Below are positions 1 through 64,000 of a stretch of 64,000 nt of DNA, piece after piece; positions within the stretch are counted from its first letter, which is position 1, and every line of letters begins with the position of its first letter. Position numbers and translations under genes: made by a program. The notes beneath the pieces were generated by a model that worked only from the letters and a program-made list of their open reading frames with translations, made no database searches and had not been told where the DNA came from. The stretch spans positions 16,315 to 80,314 of the forward strand of contig JAHEXG010000002.1 in NCBI GenBank assembly GCA_023252215.1, given 5' to 3'. The DNA comes from Candidatus Altiarchaeales archaeon (GTDB taxonomy: Archaea > Altiarchaeota > Altiarchaeia > IMC4 > QMZM01).

Positions 1-125
1 AAGGATACGGAGCGGGCACAAAAGATTTGGAGATACCGAACGTGCTGGAAGTCAGGATGATCGCCTGAAAGCCCAATTATAGTATTATTTTAAAGGCTGT
101 TACCCAGTTATTTCTAGTACACGAA

Positions 126-1337
126 ATGGATGAACTCTTAGACAGGGAATATGACGTAGTCATAGTAGGAGCAGGCCCCGCGGGAAGCTCTGCGGCAAAG
201 ATACTCGCCGCAAAAGGCGTAAAGACCCTGGTCGTGGACAAACGCCAGGAAATAGGAGCGCCCAAAAGATGCGCCGAAGGCATAAGCTGCGGAGGCATGA
301 AAAAAACCGGGCTGAAGCCTGACCCGGCGTGGGCCATGCAGGAAATCAAAGGCTCGATAGTCTACTCACCCGCCGGACGGTCCCTTATCGTGAAGACAGA
401 AGACATCGGAGGCTACGTCGTCGAGCGGAAGATATTTGAAAAACACCTGGCAAGGGATGCCATCAACGCAGGAGCCAGGTACATGGTCAAGACCCTGGCC
501 ACTGGAGTTATAAAAGAAGAAGGCATAGTCTGCGGGATAAAAGCAGAATACATGGGAAAAGAGCACACAATCAGGTCCAAGATAGTGATAGCAGCCGACG
601 GCACAGACTCAAGGATTGCCAGGAGCGCGGGCCTGGACACGTCCAACCCGCTCAAGGACTATCATTCGGGATTCCAGTACGAGATGGCGGGCCTGAAGAA
701 CTGCGACCCAGAGATGCTGCACATCTATTTCGGGAACGGCCTAAAACTCGTAAGCTACATATGGATCTTCCCGAAAGGCCGCGGCACCGCAAACGTTGGG
801 ATCGGCATGATAGGGAAACACTCTGAACAGGGGAACAAGGCAAGAGAATGCCTGGACAGGTTCATAGAAAAACACCCGGAGATATTCGCAGACGCAAGCC
901 CCATAGAGATAAACACCGGAGGCATACCCGTAGGCTCGGCCATAGATACGATGGCGATCGACGGCATGATGGTTGTCGGGGACGCAGCCCACCAGGTGAA
1001 TCCCATACACGGAGGAGGAATCATCCTTGCAATGCATGCGGCTCAGATGGCGGCGGAAGTGGCTGCGTCAGCCATCGCGGCAGGAGACTATTCCAGGGAA
1101 AGATTATGCGAATATGAGAATAGATGGAGGGAATCCGACGGAGTAAAGGTACAAAGACTGCTTAAACTGCGATTGTTCCTTGAAAAACTGGAAGACAAAG
1201 ACCTGGAAATGTTTTTCTCCCTGCTCACAAGCGAAGACATGATGAGGATAGTGGAAGGAGACTACAAATTCCTGACCATAAAACTCATGAAAAACGCGCC
1301 CAGGATATTGCCCCTGGCAAAAAAATTCCTGATCTGA
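126..1337 (+). CDS. Geranylgeranyl reductase family flavoprotein (digeranylgeranylglycerophospholipid reductase-like)
   Basis: 403 aa. N-terminal FAD Rossmann motif VVIVGAGPAGSSAA. Length and layout fit archaeal GGR. Confidence 0.8.
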   Translation: MDELLDREYDVVIVGAGPAGSSAAKILAAKGVKTLVVDKRQEIGAPKRCAEGISCGGMKKTGLKPDPAWAMQEIKGSIVYSPAGRSLIVKTEDIGGYVVERKIFEKHLARDAINAGARYMVKTLATGVIKEEGIVCGIKAEYMGKEHTIRSKIVIAADGTDSRIARSAGLDTSNPLKDYHSGFQYEMAGLKNCDPEMLHIYFGNGLKLVSYIWIFPKGRGTANVGIGMIGKHSEQGNKARECLDRFIEKHPEIFADASPIEINTGGIPVGSAIDTMAIDGMMVVGDAAHQVNPIHGGGIILAMHAAQMAAEVAASAIAAGDYSRERLCEYENRWRESDGVKVQRLLKLRLFLEKLEDKDLEMFFSLLTSEDMMRIVEGDYKFLTIKLMKNAPRILPLAKKFLI

Positions 1338-1368
1338 CGTTTTAATTCTCTCCTCGTAAATAATATCT

Positions 1369-1833
1369 ATGGACATCAGAATAAAACTCTACCTGACCAC
1401 GAGATCCGATCCCGTAAGCGACCTGGACGACGTCAAAGACCTGGAGGGCCTCAAGAAATGGAGGAACGAAATTAAGCCGCACGCGCTCAGGATAATAGAA
1501 CTCGGGCAACTGGACAACGAACTCATAGACAACCTCAAGGGATACACGATACAGGAATGCTACGCGGTAGTAACACATCACCCCGAGAGATGCCAGGAAG
1601 CTGTGCACATAGCAAAGCTCACAAAGGATTTTTTGAGAAAGCACGTAAAAGAACTCAAATGGGGCCTCGAAGAAACAGGGCTCTCCGCAACCTCCATGAA
1701 AAAACTGGCCGACGAGAACCCGGCCCTGGACAAAAAACAGGTATTCGAGAACTTCACGTACGGCATCGTCGCAGACAAGAGCCTTGCCATCGACGACTAC
1801 GAGGTAACGCTGGAAGCGGTAGTGAAGAAGTAA
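1369..1833 (+). CDS. Hypothetical protein, 154 aa
   Basis: Clean ORF directly downstream of the GGR gene on the same strand. No motif recognised. Confidence 0.45.
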   Translation: MDIRIKLYLTTRSDPVSDLDDVKDLEGLKKWRNEIKPHALRIIELGQLDNELIDNLKGYTIQECYAVVTHHPERCQEAVHIAKLTKDFLRKHVKELKWGLEETGLSATSMKKLADENPALDKKQVFENFTYGIVADKSLAIDDYEVTLEAVVKK

Positions 1834-1961
1834 TACATCCGCCTGTTCGTCTGGTTGCAGTAGACGGTTCTTCTTTCCTCAGCTATGCCTCCCGCAACAT
1901 GAAAATCCATCATGAGCACGTATCCCCCTGTCGTTAATTCATTAAAAAACCAAGATTATTC

Positions 1962-2520
1962 ATGTGCCCGGACAGGTCCGTCAGCGACAAGACCATACTG
2001 GAACATTTCACAGAAGATTTCTGCAGGATCCTTGAAAGACACTGCAAATACATTATAGTCTCAGGATTCGTTGCCATAGCCCACGGGAGAAGCCGCGGAA
2101 CCGAGGATATAGGCGTCATAGTGGAGAGTATCACTCAAAAGGAGTTCACAACCGCTCACGGGACTGTACCTTTATTTTTCTAGCATAGAGGCGAATATCG
2201 CCTTCAAGGAGGAATTCCTCAAGTCCGAAAAAGACCTGAAGGATGCAAGACACCTCAGAGTAATCTATTCCGAAAAGCTGGACGAACCCGAGATACACAA
2301 GATAAAAGAACTAATAAAAAAACGCAAAAAATGAGAGACAAAACGCACACCGACCACGTCGAGAGATGGGCAAGGCACGTAAAGGAAACCCCCAGAAGCG
2401 AATAGGTAAAGGAAATCAAGCCACTCATAGACTCGCAGATAATCATGGCGAACCGCTTCTACGCAAGGCTCGCAAAAGAGAAAGGCGTAACGGAAAAGAT
2501 AAGAAAGACAAAAGGGATAT
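1962..2520 (+). pseudogene. Decayed gene remnant: degenerate minimal nucleotidyltransferase-like N-terminus continuing through several frame changes
   Basis: ORF 1962..2183 carries an HGRSRGTEDIGVIVE stretch resembling the GS-x-D-x-D nucleotidyltransferase motif. Coherent peptide continues in the +1 frame after a T-run (ctttatttttc) to 2334, then in two more frames (2332..2405, 2395..2520). Confidence 0.3.
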
Positions 2521-2740
2521 AACGCATACCATCGATCGTGTCTGCTGTTTGTCGTTATCAGGACGCGGCCTGCGCAGGTATTTTTCTCAGGCGTATATCT
2601 CCCATAGAGTAAATGTGTCTTTCCTTGGTTACCCGATGCACGGCATGATACGCCATCTTCGACTGATTTTCAGTCTAATCTGATTTATCTGATTAATATT
2701 TATACTCTGAATACCCATATTATTCCAAGAGGTATTAAAA

Positions 2741-3004
2741 ATGGCAAAAAAAACAGTAGAATGCTGTTCCACATGCTGCAAAGTGGAAGCGCTCGTATCC
2801 GTGGACGAACGGGGCCAGATGGTCCTGCCAAAGGGCGTAAGAGAAAAGATGGACGTGAAACCCGGGGATAAATTGTCCCTTGTGAGCCTGAGCTGCGGAG
2901 GAAAGGTCAGTTGTCTCGCACTCGTCAAGGCAGAGGATCTCTCACAGATGGCAAGCAATTTCCTCGGCCCGGTGTTGAAAGATCTGGAAGGAAACAAAAA
3001 ATGA
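2741..3004 (+). CDS. Small AbrB/MazE/SpoVT-type (swapped-hairpin) DNA-binding protein with N-terminal CC-x2-CC cysteine cluster; putative regulator of the downstream ars operon
   Basis: 87 aa. ECCSTCC followed by VSVDERGQMVLPKGVREKMDVKPGDKLSL, an AbrB-like motif. GAGGT 7 nt upstream of ATG. Stop overlaps arsM start (ATGA). Confidence 0.6.
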   Translation: MAKKTVECCSTCCKVEALVSVDERGQMVLPKGVREKMDVKPGDKLSLVSLSCGGKVSCLALVKAEDLSQMASNFLGPVLKDLEGNKK

Positions 3005-3819
3005 AAAAAGAAGAGATCAAGGAAAAGGTAAGGGAAAGATATGGAAAATTCGCAAAACAAGGAACATCGTGCTGCGGGAACGGCTGCGGCTGCGCGGACA
3101 ATTCCGCAGAAAATATGAGCAAGTTGGTCGGTTATTCGGATGAAGATATCGGATCCGTGCCAGAAGGATCAAACCTTGGACTAGGCTGCGGTAACCCGAT
3201 CGCTCTGGCTTCTTTGAAGGAAGGTGAAACAGTCCTCGACCTTGGATCGGGCGCTGGCTTCGACTGCTTTCTTGCGGCAAAGAAGGTCGGGAAAAAAGGG
3301 AAAGTGGTCGGCGTGGACATGACTCCGGAGATGCTGAAGCGGGCTAGGGAAAACGCATCGAAGGGCGGTTATAAGAACGTCGAATTCAGGGAAGGGGAGA
3401 TCGAAGCGCTTCCGGTCGAGGATAATTCCATCGATGCCGTGATCTCTAATTGCGTGATCAATCTCTCGCCCGATAAGGAGCAAGTCTTCAGGGAGATGTA
3501 CCGGGTCCTCAAAAAGGGAGGCCGGTTCATGGTCTCTGATATCACGCTCGCAAAAGATCTTCCAAAAGAATTGCGCAACTCGATTGCCGCGTACGTCGGC
3601 TGCATTGCAGGCGCGATAACCAGGGAGGAGTACCTCTCGGCGATAAAGAAAGCAGGATTCTCGGACGTAAAAATCGTGAAAGAGGAGCCTTTCCCCTTGG
3701 ATGCCGTGGACGATCCTTCCATAAAAGACATATTCGACAAACTGGGGATGAGTAAAGAAGAGCTCTTAAAGGCCGCACCATCGGTCGTAGGCTTAAAGGT
3801 GCGGGGCATAAAGGCGTGA
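3001..3819 (+). CDS. arsM: Arsenite S-adenosylmethionine methyltransferase-like (ArsM/UbiE-type SAM methyltransferase with conserved cysteines)
   Basis: SAM motif VLDLGSGAGFD. ArsM-type Cys clusters CCGNGCGC and GLGCGNP. ORF-track start 2911 is an over-extension; ATG at 3001 is coupled to the upstream gene. Confidence 0.75.
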   Translation: MKKEEIKEKVRERYGKFAKQGTSCCGNGCGCADNSAENMSKLVGYSDEDIGSVPEGSNLGLGCGNPIALASLKEGETVLDLGSGAGFDCFLAAKKVGKKGKVVGVDMTPEMLKRARENASKGGYKNVEFREGEIEALPVEDNSIDAVISNCVINLSPDKEQVFREMYRVLKKGGRFMVSDITLAKDLPKELRNSIAAYVGCIAGAITREEYLSAIKKAGFSDVKIVKEEPFPLDAVDDPSIKDIFDKLGMSKEELLKAAPSVVGLKVRGIKA

Positions 3820-3830
3820 GGGGATACAAG

Positions 3831-4409
3831 ATGAAACGTTCTCTTCCGGCGCAAACGATATTGCTCCCTTCTCCCGTGCTCATAATCGGAACATACGGCC
3901 CCGACGGCAGGCCTAACATAATGACTGCCGCCTGGGGAGGAATATCATCAAGCAAACCGCCGTGCATCAGCGTATCTCTCAGGGAGGCAACGCTCAGCTA
4001 TCACAACATCAAAGAGGCCGGCGCATTCACCGTGAATATTCCCTCAGAAAAGTATTACAAGGAAGCGGACTACGCAGGCATGGTATCGGGAAGAGAATGC
4101 GACAAATTCAAGGAGACCCGCCTCACTGCGATAAAGAGCAAACTAGTCAACGCCCCGATGGTGAAAGAATTTCCCTACGCGCTCGAATGCAAGCTGATAA
4201 AGGAGATAGGTCTGGGCCTGCATACGATGTTCATCGGAGAAATTGTGGGAATGTTAGCCGATAGCGAGGTTCTTAATCCAAACCAGGTCCCGGACATCGA
4301 GAAGGTGCGACCAATTCTGTTCGGCTCATTCGGCAGCATGGCGTACTATAAAATCGGCGACAAATTAGGCGATGCGTTCTCCGTTGGAAACGAATTACGA
4401 AGGGAATAA
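3831..4409 (+). CDS. Flavin reductase-like FMN-binding split-barrel protein
   Basis: Short sequence similarity to flavin reductase domain proteins (GTYGPDGRPNIMTAAWGG...). GAGGGG 7 nt upstream of ATG 3831. Immediately follows arsM. Confidence 0.65.
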   Translation: MKRSLPAQTILLPSPVLIIGTYGPDGRPNIMTAAWGGISSSKPPCISVSLREATLSYHNIKEAGAFTVNIPSEKYYKEADYAGMVSGRECDKFKETRLTAIKSKLVNAPMVKEFPYALECKLIKEIGLGLHTMFIGEIVGMLADSEVLNPNQVPDIEKVRPILFGSFGSMAYYKIGDKLGDAFSVGNELRRE

Positions 4410-4422
4410 AAATAGAACAAGA

Positions 4423-5193
4423 TCATATCTTCATCTTCTTGAAGGCTTGTGTACCGACCAGTATCATCGCCGCAGCAAACGCGGTTATCACCGCAAAATC
4501 GAGCATTATCGGGAACGTCGATCTTCCTATCATCGCCGCCCGGATGCCGTCCACCGAGTAGGTTACGGGGTTTACGTATACGAACGGGGACAGATACGCT
4601 GGCAGATTGTCTATTGGAAAGAATGCGCCGGACAGGAAGAACATCGGGAATATGACGAAGCTGCTGACCAATTGGAATCCTTCCGGGCTCTCCATCTGCG
4701 AGCCCATTATCAGGCCGATGCTTACCGCCGCAACTATTGTTATGAATATGAAAACAAGAGAGATGAGCAGGTTCGATAAGTCCAGGCGGATACCTGGCAT
4801 CAATCCAGCCGAGGCAAAGGCATAGCCTACTGCCAGCAGGATTATTATCTGTATCAGGGTATCGGTCGCGCCCCCTGCGATCTTGCCCATGAATATGGCC
4901 GTGCGGGACAACGGAGAGACCAGGACCTCTTTTAGGAAATCGATCTTCTTGTCCCAGACGATGTATACTCCGAAGAATATGGAGGAGAAAAGGATGGACT
5001 GTATCAACACCCCCGGAAAAATGAATGTCTGATAATTTACTCCCGATATATTGACAGCCGAGCCTATTCCCCCGCCTATCACAAGGAACCAGAGTATGGG
5101 ATTCACTATGGAGGCAACGACGCGAGACTTCTCCCTTATGAAAACCTTGTATTCGCGGTACCAAAGCGCATATATCCCCTTTAGATAGCCCAT
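4423..5193 (-). CDS. ABC-2 family transporter permease
   Basis: 256 aa, about 6 predicted TM helices, ABC-2 type N-terminus (YALWYREYKVFIREK). Confidence 0.7.
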   Translation of the reverse strand: MGYLKGIYALWYREYKVFIREKSRVVASIVNPILWFLVIGGGIGSAVNISGVNYQTFIFPGVLIQSILFSSIFFGVYIVWDKKIDFLKEVLVSPLSRTAIFMGKIAGGATDTLIQIIILLAVGYAFASAGLMPGIRLDLSNLLISLVFIFITIVAAVSIGLIMGSQMESPEGFQLVSSFVIFPMFFLSGAFFPIDNLPAYLSPFVYVNPVTYSVDGIRAAMIGRSTFPIMLDFAVITAFAAAMILVGTQAFKKMKI

Positions 5194-5277
5194 CCTGTTA
5201 TAGATATGGCGATTGCTTCAATTAAATCGAGGGAGGATATTGAACGCATTTTATTTTCTGGAACGTAAATAATCTCT

Positions 5278-5721
5278 GTGAAAAAGGATAAAGACGCAAA
5301 AAAAGCCAGAATAGATATCAGGCTAGTAAAAGACTGGCCTGCTCCAGAGATAATCGCCTTATACGAGGCCGCAGGCTGGTGGGACGGATCAACTAAGTCC
5401 AGCGTGAAGAATAACATCTCCGGCAGCTTTGCTTTCGCGGTGGCTGTTGACAGCGAAACCGGAAAAGCGGTAGGTATGGGCCGAGTCCTCTCAGACGGCG
5501 TATCCGACGCATACGTCCAGGACGTCATAGTGCTGCCTGCGTACAGGAAACAAGACATAGGTAAAAAGATAATTTCTGCTCTGCTCGGTGAATGCGCAAA
5601 AAAAAATGTTTCATGGGTCTCACTTATCGCAGAATCCGGAACCATAGATTTCTATTCCGGCCTGGGCTTCAAGGTAATGAAAGGCCACACTCCAATGAAA
5701 TACCAAGGAGGCCAAAAATGA
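5278..5721 (+). CDS. GNAT family N-acetyltransferase
   Basis: 147 aa. Acetyl-CoA motif-A-like QDIGKKII and GNAT-like layout. Probable GTG start. Confidence 0.6.
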   Translation: MKKDKDAKKARIDIRLVKDWPAPEIIALYEAAGWWDGSTKSSVKNNISGSFAFAVAVDSETGKAVGMGRVLSDGVSDAYVQDVIVLPAYRKQDIGKKIISALLGECAKKNVSWVSLIAESGTIDFYSGLGFKVMKGHTPMKYQGGQK

Positions 5722-6614
5722 TCCTACTCGAGGATTACCGGCCCGTGTCTTTGGCTGACCGGGCTCTTTTCCAGGATTATTTTGCCAGGTTCCCCCAGAC
5801 GCATACGGAATACCTTTTCACGGGCTTTGTCAGTTGGTCGCATTATACGCCTGTTTTCTATACTATAAAAGAGGGAACTCTTCTCATCATGAACCGGATG
5901 GATGGAAGGCCTCAGTTCCGGCCGCCTGTCGGGGAAAGAAATGAAAAAATCCTAAAAGAAGTATTGTCCCTGGCCAAAAAAGAGGGCGATTCGCACGCAG
6001 TCATGGCAATAGACGAAAATGCGAAGGATTGGATCAGATCGGTTTATCCTGAAATGAAGTTGCAGGCTGACAGGGACTTTTCCGATTATGTTTATCTTGC
6101 AAAGAACCTTGCGAATCTTCCGGGGAAATCCTACCTGAACCAGAGGAACCATTTGAACAAGTTCCGCAGGAAATACAAATACTCGGTGGAAAAGATCGGC
6201 CCGGAAAACAAACAGGAGGTCGGCGAGTTTTTGAAAAGATGGTGTCTTGCGCGGGACTGCGAAGAGCACCGGATGCTGGAAGAAGAAAAGACGGCAATAC
6301 TGTATTGCATGGAGCACTTCTTCGAACTCGCGCTCTCAGGGATATGCATAAGGATAAAGGGAGTAATACAGGCGCTGTCCGTGTGGGAGCAGATGAACAG
6401 TGAAACAGCCGCCATACACTTCGAGAAAGGAATGCCCGAATACGAAGGCATATATCCTGCGATAAACAACGAGGCTGCAAAGATACTGGCAAAGGACTAC
6501 AAATACATAAACCGGGAATCAGACCTCGGCATCCCCGGCCTGAGAACCGCAAAGGAGAGGCTTCACCCGGACCACATGGCCGCCCTATATTACATAAACA
6601 AAGAAGACCTATAG
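5719..6614 (+). CDS. GNAT-fold protein resembling DUF2156 (lysyl-PG synthase C-terminal-like) domain
   Basis: AAGGAGG SD before ATG 5719. The longer track ORF from 5592 is an over-extension. Family assignment is by weak recall only. Confidence 0.45.
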
Positions 6615-7583
6615 CTATCTGCCGCTCCTCGCATGCATGACTTTGTCGCCCCAGCCGCCTTCCGGGGAGCCCTCCCGTATTGCCTTCCCGGTGTAATGTA
6701 TGAAGACGTCGTCCAACGTGGGCGACCGCACCACCACAGAACTCACTTTTCCGACGACCCCGAGTACCTCCTGCAGGTGGGCGCTTGCATCGTCCACTGT
6801 CAAGTGTATCTCCCCGTCCAGCCAGGAAACATTGGTTACGTACTTGAAACTCTTAAGAGCCTCAAGATTCGGCCTCTCCGCGGAGAGCTTTATTATGTCT
6901 CCGCCCAGCTCCTTTTTCAGCTTCTCCGGAGTGTCAAGAGCCACGATCTTCCCGTTATCGATTATGGCCAGCCGGTCGCAGAGCTTATCTGCTTCCTCCA
7001 TATAGTGCGTGGTGATTATTATCGTGATATTCTCCTTCTTCGCAAGAGCCGTTATATACGCCCAGATACGGTCCCTAGACTGAGGATCCAGGCCGATAGT
7101 GGGCTCGTCTAAAAACAGTACCTTGGGGTGGTGCAAAAGACCGCGGGCGAGTTCCAGCCGCCGCCTCATACCGCCCGAATATTTCTTGACAAGATCGTCC
7201 TTTCTATCGGTCAATTCTATCAAAGAAAAGACCTCTTTGATACGCGCCTCTTTGAGGTCGTCCGGCATGTCATAGAGCCAGCCGTGCAATTTCAGATTCT
7301 CATAACCAGTCAACAACTCGTCCGAACTAGGGTCCTGGAACACGATACCGATAGCCTTCCTCACTTTGTCCGGCTGTTTTATGACGTCCAAGCCGGCAAC
7401 CTTCGCAGTACCGGACGTGGGAGGAATCAACGTAGTCAGCATCAAAAGAGTCGTAGTCTTCCCCGCCCCGTTCGGCCCCAGAAGGCCGAATATCTCGCCT
7501 TCCTCGATCTTCAGGCTAAGCTTGTCTACGGCGGTAAATCCGTTATAGGATTTCGTCAGGTTATCGGTTTCTATGACGTACAT
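6615..7583 (-). CDS. ABC transporter ATP-binding protein
   Basis: Walker A GPNGAGKTT, signature LSGGMRRRLELA, Walker B LFLDEPT. Confidence 0.85.
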   Translation of the reverse strand: MYVIETDNLTKSYNGFTAVDKLSLKIEEGEIFGLLGPNGAGKTTTLLMLTTLIPPTSGTAKVAGLDVIKQPDKVRKAIGIVFQDPSSDELLTGYENLKLHGWLYDMPDDLKEARIKEVFSLIELTDRKDDLVKKYSGGMRRRLELARGLLHHPKVLFLDEPTIGLDPQSRDRIWAYITALAKKENITIIITTHYMEEADKLCDRLAIIDNGKIVALDTPEKLKKELGGDIIKLSAERPNLEALKSFKYVTNVSWLDGEIHLTVDDASAHLQEVLGVVGKVSSVVVRSPTLDDVFIHYTGKAIREGSPEGGWGDKVMHARSGR

Positions 7584-7923
7584 AAAAGTCGTCCCTCAGG
7601 GGAGTTAATATATTAAATCCGCCAAATTTAAAGAGCCTTGCAGATAGCCCGTCTTATGCTTAAACGGATACGTTACCGGGAGAAAAGCAGGATATCCGAA
7701 AGAAGTAACCCAGGCAACGCAATAAATCAACGTAACAGTTGGGTCAAAAGACCCCACCAAAGTGATTTCTTTTCTGCCAACATCATTTAAAAGAAGTCAG
7801 TACATAGGTCAGGGCTGGGGAGCTTATTACATGCCCGTCGCCTGCATGAATTAAGCACAGCCGGTACTGGCCATCCTTTAGGACTACATACATATTTTAA
7901 CCCTTTAATCCATTAATCTATCG

Positions 7924-8445
7924 ATGCCGGATGCTTTAATCGCCCAGTTTACAATCAAGGGCGCCGACGGTGAGGCCCAGGATGTAGGGTATAGGGTTTT
8001 TATCCTGACTGCTTTAAAGGGTTATGGAATAGATGTTTCCATGCCCATTAACGTACCAGGCGGCGGGGTCAAGGTAACTGTCCGAGGCGATGAGAAAACC
8101 GTCAGGGACGCCATAGAAGAGCTGCGGAAGACTAAACCAGATGTCAAGAAAGTCGGCAAGGTGGACGTCTCTGATCCCGTATTCGGCTCCTTTGACTTCA
8201 AGCCCTTCACTAATGAGGACATACAACTCCTAACCCTTAACCAGCTTAGCAAAGGGATCCCGGCTATCATCCGCATGGATGAAAAGGTCGACAGCATCGG
8301 CGGAGACATAGGAGACATGAAGGGAGTGGTTACAGGCCTCAACAACAAATATCACATTATCTCAAGAACCCTGAATTATCAGCTGATCGGCATAGCCCTC
8401 CTTGTATTGATGGCATTATGCGCCCTCGTCTTTCTGACGAGATAA
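7924..8445 (+). CDS. Membrane-anchored protein with acylphosphatase-like N-terminal domain
   Basis: QDVGYRVF...VKVTVRGDEKTVRDAIEELRK resembles the acylphosphatase fold (compare the HypF N-terminus in this window). C-terminal hydrophobic helix. Confidence 0.4.
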   Translation: MPDALIAQFTIKGADGEAQDVGYRVFILTALKGYGIDVSMPINVPGGGVKVTVRGDEKTVRDAIEELRKTKPDVKKVGKVDVSDPVFGSFDFKPFTNEDIQLLTLNQLSKGIPAIIRMDEKVDSIGGDIGDMKGVVTGLNNKYHIISRTLNYQLIGIALLVLMALCALVFLTR

Positions 8446-8533
8446 AGACCTTCTATGTGGGGTCTTTCAGACCCCACACTTCTTTCTTTTTCCGTAAACG
8501 CTTTTTCTTTCTTCTTAAGAAAGAAAAAGGGTT

Positions 8534-8671
8534 TGCCGAGGGCGGGACTTGAACCCACGACTTCCACGTTTCTCCGCTCCTTTTGTGGCCTTTTGAGTAC
8601 CAATTCAATTTTGTACCCTGTCGGGTACGGGCTTATGAGCGTGGCACTCTAACCAGCTGAGCTACCTCGGC
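8534..8671 (-). tRNA. tRNA-Met(CAU) (elongator or Ile2-type) with about 64-nt intron after position 37
   Basis: Manual fold of the reverse complement gives acceptor GCCGAGG/CCUCGGC, D-arm GCUC-AGCUGGUUA-GAGU, anticodon stem CCACG, loop CUCAUA[intron]A, T-arm GUGGG-UUCAAGU-CCCGC, discriminator A. No CCA encoded. Confidence 0.7.
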
Positions 8672-8804
8672 GTTTTTTTCGCACGCTGGGATGTCGACCT
8701 GCGGGTCGCCATCTCGACGTATTCAACCAATTTAGGGGTTGTAGGTTAGAATTGGGGGCTATATATTTAAATTTCGAATACCAATATGATAGGTTATATC
8801 TTTT
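8672..8804. promoter_or_regulatory. Divergent intergenic region between tRNA-Met (-) and tRNA-Tyr (+), with AT-rich palindromic TATA-like element atatatttaaat (8761-8772)
   Basis: TATA-like box about 35 nt upstream of tRNA-Tyr. The same palindromic element could serve the minus-strand tRNA-Met with an about 65-nt leader. Confidence 0.3.
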
Positions 8805-8970
8805 CCCGTCTTAGCGTAGACTGGTTAACGCGGCCGGCTGTAGTTTTGTTTTGAAGAGTCTTTTCTTTGCGGGGCTCTTATTTGGCCGTTTTAGTCGATT
8901 CGTGTTCAAGGTGCTTGGCCTTAGTAAAGCAGGTACCGGCAGACCCCCGGTTCAAATCCGGGAGACGGGA
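8805..8970 (+). tRNA. tRNA-Tyr(GUA) with about 91-nt intron
   Basis: Acceptor CCCGUCU/AGACGGG, D-arm GCGU-AGACUGGUUA-ACGC, anticodon stem GCCGG, loop CUGUAG then intron, stem CCGGC, T-arm CCCGG-UUCAAAU-CCGGG, discriminator A. Confidence 0.65.
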
Positions 8971-9022
8971 TATATTTTTATATTTAGCCCTAAAAAACAG
9001 ATAATATTTACTATTGATCTAT

Positions 9023-9095
9023 GCCCTGATAGTGTAGCGGCCTATCATGCAAGCCTGTCGAGTTTGCGACTCGGGTTCGAATCCCGATCGGGGCG
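9023..9095 (+). tRNA. tRNA-Asp(GUC)
   Basis: 73 nt. Acceptor GCCCUGA/UCGGGGC, anticodon loop CUGUCGA, T-loop UUCGAAU, discriminator G. No intron. Confidence 0.85.
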
Positions 9096-9167
9096 CTTAT
9101 TTCTTTTTTATAACTGTAGGTATTGTCATTGAATTTTTATTCTTTGAATACGTTATGTGTATAATAG

Positions 9168-10361
9168 TTATTTATTGATATGCACCACCTTCGCCGGCGG
9201 GAACCCGTTAAAATACGTAGACGAAGCGTGCGAGTATGCGCCTATGTTCTCCGAGTATACCAGGTCGTTTATTTCCAGTTCCGGCAGTTCCGCGCTTAGG
9301 GTGATCGTATCGAACGCATCGCAGGTCGGTCCGAATACCGCAGATACTTGTTTTTCTCCTGTCTTGAATGCGTGGACCGGGTAGTTGCAGTGATCGAAGA
9401 CCTGTCCCGAGTACGTGTGGTATACTCCGTCGTTTATGTAGTAGCAGGGTTTTCCGTCGCGGAAGGCTTTGCCTACGACTTTTGCGACGAGGGTGCATGC
9501 GTTTGCGACCATGAATCTTCCGGGTTCCGCGATTATCTGCATGTCTGAGGGGAACAGTCTTTTGAATTCGGTGTTAAGCCTTTTTGAGAGCGTCTTAAAG
9601 GATTTTACCTGTTTGTTGTATTTGACCGGGAATCCTCCGCCGATGTCGAGGATCAGTATCCGGTGGCCGCTTCTTGTCTCGGCTTCGCGTATTATGTTTG
9701 CCGAGAGTTGTAGTGCCTGTACGTAGTTTTCGAAGTTCGTGCATTGGCTGCCTACGTGGAAGCTCAGGCCTTCGACGTTTAGTCCCATGTTGAATGCTTC
9801 TACTATCAGGTCTGCCGCTTCGCCTGGGTCTGCTCCGAATTTGCTTGAGAGCTCGACCATTGAACCGGTATTCGGGACTCTTATCCTGAGCACGAGTCCT
9901 GCGTCCGGGGCGTATTCCTTTATTTTTTTGAGTTCTTCTATGTTGTCGTATGTGACGAGGGGTTTATATTTGTTGAGTTCCTGCAGCGTGTCTATGGGTT
10001 TTATGGTGTTTGCGTATATTATCTTGTCCCATATCCAGTCCTGCCTTTCCTTGTCTGGCAGTTTCTCTATGTTCTTGTGTACTATCATGAATTCCGGGAG
10101 GGACGCAACGTCGAAGCTTGCGCCCATGTCGAACAAGGTCTTTATGATCTGCGAGTCTGTGTTGGCTTTTACCGCGTAGTATGCCTGGACGCTGGGCAGA
10201 TTCTCGCGAAATTCTTTGTAGTTCTGCCTGATTTTTTCGTGGTCTATGACGAAGATTGGCGTTCCGTGTTCTTTTGCCAGGTTCTGCATTAGTTCTTTTT
10301 GGGCCTGGTCTATGTGCGGTACTCCGTTGTCCTTCTTTGTTTCCTTTTTAGCGTCTTCCAT
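9168..10361 (-). CDS. PLP-dependent Orn/Lys/Arg decarboxylase (eukaryote-type ODC fold)
   Basis: AYYAVKAN PLP-lysine motif, FHVGSQC, LDIGGGFP and EPGR motifs. Track ORF to 10577 overlaps rubrerythrin, so the true start is taken as MEDAKKE at 10361. Confidence 0.75.
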   Translation of the reverse strand: MEDAKKETKKDNGVPHIDQAQKELMQNLAKEHGTPIFVIDHEKIRQNYKEFRENLPSVQAYYAVKANTDSQIIKTLFDMGASFDVASLPEFMIVHKNIEKLPDKERQDWIWDKIIYANTIKPIDTLQELNKYKPLVTYDNIEELKKIKEYAPDAGLVLRIRVPNTGSMVELSSKFGADPGEAADLIVEAFNMGLNVEGLSFHVGSQCTNFENYVQALQLSANIIREAETRSGHRILILDIGGGFPVKYNKQVKSFKTLSKRLNTEFKRLFPSDMQIIAEPGRFMVANACTLVAKVVGKAFRDGKPCYYINDGVYHTYSGQVFDHCNYPVHAFKTGEKQVSAVFGPTCDAFDTITLSAELPELEINDLVYSENIGAYSHASSTYFNGFPPAKVVHINK

Positions 10362-10465
10362 TGTTTGTGTTAAATGACTAGGAAAAACGTGTTTATTAAA
10401 GGCGGAAATCGGTCGGGAAAGAGGTATGCTGAGTAGATAAAAAAATGGAACGGTGATACTGGAAG

Positions 10466-11041
10466 TCAGTAGTTTTCCGCCTTCAGCTCGTAATACGCCT
10501 GCGGGTGCTTGCATGCGGGGCATACCTTCGGAGCCTCCGTTCCTTCGTGGACGTAACCGCAGTTGCCGCATTTCCATTTCACGGCCTGTTCTTTTCTGAA
10601 TACTGTCCCGTTCTCTACGTTGGAAAGAAGCTTCCAGTATCTCTTTTCGTGATTCGCTTCCACGCTCCCTATCTCTTTGAATGCGGTCGCTACTTCCATG
10701 AATCCTTCTTCTCTTGCGGTCTTTTCGAATTCTGGATAGAGAGCAGTGTATTCCATCTTTTCCCCTTCGGCCGCGGCAAGAAGGTTCTCTGCCGTAGTTC
10801 CTATCTTTCCTGCAGGGTATGCTGCAATTATCCCGACGTCCCCTCCCTCGAGGAACTTGAAGAAGACCTTTGCATGCTCCTTTTCATTGTCTGCGGTCTC
10901 TATGAATATCGCGCTTATCTGCTCGAATCCTTCTTTCTTTGCGACTCCCGCAAAATACGTGTACCGGTTCCTTGCCTGGCTCTCCCCCGCAAACGCTTTC
11001 AACAGATTCTTCTCTGTTTCGCTTCCCTTCAGTTTTGCCAT
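10466..11041 (-). CDS. Rubrerythrin with C-terminal rubredoxin-like domain
   Basis: Di-iron ferritin-like ExxH motifs, then C-terminal CGNCGY...CPAC. Confidence 0.85.
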   Translation of the reverse strand: MAKLKGSETEKNLLKAFAGESQARNRYTYFAGVAKKEGFEQISAIFIETADNEKEHAKVFFKFLEGGDVGIIAAYPAGKIGTTAENLLAAAEGEKMEYTALYPEFEKTAREEGFMEVATAFKEIGSVEANHEKRYWKLLSNVENGTVFRKEQAVKWKCGNCGYVHEGTEAPKVCPACKHPQAYYELKAENY

Positions 11042-11065
11042 TTTGTTTTCTCCTGCGATCGTTTA

Positions 11066-12517
11066 TCACTGCACGAACAAATAGTTCTTGAACTGCCAGA
11101 CGTCGTCTGTGTCGTAGTCGTTCGCCGGGTTCTCTTTGAAGTATACGAGCCTGTTTTTCAGAGGCGTCCAGTCAGAGGGCCCTGAGTAGAATTCGCCCAG
11201 GTAGGGCTTTGCTATCTTCAGGACATAGTCGTAGGGCAAATCGTCCGGCAGGCAGAATCCTTTTTTCGGGTTCTCTATCATCCACATGACTGCGGTTACT
11301 ACGCCGAGTGCTACCTGTATGGTTGTTGCGTTCTGTCCCGGCACAAGTTTTCTTGCGTCTACAATGGAGAGTATGCTCCCGGTCCACCATGATTTGTACG
11401 GGTGGCCCATGAGGAGCGCGCCCAGTATGTCTTCGCCGCTTGTTATCTCTTTGTCGTCCATGATGCGCAGCCTTGACTGCATCTCGTAGTTCCTGCATCT
11501 TAGTTCCTGTAATGAGACTATTGTTGCGTCGCAGGGCATGTATGCGTAGTGCACGGTCGGCCGGTATATCGCTTTTCCGTTTTTCCGGACGGTCCATCTG
11601 TCCGATATGCCGAACGCTTCCCCGTGCCTTATCACCATTCCCACTATCTCGTGGTGGGGTATCCATGACCGAACCCATGTGTTCATGCCCATCTGGGCGA
11701 GCATTACCTGGTTCATGGGACCGGTTTTAGGTTTGTGAGCGAGTTTCGGAAGCTCTTTCTCATGCGTGCCCCATCCCATCTCCGCGGGAGCGGTTCCTTC
11801 TTCTCTCAGGCCTTCGATGCTCCAGGTGCCTACGAATTCGTCCACCTCTTTAGGCTTGTCCGATATCTGCGTATCACGCTCGGAGCAGTGTATGACCTTT
11901 ATTCCCACTTCCATTGCAAGCTCGGCAAATTTCTTGTCCTTGATGAGCGTCTTGATCTTGCCGGGGTTTTTTGCCTTCTTGTCCGCGATCATCTTATTTG
12001 CGATGTCTACCAGTCCCTGTTTTGCGAAGTGGGATATCAAGCCGGGGTTTGCGCCGTGGTCTACGACAAATGTTGTTGCGTTTTTCCAGTCTTTTGTCAT
12101 TTCCCGCAATTTCATCTGCCGGCTATAAAGGGATTTCTCGACAGGGTTTGCAGTGAAGCGTTCTCCGTAGGAGTCCCATACTTCCACGGAGGTGTTCATG
12201 TAAAGCACTTCGTGCTCGTGGCACCAGTTTACTATCTCGCAGCAGTCGATGTTCCAGGCAAGATCGATGAGCAGGCCACCCGGCGCAAGGTAATCGGATA
12301 GTACGTGGTCCAGTTCTTCCGGGGTTATCTTTCGCTGGAAGAAATTTATGCCCTTTTTTGTCCAGGGCATTAGTTCCTTTGATTTATCCTCGATGTCTAT
12401 TATAGTAATGTTCTCATAGGGTATTTTCACGTGCTTCAACAGGATCGGCAGCGTACACTTTGACACCGATCCGTATCCGATTATCAAAACCTTGTTTTTG
12501 TATTCCATTGCTAACAC
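11066..12517 (-). CDS. Homospermidine synthase-like enzyme (saccharopine dehydrogenase family)
   Basis: 483 aa. N-terminal NAD Rossmann VLIIGYGSVS. Length typical of bacterial-type homospermidine synthase. Adjacent to the ODC-like gene. Confidence 0.55.
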   Translation of the reverse strand: MLAMEYKNKVLIIGYGSVSKCTLPILLKHVKIPYENITIIDIEDKSKELMPWTKKGINFFQRKITPEELDHVLSDYLAPGGLLIDLAWNIDCCEIVNWCHEHEVLYMNTSVEVWDSYGERFTANPVEKSLYSRQMKLREMTKDWKNATTFVVDHGANPGLISHFAKQGLVDIANKMIADKKAKNPGKIKTLIKDKKFAELAMEVGIKVIHCSERDTQISDKPKEVDEFVGTWSIEGLREEGTAPAEMGWGTHEKELPKLAHKPKTGPMNQVMLAQMGMNTWVRSWIPHHEIVGMVIRHGEAFGISDRWTVRKNGKAIYRPTVHYAYMPCDATIVSLQELRCRNYEMQSRLRIMDDKEITSGEDILGALLMGHPYKSWWTGSILSIVDARKLVPGQNATTIQVALGVVTAVMWMIENPKKGFCLPDDLPYDYVLKIAKPYLGEFYSGPSDWTPLKNRLVYFKENPANDYDTDDVWQFKNYLFVQ

Positions 12518-12675
12518 TCAAAGTTATTATAAAAATATCTGGTAGCTAAAACCTAAATATAGAAGACAAAAAAATATTTTGCAGTCATTTCAGTAATCGA
12601 CGAGACACAATATATCGCCTGAAATGGATATATTCCGGTAAATGCGATATAAGGACGTAATCTCTATATAATAAC

Positions 12676-13122
12676 GTGACCCTACTTTATTTTGCCTATG
12701 GCGCGAACATGAACCACAAACACATGAAAGACGCATGCACGCAGAGCAAGTTTCTCAAGAGGACATTCCTGGAAGATCATAAGATAATCTACGACGGCTA
12801 TTCCGATTATATGAGGAGGAGAGCCCGCGCCAACGTAGTAAGCTCCGAGGGAGATGTCGTATGGGGCGGACTGTACGAGATCAGCGAAACCGACCTTACG
12901 TCCCTGGATGTCTCGGAGTTCTGCCCTAATTCATTTGACAGGAAAAAAACCAATGTCAAGGACGAAGAAGGAAACAGCTACGAAGCCATCGTCTACCGCA
13001 GGGATAAAAGAGAGCTGTGCGCGCCTTCGACTGAATACCGCCAGACAATAATACAGGGCGCAAAAGACTGCAAGCTGCCAAAGGAGTATATAAGGGCGAT
13101 AACGTACAGGGTCAGCGGGTGA
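12676..13122 (+). CDS. Gamma-glutamyl cyclotransferase-like (AIG2/GGCT family)
   Basis: N-terminal YFAYGANM motif characteristic of GGCT/AIG2. Probable GTG start. Confidence 0.6.
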   Translation: MTLLYFAYGANMNHKHMKDACTQSKFLKRTFLEDHKIIYDGYSDYMRRRARANVVSSEGDVVWGGLYEISETDLTSLDVSEFCPNSFDRKKTNVKDEEGNSYEAIVYRRDKRELCAPSTEYRQTIIQGAKDCKLPKEYIRAITYRVSG

Positions 13123-13145
13123 TAGAGGCGGCTCATTGTTTAACG

Positions 13146-13550
13146 ATGAAAGTATCTGCGAAGGATAAAAGGATTTATGTGGTCGTGTTCGTCTTGTTTT
13201 TGCTCTGCCTGGTAGCCGTAGTGCTATTGTTCAACAACGTTCCGAATCCCGCGCCCGATGCCTTAACAGTGTGCGAGAAAGAAAAAAGCGACGTAATGAA
13301 TCTTTTGGAGGAGGCCGGATCATGCACAGAGGATTCGCAGTGCATAGCTCTCCCAGGCTACGGCTGCCCATTCGGCTGCTATAATCTGGTGAACAAAAAC
13401 GCGGACATTACGGAGGCGGGAAAACTAGCTGAAAAATACAGGGAAACATGCGCCCAATGCATGTATAAGTGCGCAGCTCCCCCGGCCAGTGACAAAATAG
13501 CGTGCAAGAACTCCAAATGCGCAGATACAAGATACGATACGCCTAATTGA
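13146..13550 (+). CDS. Small Cys-rich membrane-anchored/secreted protein
   Basis: N-terminal hydrophobic helix VVVFVLFLLCLVAVVLLF, then 12 Cys in about 100 aa. Track ORF starts at 13119; ATG 13146 is preferred. Confidence 0.5.
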   Translation: MKVSAKDKRIYVVVFVLFLLCLVAVVLLFNNVPNPAPDALTVCEKEKSDVMNLLEEAGSCTEDSQCIALPGYGCPFGCYNLVNKNADITEAGKLAEKYRETCAQCMYKCAAPPASDKIACKNSKCADTRYDTPN

Positions 13551-13817
13551 TAAGGGTTCTAAGATAACTAAAGAACGGAGTACGAATAGTTAGGCACTAC
13601 ATTTTTTCTGTTTTTTTACTTTATATACCTAAATGTTATATATATCTAACAAATAGTTATCTAAATATAACATGAAAAACATAAGGATCGAATGGATCGC
13701 CCTGGGCAGCGCGCCCGGCCTGCTCCTCGGCAGGATGCTGGAAAACATGAGCTTAGGGCTCACATTAGGGACATCATCAGTTCATCTGCCGGATTATTCA
13801 AAAAATGAGGCAACAAA

Positions 13818-14204
13818 ATGAACGAGAACACAACAAGGATAGCGGCGCTCGCCGTCGGACTGATAGCGTTGTCTATGGCTCTTGTTTTTATGGGGCCGTC
13901 GGTAAGCGACGATGTGAAGACATTGATCGCAGCAATAGGATTTGCCATGCTTGCGATAGCGGTAGTATTTTCCTTTCGCAGAAAGGGCGAAGTAACGAAA
14001 GACGAGCGGACTGAGAAGATAACCAGCAAGTCGCTGGCGTGGTCCTGGTGGCTCACTTACCTTTTCATAACCGCGCTCTTCTGGCTCACTAGATACGGGG
14101 CTGTGAAGATCAACGTTGAAGAGACTATGTCATATGTATTCTTTTACATGGTCTTCTCGGCGCTATTTGCCAAGATATTCTTCGCCGGGAGAGGTGACGC
14201 ATGA
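13818..14204 (+). CDS. Small integral membrane protein (DUF2178-like) partnered with XRE regulator
   Basis: Four TM segments. Stop overlaps the start of the downstream HTH gene (ATGA). Confidence 0.55.
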
Positions 14205-14401
14205 GGACGAGAATCAAGGAGCTGCGTGCGCGCTATGACATGACCCAGGAAGAGCTGGCAGACAAAGTGGGAGTTAGAAGAGAGACCATAGTCTTTTTGG
14301 AGAGGGGAAAGTACAACCCCTCGCTCAAGCTGGCGCACGACATATCAAAGGTGCTGAACGCGAAGATAGAGGAAATATTCATATTCGAAGAGGACGAATA
14401 G
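14201..14401 (+). CDS. XRE-family helix-turn-helix transcriptional regulator
   Basis: 66 aa. [39 protein letters not shown] is a canonical Cro/C1-type HTH. Confidence 0.8.
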
Positions 14402-14907
14402 GCTTCATTTCTTCAACTTCTCATTGGGTTGTATAATACTAATACTTAAACGTCGATTCCGTATATTTAGCTATGGGAAAGCGTGAGAATACGACGAGTT
14501 TCAAATCGGCCCGAAGGAAGAGAAGGCACCGCGTCTGCAGGCATACTCGTGCAAGGGATTAAACGATCGGTTATCTCTTTTTTAGGTCCTTTAGTGTTTG
14601 GTAGGCTTTATTTTTTATTTCCGATTCCTTGATTTTTATAAACCCTGATTTCTTGATAATTACCTTTGTTAGCCGTCATTGACGAGTGGTTAGACGGCGT
14701 CCGATTTTCCGTTTTGTCCATACGGATATGGGCGAAGAATGTCGCCGGCAGCGAGAATGCGGCATTCGGCGTGCTTGTATGATACGTCTCCGTTGGAAAT
14801 GCCCGGGAGAAAGCTTACGAAATCGTATAAGAAATAGCCTATCAAAACAGGGGATAAGAATATTAAAAAAGAAAAAAACAAACCTTTGCGATAAACTGAT
14901 AATGATA

Positions 14908-14939
14908 CAAATGTGAATTCCCGCAGGAATTCATTTGTG
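14908..14939 (-). terminator. Imperfect 13-bp hairpin (caaatgtgaattcc-cgca-ggaattcatttg) just 3' of the zinc-ribbon gene
   Basis: Inverted repeat read directly from sequence. Function unproven. Confidence 0.3.
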
Positions 14940-14943
14940 ATTC

Positions 14944-15114
14944 TCAGTAGCTTCTCGGTGGTCTGTGCTTCTGGTAGCAGTCCCTGCAGTATACAGGTCT
15001 GTCACCTGACGGCTTAAAGGGTACTTCGGTTTCCTTGCCGCAATCGGAGCAAGTCACTTTATGCATTTCCCGATCGCCGCCAAAACTTCCGCCCTTGCGG
15101 TCTCCATATGCCAT
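14944..15114 (-). CDS. Small zinc-ribbon protein (CxxC-x17-CxxC), 56 aa, below ORF-track cutoff
   Basis: Reverse strand translates to MAYGDRKGGSFGGDREMHKVTCSDCGKETEVPFKPSGDRPVYCRDCYQKHRPPRSY. GAGGT SD upstream. Imperfect hairpin immediately 3' of the gene. Confidence 0.55.
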   Translation of the reverse strand: MAYGDRKGGSFGGDREMHKVTCSDCGKETEVPFKPSGDRPVYCRDCYQKHRPPRSY

Positions 15115-15172
15115 TTTTTTACCTCTTTCGTTATATTATGGACACCGGTTAAAGCGTCCATATAAGATATAA

Positions 15173-15994
15173 TCAGATTATATGCTTAAAAGAAGCCAGT
15201 CTCCTTCTCAAGTATAAAACACCGGATAATGCTAAGACGAAAAGCATGCCTTCCGCAGCCCAGAAGCCGTATATCTGGCCGAGGAAAACTGCCGACGCAT
15301 CCGCGAAGGAATGCCACATAACCGCTAAGACTAGGAGCTCGTTGCGTTTTTCCACTACCGCATACAAGACCATGACAGACCAGGTTATATGCAGGGTGAT
15401 TGCAAAGATCCGCTCGAACATCCCGGGCAAAACGTCGTAGGGCGTAAGAGCCATCAGTGCATCATTCGCCTGCTTGACGGCATCGGCCTTCTCCTGTGTG
15501 AGAGCGCCGTTCATCGACGCATTGATCTGGCTTATTTTCTCATCAGTCAAAGGAGCGGCGTAAAGGTAGGAAAACACTGTCAGAAGCATGAGAACGCCTA
15601 CGAGTATGCTTTCCACGCCGCCCCAGCCTGCGCCAAAGAGCATGGCATTTCCCCTGTCGAGTTTTATCTTATTGCTTATAAAGAACCGGCCGTAGACGAT
15701 AAAACGCCCCAGTTCCTCGAACAGGCCTGCAAGAAGACCCAATATTACCGCATAGGCCGCCACAGCCATGACGTGATCGGGGAACAGTCTACCCACGTAA
15801 TCGGTCAAAGGCTGCTGTATCAAAAGGACTAGCGGAGCATGTATGAGCTGCACGAGAACGAAGAAGAGAAAGCCTAGTGCAAAGACCTTCCAGGAAAGCT
15901 TGTATTTTTTAACGAAGAAAAAGCCAAGCGCCAGAGGAAAGAAAACCTCGGCCAATATGACCAGAAGAAAAGACAGAACTACGAATGGTTCCAT
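15173..15994 (-). CDS. Integral membrane protein, CPBP/YhfC-like intramembrane metalloprotease family candidate
   Basis: About 7 TM helices. EExxxR-like motif FEELGRF and a later H-containing helix (MWHSFAD). Confidence 0.45.
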   Translation of the reverse strand: MEPFVVLSFLLVILAEVFFPLALGFFFVKKYKLSWKVFALGFLFFVLVQLIHAPLVLLIQQPLTDYVGRLFPDHVMAVAAYAVILGLLAGLFEELGRFIVYGRFFISNKIKLDRGNAMLFGAGWGGVESILVGVLMLLTVFSYLYAAPLTDEKISQINASMNGALTQEKADAVKQANDALMALTPYDVLPGMFERIFAITLHITWSVMVLYAVVEKRNELLVLAVMWHSFADASAVFLGQIYGFWAAEGMLFVLALSGVLYLRRRLASFKHII

Positions 15995-16121
15995 GAGATT
16001 ATTTGGGAGCTGGGAACTTAAAAGCGTTTTTCGTCATTTATTTCCCCAGACCTATACTTTATTTAAGAAGAAAAGCATTGCAAACTTCCCTTTGGCATTC
16101 GGCCTCGGGAGGGGGTGTTAA

Positions 16122-17156
16122 ATGAAGCCAGCCGATTACTTGAATGAATGGGTGAATAAGATAACGCCTTATTCTCCGGGCAAAACCATCGAAGGCACGA
16201 CGAAACTTGCCAGCAACGAGAATTCCTACGGCCCCAGCCCGAAGGTGATCGCAGGCCTGCGCGAGTTTCTGCCGCAGGTCTTCCGCTACCCGTATAAGAA
16301 CCTGCACGTAAAAGAGGCGCTTGCCGCATACTGCAGGGTAAAGCCTGAGAACGTCGTCATAAGCAACGGCTCAGACGAGATGGTGGAACTCTTGATAAAA
16401 GCATTCAAGGGACCTGTCGCCGGCCTATATCCCACATTCCTTTCCTATCCAATATATAGCCAGATATACAACAGGGAATACATAAGCAGCGCACTGGAGC
16501 CGGATTTTTCCTTCAACGTCCAGAGATTCATAAAAGAGACCTGGAAAGCCAATTTGTTATTCCTATGCTCGCCCAACAATCCCACCGGGACAGTAATAGA
16601 ATTAAGAGACCTAGAAGAGATAGCGCAGACAGGAAAAATACTCGCAGTAGACGAAGCATACTTCGAATACCACGGGATAACCGCAAAGAACCTGCTCCTG
16701 AATTACCCCAACGTCATAATAATGCGCACCATGGCCAAAGCCTTCGGCCTCGCAGGAATGCGCATAGGTTATGCGCTGGCAGACCCACAGATCGCCGAAG
16801 CAGTACGAAAAGTAAGAGGCCCGTTCACCGTGAATTACCTGGCGCAGGAAGCAGCGCTCCTCGCATTGAAAGACACGGACTACATGAAGAAGATAGTAAG
16901 CAGAGTGTTAACGGATAGAAAAGCGATCGAAATAAGGCTCTCCGAGAAGTACCGGGTCATCCCGTCTAATGCAAACTTCATACTCTTCGACGTAAGCCCT
17001 ATGACGTCAAAGGAGTTCTTCGAGAAGATGCTGGAGCAGAAGATAGTCGTGCGGCCTCAGCCGCAGTTCCAAGGATTTCCCGGGAACTACGTGCGTATAA
17101 CGGTCGGGACGACGGAGGAGAATTATAAGTTGCTGGACGCTATCTCGAAGATGTGA
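16122..17156 (+). CDS. hisC: Histidinol-phosphate aminotransferase
   Basis: Class II aminotransferase, 344 aa, overall HisC-like sequence and length; N-terminus KLASNENSYGPSP. Confidence 0.8.
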   Translation: MKPADYLNEWVNKITPYSPGKTIEGTTKLASNENSYGPSPKVIAGLREFLPQVFRYPYKNLHVKEALAAYCRVKPENVVISNGSDEMVELLIKAFKGPVAGLYPTFLSYPIYSQIYNREYISSALEPDFSFNVQRFIKETWKANLLFLCSPNNPTGTVIELRDLEEIAQTGKILAVDEAYFEYHGITAKNLLLNYPNVIIMRTMAKAFGLAGMRIGYALADPQIAEAVRKVRGPFTVNYLAQEAALLALKDTDYMKKIVSRVLTDRKAIEIRLSEKYRVIPSNANFILFDVSPMTSKEFFEKMLEQKIVVRPQPQFQGFPGNYVRITVGTTEENYKLLDAISKM

Positions 17157-17557
17157 GTTGCGTCCTCGAATTTCTTTCTCTGGGATCTTATATCTGCTAT
17201 TACCTTGTTTTTTGGCCTGGAATTAAGGTGCAGGTCGCGCAGCCAGTAGTATAGTTTCTGGGTCTTCTTGTTTTCCGCGGGATGCGATTCTCCGGAATGG
17301 GTGCTGAAGCGTATCTTTTTGCCGTGCACGAATTCCACGTACTTATTGGAGGGATTCCACCCGCCTATTCTCAGGCCGGTCAGCCATTCGTATGGGACAT
17401 AGTGGTATTCGTCGTCCGCTTCCAATATCAGGCGCTTGTCTGTTAGATAAGCGGATTTCTTTTTGGGTGTGATGTCCATTGGATAGCGCAGCCGGTAGGT
17501 TACCGGGAACGCCATAAGCACTTCCTCGGACGGCCAGATAGACGGCTTAGAATTCAT
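17123..17557 (-). CDS. Hypothetical protein, 144 aa
   Basis: Clean ORF. Convergent with hisC, overlapping it by 34 nt. No motif recognised. Confidence 0.4.
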   Translation of the reverse strand: MNSKPSIWPSEEVLMAFPVTYRLRYPMDITPKKKSAYLTDKRLILEADDEYHYVPYEWLTGLRIGGWNPSNKYVEFVHGKKIRFSTHSGESHPAENKKTQKLYYWLRDLHLNSRPKNKVIADIRSQRKKFEDATHIFEIASSNL

Positions 17558-17615
17558 AACATATAAAACATGTGCAATACCTGCTTATAACCTTTAAGAA
17601 AAAGGATAAAAGCAA

Positions 17616-18020
17616 CTATCCGGAGAGTTTTTGAACGAGATCCAAGTCCCCGTCCACGAAAACAAAACCTGTAAGCTCCTCGGGCAGGACCCAGCGGTAT
17701 TCGCTGCATTCGATGCATTTTATCTCTCCTTTCTCGATTCGCGCCTCGTAGAACATAAGTTTCACCCTCCTTTTCCGCCCGTCGCTTAGTTCGTAAACAT
17801 GCTGTTTGACGTATAACAGACCGGTTATCGTTATGTCAACACACAATTCCTCCGTTATCTCCCGGATAAGCGCCTGCTGCGGCTTTTCGCCCTTCTCCAC
17901 TTTGCCTCCGGGAAACTCCCAGCGCCCGGCCATGTAAGAGCCCTCCTTTCTTTTGGTTATCAGGATCCGATCCTCGTTCTTTATCACCGCCGCGACCACG
18001 TCTATACTTTCGTCTGCCAT
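17616..18020 (-). CDS. NUDIX hydrolase (MutT-like)
   Basis: Nudix box GGKVEKGEKPQQALIREITEELCV. Confidence 0.8.
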   Translation of the reverse strand: MADESIDVVAAVIKNEDRILITKRKEGSYMAGRWEFPGGKVEKGEKPQQALIREITEELCVDITITGLLYVKQHVYELSDGRKRRVKLMFYEARIEKGEIKCIECSEYRWVLPEELTGFVFVDGDLDLVQKLSG

Positions 18021-18051
18021 TTTTCACTCCATAGTCCGTATATAACTTACA

Positions 18052-18957
18052 ATGGGCATAAATAAGGAATTCGAGCAATATCACAGAAGGCTTTTTTCGG
18101 ACTATGACGAGTTCATAGAGGCGCTGAGAAAGCCTGCAAGAAAGTCCATCCGGGTAAACACTCTAAAAGTAGACCGGGAACGGGTGGAAGAATTCCTTAA
18201 AAAGAACAACGCAGCATACAGCCCGATAACATGGTGCCAGGACGGCTTATGGATAGACTCCGATATGGAACTAGACACCGTAGAGCATCAGCTCGGATAC
18301 TACTACATACAGAATTCTTCGTCGATGATACCCTCGCTCGCACTCGACCCGTACCCGGGAGACTATGTGCTGGACATGTGCGCTGCGCCCGGCTCCAAGA
18401 CCACGCACATAGCGCAGCTAATGGAAAACAAGGGAGTCCTGGTCGCAAACGAGGCCAGTTTCGTACGCGTGCGCGCCCTCGTCATAAACATACAAAAAGC
18501 CGGGGCATCCAACGTGACAGTGACGAGAAGAGACGGGGTAGGCTTCGAGCGATACAACCAGAGATTCGACAAAGTCTTATTGGACGCTCCCTGCTCGGAC
18601 ATAGGCACCGCGAGAAAAAATTCCCAGGTCATCGCCAGATGGAGCATCGACCGCATACATAAACTATCCAACCTGCAAAAAAAACTGATAGCCTCGGCCT
18701 ACAACTCCCTTAATACAGGAGGAAGCCTCATATACTCCACCTGCACCACCAGCAGGGAAGAAAACGAGGACGTAATAGAATACCTGCTAAAAGAAAAACG
18801 GGAAGCAATACTGGAAAAATTCGAGATCCCCGGACTCAAGACACGCGAAGGCCTGACGAACAAGACAAGGAAAGCCGTGAGGATAATGCCGCAGGACAAC
18901 GATACCGAATCATATTTCATCGCAAAGATAAGAAAAACCGTAGACCAAAATGCTTAG
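18052..18957 (+). CDS. NOL1/NOP2/Sun family RNA cytosine-C5 methyltransferase
   Basis: SAM motif DMCAAPGSKT, motif IV DAPCS, catalytic TC in YSTCT. Confidence 0.8.
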   Translation: MGINKEFEQYHRRLFSDYDEFIEALRKPARKSIRVNTLKVDRERVEEFLKKNNAAYSPITWCQDGLWIDSDMELDTVEHQLGYYYIQNSSSMIPSLALDPYPGDYVLDMCAAPGSKTTHIAQLMENKGVLVANEASFVRVRALVINIQKAGASNVTVTRRDGVGFERYNQRFDKVLLDAPCSDIGTARKNSQVIARWSIDRIHKLSNLQKKLIASAYNSLNTGGSLIYSTCTTSREENEDVIEYLLKEKREAILEKFEIPGLKTREGLTNKTRKAVRIMPQDNDTESYFIAKIRKTVDQNA

Positions 18958-19408
18958 GAAACTGAAAAAAGAAGAAAAGGACTCGCTCATAGAAGACATA
19001 AACCTACAGTACGAGTCCTGCCTGGAGATCGAAGGCCTCTTTCTATCCAAAGACGAGAAACGGGAGTCCAAAAAGATCTTCTTATACACCGGAGAACGCA
19101 TCCCAGACGTTCCGGCAGAATGGACTGGGATACATTTCTGCACGATACGGGAGGGAACGATCATTCCCTCTATCGAAGGCGCGCAATACATCGGGCAGAC
19201 TGCGAAGAAGGGGATAGACCTCGATTATGAGCAGGCCAAGTACGTAATGTCAGGAAGAGACGTAGACATGCCGGAGGAAAAGGAAAAAGGATATTATATA
19301 CTCCGGTCGGGAGACGACGTTTTGGGAATAGGCCTTGCGGATAACAAAAAGATAATCAACCAGACGCCCAAATCCCGTAGGACGATGCAGCAGTACAGGA
19401 CTATCTGA
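18950..19408 (+). CDS. Hypothetical protein overlapping the methyltransferase stop; possible RNA-binding partner
   Basis: 152 aa. Start overlaps the upstream gene by 8 nt, suggesting translational coupling. Confidence 0.4.
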   Translation: MLRKLKKEEKDSLIEDINLQYESCLEIEGLFLSKDEKRESKKIFLYTGERIPDVPAEWTGIHFCTIREGTIIPSIEGAQYIGQTAKKGIDLDYEQAKYVMSGRDVDMPEEKEKGYYILRSGDDVLGIGLADNKKIINQTPKSRRTMQQYRTI

Positions 19409-20030
19409 CCCATATCTTTCCCTTCCTTGACAGGACGTCTTCCAGCATCTTTTTGTCTACTGATAAGTCGAACCGTTCTTTTAGTTTTTTCTGCATGTCT
19501 TTGACTGACAGTTCTTTCCCTTCAGCAGCCTTTTGCACCAGGTGGAGCAGGTCTTCGTTTATGTTCCAGGGAAGTATTATCCACTGCCATTTGTCAGTTT
19601 TTTGGGCGTAGTAGTCCGGCTCGATCCTTGACTGTTTTTTGTGTATGAGGGTCGCGGTTCGTATTTCTTCCAAGTTGTGCTTCTTTATCTCTTCCAAGGC
19701 CACTGCGATGCTGTCTCCGGTGTCTGTGAGGTCGTCTACGAGCAGGACCTTTTTTCCGGATAGATCGGTCTGCAGGGGGTATTTTAGCACCGCTTTCGCA
19801 TCCTTTTCCCCGGTGACGCCCCAGTGTTCCACCCTCACCGAGAGCAGGTCTTTTACTTCCAGGAGATCTGAGAGCATCATCGACGGCACCCATCCTCCGC
19901 GGGTTATGCCTATTATGCGATCCGGCAGAAACTTGTCCCGGGATATTTTTCCTGCGACTTTTTCCGCTAGTCCGTAGGCATCTTCCCAATTGTAGATGCG
20001 GCATGTGTATTCTTTTTCCATTCCAGTCAT
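19401..20030 (-). CDS. Phosphoribosyltransferase-domain protein (purine PRT-like)
   Basis: PRPP-binding motif VLLVDDLTDTGDS. Track ORF to 20261 overlaps the divergent MTAP gene, so the start is set at MTGMEKEY (20030). Confidence 0.6.
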   Translation of the reverse strand: MTGMEKEYTCRIYNWEDAYGLAEKVAGKISRDKFLPDRIIGITRGGWVPSMMLSDLLEVKDLLSVRVEHWGVTGEKDAKAVLKYPLQTDLSGKKVLLVDDLTDTGDSIAVALEEIKKHNLEEIRTATLIHKKQSRIEPDYYAQKTDKWQWIILPWNINEDLLHLVQKAAEGKELSVKDMQKKLKERFDLSVDKKMLEDVLSRKGKIWVR

Positions 20031-20087
20031 CCCTGTTTTACTAATTTTAACCTGTCTTCTTATATAGTTAACATAATTTAAAATACA

Positions 20088-20789
20088 ATGATAGGTATTA
20101 TCGCAGGCACGGGATTCTATGACCTGGGTTTCCTTGGCGTAGCCGGGGAGAAGACCATCAAAACCGCCCACGGAGAGGCTTATGCTATCTATGGCAAGGA
20201 TTTTCTGTTCATCCCCAGGCATGGCAGAGACCGGAATACTCCGTCGCATATGCTCAACCACAAGGCAAACATATCAGCTTTCAAGCAGGAGGGGGTAACT
20301 GAGATAATAGCCTTGACGTCTGTTGGCAGCATGAAAAAGAGCATGCCCCCAAAATCCATAATCATACCGCATGACTATATGCATCTTTCCGGGATACCTA
20401 CATTCAACGACTCCAGGGCAGTTCACATAACCCCGGACCTGGACGAAGAACTTAGAAAGAAGATAATAGCTGCCGCACAGAAGCTAAAGATCAGGGTCAC
20501 GCCGAGAGGAGTGTACCTGCAGACCACGGGCCCCCGGCTGGAGACCAGGGCAGAGATAAGCATGTTCAAGAACTACGCCGACGTAGTCGGCATGACAATG
20601 GCCTCCGAGGCGACTCTTGCAAAGGAACTGGGCCTGAAATATGCCGCAATCAGCCTGGTAGACAACTACGCCCACGGGATATTGGACACGCCCCTTGATT
20701 TCACCCAGGTAATAAAGGCGTCCGCGGAGCAGAGAGGAGGCCTAAAGATGATAATAAAAGAGCTCATAGAGCAGGGCGCAGAAAAATGA
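20088..20789 (+). CDS. MTAP-family purine nucleoside phosphorylase (methylthioadenosine/methylthioinosine phosphorylase)
   Basis: 233 aa; PNP-I/MTAP family resemblance (RHG motif IPRHGRD, ALTSVGS). Stop overlaps the next gene start. Confidence 0.8.
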   Translation: MIGIIAGTGFYDLGFLGVAGEKTIKTAHGEAYAIYGKDFLFIPRHGRDRNTPSHMLNHKANISAFKQEGVTEIIALTSVGSMKKSMPPKSIIIPHDYMHLSGIPTFNDSRAVHITPDLDEELRKKIIAAAQKLKIRVTPRGVYLQTTGPRLETRAEISMFKNYADVVGMTMASEATLAKELGLKYAAISLVDNYAHGILDTPLDFTQVIKASAEQRGGLKMIIKELIEQGAEK

Positions 20790-22036
20790 GCATACTCATA
20801 AAAAATGTTCTTCTGAAAGGGAAGACCACAAGTATCTACGTCGAGGGAAACAGCATAAAGAGCATCGGAAATATTGAAAAAGCAGAATACGTGATCGACG
20901 GCAAAGGCATGGCAGCGCTTCCCGGCTATGTCAACACGCATACGCATTCCGCGATGACCCTCTTTCGAAGCTACGCAGACGACCTGAAATTGCATGACTG
21001 GCTGGAAAAACACATATGGCCCCGCGAGGCAAAGCTTACAGAGGAGGACGTATACTGGGGCGCAAAACTCGCCTGCCTGGAGATGATCAAGTCCGGGACC
21101 ACCTGTTTTAACGACAACTACTGGCATATGATGGGTACAGTCCGGGCCGCCGATGAACTGGGAATGCGCGCAGTAGTGTGCGAGGTACTCATCGACAGGG
21201 GGGATCAGGATCAGGCGGAAAAAGAGAAAAAGAAGAACAAAGCGCTTGTGAAGAAAGTAAGGGATATGAAGAATCCGCGCATAAGGCCTGCACTGGCGCC
21301 TCACGCCCCTTACACTGTCCTCCCGGAGACTCTGTGTTGGATAAAGGAATACGCAGACAAGGAAGGATTGCTAATAAATTTCCACCTTGCAGAAACAGAG
21401 AAAGAGAACGCAGACTTCTATGTGAAGCATGGTAAAAGGCTTGTGCCCTTCCTGGAAGAACGGGGCTTCCTGGGCCCAAACCTAATAGCCGCCCACGGGA
21501 TATGGCTGGACCAAAAAGACATTTCCATCCTGGCAAGGCACAACGTCAAAATAGCCCACAACCCGGTATCCAACATGAAACTGGCATCCGGGATACTGCC
21601 GTACAAGGAGATGAAGGACGCAGGCATCATTGTGTCGCTGGGAACCGACGGCTGCGCCTCCAACAACGGCCTGGACATGTTCGAGTCTATGAAATTCGCT
21701 TCCCTACTGCAGAAGGTGCACAGACACGACCCCACAGTATTGCCGGCAAAAGAAGCACTCGACATGGCCACGATAAACGGCGCCAAGACCCTGGGCATAA
21801 ATACGGGAAAAATAGAAGAAGGATGCCTGGCGGACATAATATTGATCGACCTAAAGAGGCCGGAGCTTACGCCTTTAAACAATCTGACCGCGAACCTTGT
21901 CTATTCGGCAAAGGGCTCGTGCGTGGATACAGTCATATGCGACGGGAAGATACTGATGGAGAACGGGATCGTGAAGGGAGAGGAAGAAATAATGGAAAAA
22001 TCCGCAGATGTCGCAAAAGACCTTTTCAGCAGGTAA
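20786..22036 (+). CDS. mtaD: 5-methylthioadenosine/S-adenosylhomocysteine deaminase-like amidohydrolase
   Basis: Amidohydrolase metal motif VNTHTHS. 416 aa. Coupled to the upstream MTAP gene. Confidence 0.75.
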   Translation: MSILIKNVLLKGKTTSIYVEGNSIKSIGNIEKAEYVIDGKGMAALPGYVNTHTHSAMTLFRSYADDLKLHDWLEKHIWPREAKLTEEDVYWGAKLACLEMIKSGTTCFNDNYWHMMGTVRAADELGMRAVVCEVLIDRGDQDQAEKEKKKNKALVKKVRDMKNPRIRPALAPHAPYTVLPETLCWIKEYADKEGLLINFHLAETEKENADFYVKHGKRLVPFLEERGFLGPNLIAAHGIWLDQKDISILARHNVKIAHNPVSNMKLASGILPYKEMKDAGIIVSLGTDGCASNNGLDMFESMKFASLLQKVHRHDPTVLPAKEALDMATINGAKTLGINTGKIEEGCLADIILIDLKRPELTPLNNLTANLVYSAKGSCVDTVICDGKILMENGIVKGEEEIMEKSADVAKDLFSR

Positions 22037-22047
22037 TACTCATCGAT

Positions 22048-24180
22048 TCATTCTTCAACCAATTCGTCCGAATCCACCTCAGTTTCCGCAGGCGGCTCAG
22101 TATCCGAAGGCTCGGCAGGCTTTGGCGCAGCACCCGCCTGCGTTTGCTCCTGGCCCGGCACCTTTTTGGTCTTGCTCGGACATTTGGGGTTCACGCAGAA
22201 GCCCCACACCTTTTTGCCGAACACCTTGATCGTTGCATAGTCGCATTCCTTGCATTTTCCGCCGATCTCCAGCTTGTATTTGGGCAAGGACATGGTGAAC
22301 GTGCATGCCGGGTATTTGTCGCAGCCTATGAATTGGCCGTGCTTTGACTTGCGCATGACCAGGTTCCCTTCGCAGGCGACGCATTTGCCCAACACCGGGC
22401 GCGTCATCTCCTTTGCGCTTTTCGCGGACTGGGCGAGGGCTTCGCCGATCTTTGCTTCGTTGTCTTTGAATTCTTTTGATATTGTGAGCAGGGTTGTTTT
22501 TCCTTCGTCTATGACCTGTTCGCTTGGGAGCTTGCCGGCCTCTATTTCTTCCATCTCTTCTTCGAATTTCCTGGTGAGTTTTTCGCTTAGGACCTCGGGG
22601 CAGTATTTGTCCAGCGTGGTTACGACATTCAGCCCCAGGTTCGTTACCTCGAGCGCTTTTCCGTTGACGTATCCTCTTTTGAATAGTATGTCCACTATCT
22701 GCGAGCGCGTGGCTTTTGTCCCGATGTTCCTCTTTTCCATCTCTTTTATGATGGATGCCGGAGTGTATCTCTTAGGGGGCTTGGTCTCCTTGGAGTGGAT
22801 TATCAAGTCCTGTACTGGGAGCGTTTCTCCCTGGTTTACTGCGGGTAATTCTTCTTCTTCGAATTTGGCGTATCTTCCGTAGAGTATGTGCCATCCCTTC
22901 TCGACGGTCCTTGTGCCTGATGCGATGAATATTTCGGAGTTGTTGTTCAGCCTTATCTCCACGGTCTCGCGCTTTGCATCGTCCCCGAAGGTGGCAAGGA
23001 ATCTTCTTGCTATGAGGTCGTAGACTTTTGCGGCCTGTTCGTTCAATGAACCGGGTATTTCCCCCGTCGGGTATATCGCCGGGTGCGCAGGGTCTTTCTT
23101 TTTCCCGTTGTTGGGTTTGAGCTTTTTCTTTGCGAGAAGCAAATTAGCAGGTTCGCAGTATTCTTTGAGCGTGGACAGGTTCTTTATTATCTTGGCGTAG
23201 TCTATTCCCTCCGGGAGCTGCTGGCTCGAGGTCCTCGGGTAACTTATGTATGCGTTGGTATACAGTTCCTGCGCCAGCTCCAGCGTCCTCCTGGGGTCTA
23301 TTCCAAGCTGTTTGTAGGTCTCGGTCTGCAGGGTAGTAAGATCGAAAGGCGTGGGCGGCTCCTGCTTGGATTCTGTGCGTTTTACGCTGTCCACTATCGC
23401 CTTTTTCCCGCATCTGTTCTTTATGGCCTCGGCTTTTTCTTTTTGCAGTATCTTGTCTGCCGAGTGCATGGAGCGTATCTTGTCAGCGTCTTTGAGGCAT
23501 ATCATCTCTATCTCCCAGTAGGGCTCGGGCTTGAAGGCTTTTATCTTTTCCTCCCTGCTGGCAAGTATCTTTAGAGTGGGCCCCTGCACGCGCCCTATGC
23601 TCAATGTAACGTAGCCTCTCGCCCGTCTCACTGAGAGTGTGAGCGCCCTCGACAGGTTTATACCCCAGAACCAGTCCAGCTTGTGCCGTGTTATGCCTGC
23701 TTCCGCCATGCCTTTGTTTATCTTCTCCTGGTTTTGGTAGGCGGCGACTATCGCTTCGTTCGTCAGGGTGGAAAATTTCATCCGGCTAACCTTGTCGGAG
23801 AGAGGGTCTATGCCGCATGCGTATTTAATGGCATTGTAGGAGATGACTTCCCCTTCTATGTCGTAGTCGCACGCGTTTATGAATTTGTCGCATTTCTTCG
23901 AAAGGAACTGCAGGTTGTCCAGGTATTTTTTCGTGAACTCGGAGTTCTTGTTAACCACGTAGCTTGGCGCCCACTCTATGTCGAACACCGGATAGCGCCA
24001 GCCGCCTTTTGTTTTCTCTTTGAGGCTGAATATGTGGCCCACGGCGGGCGCAATGAATACGTCCCCTACCTGGTGATAGGGCGCGCCTTCGCGGGACATC
24101 TTGCGCTCGTCTCCGCGGCCTATGGATTTGGCTATCCTCTCGGCTACGTTCGGTTTTTCAGTTATTATAAGAGTGACCAT
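22048..24180 (-). CDS. topA: DNA topoisomerase I (type IA)
   Basis: TOPRIM N-terminus LIITEKP, type IA core, C-terminal CxxC zinc ribbons. 710 aa. Confidence 0.9.
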   Translation of the reverse strand: MVTLIITEKPNVAERIAKSIGRGDERKMSREGAPYHQVGDVFIAPAVGHIFSLKEKTKGGWRYPVFDIEWAPSYVVNKNSEFTKKYLDNLQFLSKKCDKFINACDYDIEGEVISYNAIKYACGIDPLSDKVSRMKFSTLTNEAIVAAYQNQEKINKGMAEAGITRHKLDWFWGINLSRALTLSVRRARGYVTLSIGRVQGPTLKILASREEKIKAFKPEPYWEIEMICLKDADKIRSMHSADKILQKEKAEAIKNRCGKKAIVDSVKRTESKQEPPTPFDLTTLQTETYKQLGIDPRRTLELAQELYTNAYISYPRTSSQQLPEGIDYAKIIKNLSTLKEYCEPANLLLAKKKLKPNNGKKKDPAHPAIYPTGEIPGSLNEQAAKVYDLIARRFLATFGDDAKRETVEIRLNNNSEIFIASGTRTVEKGWHILYGRYAKFEEEELPAVNQGETLPVQDLIIHSKETKPPKRYTPASIIKEMEKRNIGTKATRSQIVDILFKRGYVNGKALEVTNLGLNVVTTLDKYCPEVLSEKLTRKFEEEMEEIEAGKLPSEQVIDEGKTTLLTISKEFKDNEAKIGEALAQSAKSAKEMTRPVLGKCVACEGNLVMRKSKHGQFIGCDKYPACTFTMSLPKYKLEIGGKCKECDYATIKVFGKKVWGFCVNPKCPSKTKKVPGQEQTQAGAAPKPAEPSDTEPPAETEVDSDELVEE

Positions 24181-24238
24181 CTCGGGAGCATGTATTATTT
24201 TTGTAGTTCTATTTAATAACTAATCTTTATAAATAAGG

Positions 24239-24784
24239 ATGAAATTAGTCATAGGCCTCACAGGGAATATCGGCGCAGGAAAGACCGCCGTAAGCGAACA
24301 CCTGCACAAAAAATACGGAGCAGACCAGGTGCGCTTCTCGCAGATACTAATGGACGTCCTCGACAGATTATATCTGCCAAAAGACCGAAATAACCTGCAG
24401 ACATTGGGCGAATCAGTCAGGAAAACCTTCGGCGGCGACGTATTGGTTAACGCCTTCAGAAAAGACCTTGAAAAGAGCAGCTCGCAGGTCGTGGTCGTCG
24501 ACGGCATAAGGTACATGAACGAAGTAGACATGCTGCGCTCTTTTGACAACAACTTCCTGCTCTTCATGGACGCCCCTGCGCGTACCCGCTATGAACGAGT
24601 AGTGAAACGCGGGGAAAAGGGGGAAGCGAAGATAAGCTTTGACGCATTCTTAGAGATGGAACAACGGGGCACTGAAAAGAATCTCCCGCAGATAAAGAAG
24701 GCCGCAGACTATGTCATAGAAAACGAAAGCAGCATGGATGCGCTGCTCAAAGAGATAGACGCAATAGTTAATAAGCATCTATAG
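24239..24784 (+). CDS. P-loop nucleotide/nucleoside kinase (dephospho-CoA kinase-like)
   Basis: Walker A GLTGNIGAGKT at the N-terminus. 181 aa. Confidence 0.55.
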   Translation: MKLVIGLTGNIGAGKTAVSEHLHKKYGADQVRFSQILMDVLDRLYLPKDRNNLQTLGESVRKTFGGDVLVNAFRKDLEKSSSQVVVVDGIRYMNEVDMLRSFDNNFLLFMDAPARTRYERVVKRGEKGEAKISFDAFLEMEQRGTEKNLPQIKKAADYVIENESSMDALLKEIDAIVNKHL

Positions 24785-24948
24785 ACGCAGGCGACCCTGC
24801 ATCCGGCTTATACGCCGCCTTTATCGTGATCAGAAGCTACCCTTATCATCACAGTACGAGACTCAGCCTGGGTCGGTATCATCACTTATAATAATATAGG
24901 ACTTGGAGAATAAATCCCAAAAAAAACAGGGCAAAAACAAGAAATATA

Positions 24949-25305
24949 TCACATGGCCCCGGTTCCGGGTTTCATCAGGGTCTGTAGCTCGTTGCGTAAT
25001 TCGTCGAGTTTTTCAGTGAGCTTTGTCTCCTGCTTTTCCATCATCTTCAGGCGGGTGGCTGTCAGTTCCTTGTCGTCTTTCAGTTTCTTCTCTGACGCGT
25101 CTTTGGTGGTCTCTACCAGCAGGGGACCTGCCGCACGATATACTTTCTCGCCTGATACGCCTTCCAGGGCTTTCAACGCGTTATCCGTGTCCGCGGACTG
25201 CATGAAAAGCTGCTGTTTTTGCATGGATAACATCTGTAGCTGGCTTTGGAGGGTCTGGAACTGGGCTATTTTATCCTGTAACTGTTTGGGTACCTGTGGG
25301 TCCAT
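24949..25305 (-). CDS. pfdB: Prefoldin beta subunit
   Basis: 118 aa coiled-coil-hairpin-coiled-coil layout typical of prefoldin beta. Confidence 0.8.
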   Translation of the reverse strand: MDPQVPKQLQDKIAQFQTLQSQLQMLSMQKQQLFMQSADTDNALKALEGVSGEKVYRAAGPLLVETTKDASEKKLKDDKELTATRLKMMEKQETKLTEKLDELRNELQTLMKPGTGAM

Positions 25306-25306
25306 C

Positions 25307-25561
25307 TTAGGGTTTTTTATTACTTTGTTTTTCTCCGGTTAAATCGCAGCACAACAACACCCACCGAAGATAGGTATTGACTGCCGCGCGCATCGCTCCC
25401 AGGTCCTGGGCGCTCACATTCAGAATCAACGCGTCTTTCTCGCAGAACAACTCCACCTTAGAACGGCTTAATGCCTCGCTCTGGGCTTCCAGGCCGACGG
25501 AACGGCAGCATACCTGCGCGATCTCCCCCGGAACCATAAGCCGGATAGAAAGCTCGTTCAT
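25307..25561 (-). CDS. Pcc1-like KEOPS subunit candidate
   Basis: 84 aa, sitting between rpoP and prefoldin beta as in conserved archaeal gene order. Sequence-level support is weak. Confidence 0.4.
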   Translation of the reverse strand: MNELSIRLMVPGEIAQVCCRSVGLEAQSEALSRSKVELFCEKDALILNVSAQDLGAMRAAVNTYLRWVLLCCDLTGEKQSNKKP

Positions 25562-25572
25562 GCCTAAAAAAG

Positions 25573-25722
25573 TTATATCGCGGGAACAGTACGCGTATTC
25601 CCTTTATTCTTCTTCACCCAGATATTGGATCGCTTCTCTTTGCATTTGGTGCACTTAAGCTTGTGCTGGACGAGGTATTCGTATTCCACGTCGTTCCCGC
25701 ATTCCATGCATACGTAGGCCAT
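25573..25722 (-). CDS. rpoP: DNA-directed RNA polymerase subunit P (Rpo12), 49 aa, below ORF-track cutoff
   Basis: Translates to MAYVCMECGNDVEYEYLVQHKLKCTKCKEKRSNIWVKKNKGNTRTVPAI (CxxC...CxxC zinc ribbon). Directly downstream of rpl37ae. Confidence 0.6.
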   Translation of the reverse strand: MAYVCMECGNDVEYEYLVQHKLKCTKCKEKRSNIWVKKNKGNTRTVPAI

Positions 25723-25732
25723 TTTTTGTTTT

Positions 25733-25972
25733 TTACTCCTCCACCAGGGTCGTCTTCTTGCTTACGGGGAAATAGCTCCCGCCGGCAAACACGTTTTTAC
25801 AGAACTTGCATTCCCAGACGCCTACGGCTCTCCTGGAAACTTTCTTGCCGCAGTTGGGACAGACGTTGTTCTTGGCGTCGTCTTCTATCTTGCGCATCTC
25901 CTCACGTATCTTCTTACCGGTCCTTACGCCGAATCTTCCGACGCTCCCGATCCTTTTAGTATGGCTGTACAT
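25733..25972 (-). CDS. rpl37ae: Ribosomal protein L37ae
   Basis: Motif CPNCGKKVSRRAVGVWECKFCKNVFAGGSY. Confidence 0.85.
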   Translation of the reverse strand: MYSHTKRIGSVGRFGVRTGKKIREEMRKIEDDAKNNVCPNCGKKVSRRAVGVWECKFCKNVFAGGSYFPVSKKTTLVEE

Positions 25973-26035
25973 CGTCTATGTCAAAAATTATTGAGATATT
26001 ATTATGGATTGACTAAATAAAAACCCGCTTGCAAA

Positions 26036-26788
26036 CTAATGGATTCCCATGCATTCGTTCGCCCGGCCGTCGAGCGCGTTCAACAGGTCCCGGCTCCCCA
26101 CCTCGGGAAGGCATATCACGTAATCTGCGCCCGCTTTTTTCATCTTGTTCACGGACATGGTCTCATTGGCCCGGGCGTATATCTTTATATGCGGATTGAC
26201 CTCCTTTGCGGTGAGTATGGTATATACTATCTCAGGGTCGCTGTCAAGCGCGACGATCATTGCTTTCGCCCTTTTTATACCTGCCGATTCCAGGGTCTCA
26301 GGGCTCGTGGAATCCCCGTTGACGCATAGCAGGCCTTTTTTCAACAGCTCGGCAAAGCGGGCATCGTTCTTCTCCACTACCACGACGTCTTTTATCTTTT
26401 CCGCAAGAAGCGTTCCCACGTCGCCGTATCCGCATAAAATCACGTGTTCCCGCACCCTCCCAAGAGCGTCTTCCAGTCTCCTCAATTTAAGCACCTCAAA
26501 AAGCCTTCCTGCGATCAGCGTCTCTGCTATGGCTCCTGCGAAGTAGTAAAAGGAGGCCACTGATATCAGTACCAGTATTATCGTGAATATCTTTGTCTCG
26601 GGTTTGGCGTTGGGTATGTCGCTGAAACCAACGGTTGCAACCGTTATGACCGTATGATAAAGCGCATCAAGCGGATCCAGGGACTCGAGGAGGAGGTAGC
26701 CAACGGTCCCGGATAGTATGACTGCCAGGATTATGGCGATCGAAATGAGTACATGGCTTCCGAGGAAGTTTTTGAATTCTATTTTCAT
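26036..26788 (-). CDS. Two-TM potassium-channel-like protein with RCK/TrkA-N domain
   Basis: Pore helix plus filter-like TVGFSD. RCK Rossmann ILCGYGDVG. Confidence 0.7.
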   Translation of the reverse strand: MKIEFKNFLGSHVLISIAIILAVILSGTVGYLLLESLDPLDALYHTVITVATVGFSDIPNAKPETKIFTIILVLISVASFYYFAGAIAETLIAGRLFEVLKLRRLEDALGRVREHVILCGYGDVGTLLAEKIKDVVVVEKNDARFAELLKKGLLCVNGDSTSPETLESAGIKRAKAMIVALDSDPEIVYTILTAKEVNPHIKIYARANETMSVNKMKKAGADYVICLPEVGSRDLLNALDGRANECMGIH

Positions 26789-26800
26789 GGATTCCTTAGA

Positions 26801-28099
26801 TTACGGAGTCAGCCTGTGTCGGTCTCTGGGGAAAAGGACTACTTCTCGTATCGCAAGGTCCAGCATCTGCATCATCATCCGGTCTATGCCGAGGCCGAAT
26901 CCGCCGTGGGGTGGCATGCCGTATTTGAATGCGTCCAGGTAGTACTTGAAACTTTCAGGGTCCAATTTCTTTGCCTTAATCTGCGAAAGCAGCATGTCGT
27001 AGTTGTGTATCCTCTGCGCGCCAGACGACACTTCGACGCCCTTGTATTCTAGGTCAAACGACCTTGAGTATTTTTCGTCCCCCGGCATCGTATAGAACGG
27101 CCTGGCAGACAGGGGATACCCATAGATAAAATACAGCTCCGACGAACGCTCGCTCTTCATTATCTCGCCCAATAGTTTCTCACCCTCGGTGTCTATGTCT
27201 TCGCCCGAGGGGATCTTTTTTCCATGGGCTGCGAGCATCTCTATTGCTTCGCCGTAGGATATGCGCAATGCCTTCCCAGGAACAGATATGTCCTTTTTGA
27301 GTATGCCCAATTCCTTTTTGCAGTCAGACGCCGCTTTTATCATAGACAGGACAAGCCCTTCGAGGAGGTTCATAACGTCCTCTTCGTTCTTGATGAACGC
27401 CAGCTCCACGTCGACCGCTGTCACCTCGTTCAAATGCCTGCGGGTATCGTGTTCCTCGGCCCTGAAATAGAAAGTCGTCTCATAGACGCGGTCCAGGCCG
27501 GTCGCCATCATCATCTGCTTGTAGAGCTGAGGCGACTGCGCAAGATACGCCTCTTTGTCGAAATACGATATAGGAAAAAGGTTCGTACCGCCCTCGCTTG
27601 CCGAAGCGATTATCTTGGGAGTATGGATTTCTATGAACTCGTTTCCATCCAGATAACTGCGCGCAGCCGAGACCACTGCGCTCCTTATCTTGAATATTGC
27701 GGCAACGTCCGGCTTACGAACATCCATGAACCGGTTATTCAGCCGGGTATCTATGTCGGCATCGACCTTCGCAGTCACGTCCAATGGAAGCGGAGACTGC
27801 GCCACGCTGACCACGTTCACGCTCAGGGGCGAAACCTCGACACCGCCGGGAGCGCGATCGTTCTTCTTCACGACGCCCTTTACTTCCACGACGGACTCGC
27901 GGGAAACGGAACTGATAGCCTTGAGAACGTCTTCGGTGCATGCGTCTTTCTTGCCTGTGACCTGTATGAAGCCCTCTCTGTCGCGCAGGACCATGAATTT
28001 GAGCTTGCCGAGGTCTCTTACCTCATGCACCCACCCGGCGAGTGCTACTTCTTTTCCTTCCAGCGCAGGAGTTATTTCACTTGAGTAATGGGAACGCAT
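26801..28099 (-). CDS. aspS: Aspartyl-tRNA synthetase, archaeal type
   Basis: 432 aa. N-terminal OB anticodon-binding domain, class II motifs including the GGFGLGIDR-type motif 3. Confidence 0.9.
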
Positions 28100-28166
28100 T
28101 TTGAATCCAGAGAATATGGGTTTAGGGGGCTAAAAATCCATGGGCATATGTGTTATTTAAGGTTTT

Positions 28167-28202
28167 ATTCACTTAAATTCACTTAATGCCTTTTAAAAAG
28201 GC
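28167..28202. promoter_or_regulatory. Tandem 10-bp direct repeat (attcacttaa x2) followed by perfect palindrome gccttttaaaaaggc, between the ASCH gene and aspS
   Basis: Read directly from sequence. Sits 3' of the island genes and 5' of aspS on the minus strand. Confidence 0.3.
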
Positions 28203-28249
28203 AGTTGAATAGGTAAGAAATAATAAGGTAGATAAATAATTCGCCTTTG

Positions 28250-28684
28250 CTACTCGACTAGGAGTGCCTGAAATGCTCCCGCCGTTCCCCCCATTTTCTT
28301 GTACAGCTCCGATCCGTCCAAGTACGCATAATTCTGCGGCGGCCTGAACCCAGAGCATGTTTCGTATGGGTCAATCGGGGTCTCGAATTGCTCGTATTCG
28401 TCTATCTCCAGGGCATGGATCGTTGTCTTGTCCGCGCAGTAAGCAAAGAAGTTGCCGTAATCTATTCCCCCGTACGACTTGCATTTCTCCCAGATATCCT
28501 TAGGCGAGCCGATCAATATCTGTTTTATAGTGAACCAGCCTACTATATGCTGTGTCGGGTTGGATTCGTATACATAGACTTTTTCGATTTTTTCCTTGGG
28601 CGTCTGTTTCCGGAATTCGTATCGCTTTTCACCAGAGAAAATCTTTTCGCTGTATTTTGGTTTAATCGACAACAATATTTTCAT
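28250..28684 (-). CDS. ASCH domain protein
   Basis: N-terminus MKILLSIKPKYSEKIFSGEKRYEFRK is a typical ASCH/PUA-like beta-barrel start. Overlaps the upstream gene by 23 nt. Confidence 0.7.
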   Translation of the reverse strand: MKILLSIKPKYSEKIFSGEKRYEFRKQTPKEKIEKVYVYESNPTQHIVGWFTIKQILIGSPKDIWEKCKSYGGIDYGNFFAYCADKTTIHALEIDEYEQFETPIDPYETCSGFRPPQNYAYLDGSELYKKMGGTAGAFQALLVE

Positions 28685-30176
28685 TGCTTTCTGTATTCTT
28701 GATTATTTTTTCAAAAGACTCATCGGATACCTTTTCGAAGCCCCTCGGAGCGCTCACGGTGTCCGGGATCACTCCAAGTTTTATTAGTCCCTCTAAGTTT
28801 ACTCTTTTTGGAAACGAGTATATATACAAAAAATTCACGATAAAGGACCTGTTTCTCGGATTGTAGTTCCAATGCTCTATGAGCTCTTCGTCGGAAAAGA
28901 CGCTCCTCTTTCGGCACAGGCTTATGAACTGCTCCTGGTCTTTTATCGCGGTATGGATGTTCTCGACAACTCCTATTGTGGTTATCACAGAAGTGTAGTA
29001 TGCCGATCGTCCGGGTTCAGCCGTACGGTAAAATATGATTACATCTCCTGCTTTGAGGTCCCTGTTAACGGATCTTGAAATGTATACCTTTGAGATGGCG
29101 TTTCTGTATGGCTCATTTTCGACAAAATCGAGGGGCGACTCCGTCTTGAGGATTGAATCGGGGAAAAGCTCGGTGTGGTACTGCGGGTATATCGGCACCA
29201 TGTATTTATTTGCCTTCCTGGAAATGAATGGATATGTGTTTTTCGAGTGTTCAAGGGACGCAGTCAAAGAGAGGTCGCGTACGTAGACATCTTCTTTTCC
29301 AGATAAAGATTCCTTTATTCCGTAATAATTGAATCCATAATCCTTTAACAACTCGATCAGTCGGGTTTGGTCCGGGAAGATCGTCACGTATATCTCGTCC
29401 ACCGAGGATTTAAGCGCGTTATCGTAGATTATTTTTATGAATCTTTCCCCGAGTTTGAACCCGCTTAAATCCACTTTGAAAGTCCCTACCTTCAGGCGCT
29501 TCTTTTTCTTGAACGGTGGAGTTATGCCTTCGTAAGGCTCGGATTCGTTCTCGACTTTAAGGTATAAGAATGCCACAATCTTTTTTCCAGCAGTACAGAC
29601 GTATGAGAGCTCCTGTGCCTTTTTGTCGAACCATTTGTCAAAGCCGACGTACGCCTTTCTGAGGCTTTCGAAAAATTCGTCCTTCAAGTCGATGTTACTG
29701 AAGTATCCTTTCTTGACGGACAATACCTTGTAGTCCACCAGACCAGGATTCTCTGAGGATACTTTCTCGATGAAGCTCTCGATGGTGAAAATTTTATCCT
29801 CTATCCCCATCTTCCGGGATTTTTCATGAAGCTTACGGTCTTCGGTTATTAGATAATCGATGCGTCCAGAGTAGACCTCATTTAATAGCAGAGTATCGTT
29901 TTTATCGTTTTCAGTAGCATCCCCTTTTGATAGGATTGATATTTCAGCACCTATCGACGCTTCGGTCGGCAAGAGGTAGTAGCTCTTTAATTTTATGGAA
30001 AATGCTTTGCATGCTTCTTCGTTCTTATTTTTGTTTATCTCCGCGATGGTTACTCTGTGCATGCATTTCTCGTATTTTAATTTGTCCAGCCATCGAAAGA
30101 GTTCTCCTATATCTTTATTACTAGGATTAATGGTTTCTCGATGAATCACTATGTTGGTGTCGAGCAGGACTTTCAT
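28662..30176 (-). CDS. Three-domain protein: N-terminal PIN nuclease, central GNAT-like acetyltransferase fold, C-terminal PUA/ASCH-like domain
   Basis: PIN acidic residues in LLDTNIV, NDTLLL, ITEDRKL. GNAT-like middle domain (KIVAFLYLKV, GFKLGERFIKI, YGF). C-terminal GDVIIFYRTAEP beta-barrel-like. GAGGT SD. AT-rich locus. Confidence 0.6.
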   Translation of the reverse strand: MKVLLDTNIVIHRETINPSNKDIGELFRWLDKLKYEKCMHRVTIAEINKNKNEEACKAFSIKLKSYYLLPTEASIGAEISILSKGDATENDKNDTLLLNEVYSGRIDYLITEDRKLHEKSRKMGIEDKIFTIESFIEKVSSENPGLVDYKVLSVKKGYFSNIDLKDEFFESLRKAYVGFDKWFDKKAQELSYVCTAGKKIVAFLYLKVENESEPYEGITPPFKKKKRLKVGTFKVDLSGFKLGERFIKIIYDNALKSSVDEIYVTIFPDQTRLIELLKDYGFNYYGIKESLSGKEDVYVRDLSLTASLEHSKNTYPFISRKANKYMVPIYPQYHTELFPDSILKTESPLDFVENEPYRNAISKVYISRSVNRDLKAGDVIIFYRTAEPGRSAYYTSVITTIGVVENIHTAIKDQEQFISLCRKRSVFSDEELIEHWNYNPRNRSFIVNFLYIYSFPKRVNLEGLIKLGVIPDTVSAPRGFEKVSDESFEKIIKNTESNENIVVD

Positions 30177-30360
30177 TTAATTTACCTCGTAATATTTTGA
30201 ATATAGTTTAGGATAAATCAGTATCGAAAATATAAATAACGAGACAGAGCATAGGAAAAGTATTACTAAGTCCTCAAGAATCACCTGGCAGACATCAGAT
30301 TATCAGTACCAAAATAATTACAGCATCGCTTAACGCCTTGCAGTTCCCCCAGACCTTAAA

Positions 30361-32373
30361 TCACCGTATCTTCGACCCCACCGGAGCCTCTTTATCGGGA
30401 ACGAGCAGTATCGCCTTCCCGTCCACGTCCGCAGCAAGCAGCATGCCCTCCGACAACACTCCCCGCAGTTCCGCGGGTTTTAGGTTCGCAACGACTACGA
30501 CGTGTTTTCCCAATAGTTCCTCTTTTTTGTAGTAATTGCGTATTCCCGCAACTATCTGCCTTAGAGCCGGTTCTCCGAGGTCGACTTTCAAAACATACAG
30601 CTTGTCAGCCTTGGGGTGCTCGACAACCTCTTTGATAACACCTATCCGTAGTTCGGTCTTCTTGAATTCTTCGTATTCCAGGCAATTTGCGTCCATTTTT
30701 TGTTCCTCCTTCTTTTCAGTGCTTAGATACTTCTTTCCAAAGGCTGCGATCTCGTCATCTTCTATCTTTTTGAATAAGGTAAAAACTTTCCCTATCCTGT
30801 GGCCTTCCCTGACTGCGAGTTCTCCCGCGTCTTCCCAGCGGCACTCTGACACTTTTCCTTCCAGGCCGAGCATCTTCCATATCTTCTCGGACGTGAACGG
30901 AAGGAACGGGTAAGACAGTATCGCAAGAGTCCTGCACAGGTTCGCACACAGGTACAAAGTGGTCGCGTTCTCGTTCTTCCAGGGCTCCTTTTTCTGGAAA
31001 TACTCGTTCCCGCAGTGAGCGATTGCCATCAATTCCTTGAGCGCGTCCAAAAACTTAAAGTGCGCCAGGTGTTTGCCCACCTTCTCAGGCGACTCCCTTA
31101 TGAGCTCCTGCATCTTCTCATCGAGCGCGTCAAACGCCGTCACCTTTGGAACGACAGAGCCGCTGCGCTCCAGGAAAGACATGCTGCGGTTCACAAAATT
31201 GCCGTATGTGCCGATCAGTTCGCTGTTGGTCTTTCCCTGGAAGTCTTTGAGCGAGAAATCCGCGTCCTTCTTTTCAGGGTTTATGCTAAGCAGATAATAG
31301 CGGATAACGTCGGTATCGTACGCTGTAAGCGCGTCATGCAGCCAGAGGACCCAGTTCCTGCTGGTGGACATCTTCTTCCCCTCCAAGGTCAGGTACTCGT
31401 TGCTGGAAACCTGCCAGGGTAACGTGTACTGGCCGTGGGCCATGAGCATCGCGGGCCAGATTATGGCATGGAACGGGATATTGTCTTTGCCAAGGAAGTG
31501 GACTATCTTTGTGTCCGGCATCTGCCAGTACTTCTTCCATTCACCGGGTTTCCCGATTTTTTGGGCCCACTCCTTTGTCGCAGAGATATAACCAATAGGC
31601 GCATCGAACCAGACGTATAAGACCTTCCCCTTCGCGCCTTCGATCGGCACTGGAACGCCCCAGGAGAGGTCTCTTGTAATAGCCCGGTCCTCGAGGCCCT
31701 CCTTTATCCAGCCCAGAGAGAAGTTCCTCGCGTTGTCGGGCCAATGCCGGTTCTCTTCTATCCAGCCGTGCAATTTCGCGGAGAACTCGGAGAGCTTGAA
31801 GAACCAGTGCTCGGTCGCCTTCATGACAGGCGGATTGCGACAGGTAACGCAGTAGGAATCCTTTAATTCATGAGGCTCCAATTGCTTTCCGCAGGCCTCG
31901 CACTGATCGCCCCGCTCATCCTTGCTCCCGCAGTGCGGACAGGTGCCTCGCACGTAGCGGTCAGGCAGAAAACGCTTACAGCTATTGCAATAGGGGCGCT
32001 CTACGACTTTCTTGTATATGTAGCCCTTTTCGAGTATGTCTTTGAAGAACTGCTGAGAGAGCTCATAATGAATGGGTCTCGTGGTCCGGGAAAAATTGTC
32101 AAAGCTTATGCCAAGATCCACAAAGGATTTTTTGATAGCCTCATGATACCGATCGACTATGACCTGGGGAGAAACACCCTCCTTTTCCGCGGCGACCGCT
32201 ATGGGCGTCCCATGCTCGTCCGTGCCCCCGACGAATACGACGTCGTTTCCCTTCATGCGATTAAAACGAACGTACACGTCCGCAGGAATGTAGGCGCCGA
32301 TAGCGTGCCCGACGTGAAGCGGCCCGTTCGCGTAGGGGAGGGCTGCGGTTACGAGGATCTTTTCCTTGACCAT
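30361..32373 (-). CDS. metG: Methionyl-tRNA synthetase
   Basis: HIGH motif (PYANGPLHVGHA), KMSKS motif (KMSTSRN), zinc knuckles, C-terminal tRNA-binding domain. Confidence 0.9.
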   Translation of the reverse strand: MVKEKILVTAALPYANGPLHVGHAIGAYIPADVYVRFNRMKGNDVVFVGGTDEHGTPIAVAAEKEGVSPQVIVDRYHEAIKKSFVDLGISFDNFSRTTRPIHYELSQQFFKDILEKGYIYKKVVERPYCNSCKRFLPDRYVRGTCPHCGSKDERGDQCEACGKQLEPHELKDSYCVTCRNPPVMKATEHWFFKLSEFSAKLHGWIEENRHWPDNARNFSLGWIKEGLEDRAITRDLSWGVPVPIEGAKGKVLYVWFDAPIGYISATKEWAQKIGKPGEWKKYWQMPDTKIVHFLGKDNIPFHAIIWPAMLMAHGQYTLPWQVSSNEYLTLEGKKMSTSRNWVLWLHDALTAYDTDVIRYYLLSINPEKKDADFSLKDFQGKTNSELIGTYGNFVNRSMSFLERSGSVVPKVTAFDALDEKMQELIRESPEKVGKHLAHFKFLDALKELMAIAHCGNEYFQKKEPWKNENATTLYLCANLCRTLAILSYPFLPFTSEKIWKMLGLEGKVSECRWEDAGELAVREGHRIGKVFTLFKKIEDDEIAAFGKKYLSTEKKEEQKMDANCLEYEEFKKTELRIGVIKEVVEHPKADKLYVLKVDLGEPALRQIVAGIRNYYKKEELLGKHVVVVANLKPAELRGVLSEGMLLAADVDGKAILLVPDKEAPVGSKIR

Positions 32374-32441
32374 AAGGTATTAATTGGATTTAGAAAGAGA
32401 AAAAAGAGGCATATACCAAAAAAATATGTATAGAGGAATAT

Positions 32442-32666
32442 TTATCCTGTCTCCACCGTTTTTATCTCCGGCACTTCTTTTTTGATCATCGCTTCCACGT
32501 AGTTCTTCAGGGTCATCTGGGCCATTGGGCAGCCGGCGCATGCGCCCTGGAGCCGTACTTTGGCTACGTCTCCTTTTACGTCCAATAACTGTATGTCTCC
32601 TCCGTCCTGCTGCAGGGCCGGGCGGACTTTTTCAATAACCTTTGCGACTTTCTCTTTTGTGTCCAT
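32442..32666 (-). CDS. NifU-like C-terminal domain protein (Fe-S cluster scaffold/carrier-like)
   Basis: 74 aa with CAGCPMAQMTL, typical of the NifU C-terminal domain. Confidence 0.7.
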   Translation of the reverse strand: MDTKEKVAKVIEKVRPALQQDGGDIQLLDVKGDVAKVRLQGACAGCPMAQMTLKNYVEAMIKKEVPEIKTVETG

Positions 32667-32676
32667 TTTTGAGGGC

Positions 32677-33528
32677 TCACTGTTTTAATTCGACGTTCTT
32701 GTTGTCGCGGGCTACCACGTTGTCATTGTATAGTACTTCCGCAGAGATAACGTAAGTTCCTTCCGCGACTCCTGCGCATTTGTTGCAGGGAGGGCTTGGA
32801 TAATTGAAGGATACGTCGTTCGACCCTGCGTTTAGGACGACTGCCTGCGTCTGGTTAAGCCGGTAGCGGCCTGCGTATATGCCGTAGACGTTCACGTTTA
32901 CGTCCAGTCTTTTCTGGCTGCTTATCTTCACGGTTATTTCCATCTGTTCCCCGGAGTGATACAGCGGCTTATTCAATGTGATCGCAGCCTTCACTTCCCC
33001 GTAGCGGGGGGTCTTTATCTTTGCAACCCCTGAATCGTTCTCCTGCGTGCAGGCTCCATCAAAGCATACATAGCCAGAGGGGCAGTCGATAGTCTTGTTC
33101 TTGAGGAGGAGGTTGCAGTCGATGACTTCACAGGTGTACTCCAGGACCGCGGTTCCATTTACGCATGCCTCGTTCTTCTCGCCCCAGTTGTAGTGCGCGG
33201 GATCCGATACATCCGTCAGGTAGAGGTTCAATCTGCCGGATACTGTGCCTTTTTTGTAGGGGTCTAGTCCGTCGGAGTCAAGGCACTGTTGCATTGTGGG
33301 GATAGTGCATTGACGGGAGGTAGTTGTCGTTTGCGTGACCAGGACCTGCTGAGTAGTTGTCGTGATCGAGGCAGGAACGCTTGTAGAAACCCCTATTGTC
33401 GAGGTTTGAATGGTCGATTCAGCGACCGTTACAGTAGTTACCGGGGACTGCTCCTGCTGCTGTACGCAACCAGGCAATAAAGTCGCGGCTAAAATAAGAA
33501 CTAAAAAAAATGTTTTTCCCGCATCCAT
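32677..33528 (-). CDS. Secreted/lipoprotein-like protein with Thr-rich linker and Cys-rich domain
   Basis: Signal peptide with LLPGC, TTTTQQVLVTQTTTT linker, multiple Cys pairs. Confidence 0.6.
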   Translation of the reverse strand: MDAGKTFFLVLILAATLLPGCVQQQEQSPVTTVTVAESTIQTSTIGVSTSVPASITTTTQQVLVTQTTTTSRQCTIPTMQQCLDSDGLDPYKKGTVSGRLNLYLTDVSDPAHYNWGEKNEACVNGTAVLEYTCEVIDCNLLLKNKTIDCPSGYVCFDGACTQENDSGVAKIKTPRYGEVKAAITLNKPLYHSGEQMEITVKISSQKRLDVNVNVYGIYAGRYRLNQTQAVVLNAGSNDVSFNYPSPPCNKCAGVAEGTYVISAEVLYNDNVVARDNKNVELKQ

Positions 33529-33563
33529 CGATAAAGAATCGGATTACGGGATTAAATAAAGCC

Positions 33564-36500
33564 TTAGACATTCATGGTCACAGTTCTGGTCTCCGTTGTT
33601 CCAGATCCTCCCGCAGTCTTGTTCGCTGAGAAATAATAGCTGGATTTGCCGTTCTCAAGCCCTGTCAGATTCCCGTAGAACCGCCATTCTGTGGAACTGT
33701 ATTTCTGCAGCTCCGACTGGTAGAACATGGATATTTCCTTCTGGGAGAGAGCCCTGTTGTATATCCTCACCTCATCTATCAAGCCTTTAAAGTTCCTTCC
33801 TGATATGCCTGAGCCTATTTTAACAGTGCTGCAGGGAGTAATGCTTGAGAACGCGGTTGTTGCATAGCCCGCTACGGATCCGTCCTGATAGAGCGTGAGG
33901 TTCCCGGACTTCGCAGTTATAGCTATGTGCCTCCATACTCCTGTCGGCGTCTGCGCGATTATAGGCAGGTTTATCCCTCCGCTGCTTGTGAATACTGCCA
34001 TGTTACCAATCGCATTAAGCTGCATGTGGACCATACAGCTGTCAGGGGTTCCGACTATAGACTGGAATGTTCCGGTGGTCGCATTCACGTTCACCCAGGC
34101 GATCACCGTGAGCTCGGCTGCGCCGCCCAGCGTACCGTTGACATCGACCTGATCATCCACACCATCGAAGAACATAGCTCCGTTATATTTACCGGATCTT
34201 GACCAGACGGCACCGGATATGTTGCCAACGTGTCCCTTCGAGGAGACGTCCCCAACCTTTGTCGCGCTGTCGCCTGCGGCCGATATGTTGTTGAAGTTAT
34301 AGGCCAATGCAAGAGAGCCATCAAGCACCCTATACGTAGTCCCGTTCCAGTACAGGGAGAGTCCGGATATTGCTGCAGTATTTGACACGTTTACTTGAGC
34401 AAAGCTGCGGTTTATCGTCGCACCATTAGTCTCAGTCGGTGTCTTGAAAGATAACAAGGCAAGAGTAGTTGTTGTCGTGGTCGTCGTGGTAACAAGTGTT
34501 CCGACGTTATTCTGTTCGGCGCCGAATACCGTCTGAGGTTCTGGGAAAACATATTCGGCTACGTAGAGGTCATCCCACCGATTATTGTCAACCGATGCCT
34601 CTGAGCCGCCGGTCTTACCGAGAGACACAAATCCGCTCTTGTAGGGCCATGCAAAGGTATTCCTCTTGGTTCCGTTGAAATACAGGCTCATGTTAGTCCC
34701 GTCGAAACGGAAGCCTTCCATGAACCAGCGGTCCTGCACCGGAACATACTGTCCAAAGCTTGCGGACCCATTGAATCCGGAATAATAACCAATATTGTTA
34801 TTCGGATCACCATGGTGGAAGAACGCAGCATCCAGCGGCCAGACCTGATTTGGAGCAACTCTCCAAAGACCAGTCTGCGCAGTCTCCCCGCCAGTATTAT
34901 CCTCCGCATTCCAGGACTTCACTCCCACAAGATAAGGCTTAGAAATGTTCAAGCCTATTGGAGCCTTTGAAAGATTCAGATAGACATAAGCGTAGCCGTT
35001 CATGCAAGTCTGATAGCCGCTCTCCCCACACTCAGGAGTCTCCAAATAGCCGTTGGCCTCATTGATAGACGCCTCGCTCTGAAGCTTTGTCCAAGCGGAA
35101 TTGACTACACCATCATTAAAGTCATCGAAGAAAAGGAATGTCTTGCTGCCATTGCTCTGAGATACGGCAGAAGCATTGCCGTAGAACAACCAAAGCTGAG
35201 TCCCGTTTTTAGTATTCAAAGAGTCGGCTTTAATCCAAACCTCTGCCCACGAACCGTTATTTACATTCTCTACCCAGTAAGGCAGTGCAGTCGATCCGTT
35301 GCGATTCACGAACCTTAGATCAGAGAAGTCCGGCTTCATGTCACTGTCGTATGTGACTTTAAAGAAAAGACCGAGGTTGGTTGCGTTTTTTGCCACGCTG
35401 ATGTTCACAGGAACGCGCTTGGCAAAGCCGGGGAGGACGGAAGCTGACTGAGTCGTGGTGGTTGTTGTAGTTGTAGTGGTCGTGGTAGTTCTTGTAGTGG
35501 AAGTAGTTGTTGTGGTAGTAGTTGTAGTGGTTGTCATTGTAGTGGTCGTGGTAGTCATTGTAGTGGTCGTGGTAGTCATTGTAGTGGTCGTGGTAGTCAT
35601 TGTAGTGGTCGTGGTAGTCATTGTAGTGGTCGTGGTAGTCGTCGTAGTGGTCGTACCAACGCGAACCGTCCGTACTCCATTGTCTGTCTGCGCCTTGTTC
35701 CCGGCAGAATCATTCGCCCACGCGTAATAAGTATACGTCCCAACGCCCAGATTCGACAGGTTACAATAGAACCGATACTCAGTCGAATTATACTTCTGCA
35801 CCTCAGACTGATAATGAAACCACACCTCCTGCGCAGAAAGCTTGCGACGGTATATGCGCAGTTCGTCTATGCTGCCATTCATGGTCCCTCCGTCAACCCG
35901 CGAACCGACTGTAAGAGCTGCGGCGCTCTTTATGCCGTTACTCCCCAGGTTGTCCGCGTCCACTTCGGTCGCGACGCTCACGCCATTGAAATACATCTGC
36001 GGGCTGCCATCCCCACCGTAGGCAATCGCTACATGATACCAAGTATTCAGCGGAATCGTGCTAACAGACCTCTTAGACATCCTCGAGGTGAACCAGTTAT
36101 TGATCAGCTCCAGATAAATCTTGCCGTCGGCGAAGATCTCCACGCCGTAACCCATATATGGATCGGAATTCATCTTTGCCACTATCGGAGAATGCGCCGT
36201 CGTCCTCCTGTAGACCCAGGCCTCGAAAGAGAACGAATCAGTCCGGTCAAAACTCGTGCTATCCGACGTAGGAACAGTCACAACGTCATTGTATCCGTCA
36301 AAGGATACTGCTTTGCCGTACTTTCCTCCGACGAACGCAGGACACTTGCCGCCCGCCAGGTCGCACGATCCATTGTTCTTGTACTTTGAAGCGTCCACGA
36401 AACGAATCGAGGATTCGCCGAGGGCAGTGTTGTTGTTGAAGCCCTGCGCAAGCACCAGATCCTTGTCGTATACACTGTAATTGACACCATTCCAGTTGAA

Positions 36501-39500
36501 CCACATTGAGTCCAAAACATTGCCTGAACCAGGAGACACGCTCACGTTAAAGACGGCTCCGTTCGGACTGACCTGACTGTTATTGACAGGGGTCGGAGAG
36601 CGGAAAACGACACCGATCAATGTGGTCGCCAGAGTCGTCGAGGTAGTCGTCGTGGTAGACGTTGTAGTGGTCGTACCAACGCGAACCGTCCGTACTCCAT
36701 TGTCTGTCTGCGCCTTGTTCCCGGCAGAATCATTCGCCCACGCGTAATAAGTATACGTCCCAACGCCCAGATTCGACAGGTTACAATAGAACCGATACTC
36801 AGTCGAATTATACTTCTGCACCTCAGACTGATAATGAAACCACACCTCCTGCGCAGAAAGCTTGCGTCTATAGACCCGGACCTCGTCGATCGAACCGTTT
36901 ATAGTCCCCCCGTCGACCCTCGAACCTATGGTGAAAGGAGCGGAACTCTTGATGCTGCTAGACCCCAGCGTATCGAAAACTGTGTCCACACCCACGCTTA
37001 CGCCGTTGAAATACATCTGCGGGCTGCCATCGCCGCCATACGTAACAGCGACGTGATACCACGTATTCACCGGGATTATAGCAGCAGACCTCTTGATCAA
37101 GCGGGTTCTGAACCAATTATAGATCAGCTCAAAAGACAGCCGATCAGAATTGATCTCAAAACCGTAGCCCGTATAAGGATCAGAGGACATCTTTGCAAGG
37201 ATAGGAACAGACAAAGACGACCTGCGATAGACCCATGCCTCGAAAGAGAACGAATCGGTCCGCTCAAAATTCAGGCTCTCAGAATTCGGGACAGTCACAA
37301 CATCGTTTGAGCCGTCAAAAGACAGGGCGGAGCCGAACCTTCCGGAAACGTATGATGGGCATTTCCCCCCTGCAAGGTCGCATGAACCATTATTCCCCTG
37401 CCCGGAAACATCGACAAATAGAGTTGACGACTCGCCGATGCGAGTATTTCCATTAAAGGACTGACCAAGAACAAGATCCTTGTCATAAATGCTGTAGTTG
37501 ACCCCGTTCCAGTTGAACCTCAGGGAGTCAAGGGTCCTGCCCGAACCCGTGGACAGGCTCACATTAAGGACGGCTCCGTTCGGACCCACAAGGCTGTTGT
37601 TGGAAGGAGTGGGGGAACGAAAAGAGACACTGATCAAGGTGGCTGGCAGGGTCGTCGTGGTTGTAGTTGTTGTGCATGAAGTTCGACAAATACCATCACT
37701 GCACATAATCCCGTTTGTTCCACAGGCTTGCCAAGCACCCCATTTACCGATGTCGCAGGAGCAATAACGCACTTGCATCCCAGGACAACCATTAGCCGCG
37801 ATGCAGTTTTTTGTGTCCATTCCTCTCGCATCCGGCCAGCAGTAGGAACATTCTGCGCCGATCACCGTCACAATACCATCAGATTCTGTAATCGCCGCTT
37901 CATTTCCATATTCAAAATTTATTTCAGAATCCGTCAAGTCCAAAATAACGTTCCCTGGAGAAATCGCCATAAAAGTTACAACCGACAGAGCGGTTCCTGC
38001 ACTAGCCTTAGGCTCAAGGCATGCAAAATCGATCCCAACGACACCTGGCTTATTTGCAGAGACGTTGTAGCGCGAGCTGCAAGATGAGAGATAATCGCCT
38101 GACGAAACGCCAGTAACATTCAGTACTGATGAATTGTAATATAATCTGAAACTATATCCATAGATACCATCAAGAGGCGTCGATGCGATCTGCACCGTAA
38201 AGATATCATTTACTTTGACTTGACTAGCAGATGGAACTGCGCTTATAGTCGCTGAAGGGCCCTCAAAAGACTTGAGACCCAGTTTAGTGGTCTTAGCTTG
38301 ATTCGTGGCACTTGAAACGCTTTTCCCGGTTCCGTAGCTTGTAGAAAGAGTGAGCAGATCACCGTAATTCACGTATCCATTCTCATCAAAGTCGGAACGG
38401 ATATCATAGTTCTGCTGGCCTTTATTTGAACCGTATGCCGTAGCAAGAATCAATAGATCGGAGTAATCCACCTTATTATCTCGATTAGCATCTCCTGCGA
38501 GGCCGCCGATTGGATCGCAAACATCGCCTATGTAATTGTGATTATAGTCCATCTGGCCAGGATTACGGTCAAAGGGACAATTATCGTTTTTATCGAATAC
38601 GCCATCGTTGTCGTCGTCGCAGTCATAATAATCGGCATTTCCATCGCCATCGCTATCCCTTTTGGCTGAAAGGCGGAATTCTCCAGAACCAGAATCCATA
38701 TCAACTTCTATGTAATACGTCCCCGAATTGCTGATAACGCAACTCTCAGTTTCTGAACCAATAGTCCTACTTGTACAGAAAGGCTCGCTACCACAGGCAC
38801 TCGAAACATAGAGATCATAATCTGCACTAGAAGACATGCTCAGGTAAACAACGCCGGGAGAACTAAAACTCACCTTATAAAAACCACGCCATAGGTAATT
38901 TAAATCAGGGGTGTAAGTAGCTTTAACGACGCTATCCGGAGAAATCACTGGCGCGTTTGCGCAATAATAGTCGCCGGCATTTGAGACTGCAGCAGACTCG
39001 GGACAGCCGCTATTGCATTCTGGACCGTATGTTGAAAGGCAAGTATCTCTGCAATCTTTGACTCCATCTCCATCAGAGTCGTACAGACAACTGGGAGTAC
39101 TTAGTATATCCACGACGACGACTGAATATATTTTCGTCGGAATGTCTACGGAGATATAGTCGCCATCGGATTTTGGGATTCCTACAGAATCGCATCGCCG
39201 CCAGAGATTGGTTTTGGTTGTCAAATCAGTCTCTATGTTTTTGCCATCGTAAAGGTCTCCGCTAAGCAGTTTTATCTCTATGTGGTTCGTTTGTGTGTTT
39301 GCGGGGAGTTTGAGTAAAACAGGAGCATAATAAAAACGTGTCAGAGCTTTGCCGCCGTTTTTCTCCTGTACGGCATGAATGACATACCTCTTACCAGTAG
39401 GGCGTAATGGGCTGCTATAGGTTAACACGCCAGTTATGGCCAGATCATAATTAATCCCCGGGTCGGGTATGATTCCATCAGTAGAGGGATAAATCGTGGG

Positions 39501-41516
39501 ATAATTTTTGTATGTATCTGAATTCCGTTCTAAATCAGTTACGGCCATGTTGCTCCTGCCTACAGAATCCAAATTTAGATTTGGATCAGCGAACACATCC
39601 TTGTATCCATTATACATCGTCAGGTAATTTGAAAGATTCGAGACGATAAAATCGGGATTGTTATCTGACGATATTTTTGGATAATTGAATTCATTTATAC
39701 CCCGGTTACTCCAAGTCCATCCAACTATAACGCGAGGATCTCTTTGATCTCCGGTTAGAGGGGGATTATTAAACGGATCTTTGTAATGCCCTGGGCGCAT
39801 AGGTTTAAAGGAGGTATCATACGTTTGCTCGCTCCACAAGATATGACAGCCCTTTTCAGTTTCCCCTATGTCGGAGGTAAACTGGTCTGTGCTCGAACCA
39901 TCCTCAGAAGCAGCTAACGAAGGCCATGGAACAAAATAGTCGGAGGAGAAAAGAGCTTTATCAGCTCCTACACCTTCTTTTAACTGCCCTCTCATATGGC
40001 GTATCATGTTAGCATAGGCGTCTAGAGTAAAAGTGTCATTTACATTTAGTCCAAGATTCGAATTACCTTGACTGTTAAGTTTTATCTTTAAATCAGATGC
40101 ATAATCGCTGTTATACACGCCATAAGGAGTATCACTAGGGTATTCAAGGTGAGATATTCTAGTTGCACAGGTTTCCGCAGAACCAAATTTTATTGGGAGA
40201 TTATATGTTTCACCGCCGAGCGTATTGAGTAAATCGCCGCCCATAACAAGTCTCCCAGTATCGTCTACAAAAAATATGTCAAAATCGTAATTCTTCACAA
40301 GCCAACGAAACTGTTTCACCATATGATAATGATAACTGGGGTCATCAGCCCAATTCTCACCTTCAGACAGATCATCGTCAATTTGTTCCCGAGAAAATCC
40401 AGAACCGTCCTCAGCAGTAACGCCCGTCTTGGACACACCATAAGGAGACGCAGTAACGGCATAAGATATGGGGGTCCCCTCGAGTAAAGTCAATCTTTTA
40501 ACAACACCTGAACTATTTTTTTCAACCCAGCCATCAGCCATTAGGTCTGTTTTAGGATTGGGAGAAAGTTCGCATCCAGGAACATGAACAGGGTCATACA
40601 AACCGATAGGATCCATATAGACAGTTACTTTCATCCCATACCTATGAGCAATATCAGATATCTCTCGTATTTTTTTTCTTGCATCAGTAATCGAATAAAT
40701 GCCTAAAGAATTAAAGTTTCCTCGACGGACAGAAGCAGTCATAGGTGGCGTAGAATAATAGCTATTTCCATCCTCGCTTCCTGGAAACCAGCAGCTTGTT
40801 AATTTATTATTAAAAGGACATTCACAGCTACCTTTTTGGAGTGCGGGTTTAATTGTGCAAGCTTCATCCTCGCCGTAGGAATACCACAAATACGCCAAAT
40901 CTAATACGTTTAGCCCATAGCCGGATGCATACTTGATTACTCGTTCCCATTCGCTCGTCCACATTGAATCGATCTTTCCCTGATCTCCCGCGTAAGGTTT
41001 AAGCTTTTCGAAAATTGTTTCCCAGTCGCTTACGGCAACGTAATAGGTAAGCGTCCTGTAGTCCTTCGAAACCCCGAATTCGTCCACGTAGAACCTAAAT
41101 TCTGAGGAGGTACTATTGAATTTAGCGATAACCTTGAAATTTTGACCTACGAAACTGAACCCGCTGGGGGACTTCCAGGCAGCATAGTTACCGGAATTCC
41201 AAACCATGTTAAAATATTTTGTTTCGCCGGGAGCGACAGAAATGGATTTAGAAAGCTGGCCTACCTGGCTATTACTTCCATTATAAATTAAGAGCTGTAG
41301 AGTACCAGAAGCCGTACTTGAACCACCGTTCTGGATAACGGTTGTAAGGTTAACATCACCCCCAGATTTGAAAACCCGCTCAGGATTCCCTAAAGGGTCG
41401 GTCGTCTCCACCGAAACAACCAACGCAGCTAACGCATTATCAGCTAGAGCTAATATCATCAATCCAAGTATTAAAATTTTGCATAAAGATTTAGCATTGA
41501 CCTTTTTTGTTTTCAT
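33564..41516 (-). CDS. Giant secreted surface protein (2650 aa) with signal peptide, PPC-like domain, thrombospondin-type-3-like Ca-binding repeats, dockerin-like repeats, cohesin-like module, three LamG/concanavalin-like domains, DUF2341-like domain and poly-Thr linkers
   Basis: Signal peptide MKTKKVNAKSLCKILILGLMILALA. Ca-binding repeats DSDGDGNADYYDCDDDNDGVFDKNDNCPFD. Dockerin-like DANRDNKVDYSDLLILATAYG and DENGYVNYGDLLTLSTSYG. Cohesin-like VKVNDIFTVQIASTPLDGIYGYSFRLYYNSSVLNV...VVTFMA. LamG-type units duplicated. DUF2341-like LRFVNRNGSTALPYWVE. Confidence 0.85.
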   Translation of the reverse strand: MKTKKVNAKSLCKILILGLMILALADNALAALVVSVETTDPLGNPERVFKSGGDVNLTTVIQNGGSSTASGTLQLLIYNGSNSQVGQLSKSISVAPGETKYFNMVWNSGNYAAWKSPSGFSFVGQNFKVIAKFNSTSSEFRFYVDEFGVSKDYRTLTYYVAVSDWETIFEKLKPYAGDQGKIDSMWTSEWERVIKYASGYGLNVLDLAYLWYSYGEDEACTIKPALQKGSCECPFNNKLTSCWFPGSEDGNSYYSTPPMTASVRRGNFNSLGIYSITDARKKIREISDIAHRYGMKVTVYMDPIGLYDPVHVPGCELSPNPKTDLMADGWVEKNSSGVVKRLTLLEGTPISYAVTASPYGVSKTGVTAEDGSGFSREQIDDDLSEGENWADDPSYHYHMVKQFRWLVKNYDFDIFFVDDTGRLVMGGDLLNTLGGETYNLPIKFGSAETCATRISHLEYPSDTPYGVYNSDYASDLKIKLNSQGNSNLGLNVNDTFTLDAYANMIRHMRGQLKEGVGADKALFSSDYFVPWPSLAASEDGSSTDQFTSDIGETEKGCHILWSEQTYDTSFKPMRPGHYKDPFNNPPLTGDQRDPRVIVGWTWSNRGINEFNYPKISSDNNPDFIVSNLSNYLTMYNGYKDVFADPNLNLDSVGRSNMAVTDLERNSDTYKNYPTIYPSTDGIIPDPGINYDLAITGVLTYSSPLRPTGKRYVIHAVQEKNGGKALTRFYYAPVLLKLPANTQTNHIEIKLLSGDLYDGKNIETDLTTKTNLWRRCDSVGIPKSDGDYISVDIPTKIYSVVVVDILSTPSCLYDSDGDGVKDCRDTCLSTYGPECNSGCPESAAVSNAGDYYCANAPVISPDSVVKATYTPDLNYLWRGFYKVSFSSPGVVYLSMSSSADYDLYVSSACGSEPFCTSRTIGSETESCVISNSGTYYIEVDMDSGSGEFRLSAKRDSDGDGNADYYDCDDDNDGVFDKNDNCPFDRNPGQMDYNHNYIGDVCDPIGGLAGDANRDNKVDYSDLLILATAYGSNKGQQNYDIRSDFDENGYVNYGDLLTLSTSYGTGKSVSSATNQAKTTKLGLKSFEGPSATISAVPSASQVKVNDIFTVQIASTPLDGIYGYSFRLYYNSSVLNVTGVSSGDYLSSCSSRYNVSANKPGVVGIDFACLEPKASAGTALSVVTFMAISPGNVILDLTDSEINFEYGNEAAITESDGIVTVIGAECSYCWPDARGMDTKNCIAANGCPGMQVRYCSCDIGKWGAWQACGTNGIMCSDGICRTSCTTTTTTTTLPATLISVSFRSPTPSNNSLVGPNGAVLNVSLSTGSGRTLDSLRFNWNGVNYSIYDKDLVLGQSFNGNTRIGESSTLFVDVSGQGNNGSCDLAGGKCPSYVSGRFGSALSFDGSNDVVTVPNSESLNFERTDSFSFEAWVYRRSSLSVPILAKMSSDPYTGYGFEINSDRLSFELIYNWFRTRLIKRSAAIIPVNTWYHVAVTYGGDGSPQMYFNGVSVGVDTVFDTLGSSSIKSSAPFTIGSRVDGGTINGSIDEVRVYRRKLSAQEVWFHYQSEVQKYNSTEYRFYCNLSNLGVGTYTYYAWANDSAGNKAQTDNGVRTVRVGTTTTTSTTTTTSTTLATTLIGVVFRSPTPVNNSQVSPNGAVFNVSVSPGSGNVLDSMWFNWNGVNYSVYDKDLVLAQGFNNNTALGESSIRFVDASKYKNNGSCDLAGGKCPAFVGGKYGKAVSFDGYNDVVTVPTSDSTSFDRTDSFSFEAWVYRRTTAHSPIVAKMNSDPYMGYGVEIFADGKIYLELINNWFTSRMSKRSVSTIPLNTWYHVAIAYGGDGSPQMYFNGVSVATEVDADNLGSNGIKSAAALTVGSRVDGGTMNGSIDELRIYRRKLSAQEVWFHYQSEVQKYNSTEYRFYCNLSNLGVGTYTYYAWANDSAGNKAQTDNGVRTVRVGTTTTTTTTTTTMTTTTTTMTTTTTTMTTTTTTMTTTTTTMTTTTTTTTTTTSTTRTTTTTTTTTTTTTQSASVLPGFAKRVPVNISVAKNATNLGLFFKVTYDSDMKPDFSDLRFVNRNGSTALPYWVENVNNGSWAEVWIKADSLNTKNGTQLWLFYGNASAVSQSNGSKTFLFFDDFNDGVVNSAWTKLQSEASINEANGYLETPECGESGYQTCMNGYAYVYLNLSKAPIGLNISKPYLVGVKSWNAEDNTGGETAQTGLWRVAPNQVWPLDAAFFHHGDPNNNIGYYSGFNGSASFGQYVPVQDRWFMEGFRFDGTNMSLYFNGTKRNTFAWPYKSGFVSLGKTGGSEASVDNNRWDDLYVAEYVFPEPQTVFGAEQNNVGTLVTTTTTTTTTLALLSFKTPTETNGATINRSFAQVNVSNTAAISGLSLYWNGTTYRVLDGSLALAYNFNNISAAGDSATKVGDVSSKGHVGNISGAVWSRSGKYNGAMFFDGVDDQVDVNGTLGGAAELTVIAWVNVNATTGTFQSIVGTPDSCMVHMQLNAIGNMAVFTSSGGINLPIIAQTPTGVWRHIAITAKSGNLTLYQDGSVAGYATTAFSSITPCSTVKIGSGISGRNFKGLIDEVRIYNRALSQKEISMFYQSELQKYSSTEWRFYGNLTGLENGKSSYYFSANKTAGGSGTTETRTVTMNV
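35531..35640 (-). repeat. 21-bp tandem repeat, about 5 copies, inside the giant gene, encoding (TTTTTTM)n linker
   Basis: Unit cattgtagtggtcgtggtagt repeated head-to-tail. In-frame on the reverse strand. Confidence 0.85.
35645..36876 (-). repeat. 1020-bp tandem duplication inside the giant gene; 212-bp blocks (35645-35856 and 36665-36876) are 100% identical, the remainder about 75% identical
   Basis: Direct comparison of the two segments in the sequence. Encodes duplicated LamG-containing units ending ...SAQEVWFHYQSEVQKYNSTEYRFYCNLSNLGVGTYTYYAWANDSAGNKAQTDNGVRTVRVGTTTT. Confidence 0.9.
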
Positions 41517-41737
41517 AAAACACCTCTGAGGAGAGTATTCAGATTTAGACAGAATATAATAGAAAAGACCTTTTCAACAGCTATCAATCCCTTGTCCTTC
41601 CACATAGCAAGCAGTTCCTCCCGGGACGGCACCCGGACTTTTTCATATCTTGCGCAGTATGAGTTGTTTAGAAAGTCAAGGATATAACACTTCTCAGCCG
41701 GAAAAATATTTTCTTGGTTTTTCATTTGGGGAAACAC
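41513..41737 (-). CDS. Small hypothetical protein (74 aa) translationally coupled to the giant gene
   Basis: Stop overlaps the giant gene start (ATGA). AT-rich promoter-like region upstream. Confidence 0.35.
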   Translation of the reverse strand: MFPQMKNQENIFPAEKCYILDFLNNSYCARYEKVRVPSREELLAMWKDKGLIAVEKVFSIIFCLNLNTLLRGVL

Positions 41738-41916
41738 CTCGAATAATTTTCTCCGTTTATACTTGTACAGGCAGAGTATAAAAAGCCCCGTCCAATGTTC
41801 TCTTTAATGATAAATCATGATAAATATTGTATATATGTCATGATAGATTATGATGATTTTGTACTACATTATATAGTTTTATTGATAGCAAAAAAGAATG
41901 ATCGCATAACAGGCCA

Positions 41917-43312
41917 GGTTGTCCCATAATTCTTTGTTTGAATTTGTGTTTGTGTATTTATACTTTCTTTCGTAAATCATTATGCAGAGGCGCATTTGTT
42001 ATGGCTTATATTGATTCTTTTAAGGGTCAGAATTGGCTTCTTCCGCCTAGTATTCGTGATATGATTCCGGGGGCCATGTCTGTTTTTTTGTTGAGGATTT
42101 TGTTGATTCTTTGGATTATTCAGGATTTGATTCTGTTTATGAGGACGCAGAGCATCCTGCTTATCATCCTCGTGTTTTGTTGAAGGTTTTGGTTTAGGGT
42201 ATGATGTGCGGTACTCGTTCTTCCCGGAAGATTGCGCGTGCTGCGCGTGAGAATTTTGTTTTCATGTATTTGGCTGAGCGATTATGTCCTGATATAAGAT
42301 GATTGAGGAGGACAATACCTTGGATGATTTGAAAGATGAATTGTTTGACGGCAGGGAAGAAGGCTTAACCGGCGTTGATAGGCGTGATTTAAAGCGTATT
42401 GTGCGGGAGTACAATGAGAGTGAAAACAAGAAGCGGATTAAGAAAAAAATAGGTAAGGCCAAGACGGAGCTTGAAGAGCATGGTTTGAAGAAGGTTTCTC
42501 TTTCGGATCCTGAGCGTCGCATGATGCAGAATAAGCATGGAGTGAGTGAGTTGTGCTATAATATTCAATTGGGTGTTTCCAGTAATCAGATTGTTTTGTC
42601 TTCTGATGTCTGCCAGGATAAACATGATGCGCATCAGTTTATTCCTCAGATGAACAAGCTGCGGGAAAACGTTGAGCTGCAAAAGAACACAAAAATCGGC
42701 GTGGAATGCGCTTACAGCGACAGGGAAAACATCCATTTTGCGGAGGATAAGGGCTTGGATTTGTATGATCCTTCGAGGGCGCAGACTCAGGAATTAGATT
42801 GCAAGGAACAGAATCTCAATCACGACCATTACGAATATGATGAAAAGCACAATGAGATCATTGTAGATGGAACAAGGTATCGATATCGTGGTCCTTATAC
42901 GAGAAATAAGAGCGGGAGGACGCTTGTCACCTTCTACAATCCGCAGATAAAGAAGAAAAAAGACCGTCCGTCCTATTTTAGGGAGCGTCTTAGAATGAGG
43001 AATAAAATGTCCACACCTGAAGATAGACGGATTTATAATCAGCGTAAGACAAGCGTGGAGCCAGTGTAAGGAAACCTGAAAACCAATCGGGGTTAGGGAA
43101 TTTTTACTGAGAAGAAGGGAAAAAGCAAAGATCGAACTAAATTTAGCGTGTATCGCGCACAATTTGCAGAAAATACATCGAATGATGGGCGAAAAAAGCG
43201 GGGTATTGACCCGAAAAGAGGGACGTTTTTTAATTCAACCCCCCAAAAAAAAAGCTTCAGTACCTCAAAAACCAAAAACGAATTATGGGACAGCCTCAGA
43301 CATTTAAACGCC
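41917..43312 (+). mobile_element. IS1182-family insertion sequence remnant with 16-bp imperfect terminal inverted repeats
   Basis: Left IR GGTTGTCCCATAATTC (41917-41932) and right IR (reverse complement) GGCTGTCCCATAATTC (43280-43295). Internal transposase fragments. Lower GC than flanks. Confidence 0.6.
42001..43312 (+). pseudogene. IS1182-family DDE transposase, inactivated by at least 5 frameshifts
   Basis: N-terminus MAYIDSFKGQNWLLPPSIRDMIP then a frame change. ...VCFFVEDFVDSLDYSGFDSVYEDAEHPAYHPRVLLKVLV and ...RSSRKIARAARENFVFMYLAERLCPDIR lie in other frames. Middle ORF 42299..43069 holds SDPERRMMQNKHG...YNIQLGV...SSDVCQDKHDAHQ. C-terminal FGNLKTNRG / REFLLRRREKAKIELNLACIAHNL is again shifted. 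Confidence 0.65.
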
Positions 43313-43380
43313 CTTTTTATGCATTGAAGCAAATATAATAGTAGTATTACGAAATTGTAAATAGTATTACTGGTGAAAAT

Positions 43381-43674
43381 ATGTGGTTGATAACATCTTT
43401 TGTCGCGGCAATACTCGTGACTGCGTTATGGGCGTATGCTCCGAAGAAATACAAGCTGAGTTTTTTGGCTTTGATGCTCTGGGGGCTTGCAGTGATGATA
43501 CTGGTGGACCATGTGATGGGATACGAAGGCTCGGGCTCGTTCCTTGAAATGGAAACGGAAGGACTTATCGAGAACGGGACGGTTCTCGGTATAGCGATGC
43601 TGATACCCGTATTTATTATATGGGAGATCGCACTAGTAATATCGAAAACAAAGGGGGAGATAACGACGAGGTAA
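43381..43674 (+). CDS. Small membrane protein (paralog A)
   Basis: 97 aa, 3 TM segments. Shares LMLWGLAVMILVDHVMGYEG / LNAMLWGGTAGLALEHVAHGE with the next gene. Confidence 0.5.
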   Translation: MWLITSFVAAILVTALWAYAPKKYKLSFLALMLWGLAVMILVDHVMGYEGSGSFLEMETEGLIENGTVLGIAMLIPVFIIWEIALVISKTKGEITTR

Positions 43675-43680
43675 AAAAAA

Positions 43681-44016
43681 ATGGCATGTTTTAGCGCACC
43701 AACGGCCGTTGCTATTGTTACAACGGCCTGCAGGAAAAAGATACCGGAAAAGTACCACATAAACTGGCTTAACGCGATGCTCTGGGGAGGAACCGCAGGG
43801 CTGGCATTGGAACACGTCGCCCACGGGGAGATAGTGCCCTATTTCCCCTTTCTGACGGCCATGAAGAGCGCACAGGATACCGCAGTCATGTTCCAGGAGA
43901 TATTGACCGTAGGAGTCGGTATGCTTGTCGTCTGTTTGATCGTCTGGGCATTAATGGTGTTCGTTGCCTGGAAATTAGAGGCAAAGGCCAAAAACGTAGT
44001 TACGCAGGCGGTATAA
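43681..44016 (+). CDS. Small membrane protein (paralog B)
   Basis: 111 aa. Paralogous to the preceding gene, 7-nt spacer. Confidence 0.5.
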   Translation: MACFSAPTAVAIVTTACRKKIPEKYHINWLNAMLWGGTAGLALEHVAHGEIVPYFPFLTAMKSAQDTAVMFQEILTVGVGMLVVCLIVWALMVFVAWKLEAKAKNVVTQAV

Positions 44017-44099
44017 GTAAAAAAGTCCGGACGCCGGAGAATCTGTGCGTCAAGCTTCTTCTTTTAACTTTTTATTCGGAAAACGCCTAAGATAAATCC

Positions 44100-45347
44100 A
44101 TGGCTTATCCAAGAGCAAGAACACCGATAGCTTTATCGCTTATACTGTGCGTTCTGCTATTTTTCTGCGGATGCGCAGGCAACAAAGGGACTGCCGTCAC
44201 AACCACCACCCAGTTCATTACCGCGACAACGCTGCCGGTTCAGAATACCCCCGCAGCCTCGTTCGGAGAATACGCCACATTCTACACCCGCATGGTTTAC
44301 GCAGGGAACCTGGGAGGAAAGCCCGCATATATCGTATCAAATGGCAATGTATCGAATGGCAATAAAAAACTCATATTATACGACGGAAAAGAGATAGGAG
44401 CGTCCTATGATCAGGCTCTTATGCCCGCGCTCATCGCCGGAAAATTGTTCTATGCGGGCGTCAAGAATAATAAATACAGCGCAGTATATGACGGACAGGA
44501 AATTGGAAAAGATTTCTTCTCCATCTGGTCTCCCGGCGAATACCTGGGAAAGCCCATCTACGTCGCCGAGAAGATAGGAAAAAGCGTCCTTATTTTTGAC
44601 GGGAACGAAATAAGCAACGCAAGCTACGACTACGTCTGGTCCTATGCAATAATAAACGGCAAGATCGCTTATCTTGCATCAAAGGCAGGGGAGACGTATA
44701 TCGCCAAAAAAATCAACCCCCAGACTTCGGAGTCCAGGAGAGACATCCCGCCAGAGGGGGTGAAATCGGTCATAGTCTATGACGGAAAGGAGTATGGCAG
44801 GGAATATGACACCGTAGGCTTCCCGATGGGTATCAAAGGATCGCTTGCCTTTATCGCTCTCAAAGGCGCTAAAAAATTCACGGTTCTGGGCGGCATGGAG
44901 GGCACGAAATACGACGACATACACGAACCCCTATTATACGATGGGAAGACCGCGTACATAGCCGAGAAAGACGGGAAAAGCTTCCTTGTATACGACGGCG
45001 CGGAGTATAAAGCATACGACCGCATTGACCCAACCTCGTTGAAGAACATCGATGGAAAAATGTCTTACCGGGCCGCTGATCCAACCACCAAAAAAGGAAA
45101 ATACTTCATAGTATATGACGGCGCAGAGATTGGGAAAGACTACGACAACGTCCTCTCATTTGCCGCGTTGTCAGGAAAGCAGGCTTATGTTGCGGATAAT
45201 AAGACAACACGCTCAGTTGTCTACGCCGGCGGGAGCAGCGGGAAAGCATACAGCGCGATTGACCCGGACTCGCTTGCATTCTACGACGGGAAGCTCATGT
45301 TCACGGCCCAGAAAAACGGCGTATGGTACGTCGTATCGGAGGAATAA
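44100..45347 (+). CDS. Lipoprotein with about 9 tandem 36-40-aa repeats (YDGxEIGxxYD periodicity)
   Basis: Signal/lipobox LLFFCGCAG. Repeated K..Y[IV]AEK.GKS.L[IV]YDG.E.G..YD units. Confidence 0.7.
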   Translation: MAYPRARTPIALSLILCVLLFFCGCAGNKGTAVTTTTQFITATTLPVQNTPAASFGEYATFYTRMVYAGNLGGKPAYIVSNGNVSNGNKKLILYDGKEIGASYDQALMPALIAGKLFYAGVKNNKYSAVYDGQEIGKDFFSIWSPGEYLGKPIYVAEKIGKSVLIFDGNEISNASYDYVWSYAIINGKIAYLASKAGETYIAKKINPQTSESRRDIPPEGVKSVIVYDGKEYGREYDTVGFPMGIKGSLAFIALKGAKKFTVLGGMEGTKYDDIHEPLLYDGKTAYIAEKDGKSFLVYDGAEYKAYDRIDPTSLKNIDGKMSYRAADPTTKKGKYFIVYDGAEIGKDYDNVLSFAALSGKQAYVADNKTTRSVVYAGGSSGKAYSAIDPDSLAFYDGKLMFTAQKNGVWYVVSEE

Positions 45348-45348
45348 T

Positions 45349-45783
45349 TTGAAAGAGGAACCGGTTGCAAGGATAGCGATATCGCTCCCGCCAAAGCTCC
45401 TGGAAAAATTCGACGAGATGAGCGAAAGGATGGGCTACGCGAACCGCTCGGAAGCGATAAGGGACGCTGCGAGAAACTATATACTCAAAAACGAGCTACG
45501 AAGCGTAAAAGGAAAGCGAGTAGGAGTTATCTCCATAGTCTACGACCACGACGTGCGCGGAGTAAACGACGTATTGATCGACCTGCAGCACAGGTACCAT
45601 GACGTAATACAGTCAAGCACGCACCTGCACCTGGACGAACACAACTGCATGGAACTTATCATGGTCAGGGGCGAAGCAAAGAGGATAAACGAAATAAAGG
45701 ATCGGCTGACGACCGTTTCAGGCGTGACCCACAGCGACCTGTTGATAACTGGGATCGCTGCAAGCCACGAGCACGCGCACTAA
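45349..45783 (+). CDS. nikR: Nickel-responsive regulator NikR (ribbon-helix-helix plus C-terminal metal-binding domain)
   Basis: RHH ARIAISLPPKLLEKFDEM...RSEAIRDA. C-terminal H/C ligands HLHLDEHNCMEL...HEHAH. TTG start 6 nt after GGAGG, 1 nt after the lipoprotein stop. Confidence 0.7.
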   Translation: MKEEPVARIAISLPPKLLEKFDEMSERMGYANRSEAIRDAARNYILKNELRSVKGKRVGVISIVYDHDVRGVNDVLIDLQHRYHDVIQSSTHLHLDEHNCMELIMVRGEAKRINEIKDRLTTVSGVTHSDLLITGIAASHEHAH

Positions 45784-45834
45784 AAAAAAAGAATAAAGGG
45801 AGGTAACCTCCCGGACTATGCCTGCATTCGTTGC

Positions 45835-46665
45835 CTATGCGCCGGGCATGCCTGCTGTGAGGTCTATGGGTTCTGCAGGGGGTACAAAGTCTGAGTCAGA
45901 TACGCTGGTTTTGTAGTTTGTCGCTTCCTGCACTACGTGCATGCCTCCGCTGTTGCTTTCCGAGTACAGCAGTACTCCGTCGGGGGAAATGCAGTAGGTG
46001 TAGTCCCCTGAAGGCATGCCGCCCGGTACCCCATTTGCAGTTGCACTTATTGTTACCTTGTAGCATTTGGCTGTTACTCCCACAATGACCCGGTCAGTTA
46101 GCTGCGAAACAACGCTTGTGTCTATGCTCTTTTGTATTACATCTGCCTGCTTCTTTGGGTCCTGGGACGTATCCTGCTGGGGCATCTTTATGCAGCTCCA
46201 TGCTGCGCCCTGCTTGTTGCACACTATGTAAACATTGGATGACAGGTAGACTCTGGATTCCCCGAGGCCCTGCGTTTGGGCTAAAGTGTCCATACGCAAC
46301 TTATCCGCCTTTACGTAGTAAGCCATCTGCCCGTTATAGCTGTTCTGGGCACCTCCGGTCATAGTGGTATCATATGCCACCATATACTCCTTTGCGCCGT
46401 TCTGGAACAGGCTCTTAACCTGCGCGTTAAGGTCCGTACCGGTGCCAGAATTTCCGGTAGCCTGCGTATTAGCAACAGTAGTCACTGTCTTTGCTCCAGC
46501 AACAGTAGTCACCGTTTGACCTGCATTCTCCTGGCCGGCCGCCTGCGTGGTTGACGTCTGCAAAGCAGCCTGTTGAGGCGGACTATTGCATCCGGCGTTA
46601 ATCAGCAGCGTAACCAGAAAGACCGCAAATAAAACATTTTTCACCATCGACAAGGTTGTTTTCAT
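45835..46665 (-). CDS. Lipoprotein, hypothetical
   Basis: Start set at MKTTLSMVKNVLFAVFLVTLLINAGC (lipobox), because the longer track ORF overlaps the SDR gene. Thr/Gln-rich linker. Confidence 0.55.
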   Translation of the reverse strand: MKTTLSMVKNVLFAVFLVTLLINAGCNSPPQQAALQTSTTQAAGQENAGQTVTTVAGAKTVTTVANTQATGNSGTGTDLNAQVKSLFQNGAKEYMVAYDTTMTGGAQNSYNGQMAYYVKADKLRMDTLAQTQGLGESRVYLSSNVYIVCNKQGAAWSCIKMPQQDTSQDPKKQADVIQKSIDTSVVSQLTDRVIVGVTAKCYKVTISATANGVPGGMPSGDYTYCISPDGVLLYSESNSGGMHVVQEATNYKTSVSDSDFVPPAEPIDLTAGMPGA

Positions 46666-46741
46666 AATTGTAATTGTGTTTTGAGAGTATAAAAAATTCC
46701 CAAAAACCTTTATTTCCTTTTGGTCTCCCATAAAATAACCT

Positions 46742-47497
46742 ATGAAACTCAAAAACAAGGTCGCAATAATCACAGGCGCATCCTCCGGCATCGGCCGGGC
46801 CATCGCAGAGCTTTACGCCGCAGAAGGGGCAATGATCGCGGTCGCAGACCTGGACGAAACAGGCGGCACTGAGACAGTTGATATCGTCAGGGAAAAAGGA
46901 GGATATGCCTTATTCGTAAAAACGGACGTATCCAAAGCCCGCGAAGTTGCCAGCATGGCCAGACAGGCCATGGAAAAATACGGCAGAATAGACATACTGG
47001 TGAACAACGCAGGGATCGAAGGAAAAAGCGCCTTAACCGCAGACTACCCGGAAGAAGACTGGGACAGAGTCCTTGCAGTGAACCTGAAAAGCGTTTTCCT
47101 ATGCTCTAAATACGTCATACCAGAGATGTTCAAGAACTGCCAGGGAGCGATCGTAAACATATCTTCCATCGCAGGCATGACGGCATTCCAAAAAGCCCCG
47201 GCATACGCAGCATCCAAGGCAGGAATAATAGCGCTGACACGCTCTATGGCAATCGAATACGCGCCGAACAACATCAGGGTGAACTGCATCTGCCCCGGCA
47301 TAATCAAGACCCCTATGGTGGAAAGGTCCACGAAAGGAAGCCTGGACGCCGAAAGAAAACTCATAAGAGAAGAACCCCTTGGAAGGATCGGCAAACCGGA
47401 AGAAGTCGCCAACGCGGCACTCTACCTCGCATCCGACGACTCATCATACGTAACAGGCTCAGCCCTTGTAGTAGACGGGGGCTGGACCATCAAATAA
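46742..47497 (+). CDS. SDR family oxidoreductase (FabG-like)
   Basis: TGASSGIGRA cofactor motif, NNAG, YxxxK catalytic (YAASK). Confidence 0.85.
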   Translation: MKLKNKVAIITGASSGIGRAIAELYAAEGAMIAVADLDETGGTETVDIVREKGGYALFVKTDVSKAREVASMARQAMEKYGRIDILVNNAGIEGKSALTADYPEEDWDRVLAVNLKSVFLCSKYVIPEMFKNCQGAIVNISSIAGMTAFQKAPAYAASKAGIIALTRSMAIEYAPNNIRVNCICPGIIKTPMVERSTKGSLDAERKLIREEPLGRIGKPEEVANAALYLASDDSSYVTGSALVVDGGWTIK

Positions 47498-47514
47498 GCC
47501 AGAACTAGCCTCGG

Positions 47515-48519
47515 CTAACACACCCTTGGCACGGGATCCCCCACAGGGGATTCAAGCAATCGTTCGCCGCCTACCGAAGTTTCCAGGATCACGCGGCCCC
47601 GGCCCTTCTTTGCCTCGCCTATTAAGGCGGCGTCTCTCCCGTATTTCGTCTTCTTCAGCGCTGCAAGGACCTTTTTCGCATCCTCCGGGGCAACGCCGAT
47701 AACAGCTTTGCCTTCGTTGGCGACAGACAAAGGATCCAGCCCAAGCATCTCCGATGCTGCGCGCACGCCGTCACGCACAGGTATGGAATCCTCATCCAAA
47801 AAAACATCCAACTTCGCTTTAGACGCCATCTCATTAATGCAACTAGCAAGGCCGCCCCGGGTCGGATCCTTCAATGCGTGCAAGTCGTATTTCAAGACCT
47901 TCTCGATCATCGGCCAAAGAGGCGCACAATCCGATACAAGCGACGATTCAAACTCTATTCCCTCACGATGAGACATTACCGCAATGCCATGGTCCCCGAC
48001 CGGCCCGCTTACTATCACCTTGTCTCCGGGACGCAGGCCGGCATCAGAGACCACCTTCTTTGCAACGCCCAGGCCAGCGGTGTTGACGAGCAGGCCAATA
48101 TCGCCGTCCACGACCTTTGTATCCCCGGTAACGATCGGAACACCTATTTCTCTTGAGACAGCATCCATGGACTCAACGATCCTGTGCAGATCAGCTATCG
48201 GAAAACCCGCGCCCACGATGAACGCAGACGAGATCGCAACAGGCCGGCCGCCCATCATGGACAGGTCGTTAATAGTCCCGCACATGGAAAGTTTCCCTAT
48301 GTCTCCGCCGGGAAAGAAGACAGGTTTTACAATGTATGAATCGGTAGTGAACACAAGGTGCTCGCCCTTGAAAGGAATCGTCGCGGCATCGTCCAGTTCT
48401 GCGAGGCCTATCCCCCCGGCAACGTTCTTTTTAGAGATCTTCTTGAGCAGGACTGAAAGCAGGCCATGCATCGCCTCCCCCCCGCCCCCGTGAACCAGCT
48501 TGATTTTCTCGTCTTTCAT
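47515..48519 (-). CDS. hypE: Hydrogenase maturation protein HypE
   Basis: N-terminal HGGGG, AIR-synthase-like fold, C-terminal PRVC. Confidence 0.85.
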   Translation of the reverse strand: MKDEKIKLVHGGGGEAMHGLLSVLLKKISKKNVAGGIGLAELDDAATIPFKGEHLVFTTDSYIVKPVFFPGGDIGKLSMCGTINDLSMMGGRPVAISSAFIVGAGFPIADLHRIVESMDAVSREIGVPIVTGDTKVVDGDIGLLVNTAGLGVAKKVVSDAGLRPGDKVIVSGPVGDHGIAVMSHREGIEFESSLVSDCAPLWPMIEKVLKYDLHALKDPTRGGLASCINEMASKAKLDVFLDEDSIPVRDGVRAASEMLGLDPLSVANEGKAVIGVAPEDAKKVLAALKKTKYGRDAALIGEAKKGRGRVILETSVGGERLLESPVGDPVPRVC

Positions 48520-49169
48520 TTCCTCTTTTCTTTTTCCTTCTTTATCCAGTCCGCGAACTCGTCTATGCCCATGTCTTTGCGGATGCTGGTCATGAATACC
48601 CTTAATTTAGAATTGATATGCAGCGCATCCCTTCTCATCTTCTCCGCATCCGCGCCCACTGCATCCGCGATGTCTATCTTGTTGATTACCGCGGCATCCG
48701 AGGACACAAATATCATCGGGTGCTTCTCCACGGTATCGTCGCCTTCGGAAACGGAAACAATGGTCACATTAAGCTGCGTACCAAGAACGAAATCCACGGG
48801 ACATATCAGATTACCCACGTTCTCGACGAAAAGGATGTCAATGTCTTTCAGATCAAAATGATCCGCAGCATGCTCCACAAGATGCGCGTCCAAATGGCAC
48901 TCCCTGCCGGTGTTCACGCCGAGGACCGGGATCCCCAATTTCTTCAACCGGTTCGCATCGAGGTCGCTTATTATGTCTCCGGCGATGGCCGCGATCCTGT
49001 ATCCTATGAGCTTTTTATGGAGGACCTCGATCATCGCAGTCTTGCCCGAGCCGATAGCGCCCATGAAATTTATCGCAAGCACCCCGGCTTCGTCGAATGT
49101 CTTACGATTGCGCTCCGCTATCTTATTGTTTATCTCGAAAACGTCCTTGTCCATGCCGATGACGTGCAT
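48516..49169 (-). CDS. hypB: Hydrogenase nickel incorporation GTPase HypB
   Basis: P-loop GAIGSGKT, GTPase G-domain. ATGA overlap with hypE. Confidence 0.85.
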   Translation of the reverse strand: MHVIGMDKDVFEINNKIAERNRKTFDEAGVLAINFMGAIGSGKTAMIEVLHKKLIGYRIAAIAGDIISDLDANRLKKLGIPVLGVNTGRECHLDAHLVEHAADHFDLKDIDILFVENVGNLICPVDFVLGTQLNVTIVSVSEGDDTVEKHPMIFVSSDAAVINKIDIADAVGADAEKMRRDALHINSKLRVFMTSIRKDMGIDEFADWIKKEKEKRK

Positions 49170-49270
49170 TTTTCCTTTAAATTACGAATTAAGTCCTTCC
49201 AATTAGCAGGCACCTAAACAACCTTATTTAATTTTTAGTATTCCCATTAATTATATAGAATATTACTCGC

Positions 49271-49564
49271 ATGAAAACCCTCAACGAGATTATGGTCGTA
49301 TTATCCGCTCACAGAGAAGAGCTTTCCAATCATTTTAGAGTGAAAAATGTGGGAATCTTCGGATCATACGTCCGAGGAGAGCAGAATAAGGGCAGCGACC
49401 TTGACGTTCTGGTGGAATTCGATGAACCTGTGAGCCTTCTAGGCTTAGCCAGGGTTGAGAATTTTTTGGGTGATCTTTTGGGTTTGAAGGTTGACGTAGT
49501 GCCTAAAAAAGACATCAGGCCGGAACTTCGCAAGAGGATTCTTGCAGAGACGGTGTTTGTATGA
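49271..49564 (+). CDS. mntA: MntA-type minimal nucleotidyltransferase (antitoxin of HepT/MntA pair)
   Basis: GIFGSYVRGEQNKGSDLDVLVEF (GS-x9-D-x-D). Confidence 0.75.
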   Translation: MKTLNEIMVVLSAHREELSNHFRVKNVGIFGSYVRGEQNKGSDLDVLVEFDEPVSLLGLARVENFLGDLLGLKVDVVPKKDIRPELRKRILAETVFV

Positions 49565-49833
49565 AAAGGGATGCGTCCATCTATCTAGGCGATATTTTGG
49601 AGAACCTTGACAGAGCCACAGAATTCGTCGGAGGCATGAGCTATGAAGACTTTGAATGCGACGAGAAGACTTTTTATGCTGTTGTCAGATGTATCGAAAT
49701 AATCGGCGAAGCTTCCAAAAACCGGCCTAACGACGTAAGGAAAGATTACCCGGATATACCCTGGAGAGACATTGCAGGGATGCGAGACAAGGTCATACAT
49801 TCCTATTTTGGAGTGAATCCACACAGAGTCTGA
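49561..49833 (+). CDS. hepT: HepT-type HEPN toxin (DUF86)
   Basis: R-x4-H-x-Y motif RDKVIHSY. ATGA overlap with mntA. Confidence 0.75.
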   Translation: MKRDASIYLGDILENLDRATEFVGGMSYEDFECDEKTFYAVVRCIEIIGEASKNRPNDVRKDYPDIPWRDIAGMRDKVIHSYFGVNPHRV

Positions 49834-49915
49834 CAGGTCATAAAAGAAGACCTGCCAATTCTCAGGCCGGTTATTAAGAAGGCGCTTGCAAAGATGAAAC
49901 CGGACAAATAGAAAA

Positions 49916-50278
49916 TTATTCCGCAGTTATCTCCTTGATCATGCATTCCCTTCCGCCCAAAGGCTTGGCGACTTCCCCGCATACCGGGCATTTCAGCCTC
50001 CGGGTCAGGGAATACACATCCTTCTTTTCAGGCATTATTTCGCTTACGTGCTTTTTTTGGCACTCGATCTTCAGAGGCAGTATCCTGCACTCGACCTTCG
50101 CTCCTTGCGCAGCAGTCCCCTCGATCAGTATCTCTAAAGCGAATACTAATTGGTCGACGCTTATCATCGACAATTGCCCGATCTCCAGGACGATCTTTGT
50201 AACCTTCTCTGCGCCGTGCTTCTTTGATTCTACGAGCACGCTTTCTACTATCCCTGAAGCTACGGAAAATTCGTGCAT
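49916..50278 (-). CDS. hypA: Hydrogenase nickel insertion protein HypA
   Basis: MHEFS N-terminus. C-terminal CPVCG zinc site. Confidence 0.8.
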   Translation of the reverse strand: MHEFSVASGIVESVLVESKKHGAEKVTKIVLEIGQLSMISVDQLVFALEILIEGTAAQGAKVECRILPLKIECQKKHVSEIMPEKKDVYSLTRRLKCPVCGEVAKPLGGRECMIKEITAE

Positions 50279-50279
50279 C

Positions 50280-51359
50280 TTATTTTCTGCCGTATTTGTA
50301 GGCGATGTGGCATGATCCTTCTCCCGATACCATGCACGGCCCGACCGGGTCGTCCGGCGTGCATCTTTCGGCGAACAGCGGGCAGTCGGCGGGATAGGCT
50401 ATCCCTTTTAGTATCTTTCCGCACGCGCAGCCCTTGGGCTCAGGCGCTTCTTTCACGTCTATTCGGAATTTTATGCGGGCGTCGTGTTCGCCGTATTCTT
50501 CTTTGATCGCGAGGCCCGATCCGGGTATCGCGGGAAAGCCGCGCCATTTTACGTCGCATGGCTCGAATACTTTTTCCAACACGTCCAGTGCTTTCTTGTT
50601 TCCATCCTCTTTCACGACGCGCGAGTACTCGTTCCGAACGCCGTGGTCTTTTTGTTTTATCATCTCCAAGAGGAGCAGTACTCCGTACAGCACGTCCACT
50701 GGCTCGAATCCTGCGACCACTTGGGGTACTTTGTATTTCTCGCCGACCGAACGGTATGGGCCCAGGCCGATTATCGCTGAAACGTGCCCTGGGTCGATGA
50801 ATCCGTTTATTTTTGTGTCTCCTTCCGAGAGCAGGAAATCCATCGCAGGGGGAATAGTCCTATGGCATGAGAGCACGTAGAAGTTCTCAGGAGCGGAAAG
50901 CAACTCCACCGCAGTTGAGGGGGCTGTTGTCTCAAAGCCTATCCCGACGTGTACGACCTCTTTTCCGGGAAGTTCTTTTGCCAGTTTCACGGCGTCGGTT
51001 ATGGAGTAGACTATTCGCACCTCGGCCCCTTCTGATTTCGCTTCCGCCAGAGATGATGCGCTTCCCGGAACCTTCAACATGTCCCCGAATGAAGTAACGC
51101 ATGCGCCTTCTTTTGCCAGGGCGATAGCCTCATCTATCTCCTTTGCAGTTATGACGCAGACAGGGCAGCCCGGCCCGGATATTATTTCCATATTGTCAGG
51201 GAGAAGGGAGCGGATGCCTGCTTTTGCGATAGCGTCCTCGTGCGTGCCGCAGACATGCATCAGGCGCACAGGGCCCATACCGGATGCAGTGCCGCAAATC
51301 TTTGCGACTATCTTTTCCGCCAGCCTGCGGTCCCGGAATCCTGCGAGATCCTTATCCAT
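50280..51359 (-). CDS. hypD: Hydrogenase maturation protein HypD
   Basis: CGTHE, GPGCPVCV and C-terminal CPxxC motifs. Confidence 0.85.
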   Translation of the reverse strand: MDKDLAGFRDRRLAEKIVAKICGTASGMGPVRLMHVCGTHEDAIAKAGIRSLLPDNMEIISGPGCPVCVITAKEIDEAIALAKEGACVTSFGDMLKVPGSASSLAEAKSEGAEVRIVYSITDAVKLAKELPGKEVVHVGIGFETTAPSTAVELLSAPENFYVLSCHRTIPPAMDFLLSEGDTKINGFIDPGHVSAIIGLGPYRSVGEKYKVPQVVAGFEPVDVLYGVLLLLEMIKQKDHGVRNEYSRVVKEDGNKKALDVLEKVFEPCDVKWRGFPAIPGSGLAIKEEYGEHDARIKFRIDVKEAPEPKGCACGKILKGIAYPADCPLFAERCTPDDPVGPCMVSGEGSCHIAYKYGRK

Positions 51360-51564
51360 CGGCTATCTCCTCCAGTATCTTCAAGGTCTCCTTGGCATCC
51401 TTTTCGTCGAGTACCTCTATTGCATATCCTGCATGGACTATGACGTATTCTCCGGGCTTAACGCTTACAAGGTCTACTTTGACGGTCCTGCGAATCCCTC
51501 CAAAGTCTACGGAAGCTTCTTTTCCCCGTATTTCAAGGACTATTCCAGGTATGGCAAGGCACAT
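51352..51564 (-). CDS. hypC: Hydrogenase maturation protein HypC
   Basis: MCLAIP N-terminus, 70 aa. Confidence 0.85.
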   Translation of the reverse strand: MCLAIPGIVLEIRGKEASVDFGGIRRTVKVDLVSVKPGEYVIVHAGYAIEVLDEKDAKETLKILEEIADG

Positions 51565-51613
51565 CTTAAGTTCTCCAATGATTTATCACTATAATTCATA
51601 TAACATTGGAATC

Positions 51614-53866
51614 ATGCGCAAAAAAGCCGTAATAGAGATATCAGGAACCGTGCAGGGAGTGGGTTTCCGCCCTTTCGTCTACCGCAGCGCAGGCAGCCTC
51701 GGAATAACGGGACAGGTCAAAAACCTCGGAGACGCAGGAGTAGAGATAATAGCCGAAGGAAACGAGGAATCCATAAAAAAACTCGTAGAGAAGATAAAGA
51801 AAGAAAAGCCCGTGAACGCCGGAATAGAGAGCATCAGAGTGCGCTGGACGGGCTACTCTCCCAAGCACAAGGATTTTCGCATAGTCCACAGCGACGGCAC
51901 AGGGCTTGGAGGAAAGATCATCCCGGATTACGGCATCTGCGATGCGTGCCTAAAAGAAGTCAGGAAAAAGAGCGACCGGCGATACCGCTACCCGCTCATC
52001 TCCTGCACAGACTGCGGCCCCCGTTTCACTGTCCTGCAGAAAATGCCCCTGGACAGGAAGAACACGTCCTACAAAAAATTCGCTCCATGCACCCGCTGCG
52101 AACACGAATACTCGGACCCCGAAAACAGGAGATTCTACGCCCAGACCATCGCCTGTCCCGTGTGCGGACCAGATTATTCCTTACTAGACAGCGTAGGCAG
52201 AAATAGCCCAAGACCGATAGAAACAGCAATACAAAAACTGAAGGAGGGACAGATACTTGCAATAAAAGGCGTCGGAGGAATGCACCTAGCCTGCCTGACA
52301 AAAAATGATACGGCAGTTTCGGAATTGAGAAATAGACGGCAGCGGCCATCGCAGCCTTTCGCAGTCATGGCTTCCCTGGAGATGATCAGGAAATTCGCGC
52401 AGGTCTCCCGTATGGAAGAAGCGCTACTCACTTCAAAGGAAAAGCCCATAGTCGTACTAAGAAAAAGCGCAGGCTACGGCCTGTCCGATCATGCAGCCCC
52501 GGGGCTTGAGAACATCGGAGTGATGCTTCCGTATACCGCTTTACATCACCTCCTCTTTGCGAGAATAAACGAGCCATTGATCATGACGTCTGCCAATCCC
52601 CGCGGCGAACCGATGATAAAGGACAACAGGGAGATATTAAAAAACAAGGCCGCAGACTACTATCTGCTACACGATCTGCGGATAATGAACCGGTGCGACG
52701 ACTCGGTGATAAAGATTGTGAACGGCAGGCCTGCTTTCATCCGCAGGAGCAGGGGGTACGTCCCAAGGCCGGTGAAACTCGAGAACCCGGACGGGAAGAC
52801 GGTTCTTGCTCTTGGCGCGGGAGAAAATGTTTCATTCTGCCTGCTCAAAGGAAACGATGCGTTCCTCAGCCAGCATATAGGGAACACGGAAAATCTGCGG
52901 ACGATGGAGTACCTGCAGGAAGCGATTGAAAACTTTATCAGGTTAATACCCTCAAGAATAGATGCCATCGCCTGCGACCTGCATCCCTCATTTAATACGA
53001 CGAAACAGGCCGCGCAATTAGGAGAAAAATATGGCGTTCCCGTAACCCGCGTCCAGCACCATCACGCGCATCTGTTATCCCTTGCGGGAGAACATGTTCT
53101 GGAAAAACTCGTCGGGATCTGCTGCGACGGCGTAGGCTACGGCACCGACGGAAAGGCGTGGGGCGGGGAAGTGTTCACGCTCAGGGACAAAGAGATAAAA
53201 AGGATAGGGCATCTGAAAGAACAATCCATGCCCGGCGGAGACCTCGCGGCACATTACCCGGCGCGGATGGCCGCCGGGATTCTCTACGGAGCATACTCAT
53301 ATGACGAGCTGCAGAACATCCTCTCGGACCTGTATTACAAACACGGGAAAAAAGAGATGGAAATCGTCCTTGCACAGTTGGAAAATGGAATAAACGTGCA
53401 GAAGACTACGTCGACAGGCAGGGTGCTTGACGCGGCAGCATCTTTGCTCGGAGTCTGCCATTATAGGACATACGAAGGAGAGCCTGCGATGAAACTGGAA
53501 GCGGCAGGGAGGGGAGGAAAAGACCTGCATTTTCCGGTAGTAACGAAGAAAGGCATATTGGACACATCAGCACTTTTGAAAGAGGTCGTGGAAGCAAAGA
53601 AAGAACACAAAACAAGAGACATCGCCTACTCACTGGAGACCGCGCTTGCAAGGGGGCTTGCGAGGATAGCTGTAACTGCTGCGCAAAAAGACCGTATCAG
53701 CACCATAGGAGTGTCGGGGGGCGTAGCCTACAACGACGTATTCGTCAGGGCCGTTGCAGAATATGTTAAAAGAAGCGAACTGGGATTCGTGCAGAACGAA
53801 CGGGTGCCGTGCGGAGACGGAGGGATTTCATACGGGCAGGCTGCGTATTACAAAAAAATATGCTGA
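51614..53866 (+). CDS. hypF: Carbamoyltransferase HypF
   Basis: Acylphosphatase domain GTVQGVGFRPFVY. Two CxxC-x18-CxxC zinc fingers. YrdC-like and Kae1-like domains. True start MRKKAVIEISG at 51614; the track ORF from 51284 is over-extended. Confidence 0.9.
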   Translation: MRKKAVIEISGTVQGVGFRPFVYRSAGSLGITGQVKNLGDAGVEIIAEGNEESIKKLVEKIKKEKPVNAGIESIRVRWTGYSPKHKDFRIVHSDGTGLGGKIIPDYGICDACLKEVRKKSDRRYRYPLISCTDCGPRFTVLQKMPLDRKNTSYKKFAPCTRCEHEYSDPENRRFYAQTIACPVCGPDYSLLDSVGRNSPRPIETAIQKLKEGQILAIKGVGGMHLACLTKNDTAVSELRNRRQRPSQPFAVMASLEMIRKFAQVSRMEEALLTSKEKPIVVLRKSAGYGLSDHAAPGLENIGVMLPYTALHHLLFARINEPLIMTSANPRGEPMIKDNREILKNKAADYYLLHDLRIMNRCDDSVIKIVNGRPAFIRRSRGYVPRPVKLENPDGKTVLALGAGENVSFCLLKGNDAFLSQHIGNTENLRTMEYLQEAIENFIRLIPSRIDAIACDLHPSFNTTKQAAQLGEKYGVPVTRVQHHHAHLLSLAGEHVLEKLVGICCDGVGYGTDGKAWGGEVFTLRDKEIKRIGHLKEQSMPGGDLAAHYPARMAAGILYGAYSYDELQNILSDLYYKHGKKEMEIVLAQLENGINVQKTTSTGRVLDAAASLLGVCHYRTYEGEPAMKLEAAGRGGKDLHFPVVTKKGILDTSALLKEVVEAKKEHKTRDIAYSLETALARGLARIAVTAAQKDRISTIGVSGGVAYNDVFVRAVAEYVKRSELGFVQNERVPCGDGGISYGQAAYYKKIC

Positions 53867-54065
53867 TTTTTGAATTCGATATCGGCATTTTCTTTTTCCA
53901 TTGATAACTTTTTTTCACCTGTTCATTTACTTTCTAAACTTTTTTTCGCTATCCTACGAGTTGTTTTTTTCTTTCTTTAAATTTTTGTCTTCCATTATAT
54001 ATTTGTTTAATCGCATTATTGTAATGATTAATCATTATAATTAATCACTTAACCAGGTGAAGTAA

Positions 54066-56204
54066 TTGAAAGTATTCCTTTACGACTTCGGCGGAGAGAT
54101 AAAGTACCCGGAGAACCTAGACTTCGGGAAGGACGTAGAGATCATCCGCCTGAAAGACATATCCACCGAAGAGACGCGCCGCACAGTTGAAAAGGCGCTC
54201 AAAACAGACAAGGTCGTATTCGTAGGGCCAAGCCACCGCATATCCGAAAGATTTTTTTCCGATCCGAACATAAAGTTCGTGAACGCGCGGGAACATGTGG
54301 CATGGGTGGGCCATAACCCGGAAAAGATAAGGGACCTCGTACAGGGTTCCATAGACAAATTACGTAACTCAAATAAAATAGAGAATAAGCGTTTTCTCAT
54401 AAAGCACAAAAGCGCGCTGGTCATAGGGGCCGGGATAGCCGGCCTGGAAACCGCGCGACAGATAGCTAATTCCGGATACAAGGTATACTTGATAGAGAAG
54501 AAACCATTCGTCGGGGGGCTTGTGGCCCGCCTGGACAGGCTGTATCCTGCGGGGACGCCCAACTCCCATATTCTTTACCCGCTCATAAACGAAGTAGTCA
54601 GCAACCCGAATGTAGAGGTCCTCGTGAACACGGAAATGGAAAAAGCCGAGGGCACCGTGGGGGACTACGCGGTAAAGCTGAAGATCAAAGGAAACGTCGT
54701 CGAAGGAAAATTGCCTAAAAAATGCGAGGAAGTCTGCCCTGTAGAAGTCGTGGATAAGATACCGCGCAAGGCGATATACTATCAGCCCACTTATCCTGAA
54801 TCGTACGGCATAGACTTCGATGCCTGCACCAAATGCGGTAACTGCGTGAAAGTAATGCCGGAACTATCCCTTGGAGAGACTGAGAGAACCATACACGTAG
54901 GCGCGATAGTCGTCGCAACCGGGCTCAAGGGGTATGACGCAAAAAGGATAGTCGAATACGGCTACGGCAGGTACCCCAACGTATACACGAAGCTGGAATT
55001 CGAAAGAAGATTCGCAAACGGCCTCATAAAGCCCAAGAGCGTAGTCATCGTGAACTGCGCAGGATCGCGCGACAAGAATCACCTGCCTTACTGCTCCAGA
55101 GTCTGCTGCATGCTCGGCCTTAAGGCAGCAAAACTCATAAAGGACACAGCCCCCGAAACCGAGGTCTACGTAAATTACATAGACATGCGAAGCTACGGCA
55201 TATTCGAGGAATTCTATAACATCGTACGCGAAACATACGGCGTAAAATTCGTGCAGGGACGCCCCTCGGAGATACTCCAGGACGCGGACGGAAAACTCGT
55301 TGTAAGATGCGAAGACATCCTCCTGGACAAGAACATCGAGATGAAAGTAGATTGCGTAGTCCTCATGACAGGCTTCGTCCCGGACAAGGAATCATTCGAC
55401 AAACTCGGGATATACACCGCAGGAGCATACCCGGTAGAATACGTAAACTCCACATACTCAATAGACTCGAATCCCAGGGGAATATTCATCGCAGGCTCCG
55501 CAGGCTACCCCAAAGACGTAGCCGAGATACTGATAAACGCGGCAAACGCCCCCGGCGGAGTCATCGAAATACTGAGCAAAGACTACGTAGAAAACAAGAC
55601 ACCAACCGCGAAGATCGACTCCAGGATATGCAGCGAGAACAACTGCAGGATATGCATCACGGCCTGCCCATACGGCGCAGTGCACATGAAAGGAGAGGAG
55701 GTAGTAGTCAATGAGGAAGTATGCATGGGCTGCGGCATATGCACTGCCACCTGCGCCGCAGGAGCAAACCAGCTCCAGGGATTCGAAGAAAAGGGAATGC
55801 TCGCACAGATAGGAGGCATGACCAAAAAAGGGGACGTGATCGCTTTTATGTGCAAGTGGAGTTCCTACAACGCCGCGGACAAGGCGGGACAGGAGCGCCT
55901 GACCTACCCCGAGAACGTAAAGATAATACGCGTGCCATGCACGGGCCGTGTCTCCGCGCAGATGATACTCAAATCCTACGAATCCGGCGCGAAGGCGGTC
56001 CTGGTCGCAGGCTGCCCGCCGGACGCATGCCACTACTTCACTGGCAACTTCAAGGCAAGAAAAAGGATAACCGCATTAAAGGCCATGCTTTCCCAGTTCG
56101 GCATAGATCCCGAAACGCTAGCGATCGAATGGATAGGAAAAGACGAGTCAAAGAAATTCGCGGAGACGGTAACGAGACTGAACGGATTAAAACAGCAAAA
56201 ATGA
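54066..56204 (+). CDS. hdrA: Heterodisulfide reductase subunit A-like flavoprotein with C-terminal MvhD domain fusion
   Basis: FAD motif VIGAGIAGLETA. Multiple 4Fe-4S Cys clusters (CTKCGNC, CSENNCRIC, CMGCGIC). C-terminal MvhD-like domain (CKWSSYNAADKAG...VPCTGRVS...CPPDACHY). TTG start. Confidence 0.8.
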   Translation: MKVFLYDFGGEIKYPENLDFGKDVEIIRLKDISTEETRRTVEKALKTDKVVFVGPSHRISERFFSDPNIKFVNAREHVAWVGHNPEKIRDLVQGSIDKLRNSNKIENKRFLIKHKSALVIGAGIAGLETARQIANSGYKVYLIEKKPFVGGLVARLDRLYPAGTPNSHILYPLINEVVSNPNVEVLVNTEMEKAEGTVGDYAVKLKIKGNVVEGKLPKKCEEVCPVEVVDKIPRKAIYYQPTYPESYGIDFDACTKCGNCVKVMPELSLGETERTIHVGAIVVATGLKGYDAKRIVEYGYGRYPNVYTKLEFERRFANGLIKPKSVVIVNCAGSRDKNHLPYCSRVCCMLGLKAAKLIKDTAPETEVYVNYIDMRSYGIFEEFYNIVRETYGVKFVQGRPSEILQDADGKLVVRCEDILLDKNIEMKVDCVVLMTGFVPDKESFDKLGIYTAGAYPVEYVNSTYSIDSNPRGIFIAGSAGYPKDVAEILINAANAPGGVIEILSKDYVENKTPTAKIDSRICSENNCRICITACPYGAVHMKGEEVVVNEEVCMGCGICTATCAAGANQLQGFEEKGMLAQIGGMTKKGDVIAFMCKWSSYNAADKAGQERLTYPENVKIIRVPCTGRVSAQMILKSYESGAKAVLVAGCPPDACHYFTGNFKARKRITALKAMLSQFGIDPETLAIEWIGKDESKKFAETVTRLNGLKQQK

Positions 56205-57190
56205 CAGGAAAAGAAAAGCTAAAGATCGCCATATGCCGGGGATGCACATGCTCAGGCTGCGACATAGCGATACTCGACATACACGAGCGCCTGCTTAAAG
56301 TGATCGAGAAGGCGGACATAGTATACGCTCCGACCATCATGGATGCGAAGAATGCGGACGTTGAGAAAATGAAAGACCGGGAAATAGACGTCTGCTTCTA
56401 TCACGGCGCGGTCCGCGATTCCGACAACGAGGAGCTTGCACGTTTGCTGCGCAAAAAGTCCAAGATAATGATAGCCTTCGGCGCATGCGCCTGCTTCGGC
56501 GGAATATTCGGCCTTGCGAACACCACCAACAGAAAGGAGATATTCGAAGAAGTCTATAAGAACACAGCCTCCACCGACAATCCTGAGGGCATAATGCCCC
56601 AAACGGAATACGCGGACAAGAAAGGACACACAATGACCCTGCCGGAGATCTACGACAGCGTCTATCCACTGAATGAAAAAGTAGCCGTCGACTACTACAT
56701 CCCGCTGTGCCCGCCGATACCGGACCAGATAATGACGGGACTTGCCGCCATCACCTCAGGGAACCTCCCCCCAAAAGGAACGATACTCGCATCAGAAAAA
56801 ACGCTATGCAGCGAATGCGAAAGAACAAGGTCCCAGGTCAGGAAGATAGGCAAGATACACCGCCCCCACGAAATAGAAATCGACCAAGAGAAGTGCATGC
56901 TGGACCAGGGACTATTATGCATGGGCCCCGCGACGAGAGCCGGCTGCGGGACTATCTGCGTGAAGGCGAACGTGCCATGCCGCGGCTGCAACGGCCCCAC
57001 GAGCCAGGAATACGACCAGGGAGCAAACATGCTCAGCCTCGTTGCCACGATATACGGAATACCCGAAGAATCGCTCACAGAAGAAGACGTAAAAAAGGCG
57101 ATGAAAGAAATAAAAGACCCGCTGGGAACTTTTTACAGATACACGTTGCCTACGTCGATACTGAAAAGAAAAAGGATGGACGGAAAATGA
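56201..57190 (+). CDS. mvhG: [NiFe] hydrogenase small subunit (MvhG-like)
   Basis: N-terminal CRGCTCSGCD, further FeS Cys clusters. ATGA overlap with hdrA. Track ORF from 55721 is over-extended. Confidence 0.8.
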   Translation: MTGKEKLKIAICRGCTCSGCDIAILDIHERLLKVIEKADIVYAPTIMDAKNADVEKMKDREIDVCFYHGAVRDSDNEELARLLRKKSKIMIAFGACACFGGIFGLANTTNRKEIFEEVYKNTASTDNPEGIMPQTEYADKKGHTMTLPEIYDSVYPLNEKVAVDYYIPLCPPIPDQIMTGLAAITSGNLPPKGTILASEKTLCSECERTRSQVRKIGKIHRPHEIEIDQEKCMLDQGLLCMGPATRAGCGTICVKANVPCRGCNGPTSQEYDQGANMLSLVATIYGIPEESLTEEDVKKAMKEIKDPLGTFYRYTLPTSILKRKRMDGK

Positions 57191-58662
57191 CGGAAAAGAA
57201 AAAGCAGATCACGATCAACCCGGTCACCCGGCTCGAAGGCCACGCGAAAATAGATATCTTCCTGAATGACGAAGGCAACGTGGAGGATGCATATTTCCAG
57301 GTAATCGAGCTGCGGGGCTTTGAAAAATTCTGCCAGGGCAGGCCTGCCGAAGAGATGCCGAGGATCGCGCCTCACATCTGCGGAGTGTGCCCTAACCCGC
57401 ATCACATGGCCTCCGGGAAGGCGGTCGACATGGTGTTCGGGGTCGAAGCGACCGAGACTGCAAAGAAACTGCGGGAACTGTCTCTCTGCGCGCACTATGT
57501 GCACAGCCACATAGCGCACTTCTACGCACTTGCCGGACCAGACTTTATCGTGGGGCCGGCTGCGCCAGCAAAAGACCGGAACATCATCGGAGTAATAAAC
57601 AAAGTAGGGGTGAAGATAGGCGGGGACGTAATACAAGCCCGCGCCTATGCGCAGAAGATACAGGCGATCATCAGCGGCAGGGCGACTCATCCGATAAACA
57701 ACCTTCCGGGAGGGCTTGCTAAGCCCATCACTGCCGAAGAGCAGAAGGAGATCGAAAGGATGAGCAAAACTTTGGTGGACTTCGGGAAATTCACGCTCCA
57801 GATATTCGAAGACGCCGTAGTCAAGAACAAGGCATACGCAGACATAATAACAGGGGACATATACCGGCACAGGACGTATTACATGGGCACGGTCGACAAA
57901 AACAACAAGGTAAATTTCTACGACGGAGCTATACGCGTGGTCGACCCGGAAGGAAAAGAATACGAAAAATTCCGCGGAGAAAAATACCTGGACCACATCG
58001 CAGAGCACGTGGAGCCCTGGACCTACCTCAAATTCCCATACCTCAAAAATAAAGGATGGAAGGGCATAGTCGACGGAAAAGAATCAGGAGTATACCGCGT
58101 CGCACCGCTGGCCCGGCTGAACGCCGCAGACGGCATGGCGACTCCGCTCGCGGACGAGGCATACCAAAAGATGTACGAGACCCTTGGAGGAAAACCGGTC
58201 CATGCAACGCTTGCGATGCACTGGGCCAGGGTCATAGAGATAATGTACGCGGCAGAGAGGATAAAAGAACTGGTAGAAGATCCGCAGATAACGGACACGG
58301 ACGTGCGCAACATCCCAACGGATGTCGTGGGCGTAGGCATAGGCCAGGTTGAAGCGCCCCGCGGAACGCTGTTCCACCACTACTGGACAGACGACGACGG
58401 CATGATCACCAAATTGAACATACTCGTCGCCACGGGAAACAACAATGCTGCGATCTGCATGTCCGTAAAGCGCGCTGCCGAGAAACTGATAAAGAACTGG
58501 AAGGTAGACGACGGCATATTGAACATGATAGAGATGGCGTTCCGGGCGTACGACCCATGCTTCGCATGCGCTACTCACACGCTGCCAGGGCACATGCCTT
58601 TGGAGATCAGGATCTTTGACTCCGGGAAAAACTTATACAAGACAATATCGCGTTATGAATAA
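57187..58662 (+). CDS. mvhA: [NiFe] hydrogenase large subunit (MvhA-like)
   Basis: RLEGH and CGVCP N-terminal Ni-site motifs. C-terminal DPCFACATH with a cleavable extension. ATGA overlap with the small subunit. Confidence 0.85.
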   Translation: MTEKKKQITINPVTRLEGHAKIDIFLNDEGNVEDAYFQVIELRGFEKFCQGRPAEEMPRIAPHICGVCPNPHHMASGKAVDMVFGVEATETAKKLRELSLCAHYVHSHIAHFYALAGPDFIVGPAAPAKDRNIIGVINKVGVKIGGDVIQARAYAQKIQAIISGRATHPINNLPGGLAKPITAEEQKEIERMSKTLVDFGKFTLQIFEDAVVKNKAYADIITGDIYRHRTYYMGTVDKNNKVNFYDGAIRVVDPEGKEYEKFRGEKYLDHIAEHVEPWTYLKFPYLKNKGWKGIVDGKESGVYRVAPLARLNAADGMATPLADEAYQKMYETLGGKPVHATLAMHWARVIEIMYAAERIKELVEDPQITDTDVRNIPTDVVGVGIGQVEAPRGTLFHHYWTDDDGMITKLNILVATGNNNAAICMSVKRAAEKLIKNWKVDDGILNMIEMAFRAYDPCFACATHTLPGHMPLEIRIFDSGKNLYKTISRYE

Positions 58663-59110
58663 CAAGACACTCGTGCTAGGCGTAGGAAATCCCATACTGG
58701 GAGACGACGGAGTAGGCATACATGCGGTAAGGGAGCTTAGAAAAGACGCAGGCTGCGCAGATTTTGAGGAGGCGCCCGTCTCAAGCCTGGAACTGGTGGA
58801 AATGTTCCTAGGATACGAGAAAGTCATAATCGTCGACGCAGTAAAAACAAGGGAAGGCGTCCCGGGAAAAATATACGAACTATGCGGGGAGGATATGCCT
58901 ACCCTGCACGGCCTGTCCCCGCACGACGTGGACTTTCATACCGCACTGGAATACGGGAAAAAATTCATGGGACAGATGCCGAAGATAACGATATACGGCA
59001 TCGAAGCCGCAAACGTAACGGACTTTGGCGAAACGCTCAGCCCAAAGGTCGAGGAATCTCTTCGTTTAGTCATAGAAAAAATCAAAAAAGAAATCAAAGA
59101 TGGATCTTAG
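58655..59110 (+). CDS. Hydrogenase maturation endopeptidase (HycI/FrhD-like)
   Basis: VLGVGNPILGDDGVGIHAV N-terminus typical of hydrogenase C-terminal proteases. Overlaps mvhA by 8 nt. Confidence 0.75.
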   Translation: MNNKTLVLGVGNPILGDDGVGIHAVRELRKDAGCADFEEAPVSSLELVEMFLGYEKVIIVDAVKTREGVPGKIYELCGEDMPTLHGLSPHDVDFHTALEYGKKFMGQMPKITIYGIEAANVTDFGETLSPKVEESLRLVIEKIKKEIKDGS

Positions 59111-59543
59111 GGAAGAACTCAAAAGCGAAATAGACGGCAAGACCATAAGCTATTGCTTCAGCTGCGGCATGTGTACCGGAGGCTGTCCCTCGGCCCGCCT
59201 GAACGAAAAATACAATCCCAGAAGGATACTCCACCGCGCAGTCATAGAAGGAAAAATCGAGAACGACATCTGGCTCTGCACCAACTGCTACACATGCCAG
59301 GAACGCTGCCCCACAAAGACCAAAGTCGCGGACATTATCAGCTTCATGCGCAGGATATACGTCAAAGAAAAAGGCATACCCGAATTCATAAAACCCCTGG
59401 TTACGAATTTGCAGAACTGCGGATTCACTGCCCCCATAGGGGAACTGGAAAACAAGAGACGCGAGCGGATGGGACTTCCCCCGATGAAGACAAACGACGA
59501 AATAAGAAAGATAATAGAGAAGACGGGAGGCGGCGTAAAATGA
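59100..59543 (+). CDS. hdrC: Heterodisulfide reductase subunit C-like (two 4Fe-4S motifs)
   Basis: CFSCGMCTGGCP and CTNCYTCQERCP. Confidence 0.75.
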   Translation: MDLREELKSEIDGKTISYCFSCGMCTGGCPSARLNEKYNPRRILHRAVIEGKIENDIWLCTNCYTCQERCPTKTKVADIISFMRRIYVKEKGIPEFIKPLVTNLQNCGFTAPIGELENKRRERMGLPPMKTNDEIRKIIEKTGGGVK

Positions 59544-60415
59544 AGAACCGCTACGCATATTTCATAGGCTGCACCATACCATTCCGGGCCTCGAACTACG
59601 ACCAAGCCACAAAGAAGGTCGCAGAAAAACTGGGAATAGAACTGACAGACCTCCCGGATGCGGGATGCTGCGGCCTCTATTTTGAGCTCATTAACGAGAT
59701 GACCTATCTTTCCATGGCCGCGCGAGTCCTGTCAATGGCCGAGGAAAAGAAACTAGACCTCATGGTCCTATGCAACGGCTGCAACGGATCGCTTTACCGG
59801 GCCAACAAGAAACTAAAAGAAAACCCGGAACTAAAAGACAAAGTAAACGAAGTGCTTGCAGAAGTAGGACGCGAATACAAGGGCACAATAGAAGTAAAAC
59901 ACCTGATACGCGTGCTATACGAAGACGTCGGGATAGAGAGGATCAGAGAGAAGATAACCAACCCGCTCACGAACGTAAAAGCCGCGGCGCATTACGGCTG
60001 CCACCTGCTCAAGCCGTCCGAGGAGATCATGTTCGACGATCCCCATAACCCGGTAAGCCTTGACCGCTTAATAGAGGTCACAGGAGCAAAGTCCGTGGAC
60101 TACTACGACAAACAGCAATGCTGCGGAGGATACGTCCTCGCCGCGGACGCGAAGACCGCCTACCGCATGACAGGCGAGAAACTGGCCCATGTTAAAGCTG
60201 CGGGAGCAGACATGTTGATCACGGGCTGCCCCTTCTGCAACGTGATGTACGACGCCAACCAAAAGGCTGCGGAAACCGAGACCGGGCAGCAGTATAAGAT
60301 TCCGGTACTGCATTATCCGCAGTTGCTGGCGCTGGCGATGGGGATCGATGCAAAGGAGCTTGGATTCGAGCAGAACCGGGTCAGGCCGGATATGAAGCTC
60401 TTCCTGAAAGAATAA
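59540..60415 (+). CDS. hdrB: Heterodisulfide reductase subunit B-like (two CCG domains)
   Basis: CCG motifs GCCGLYF...CNGC and CCGGYV...GCPFC. ATGA overlap with hdrC. Track ORF from 59153 is over-extended. Confidence 0.8.
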   Translation: MKNRYAYFIGCTIPFRASNYDQATKKVAEKLGIELTDLPDAGCCGLYFELINEMTYLSMAARVLSMAEEKKLDLMVLCNGCNGSLYRANKKLKENPELKDKVNEVLAEVGREYKGTIEVKHLIRVLYEDVGIERIREKITNPLTNVKAAAHYGCHLLKPSEEIMFDDPHNPVSLDRLIEVTGAKSVDYYDKQQCCGGYVLAADAKTAYRMTGEKLAHVKAAGADMLITGCPFCNVMYDANQKAAETETGQQYKIPVLHYPQLLALAMGIDAKELGFEQNRVRPDMKLFLKE

Positions 60416-60444
60416 CTACTTTTCACCCGGCCTCCCCATCAAAA

Positions 60445-60642
60445 CTAATTTATTCCCCTTACCTTTATCCATCTGGCCATTTCGACCCCGGCCTTCCTAC
60501 TCAGCGGCTCTGAAACAGCAGGTATCCATTTGTCGTCCATGAACGCGGGAACAGCCGTAAAAGAGAATTTGAACCAACTGTACCGCCTTACACCCTTCAT
60601 AGCATCCAGTATATTACATTCAGTTTTCATTTCAACCTCCAC
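60445..60642 (-). CDS. Small hypothetical ORF (65 aa)
   Basis: ORF only, no motif. May be spurious. Confidence 0.25.
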   Translation of the reverse strand: MEVEMKTECNILDAMKGVRRYSWFKFSFTAVPAFMDDKWIPAVSEPLSRKAGVEMARWIKVRGIN

Positions 60643-60730
60643 CCGTTCCCTCCGGGAAAAACCCTGCGAGGGATTCTATATCTAGGAAAAGACGGAATAA
60701 AACACGGGCAAACAGGTATTCCAGAACAAT

Positions 60731-61927
60731 TCAGACGATGACCCTGCTTTTTGCATATGACGCATAAAGGAAAATAACGGTGATCGCAACTGCCAGCAGC
60801 ATACTGGCCATGAATCCTGCAGAATAATTCGCCCAGGTTATTATTATCCCGGTCAACAACGGTCCTGCGGTCTGCCCGATGTCCATGATGGCAGAAAGCG
60901 CCCCCATGGACGCGCCCAACTCCTTCTTTTTACATACGTCCGCAGTATAGGTGGTCGTCGCTATCGTAGACGTTGAAATGGCAAGGCCTGCGACAACGCT
61001 TATCAACAGGTACCCGGCCATGTCCGCAGCATAAGGCACCGCAGCCATAGCCACGCCCAAAGCCGTGAGGCCCAACGCTATCTGCTTTCTTTTGTCCACC
61101 CGGTCCGCGGCTTTGCCTAAAAGAGGCTTGCTTATCGCTATCGTAAATATCTGAATAGAGAAAATAATCCCGGTATCTGTCGCGGAAAAGCCTTTGAACT
61201 GCAAAAACAACGGAAGATAGGTCTCCAGCGCACCATAAGAAAAATACGTGGACAGATCAACGAGGGCTGTTGCAAAAAGTAATCGATCGGAAAAGAATGC
61301 GACAAGGCTCTGCTTGAAGTCTGCAAAACTGACAGAGCCCTGCACCCTGCCGTCGTCGTCCCGGTAGAATAGGATTATCAGAAGCACCGGCACGGCCGCG
61401 GCCGCAGCTATCAGGTAAACCGTCTGGTAATTGCTGAAACCCATAAAAGCATACTGCGCTAACACCATGCCGCCCGCCAGGGGCGCAATAGTCCGGCCGA
61501 ACAATGTCGCAGACGAATATAAGCCGATCTTTTCTCCCTTGGTCTTGGAATATTTCTCTGCAAGGATGGCCGAAACCACAGGCCCAAGAATTGCTGTCGC
61601 CGCGCCGTGGAAGAACCGGATAGGGATGAGAAACCAGGGATTCGAAACCAAAAGATACAAAGGAGGAGCTGCAACGAATATCAACCCGGCCAAGGTCAGG
61701 AGTTTTTTTCTTCCCAACCGGTCGGACGCAACGCCGATCGGGAAACTAAAAACCACGCCCGCAAAAGGCGAAAGAGCCGCTATCAGGCCGATCAATGCAT
61801 CGTCCGCGCCAAGGGAATGCGCATACAATGGGAGGACAGGGTTCTTGCTTATCGTGGTCGAGAAAATGGCGAAGAAGCCGATAAGGGAGAAGTAATATAT
61901 TAGGTTCTTGCTGGTTGAGTCGCCCAT
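60731..61927 (-). CDS. MFS transporter
   Basis: 12 predicted TM segments. MFS signature-like VASDRLGRKKLL. Confidence 0.75.
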   Translation of the reverse strand: MGDSTSKNLIYYFSLIGFFAIFSTTISKNPVLPLYAHSLGADDALIGLIAALSPFAGVVFSFPIGVASDRLGRKKLLTLAGLIFVAAPPLYLLVSNPWFLIPIRFFHGAATAILGPVVSAILAEKYSKTKGEKIGLYSSATLFGRTIAPLAGGMVLAQYAFMGFSNYQTVYLIAAAAAVPVLLIILFYRDDDGRVQGSVSFADFKQSLVAFFSDRLLFATALVDLSTYFSYGALETYLPLFLQFKGFSATDTGIIFSIQIFTIAISKPLLGKAADRVDKRKQIALGLTALGVAMAAVPYAADMAGYLLISVVAGLAISTSTIATTTYTADVCKKKELGASMGALSAIMDIGQTAGPLLTGIIITWANYSAGFMASMLLAVAITVIFLYASYAKSRVIV

Positions 61928-61947
61928 GTTTTATCCCGCAGTCATTT

Positions 61948-62238
61948 TCATGCGTAGACTACCTCTCTCAAAACTCTGTCCCTCATCTGTGTTTTGAGGG
62001 CTTTAACGGTAACAAGATCCACCGTGATCCCAAGGATCTCTTCCAGGTACTCTTTAAGGTCAAGGAACTCCCATCCAATTGGTTTGGAAAACTCTACGAG
62101 AATGTCCACGTCGCTTTTGCTTCTGGCCTCTCCACGGGCATAGGAGCCGAAGACGCCTATCTCTTTGACATTGAATTCCTTTTTCAAAAAAGGCTTACTC
62201 TTCTTGAGCGTTTCCTCGATGTCGCTGAGAGTTTTCAT
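61948..62238 (-). CDS. Orphan MntA-type nucleotidyltransferase (no adjacent HEPN partner)
   Basis: GVFGSYARGEARSKSDVDILVEF. Only 20 bp separate it from the MFS gene start, leaving no room for a HEPN ORF. Confidence 0.7.
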   Translation of the reverse strand: MKTLSDIEETLKKSKPFLKKEFNVKEIGVFGSYARGEARSKSDVDILVEFSKPIGWEFLDLKEYLEEILGITVDLVTVKALKTQMRDRVLREVVYA

Positions 62239-62474
62239 GGATATTTATCATTGGTAAAAGCGATTAAAATACGGTAAATAGTAATCCTTTCTTCGGTTTA
62301 GACCGAATGAAAGAGGAGGAGTTTTTATATTACGGCAGAACATAGCATAACATGAGAAATAGCTTGCTCTTGGCCTATTCCCTACTAGTCACCGGAGTCC
62401 TGGCAATAGTAGTGGTGGGTTATATGTTCAGAGATATGATCGCCGGGATAGGGTTCCCTTTTTAGTTTACTTAT

Positions 62475-62810
62475 TTATTTCTCCACTGCGCCTTTCCAGG
62501 AGCGCATGCCTCCGCTCATTATCCTCACCCGGTATCCTTTGTCTTTGAGCATCTTTGCCGCGACTCCCGCCCGGCCTCCGGAAAGGCATATTGCCAGTAT
62601 CTTCTGGTCTTTTTTGAGTTCTTGCAGCCTGCTGTGCAGGGCGGACAGGGGTATGTTGACTGCTCCGGGTATGTGTCCCTGCAGGTATTCGTCCTCTTCG
62701 CGCACGTCTAGTATGAGGCATTCTTTCCGGTACTCGGCCAGGTTTGTTTCGACCTTTGCCGCATCGAGGTCTGAGTCGACGCCAAGCATTTTATCGGCCA
62801 TTTGTTTCAC
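62475..62810 (-). CDS. Rhodanese-like domain protein
   Basis: Single rhodanese domain with active-site-loop Cys in ICLSGGRAG. Confidence 0.75.
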   Translation of the reverse strand: MKQMADKMLGVDSDLDAAKVETNLAEYRKECLILDVREEDEYLQGHIPGAVNIPLSALHSRLQELKKDQKILAICLSGGRAGVAAKMLKDKGYRVRIMSGGMRSWKGAVEK

Positions 62811-64000
62811 CTCAAGCTGCTCACAGTATTGGTCCCCTCGGGTATCACCAATACTTTTGCGTCTTTTCCGTGCTTTTTGAAAGCCTGCTGCAATGCTTCG
62901 TCCGCGGTCTTCGCATACTTGAACCGGTACAGGTTCTCTACTACGTCTTTTGACATGGCGGAAACAAGGTAGATATCCGCCTTCTCCACAGCCAAAAGAT
63001 TGTAGTAGGCCTTGTGCCCGCCGATGTTAAATTCCCGGTCCAGTTCCGATCTCATCTCTTCCTTGGTCTTGTATTTCTTCATCCAGGACTCATAATTCCG
63101 GTTACCAGGGCCTTCAGGGCACTCCGCAAGAAGGATTATCGATCCTCTGTCTTTTACGACCGCCAGCGCAAGATGCAGCGCCTTGTATGCCTGGTATAGG
63201 TCTATGTCGTGCGGAGATCCGCTCGCAGAAGTGATCACGATGTCTGCTTTTTCCCCGGCCTTGGCCATGTATATCTTCTCGACCAGCGATGCGCCCTTTT
63301 TCAGTACGAGGTCAAAGTCTCCGCTATACGCGCCTACTATGCCTTTTTCATCCTGCACTACGTTTATCGTATAGTCCACTTTGGCTAAGCGCGCAGCTTC
63401 GGTCATGTTCTCATACATCGGATTCCCGTCCAGTTTGGCCGGCCGGGCGTCCGGGGAAAAAAAGTTGCGCTTGTAGTTGTCCTGTATCGTGGCATAATTT
63501 ACGATGCCTGGAAGGATGCTTTTACGTCCTCCGCCGTAGCCTGCAAAATAGTGTATCTCCACGTCGCCTGTCAATATCTTTACGTCTGCGTCGTAGAAAG
63601 CTTTTTTAAGCATGACTTTTGTCCCTCTCTTAGTCGTGCCGATGTCCACGAAATCATTGCCCAATGAATCGTTGCTTATGTATCTTATCCTCGAAGCAAT
63701 GTCCTTTCCAAGCAGTTTCCCGGCTTCCTCCTTTGTCGTCGTCCTGTGGCTTCCAGTCGCAAATATAATAAGTATGTTCTCGTCTCTGACGCCCGCGGAA
63801 TACAATTCCTCCAAAAGGAATGGAAGCATCTTGTCAGTGGGACAAGGCCTGGTGTGGTCGTCGACGACTACTGCGACAACGTCTTTTTTCTTTTTCGCCT
63901 TCACTATGTCCGAAAGTTTCTTTGTACCGTCCGGATTCTGCAGCGCATTCCTTATCAATTGCTCAGGCGTCTCCTTTACATTGTATTCGGCAGGCCGCAG
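62807..64000 (-). CDS. LarA-like (lactate racemase family, nickel-pincer cofactor-dependent) protein, 5' end beyond window
   Basis: DUF2088/LarA-like N-terminal region (DDHTRPCP, ...ATGSHR...). ORF continues past position 64000. Overlaps the rhodanese gene by 4 nt. Confidence 0.6.
   Translation of the reverse strand: MRPAEYNVKETPEQLIRNALQNPDGTKKLSDIVKAKKKKDVVAVVVDDHTRPCPTDKMLPFLLEELYSAGVRDENILIIFATGSHRTTTKEEAGKLLGKDIASRIRYISNDSLGNDFVDIGTTKRGTKVMLKKAFYDADVKILTGDVEIHYFAGYGGGRKSILPGIVNYATIQDNYKRNFFSPDARPAKLDGNPMYENMTEAARLAKVDYTINVVQDEKGIVGAYSGDFDLVLKKGASLVEKIYMAKAGEKADIVITSASGSPHDIDLYQAYKALHLALAVVKDRGSIILLAECPEGPGNRNYESWMKKYKTKEEMRSELDREFNIGGHKAYYNLLAVEKADIYLVSAMSKDVVENLYRFKYAKTADEALQQAFKKHGKDAKVLVIPEGTNTVSSLR

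Follow-up and report, generated by a model that had tools for sequence, protein, structure and literature searches.

The hydrogenase maturation genes described here belong to an Altiarchaeia archaeon and lie in a 64,000-nucleotide stretch of DNA, hereafter the window. We consider it likely that an ancestral Altiarchaeia hypCDABE operon was split by an old Class I MntA/HepT toxin–antitoxin (TA) cassette, that hepT has since been inactivated in this lineage, and that hypBE are probably transcribed from a promoter of their own. The insert is real and the cassette is a common type of TA module. Since it is old, shared with relatives and carries a premature stop codon in hepT here, the finding is largely ordinary: it concerns a known kind of system and its significance is modest.

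Open reading frame (ORF) calls between positions 47515 and 53866 gave the order hypE-hypB on the minus strand, mntA-hepT on the plus strand, hypA-hypD-hypC on the minus strand and hypF on the plus strand (Table 1). Together with Pfam, they support every gene order, strand and family assignment of the original prediction. All six Hyp families of the [NiFe]-hydrogenase maturation cluster (hypCDABE and hypF) are represented by Pfam matches, with HypB being 92-93% identical to its counterparts in the relatives L001, L082 and L083. The same six proteins, in the same order and orientation, form the canonical hypCDABE clusters with a divergent hypF (L001, L010, L050, L096 and L114), in which the hypC/D/A and hypB/E junctions are tight or overlapping, as they are here. 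The two arrangements differ at the gap between hypA and hypB, which measures 4-9 bp in relatives, whereas in the window a 746-bp antisense insert parts the two genes and hypCDABE is not a contiguous one-strand cluster. The GC content of the cassette is 42.6% overall and is lowest in the hypB-mntA spacer (Table 1), whereas the hyp genes on either side have 50-55%.

Table 1. Features of the interrupted hyp locus; positions are counted from the first nucleotide of the window.
Feature	Position	Strand	Description
hypE	47515-48519	-	334 aa; 4-bp overlap with hypB; Pfam AIRS and AIRS_C; 84-90% identity to orthologues
hypB	48516-49169	-	217 aa, nickel GTPase; Pfam cobW/HypB/UreG, 9e-21
hypB-mntA divergent spacer	49170-49270	.	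101 bp, 27.7% GC; putative promoter region for mntA-hepT (+) and hypBE (-)
mntA	49271-49564	+	intact; 97-aa minimal nucleotidyltransferase antitoxin; Pfam NTP_transf_2 (PF01909), 1.2e-20
hepT truncated ORF	49561-49833	+	90 aa; Pfam HepT-like (PF01934), 5.8e-23
premature stop TGA	49831-49833	+	codon 91, replaces Trp91 (TGG); nucleotide alignment with L082, L083 and L084
hepT in-frame 3' remnant	49834-49911	+	QVIKEDLPILRPVIKKALAKMKPDK, then TAG
hypA	49916-50278	-	120 aa; convergent with hepT; Pfam HypA, 7e-23
hypD	50280-51359	-	359 aa; Pfam HypD, 4e-143
hypC	51352-51564	-	70 aa; Pfam HupF_HypC, 2e-26
hypC-hypF divergent control region	51565-51613	.	49 bp; inverted repeat at 51574-51610
hypF	51614-53866	+	750 aa from ATG 51614; Pfam acylphosphatase, zf-HYPF, Sua5/YrdC and HypF_C

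Class I HepT/MntA systems have been defined by the antitoxin motif GSX10DXD and the toxin motif RX4HXY, with Shewanella oneidensis SO_3166/SO_3165 and Thermococcus cleftensis CL1_0071/CL1_0070 as examples; HepT is a HEPN RNase with RX4HXY as its active site, and MntA oligo-AMPylates the tyrosine of this motif, which turns the RNase off (PMC7641770). The pair in the window carries the features of this class, also called type VII. MntA matches PF01909 (74 bits, cutoff 21) and contains G31-S32-x10-D43-L-D45 (GSX10DXD, residues 31-45), while HepT matches PF01934 (81 bits, cutoff 23.5), over model positions 1-102 of 120 only, and retains R75-DKVI-H80-S-Y82. As in known Class I modules, the small MNT gene lies upstream of an overlapping HEPN gene; the coupling through ATGA that had been proposed is confirmed by the 4-bp overlap at 49561-49564. 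The toxin motif had been correctly read as R-x4-HxY; for the antitoxin, the type of motif was right but the spacing given, x9, is x10 according to the published definition (PMC7641770). The motif tyrosine occupies position 82, as in T. cleftensis HepT (PMC7641770), and the predicted fold is closest to 5YEP, 7AE8 and 7BXO. By analogy with the characterized systems, in the intact state the GSX10DXD site of MntA would oligo-AMPylate Y82 of HepT and switch the RNase off. Structures of the Aphanizomenon HEPN/MNT system are also available (7AE2-7AE9).

The pair departs from solved HepT/MntA proteins in its low identity to them (only 12-14%) and in the scores of both proteins, which fall under the NCBIfam equivalog cutoffs. 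MntA reached 45.7 bits against NF047752 (MntA_antitoxin), whose curated cutoff is 60 bits; truncated HepT had no match to NF047751 (HepT_toxin, cutoff 60 bits), and a version with the tryptophan restored scored 28.4 bits. The pair sits outside these narrow models and inside the broader class defined by Pfam.

A further departure from Class I systems concerns the toxin gene, whose frame of 116 codons is broken off at codon 91, so that the C-terminal helix is missing; the pair had been treated as an intact TA system, a view which this early stop at an invariant tryptophan codon contradicts. Codon 91 is TGG in L082, L083 and L084 and TGA in the window alone (four-lineage alignment), and both Trp91 and Pro99 are invariant in 37 of 37 homologues; hepT of this genome has recently undergone a TGG to TGA nonsense change. 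Past the TGA, the hepT frame runs on for 25 codons to a TAG at 49909-49911, 4 bp from the hypA stop codon. The 82 bp at 49834-49915, previously regarded as a terminator or intergenic region, are mostly this in-frame coding remnant. A full-length HEPN domain, that is a toxin of about 115 aa with its C-terminal helix, is not encoded here, and the L083 and L084 orthologues are complete. The predicted fold of a full-length orthologue (P0001, 79% identical, pLDDT 89.6) has HepT/HEPN toxins as its best PDB matches (5YEP, 7AE6, 7AE8 and 7BXO; TM 0.63-0.73, prob 1.0), and its residues 87-114 form a long C-terminal helix of the bundle (pLDDT 94-96), most of which is covered by the remnant. Because the stop removes nearly all of this helix, the HepT toxin is most likely dead here and mntA an orphaned antitoxin gene.

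It is highly improbable that hepT is really intact and that the early TGA either reflects an error of sequencing or assembly or is read as tryptophan. Such a reading is consistent with the single-base difference between TGG and TGA and with the fully kept downstream frame, but L081, an independent assembly of SRR14366796, is 100% identical over 7 kb, TGA included, and the identical 90-aa product (P0002) is present in the protein database from NCBI, Logan and ENA sources. In addition, all four mntA orthologues end at a genuine TGA stop, which yields the standard length of 97 aa and excludes a UGA=Trp code.

The RX4HXY motif is complete in truncated HepT, which speaks for possible residual activity and against a dead toxin. 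A pair still working as a TA system, in which the 90-aa HepT is an active, perhaps weaker RNase restrained by MntA, would fit this motif, the strength of the Pfam match, the intact mntA with its GSX10DXD site, and the window branch, which carries no excess of amino-acid change for either gene. We nevertheless regard it as unlikely, as the stop takes away both invariant residues, Trp91 and Pro99, with almost the whole of helix 87-114, and toxin loss is also encountered elsewhere. In L082 only, codon 29 of hepT is changed from GAA to TAA, a separate loss of hepT by early nonsense mutation in a sister lineage, and the Asgard locus L076 keeps MntA beside a 51-aa HepT remnant, so that toxin decay beside a kept antitoxin is a recurring outcome. 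Antitoxin loci that persist in degenerate or orphan form once the toxin has decayed are a general pattern among chromosomal TA modules. The window resembles L076 and L082 in having an intact antitoxin gene next to a toxin gene disabled by nonsense mutation or deletion; it differs from such loci in that decay is very recent, the remnant being in frame and differing from the intact L083 orthologue at only 2 of 25 residues.

With hepT read as a recently inactivated toxin gene, the history of the insertion can be traced in relatives. Between the hypA stop and the hypB start, L001 has TGA-9 bp-ATG, and L087 and the outgroup L091 both have TGA-4 bp-ATG; L001 is collinear with the window at about 77% nucleotide identity. 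Many more distantly related archaea likewise have the two genes side by side, and the contiguous state is found in L010, L096 and others. Since outgroups, like the close relatives L001 and L087, have 4-9 bp between hypA and hypB, the undivided hypCDABE order is ancestral, in agreement with the claim that the cassette interrupts an ancestrally contiguous cluster. The cassette entered on the opposite strand, directly after the stop codon of hypA and ahead of the short spacer that precedes the hypB start, an orientation that makes it convergent with hypA and divergent from hypB.

At least five other related lineages (L082, L083, L084/L085, the ERZ1426824 contig and L137) carry the same cassette at this junction, and the stop codons of hepT and hypA are 4-5 bp apart in the window, L082, L083 and L084, all four of which were aligned. 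The original prediction had allowed for a recent insertion and named the same pair at the same site in all lineages as evidence against its reading. A recent insertion does not agree with the shared junction, nor with dS values near those of the flanking hyp genes; the sharing that had been named is largely what was found, except that it does not extend to all lineages. Between the window and L082 or L083, the cassette has a dS of 0.49-0.62 and the hyp genes one of 0.68-1.2; the corresponding values against L084 are 1.0 (mntA) and 1.2-1.7 (hyp genes). Against orthologues, dN/dS is 0.08-0.14 for mntA and 0.04-0.05 for hepT; hyp genes give 0.04-0.14 for nearly all pairs, the exception being hypD of the near-identical L082 and L083 (0.20). 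As dN/dS is low and dS only slightly below that of the flanking genes, the cassette has long been under purifying selection. Judged from these substitution rates, it is old, and strong purifying selection acted on both of its genes through most of its history.

The Hyp-protein tree, (L084,((L001,L087),(window,(L082,L083)))) with bootstrap values of 98-100, places L001 and L087, which lack the cassette, among the lineages that carry it, so that a single ancient insertion does not suffice without either a clean loss in L001/L087 or a lateral replacement. The junction of L001 and L087 resembles the ancestral form, which is awkward for deletion. Instead of one insertion and a loss, the hypA/hypB junction may be a preferred landing or recombination site, closely related MntA/HepT cassettes having entered repeatedly or moved from one Altiarchaeia lineage to another by homologous recombination, for which the conserved hypA and hypB flanks would serve. 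We hold this as a tentative alternative, which is suggested by the patchy distribution on the Hyp tree and by the ancestral-looking TGA-4..9 bp-ATG junction of the nested lineages. It also agrees with the different cargo at the same junction and in the same orientation in L089 (a PIN_2 toxin, 5.8e-20, together with a polysaccharide deacetylase and an upstream ORF of 81 aa), with the ERZ1426824 contig, where a further gene, coding for 300 aa, stands between hypB and mntA, and with L134, L135 and L136, in which related cassettes, their HepT 72-76% identical, are found away from hyp genes. Moreover, the cassette tree joins L084 with L137 (95%), whose MntA proteins are 90% identical and HypA proteins 65% identical, a discordance that hints at cassette exchange, although dS is saturated for all genes of this pair and the signal comes from amino-acid rates only. 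Against repeated entry, the 4-5 bp hypA boundary and the hypB leader are common to the window, L082, L083 and L084, and in every comparable pair the dS of the cassette follows that of the flanking hyp genes, as co-inheritance predicts. Furthermore, the borders showed no recombinase gene, no direct repeat and no target duplication.

In the hypB-mntA spacer, a 21-nt block at 49240-49260, ATTCCCATTAATTATATAGAA, is identical in the four lineages aligned, and TATA-like octamers were found on both strands. The best plus-strand octamer (49250-49257) is about 17 nt from the mntA ATG, below the usual archaeal TATA-to-start distance, which makes the promoter assignment uncertain. On the hyp strand, the cassette contains the T-runs T5, T6 and T5. 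Because hypB is 746 bp from hypA, across a stretch antisense to the cassette with several such runs, hypBE are probably transcribed from their own promoter in the conserved AT-rich spacer; in cassette-bearing genomes generally, hypBE would use a promoter within the 101 bp shared with mntA. The conserved AT-rich block in this divergent spacer makes the uncoupling of hypBE from hypCDA plausible, an effect that the original prediction had ascribed to a promoter and terminator probably brought in by the insert. On the plus strand, no T4+ run follows the hepT stop, and cassette transcripts therefore probably extend antisense into hypA.

Another reading is co-option, in which the cassette is kept because it serves hydrogenase maturation, for instance if convergent or antisense mntA-hepT transcription tunes hypCDA or if the cassette promoter region is needed for hypBE. 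The long stay of the cassette at a single site (dS about 0.5-1) with purifying selection acting on it, the perfectly conserved block in the spacer shared with hypB, the lack of a plus-strand T4+ run after hepT and the survival of mntA and the spacer after toxin loss in two lineages are all compatible with such a role. There is also a precedent in Synechocystis sp. PCC 6803, where the TA module Sll1225-Ssl2420 lies inside the hoxEFUYH hydrogenase operon, which the authors proposed it stabilizes (PMC4963859). Like the cassette, this bacterial module has hydrogenase-related genes around it and is conserved among related strains, but it belongs to another TA family and is co-transcribed with the structural hydrogenase genes in which it lies (PMC4963859), whereas the cassette here is antisense to maturation genes and splits their operon. 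Co-option nonetheless appears decidedly unlikely: the close relatives L001 and L087 have a tightly packed operon without the cassette, other genes stand between cassette and hypB in L137 and ERZ1426824, and an ordinary addictive TA module would equally show purifying selection on both genes. In addition, by a rough estimate, the general abundance of TA cassettes in archaeal genomes would by itself account for five independent TA events in a set of about 130 hyp loci.

At the other end of the cluster, hypF is divergent from hypC, as had been described. Their shared region is 49 bp instead of the proposed 50 bp when counted from the hypF ATG at 51614, a start kept in five relatives. It contains the inverted repeat TCCAATGATTTAT-N11-ATATAACATTGGA, which is conserved in L082, L083 and L084 and partly in L001.

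In the window, the hydrogenase maturation genes hypC, hypD, hypA, hypB and hypE are interrupted between hypA and hypB by an oppositely oriented mntA-hepT cassette encoding a MntA antitoxin and a HepT toxin. The gene order and strands of the original prediction were confirmed by an ORF map and a Pfam scan (see the table); the ATGA overlap coupling mntA to hepT and the R-x4-HxY motif of HepT (R75-x4-H80-x-Y82) are likewise present. A search with HypD, covering one genome for each species, placed the Altiarchaeia MAG L001 nearest (JBAQYF010000031; HypD 85% identical); this MAG lacks the cassette and aligns collinearly to the window (nucleotide identity about 76-81%). Only 9 bp separate the hypA stop from the hypB ATG in this MAG, and 4 bp in both the cassette-free metagenome contig L087 and the outgroup L091, while hypA-hypB adjacency is the rule in more distant archaeal loci (e.g., L010, L096, L050 and L114). 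This contiguity in relatives and outgroup shows that hypCDABE is the ancestral unit and that the toxin-antitoxin (TA) pair was inserted into it, as had been proposed. The 746-bp segment from hypB to hypA has a GC content of 42.6% (27.7% in its 101-bp spacer), the flanking hyp genes being at 50-55%. Inspection of the cassette borders revealed neither target-site duplications nor terminal repeats. A viral origin was considered and rejected: MntA, searched against viral contigs, produced just a 22-residue partial match, with no evidence of a viral source. In other Altiarchaeota (L005, L008), it is the hypD-hypA junction that carries inserted genes, on the same strand as hyp.

Table. Positions of features in the window and in comparison loci (L-numbers and ERZ1426824) from other genomes and metagenome contigs; hyp, mntA and hepT rows of the window are from the ORF map and Pfam scan, and identities in the cassette rows are to the window proteins
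Locus	Feature	Position	Strand	Remarks
Window	NikR-type gene	~45350-45783		
Window	short-chain dehydrogenase gene	46742-47497	+	immediately downstream of hypE
Window	hypE	47515-48519	-	
Window	hypB	48516-49169	-	
Window	TATA-like octamer	49232-49225	-	ATTAAATA
Window	TATA-like octamer	49227-49234	+	TTTAATTT
Window	TATA-like octamer	49250-49257	+	ATTATATA
Window	TATA-like octamer	49259-49252	-	TCTATATA
Window	mntA	49271-49564	+	
Window	hepT ORF	49561-49833	+	
Window	hypA	49916-50278	-	
Window	hypD	50280-51359	-	
Window	hypC	51352-51564	-	
Window	13-nt inverted repeat	51574-51610		TCCAATGATTTAT-N11-ATATAACATTGGA
Window	hypF	51614-53866	+	
Window	HdrA-like gene and Mvh-type hydrogenase ORFs	54066-58662	+	directly downstream of hypF
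Window	gene resembling membrane transporter	60731-61927		downstream of solitary MntA-like gene
Window	solitary MntA-like gene	61948-62238	-	96 aa
L082	cassette			MntA 89%; hepT nonsense at codon 29
L083	cassette			MntA 86%; hepT intact, 116 aa
L084/L085	cassette			MntA 85%; hepT intact, 115 aa
ERZ1426824	cassette			HepT 79%; hepT intact; extra 300-aa gene adjoins hypB
L137	cassette			MntA 78%; hepT intact, 147 aa; HypA only 66%
L084	split hypB	5212-5869		two overlapping ORFs, 134 and 103 aa
L005	insert between hypD and hypA	9076-10736	same as hyp	two ORFs resembling ABC ATPase and SufBD-like protein
L008	insert between hypD and hypA	9080-9523	same as hyp	147-aa ORF, sub-threshold WapI-like immunity-protein match (25 bits, cutoff 27)
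L089	cargo between hypA (203-565) and hypB (2141-2797)	578-2041	opposite to hyp	PIN_2 protein (5.8e-20), 81-aa upstream ORF, polysaccharide deacetylase
L064 (Asgard)	MntA/HepT between hypE and hypD	1865-2502	opposite to hyp	
L076 (Asgard)	MntA/HepT between hypE and hypD	7387-7838	opposite to hyp	
L060	TA genes in hypE/hypD gap			MazE/AbrB-type antitoxin (5.9e-13), PIN toxin (2.2e-17)
L094	TA genes in hypA/hypF gap			Fic/Doc protein (1e-9), weak UPF0175-like neighbour

Exact-match look-ups with the proteins closest to MntA and HepT recovered several contigs which carry the same cassette, in the same orientation and adjoining hypA; a similar look-up with the window HypB returned no record. An ancient, fixed arrangement, which the original prediction had set against its own reading, is thus largely borne out, the same pair being found at the same site in L082, L083, L084/L085, the ERZ1426824 contig and L137, but not in all lineages. 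The stop codons of hepT and hypA are 4-5 bp apart in the window, L082, L083 and L084, and all four have a common hypB leader and an identical 21-nt spacer block (ATTCCCATTAATTATATAGAA). Pairwise Nei-Gojobori estimates gave dN/dS values of 0.08-0.14 for mntA and 0.04-0.05 for hepT; nearly all comparisons of hyp genes gave 0.04-0.14, the exception being the near-identical hypD genes of L082 and L083 (0.20). Between the window and L082/L083, dS was 0.49-0.62 for the cassette and 0.68-1.2 for the hyp genes and, between the window and L084, 1.0 for mntA and 1.2-1.7 for the hyp genes. Collectively, these figures indicate that mntA and hepT have been under purifying selection while diverging in step with the genes beside them. 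The cassette is therefore old and common to relatives, and not a recent event.

The toxin gene itself is disabled in the window genome. Its ORF stops at a TGA (49831-49833), beyond which the same frame runs on as QVIKEDLPILRPVIKKALAKMKPDK to a TAG (49909-49911) located 4 bp from the hypA stop. A codon alignment of the hepT region showed that this TGA is a TGG in the orthologues of three related contigs (L082, L083 and L084), and a protein search revealed tryptophan at the corresponding position in 37 of 37 homologues, along with an equally invariant proline eight residues downstream. The AlphaFold model of P0001, a full-length orthologue 79% identical to the window HepT (pLDDT 89.6, pTM 0.84), contains a long C-terminal helix (residues 87-114, pLDDT 94-96), and the stop thus removes nearly all of one long helix of the HEPN bundle. 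The best fold matches of this model in the PDB are HepT/HEPN toxins (5YEP, 7AE6, 7AE8, 6M6U and 7BXO; TM 0.55-0.73). At the sequence level, a phmmer search of the PDB with HepT had no match at E<=0.001 and a profile search gave marginal matches only (5YEP and 6M6U, E about 0.1), so that the placement in the HepT family rests on Pfam and the fold search. An assembler quirk is ruled out as the source of the TGA by an independent Logan assembly of SRR14366796 (L081), which is identical over 7,006 bp, TGA included, while a code reading UGA as tryptophan is excluded since TGA is the regular mntA stop in all orthologues. The 82-bp region (49834-49915) originally proposed for terminator mapping turned out to be mostly hepT coding remnant, and annotation should flag the window hepT as truncated or as a pseudogene and this apparent intergenic region as part of it.

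In L082, hepT carries a GAA to TAA change at codon 29 which is independent of the codon-91 stop of the window. Given that the cassette diverged in step with its flanks under such selection, both nonsense mutations must be recent. Purifying selection maintained the cassette over a dS of about 0.5-1 before two lineages independently lost the toxin and kept the antitoxin. The locus is of some interest for this clean record, a dated case of TA turnover in an uncultured archaeal phylum after insertion into the operon of an essential pathway, for the varying cargo of one operon junction and for the probably separate control of hypBE.

Class I, type VII HepT/MntA modules have been defined by a PF01909 protein with a GSX10DXD motif adjoining a PF01934 protein with an RX4HXY motif (PMC7641770). 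The MntA motif, initially read as GS-x9-DxD, is actually G31-S32-x10-D43-x-D45, and on its predicted domains and motifs the window pair is such a module. Both proteins score below the NCBIfam equivalog cutoff of 60 bits (MntA 45.7, HepT with Trp91 restored 28.4) and, as regards completeness, the toxin falls short in the window genome. Closest in format is the archaeal pair of Thermococcus cleftensis (PMC7641770), the motif tyrosine being Y82 in both, and the Synechocystis hox operon (PMC4963859) offers an earlier case of a TA module within a hydrogenase gene cluster. The cassette is thus an ordinary, abundant kind of TA module, and prior knowledge of HepT/MntA chemistry and Hyp function is unchanged by the finding.

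The history of the junction is less straightforward. A bootstrapped neighbor-joining tree of concatenated Hyp proteins gave the topology (L084,((L001,L087),(window,(L082,L083)))) with 98-100% support, which places the cassette-free L001 and L087 among cassette-bearing lineages. Under a single ancient insertion, the L001/L087 pair, whose hypA|hypB junction looks ancestral, must therefore have lost the cassette cleanly or had the allele replaced. In the cassette tree, L084 and L137 are joined (95% bootstrap), with identities of 90% for MntA and 81% for HepT versus 65% for HypA and 68% for the HypD C-terminus. This discordance hints at a lateral exchange of the cassette; dS between the two is saturated for all genes, so that the discordance is at the protein level only and a firm claim of recent transfer is not sustained. 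Related cassettes (HepT 72-76% identical) also occur outside hyp contexts in L134, L135 and L136. Locus L089 (HypB 83% identical) has a different cargo at the same junction, in the same antisense orientation; the 81-aa ORF upstream of its PIN_2 gene has no Pfam match and probably encodes the antitoxin of this toxin. The extra 300-aa gene of the ERZ1426824 contig is located between hypB and mntA and has a probable homologue at the left edge of L137. Variable site is thus the most fitting description of the hypA|hypB junction, which might also be a true hotspot.

Regarding expression, the 4-9 bp between hypA and hypB make their co-transcription necessary in cassette-free relatives. To reach hypB in the window, transcription starting at the hypC promoter would have to traverse 746 bp in antisense to the cassette, a stretch which, on the hyp strand, has a T4 directly after the hypA stop and then T5, T6 and T5 runs. 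The predicted uncoupling of hypBE from hypCDA is plausible on this arrangement, and the nickel-insertion genes hypBE would probably be expressed apart from hypCDA, unlike in the closest cassette-free relatives. A simple search for TATA octamers and T-runs (archaeal host), which gives no confident promoter assignment, located TATA-like octamers in both orientations within a conserved AT-rich block (49222-49262), which would fit a pair of divergent promoters in the spacer, one for mntA-hepT and one for hypBE. The spacing of the strongest plus-strand element to the mntA ATG is not ideal, hence it is a candidate promoter only. Beyond the hepT stop, the T-run scan found nothing of T4 or longer on the plus strand, and cassette transcripts thus probably extend into hypA in antisense. 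At E<=1, no Rfam family matched within 47000-54200, and a palindrome-like element of the spacer (TATTC-N14-GAATA) was discarded as an operator, its complementarity being just 72% and L084 lacking it.

It is a novel but unlikely scenario that the hypA|hypB junction of Altiarchaeia is a long-lived, cargo-swapping hotspot (empty; MntA/HepT; MntA/HepT with an extra gene; PIN toxin with deacetylase; always antisense to hyp) and that hypBE depend on the cassette-borne promoter region in cassette-bearing lineages. Such a dependence would explain why mntA and the conserved spacer block persisted after toxin death in two lineages. If true, a selfish element would have been domesticated as a control region for that half of hydrogenase maturation which inserts nickel.

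Five independent TA events were identified in about 130 hyp loci: the window-type Altiarchaeia cassette, the PIN toxin of L089, the MntA/HepT pairs of the Asgard loci L064 and L076 (taken together), the MazE-PIN genes of L060 and the Fic/Doc gene of L094. TA cassettes are common in archaeal genomes, so that, by a rough reckoning, five events would lie within chance expectation. Both Asgard loci belong to Promethearchaeota/Loki; HepT is intact in L064 (113 aa), and L076 retains MntA beside a 51-aa HepT remnant devoid of the catalytic motif. In other Asgard loci (L061, L066 and L078), hypE and hypD are adjacent. A second, solitary MntA-like nucleotidyltransferase in the window, 40% identical to the cassette MntA (PF01909, 1.5e-17; NCBIfam MntA model, 58.4 bits) and without HEPN partner, may be another orphan antitoxin.

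At the hypC end of the cluster, hypF is divergent from hypC as predicted, with a shared spacer of 49 rather than 50 bp; this spacer and the hypF start (51614) are kept in relatives. The conservation of the spacer extends to L082, L083 and L084 and, in part, to L001. Most of it is taken up by an inverted repeat which could be an operator, a NikR-type gene being located nearby. The repeat match occurs once in the window and is statistically not unusual (21 of 100 shuffles had at least one match). Downstream of hypF, a HdrA-like gene with a FlpD/MvhD-like domain is followed by ORFs resembling the small and large subunits of a [NiFe]-hydrogenase (Mvh-type), presumably the client of the window hyp genes, and the order hdrA-hypF-hypCDA is common to L001, L005 and L082. 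The split of hypB in L084 is due either to a frameshift, which would make it a pseudogene, or to an error of assembly. On the hypE side, the short-chain dehydrogenase gene is found in L082, L083 and the ERZ1426824 contig and is absent from L001 and L084, and so constitutes a second indel difference beside the hyp cluster.

Follow-up and report, generated by a model that had tools for sequence, protein, structure and literature searches.

The six genes at positions 54066-60415 of the window, the 64,000-nucleotide stretch of DNA analysed here, probably encode a disulfide reductase of the HdrABC type, with a non-canonical ferredoxin branch, in complex with a cytoplasmic [NiFe] hydrogenase of the Mvh type (group 3c-like). 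What appears to be new is a trimmed HdrA, in which the ligands of the HA3 cluster have been lost, as have three cysteines out of the eight in the inserted ferredoxin domain. A role as an H2-dependent disulfide reductase, as read from the cofactor sites, is well supported, and canonical electron bifurcation by this complex is doubtful.

The six ORFs are co-directional on the forward strand in the order hdrA-mvhD fusion, mvhG, mvhA, hydrogenase maturation protease, hdrC and hdrB (Table 1), and all are full length, free of frameshifts and internal stops. The family assignments fit all six and uphold the gene identities and order given in an earlier note on this DNA, including an endopeptidase placed between mvhA and hdrCB. 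Its junction count was a miscount: instead of four consecutive ATGA overlaps among six junctions, there are five junctions, all of them overlaps, of which three are 4-nt ATGA overlaps (hdrA/mvhG, mvhG/mvhA and hdrC/hdrB), the other two being the 8-nt (mvhA/protease) and 11-nt (protease/hdrC) overlaps that it had reported. The packing is close enough for translational coupling. Overlaps are no special feature of this operon, and are also seen at neighbouring co-directional pairs of the same genome (hypC/hypD, -8; MNT/HepT, -4; with hypD/hypA at +1). Across the eight loci from Altiarchaeota, orthologous junctions mostly range from -14 to +9 nt; outside this range lie those of +27 nt (L006), +452 nt (L036) and +616 nt (L002), and one junction in L003 that is a probable boundary artefact. 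A second, independent assembly (Logan SRR14366796, L071) is 99.97% identical to the window over 13,375 nt with zero gaps, and its own gene calls yield the same six products and overlaps; therefore the frames are not an assembly artefact. An in-frame TGA for selenocysteine, a check suggested earlier, is not required in any of the six genes; the positions that are Sec/Cys in methanogens are Cys in MvhA (DPCFAC), Pro165 in HdrA, and Met595/Ser599 in the MvhD domain, where Cys596 is retained.

Table 1. Coordinates of the operon, its domains and its neighbourhood in the window
Feature	Position	Strand	Evidence
hypE, [NiFe] maturation	47515-48519	-	Pfam AIRS/AIRS_C
hypB, [NiFe] maturation	48516-49169	-	Pfam CobW/HypB
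hypA	49916-50278	-	Pfam HypA; L071 gene calls
hypD	50280-51359	-	Pfam HypD, E 4e-143; L071 gene calls
hypC	51352-51564	-	Pfam HypC; L071 gene calls
hypF, 762 aa	51578-53866	+	Pfam Acylphosphatase, zf-HYPF, Sua5, HypF_C; bounds from L071 gene call
Spacer hypF–hdrA	53867-54065	+	sole non-coding spacer of the locus; sequence read
hdrA-mvhD fusion gene, 712 aa, TTG start	54066-56204	+	structure and Pfam matches
HdrA N-terminal domain, residues 1-100, predicted to lack a [4Fe-4S] cluster	54066-54365	+	family alignment
Inserted ferredoxin domain, residues 208-275, one predicted cluster site left	54687-54890	+	alignment to 5odc_A/8rvu_a
MvhD domain, residues 590-705	55833-56180	+	ungapped alignment to 9sw2_D, 5odc_D, 8rvu_F
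mvhG, [NiFe]-hydrogenase small subunit, 329 aa, 16 Cys	56201-57190	+	5odc_E, E 1.3e-69
mvhA, [NiFe]-hydrogenase large subunit, 491 aa	57187-58662	+	NiFeSe_Hases/VhuA; 5odc_F, E 1.5e-119, best solved match
Hydrogenase maturation endopeptidase, 151 aa	58655-59110	+	TIGR00072, E 2.5e-32, full length; PF01750 HycI
hdrC, 147 aa	59100-59543	+	8rvv_C, E 1.4e-22; TIGR03290
hdrB, 291 aa, two CCG domains	59540-60415	+	9sfi_C, E 1.9e-80; 5odc_B, E 5.7e-77; TIGR03288

The window's methionyl-tRNA synthetase and the closest genomes point to an Altiarchaeota host, a lineage reported to be without MCR and MTR (PMC4943185), so that the methanogen frame of reference in which the operon had been set is inapplicable. 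The host is a non-methanogen, and nothing related to methanogenesis was found in the 64 kb window. The gene order of the operon is shared by every one of the eight Altiarchaeota loci found, seven of which have the protease in the same place, and by a few uncultured bacteria (L029 and L033, as well as L032, which is without the protease). Fusions of HdrA with MvhD, moreover, form an HdrA class already on record as HdrA2 or type Ia (PMC5296606, PMC12054007). Hence the arrangement is characteristic of this lineage rather than novel. Thus, the earlier interpretation stands in respect of the identities, order, fusion and protease position, and is mistaken or goes too far in respect of the methanogen frame, the supposed unusualness of the compact arrangement and, as discussed below, bifurcation.

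The HdrA core (residues 66-586) matches solved HdrA chains (8rvu_a, E 6e-95; 5odc_A, E 3.5e-89), and the Pfam FlpD/MvhD match (PF02662; residues 591-705, E 1.9e-41) bears out the claim that MvhD forms the C-terminal domain of this protein. The same region can be aligned gap-free with MvhD chains that are free subunits in solved complexes (5odc_D, E 8e-30; 9sw2_D, E 4.5e-30), and the AF2 model of the fusion protein (pLDDT 91.4) has full-length HdrA chains as its best folds. The MvhD domain retains its [2Fe-2S] ligands at the invariant Cys columns 596, 625, 650 and 655, with the replacements Cys12 to Met595, Cys16 to Ser599, His68 to Pro651 and Asp71 to Ala654 relative to the methanogen protein. 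The equivalents of methanogen HdrA Cys202 and Cys205 are Pro165 and His168, and the Cys pair that, with the Cys/His/Asp residues of MvhD, has been proposed for electron entry from MvhD to FAD in methanogens is missing throughout the family of the window HdrA.

HdrA's N-terminal domain houses the cluster termed HA3 or A3 (PMC13518236, PMC6019823), whose four ligand positions are here taken by Tyr6, Phe8, Ser33 and Pro55. All four cysteines are present in 79 of 100 family members and none in eight, which constitute the window clade. Aligned through the family profile, this domain corresponds to the N-terminal domain of solved HdrA chains: in the 8rvu/8rvv alignments the third and fourth ligand cysteines (CS..., CSPR) match the profile, and the match to 5odc_A and 9sfi_A begins at profile position 4. 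The inserted domain retains five of eight cysteines, namely Cys224, Cys254, Cys257 and Cys260, which are invariant in 97 sequences, and a vestigial Cys220. Lost are the first two cysteines of motif 1 (methanogen CTGCGxCxEVCP versus GKLPKKCEEVCP in the 5odc_A/8rvu_a alignment) and the last of motif 2 (CxxCxxCxxVC versus CTKCGNCVKVM), now Met264. One of the HA5/HA6 clusters is predicted to be without ligands and the other to be retained. The GxGxxG motif of the FAD site, the HA4 ligands (Cys331/343/347/348) and all eight cysteines of the C-terminal ferredoxin domain are intact, as are Lys353 and Glu313, the counterparts of Lys409 and Glu356 (PMC12054007).

In a tree built with these Cys sites masked, the loss is nested within Altiarchaeota and stepwise, passing from 4/4 N-terminal and 8/8 inserted-domain cysteines through 2/4 and 6/8 (5/8 inserted in one member) to 0/4 and 5/8 or 4/8. 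The substitutions of the window HdrA are common to eight Cys-less proteins drawn from NCBI, ENA, JGI and Logan, which are 77-92% identical to it. The N-terminal and inserted domains are the fastest-diverging within the clade, with 68% and 65% identity, respectively, to P0007, as against 76-84% for the other domains.

Among the remaining subunits, MvhG belongs to the Oxidored_q6/VhuG family (PF01058; NF045875 VhuG, 224 bits). MvhA carries the Ni-Fe ligands Cys65/Cys68 (HICGVC) and Cys458/Cys461 (DPCFACATH), the last motif being followed by a 27-residue C-terminal extension that the embedded protease would trim. HdrC has two CxxCxxCxxxCP motifs (Cys19-29 and Cys60-70) and scores 101 bits on TIGR03290, below the cutoff of 160. 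Both CCG motifs of HdrB are complete (C11, C43C44, C78xxC81; C154, C194C195, C230xxC233) and form the predicted disulfide-reducing site. In the methanogen enzyme the CCG sites bind non-cubane clusters that reduce the disulfide.

Electrons from H2 could pass from the Ni-Fe site of MvhA through the MvhG clusters and the [2Fe-2S] cluster of the fused MvhD to the FAD of HdrA, every site of this route being present. The same is true of the high-potential route, which would lead from FAD via HA4 and HdrC to the two CCG sites of HdrB. The low-potential route consists of HA3, HA5 and HA6 (PMC6019823), of which HA3, in the N-terminal domain, works as a shuttle (PMC13518236, PMC13580544), a model that is itself a proposal from cryo-EM states. 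It is over the HA3 and HA5/HA6 clusters that the low-potential electron reaches ferredoxin in methanogen Hdr. The designation 'complete electron-bifurcating unit' lacks support in that form, given the absence of ligands for two of these three [4Fe-4S] clusters (HA3 and one of HA5/HA6) and the family-wide absence of the proposed transfer pair. Any coupling to ferredoxin would thus be unable to follow HA3 -> HA5 -> HA6. The branch may have been rewired via the single retained inserted-domain cluster, to which we assign close to an even chance; its outright loss, giving a non-bifurcating enzyme, is possible but falls somewhat short of even. The invariance of that cluster and the kept Lys353/Glu313 pair argue that an electron path there may still matter. 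Given that HdrA classes with fewer clusters and a putative function are known from methane-metabolising archaea (PMC12054007), cluster loss alone is no proof of lost bifurcation.

A canonical, complete bifurcating Mvh-Hdr, in which H2 reduces ferredoxin and heterodisulfide and the ferredoxin feeds the Wood-Ljungdahl pathway, would fit the presence of all six subunit types, the Mvh-Hdr components as best solved matches and the conserved Lys/Glu pair of the bifurcating flavin. Many Altiarchaeota encode the archaeal form of this pathway, which needs reduced ferredoxin (PMC8407392, PMC4943185), and full-cysteine relatives (P0017-P0021 and bacterial members) could well function so. For the window complex we consider it unlikely, given the 0/4 HA3 ligands and 5/8 inserted-domain cysteines, the replacement of Cys202/Cys205 and of MvhD Cys16, His68 and Asp71, the scores of all NCBIfam methanogen equivalogs below their own cutoffs and the non-methanogen host. 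That the complex is a true heterodisulfide reductase for CoM-S-S-CoB, used by the host to metabolise methane or alkanes, is highly improbable: HdrB comes near the TIGR03288 cutoff (329.9 bits against 345) and strongly matches methanogen HdrB chains (E 2e-80 to 6e-77), but the window is altiarchaeal, devoid of anything methanogenesis-related and from a lineage described as without MCR and MTR, and the closest non-altiarchaeal homologues come from non-methanogens (WOR-3, Stahlbacteria, TA06, Edwardsbacteria and Clostridia MAGs). Bidirectionality is frequent among group 3 [NiFe] hydrogenases and the sequence itself does not fix direction, yet disposal of thiol and/or ferredoxin reductant as H2, by confurcation or simple thiol:H+ oxidoreduction, has very little likelihood, as the oxidation of thiols to H2 is endergonic unless a low-potential co-donor takes part, and it is the ferredoxin branch that has been eroded. 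That the locus is decaying or non-functional, with the cysteine losses as the onset of pseudogenisation, would accord with the stepwise loss and the faster divergence of two domains, but is scarcely credible for six intact ORFs in which all remaining cofactor sites are invariant, with the Cys-less form persisting in eight proteins and the operon and hyp genes intact across species ~80% identical in DNA (L001, L002).

The preferred reading, a hydrogenase-linked disulfide reductase with an altered ferredoxin branch, can be set against known systems. The methanogen MvhAGD-HdrABC complex (Methanothermococcus thermolithotrophicus 5ODC; Methanothermobacter marburgensis 9SW2-9SW6) comprises the same six protein families and provides the best solved match for every window subunit. 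Common to both are the Ni-Fe ligands, MvhD [2Fe-2S] ligands, FAD site with the Lys/Glu pair, HA4, C-terminal ferredoxin domain, HdrC clusters and two HdrB CCG motifs. The window differs in the fusion of MvhD to HdrA, the single operon that includes the protease and lacks a polyferredoxin gene, the predicted loss of HA3 and one inserted-domain cluster, the replaced HdrA Cys/Sec pair and MvhD Cys16/His68/Asp71, and the non-methanogen host. In methanogens hdrA and hdrCB are encoded separately. The mvhDGAB genes likewise form a separate cluster there (PMC13580544). Methanosarcina acetivorans HdrA2B2C2 (type Ia; PMC5296606, PMC12054007) shares the C-terminal MvhD domain on HdrA, and the four [4Fe-4S] and one [2Fe-2S] clusters predicted for the window HdrA equal the count reported for HdrA2. 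The window HdrA has its best NCBIfam match in the HdrA2 model; its score of 523 bits, where the cutoff is 1100, means that it is not an HdrA2 orthologue. HdrA2 receives electrons from F420H2 or ferredoxin with no co-encoded hydrogenase, whereas mvhG and mvhA directly follow hdrA in the window.

Archaeoglobus Mvh:Hdl, likened here by description, is also a soluble hydrogenase/Hdr-like complex of a non-methanogenic archaeon. The A. profundus enzyme was reportedly described by Mander et al. in 2004, as cited in PMC3949148 and PMC4943185. The six Mvh:Hdl genes are co-located (A. fulgidus AF1372-AF1377; PMC3949148), and the complex has been proposed as a ferredoxin supplier for the acetyl-CoA pathway. 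The closest non-altiarchaeal homologues are the hdr-mvh clusters of WOR-3, TA06, Stahlbacteria and related uncultured bacteria (PMC12542636), with HdrA 44-53% identical. These share with the window the ~700-residue HdrA-MvhD fusion, one cluster in which all genes, that of the protease included, run in the same direction, and a GTPNSH-type motif (Pro and His invariant) replacing CxxC. They differ in their permuted order, seen in WOR-3/TA06 and usually hdrC-hdrB-hdrA/mvhD-mvhG-mvhA-protease, with 110-180 nt spacers, and most of their HdrA proteins retain 4/4 N-terminal and 8/8 inserted-domain cysteines.

The hypF gene is divergent from hypC and lies immediately 5' of the operon, an adjacency to hdrA that is kept in L001-L004; hypE and hypB are syntenic in L001-L003. 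The hypF–hdrA spacer is rich in A and T, contains TATA-like stretches (TTTAAATTTTTG, TTATATATTTG) and presumably serves as promoter and 5' leader, from which a single transcript of all six genes would start. A clear Shine-Dalgarno-like motif is found only at hdrA and hdrB among the six genes; the internal genes without one may be translated by termination-reinitiation at the overlaps. At hdrA an AGGTGA lies 6 nt upstream of the TTG start, and this start codon is kept in L001-L004, L006 and L036.

The six ORFs at 54066-60415 (+) all run in the same direction, and the identities read from the sequence in the earlier note for all six agree with the Pfam and NCBIfam assignments. For each protein the best solved relative is the corresponding subunit of the methanogen Mvh/Elp/Fdh-Hdr complex (see table). 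The proposed fusion of MvhD to HdrA is borne out by an ungapped alignment of the HdrA C-terminus to 5odc_D, and PF02662 (MvhD/FlpD) is found at residues 591-705 of a single uninterrupted ORF, with four [2Fe-2S] ligand cysteines that are invariant in the family. With 97 sequences as input, AlphaFold2 modelled the fusion protein at pLDDT 91.4 and pTM 0.89, and the model superposes best on full-length HdrA chains. Both the MvhG small subunit and the MvhD [2Fe-2S] protein are present, the latter fused rather than free, and MvhA contains the two motifs of [NiFe] large subunits, HICGVC (Cys65/68) and DPCFACATH (Cys458/461). As the second of these is followed by a C-terminal tail of 27 residues, a dedicated endopeptidase is accounted for. 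The two CCG motifs of HdrB and the two [4Fe-4S] motifs of HdrC are likewise complete. None of the subunits reached the cutoffs of the curated NCBIfam equivalogs for methanogen Hdr/Vhu, with scores of 386-391 against 1300-1400 for HdrA, 136 against 450 for HdrB (329.9 against 345 with TIGR03288), 55-101 against 160-350 for HdrC, 398 against 800 for VhuA and 224 against 450 for VhuG. The suggestion that hdrA or mvhA might encode selenocysteine found no backing: all ORFs are uninterrupted and require no in-frame TGA, the selenocysteine positions of methanogens are occupied by Cys, Pro, Met or Ser, and an Rfam scan of the window returned two tRNAs only and no SECIS.

Features of the operon and its surroundings, with best solved matches of the operon products
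Feature	Position	Strand	Product or remark	Best solved match (E)
hdrA-mvhD	54066-56204	+	712 aa, TTG start
HdrA core			part of the fusion protein	8rvu_a (6e-95); 5odc_A (3.5e-89)
MvhD domain			residues 590-705	5odc_D (8e-30), ungapped
mvhG	56201-57190	+	329 aa	5odc_E (1.3e-69)
mvhA	57187-58662	+	491 aa	5odc_F (1.5e-119)
protease	58655-59110	+	151 aa
hdrC	59100-59543	+	147 aa	8rvv_C (1.4e-22)
hdrB	59540-60415	+	291 aa	9sfi_C (1.9e-80)
tRNA match	8534-8671	-	138 nt, Rfam 54.6 bits
tRNA-Asp	9023-9096	+
ORF without Pfam match	28662-30176
Methionyl-tRNA synthetase	30361-32373	-
Giant ORF	33564-41516	-	2650 aa
Low-GC stretch	40001-44000		GC down to 0.40-0.44
ORF without Pfam match	42299-43069
ORF without Pfam match	44100-45347
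ORF without Pfam match	45835-46803
MNT/HepT pair	49271-49833	+	97 aa and 90 aa, 4-nt overlap
Second nucleotidyltransferase, single-domain rhodanese, LarA-like gene	61948-63958	-	96 aa, 111 aa, 383 aa

The cofactor sites of HdrA were assessed in an alignment of 100 family members of ~700 residues, and both the window protein and a profile from 15 family members were compared with solved HdrA chains. The FAD site (GAGIAG), Lys353 and Glu313 (the counterparts of Lys409/Glu356) and the HA4 ligands Cys331/343/347/348 are kept and are invariant in 97 sequences, and the eight cysteines of the C-terminal ferredoxin domain are intact. The N-terminal domain retains its fold, and the positions of the HA3 ligands are occupied by Tyr6, Phe8, Ser33 and Pro55. 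All four ligand cysteines of this domain are found in 79 of the 100 members and the first two only in nine; eight members, namely the window protein and P0001-P0007, have none. The inserted ferredoxin domain has 5 of its 8 cysteines left (Cys220 and the family-invariant Cys224, Cys254, Cys257 and Cys260), having lost the first two of motif 1 and the last of motif 2. Such a domain is predicted to ligate one cluster only, the missing one being that held by the first CxxCxxC motif. The methanogen enzymes additionally possess a pair of residues (Cys202/Cys205 in M. marburgensis, Sec197/U197 in M. maripaludis) with partners in MvhD (PMC13580544, PMC13518236), which is proposed to aid transfer from MvhD to FAD (PMC13580544). 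Its counterparts here are Pro165/His168 within a GTPNSH motif, both invariant in the 97 aligned family members, and the MvhD partners Cys16, His68 and Asp71 are replaced by Ser599, Pro651 and Ala654. Hence, the description of the locus as a complete Mvh/Hdr unit is valid for the subunits, the FAD, HA4 and the HdrBC sites, but not for HA3, the HA5/HA6 pair or the cysteine pair.

On a neighbour-joining tree of the HdrA family, constructed with the relevant cysteine columns masked, the states of the N-terminal and inserted-domain cysteines are nested: the full set of 4/4 and 8/8 is found in the majority of bacterial members and in P0017-P0020, which are basal among the altiarchaeal proteins, P0008-P0016 retain 2/4 and 6/8 (5/8 in one member), and the window clade retains 0/4 and 5/8 or 4/8. 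The same substitutions are common to proteins from four independent sources, and the pattern across these sequences marks the cysteine loss as evolutionary and not noise. Divergence within the clade is fastest in these two domains, the N-terminal and the inserted one, whose identities to P0007 are 68% and 65% as against 76-84% for the other domains; therefore, two domains of one electron branch have eroded together. Pseudogenisation of the operon was also weighed and rejected, since the six reading frames are of full length and the remaining cofactor sites are invariant. Inserted-domain cysteines have in addition been lost independently in some bacterial subclades. A set of bacterial HdrA-MvhD proteins of ~540 residues (P0105-P0116; loci L029 and L031-L033) is entirely devoid of the N-terminal domain, and constitutes a second, independent route to doing without HA3.

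From the conserved sites, H2 would be oxidised at MvhA and its electrons would pass through MvhG and the [2Fe-2S] cluster of the MvhD domain to the HdrA flavin, and from there via HA4 and HdrC to the CCG sites of HdrB, equivalent to those binding non-cubane clusters in the methanogen enzyme, where a disulfide would be reduced. This predicted route from H2 to disulfide is well supported. Co-reduction of ferredoxin by the second branch is less certain. In published accounts the low-potential electron path to ferredoxin comprises HA3, HA5 and HA6 (PMC6019823), and a shuttling role between FAD and HA5 has been proposed for HA3 (or A3) of the N-terminal domain (PMC13518236, PMC13580544). HdrA classes with fewer clusters are already known (PMC12054007). 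It is quite possible, if just short of an even call, that the ferredoxin branch has been rewired through the single cluster of the inserted domain, whose ligands are invariant. That the enzyme is non-bifurcating, with ferredoxin not co-reduced, is also conceivable from the lost ligands, though we lean somewhat against it; the small remaining probability goes to other possibilities. The shuttle model for HA3 likewise has the status of a proposal. The evolutionary scenario, in which a bifurcating Mvh-Hdr became, in a sub-lineage of Altiarchaeota, an H2:disulfide oxidoreductase that is wired differently or does not bifurcate, through stepwise loss of HA3 and one exit cluster with all else kept, we put forward tentatively and with more doubt than belief. 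CoM-S-S-CoB is unlikely to be the substrate in an altiarchaeal host, because the Altiarchaeales are reported to have the archaeal Wood-Ljungdahl pathway but neither MCR nor MTR (PMC4943185).

We regard the nested loss of low-potential clusters as a secondary feature of moderate interest. Orthologues with four, two and no HA3 ligands coexist, and form a natural mutant series for the disputed shuttle-cluster model; a comparison of these variants could show whether bifurcation truly needs HA3 and the cysteine pair. If the loss has the proposed consequence, it raises the question of how these uncultured Wood-Ljungdahl autotrophs obtain reduced ferredoxin. It also calls for caution in annotating such loci as 'electron-bifurcating' or as 'CoB-CoM heterodisulfide reductase'.

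The operon as such carries little weight, as its layout is standard and its fusion class already known. The order hdrA/mvhD-mvhG-mvhA-(protease)-hdrC-hdrB is seen in all eight Altiarchaeota loci compared (L001-L007 and L036), with the protease absent only in L004, and recurs in the bacterial loci L029 and L033, and without the protease in L032, all three of which encode the shorter HdrA lacking the N-terminal domain. WOR-3/TA06 loci have the order hdrC-hdrB-hdrA/mvhD-mvhG-mvhA-protease. The features singled out in the earlier note are genuine, though known before and usual in this lineage: this is the ordinary hdr/mvh layout of Altiarchaeota. HdrA with a C-terminal MvhD domain forms a subclass already described from Bacteria and Archaea, named HdrA2 (PMC5296606) or 'type Ia', the latter having arisen several times (PMC12054007). 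On the Methanosarcina HdrA2 model NF040770, which has a cutoff of 1100 bits, the window protein reaches 523 bits and so does not qualify as an orthologue. Archaeoglobus fulgidus has its own co-located six-gene Mvh:Hdl cluster (PMC3949148). The sHdr systems of sulfur oxidisers, with a short HdrA-like protein and no hydrogenase partners, do not correspond: 6tjr_A matches residues 276-495 only (E 2e-32), and the window operon includes mvhG and mvhA.

The observations of the earlier note were otherwise largely right and its interpretation was borne out in part, but it erred on the junctions: it had counted four ATGA overlaps and two others, whereas six genes have five junctions, with overlaps in gene order of 4, 4, 8, 11 and 4 nt, ATGA being found at three. 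An independent Logan assembly (L071, run SRR14366796) is 99.97% identical to the window across 13,375 nt, gap-free, and its own gene calls give the identical six products and overlaps; thus the coding frames, an error in which had been named as a ground for refutation, hold up. Clear ribosome-binding motifs precede only hdrA (AGGTGA, 6 nt upstream) and hdrB (GGGAGG), a scarcity with which translational coupling of the remaining genes would fit. Overlapping genes are a habit of this genome rather than a peculiarity of the operon, neighbouring pairs being spaced at -8 (hypC/hypD), +1 (hypD/hypA) and -4 nt (MNT/HepT). In the eight Altiarchaeota loci most orthologous junctions fall within -14 to +9 nt; outliers occur in L006 (+27 nt), L036 (+452 nt) and L002 (+616 nt), together with one in L003 that is probably a boundary artefact. 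In L002 an insertion of ~616 nt (11124-11739 of that locus) separates mvhG from mvhA, and in L036 a gap of ~452 nt (11207-11658) separates mvhA from the protease.

The closest genomes are MAGs of Altiarchaeia/Altiarchaeota: HdrA is 90% identical in L001 and L002 (about 80% at the DNA level) and 57-70% in L003-L007 and L036. The methionyl-tRNA synthetase (MetRS) agrees with this placement, its named matches at 56%-70% identity being nearly all from Altiarchaeales or Altiarchaeota, with the exception of one 'Methanobacteriota archaeon', a generic label, and one 'uncultured archaeon'. Its nearest non-altiarchaeal relatives (about 50-52%) belong to the bacterial groups WOR-3, KSB1, Hydrothermia and Calditrichia, the first of which also supplies the nearest non-altiarchaeal Hdr/Mvh. 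This could mean that gene exchange extends more widely, or that the MetRS of Altiarchaeota is of bacterial type. The tRNA match at 8534-8671, close to a tRNA-Asp, was missed by ARAGORN and its length implies an intron, which confirms the window as archaeal. The next HdrA homologues (44-53%) come from MAGs of WOR-3, TA06, Stahlbacteria, Edwardsbacteria and Clostridia, and mvhADG-hdrABC has been reported in WOR-3 (PMC12542636). HdrABC and MvhD have been noted together in 39% of Altiarchaeota genomes, and lateral transfer was put forward for them (PMC8407392). Bird et al. 2016 treat hydrogenases in general only and give no description of an altiarchaeal Hdr (PMC4975002), and a bioRxiv paper on HdrA evolution does not cover Altiarchaeota and WOR-3. 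Base composition gives no sign of recent horizontal transfer of the operon, its GC (0.51-0.52) and skew matching the rest of the window. The lineage inference is corrected accordingly: as a marker, the operon points to Altiarchaeota and to an exchange group shared with WOR-3-like bacteria, and not to a methanogen.

The rest of the 64 kb window holds housekeeping genes and no methanogenesis-related ones. Directly upstream of the operon lie the hyp maturation genes hypE, hypB, hypA, hypD and hypC (-) and hypF (+), the last ending 199 nt before hdrA; the hypF-hdrA adjacency is kept in L001-L004, with a gap of 2.6 kb in L001. Inserted between hypB and hypA is an MNT nucleotidyltransferase with a HepT-like partner, a pair resembling toxin-antitoxin modules of type VII; hypB adjoins hypA in L002, with no gap at this point. 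Downstream, on the opposite strand, are genes for an MFS transporter, a nucleotidyltransferase, a rhodanese and a LarA-like protein. The rhodanese, 2 kb away, was considered as a functional partner and rejected, being on the opposite strand and not conserved beside the operon in relatives. Of the last three genes, the LarA-like one alone turns up close to the operon elsewhere, in a single relative (L004). Farther upstream, several ORFs are without a Pfam match (table), and the low-GC stretch reaches a skew of +0.22 at 42-44 kb. The giant ORF combines a cohesin domain and a DUF2341 with three stretches of Laminin_G_3 (ConA-like lectin), and probably encodes a cell-surface protein.
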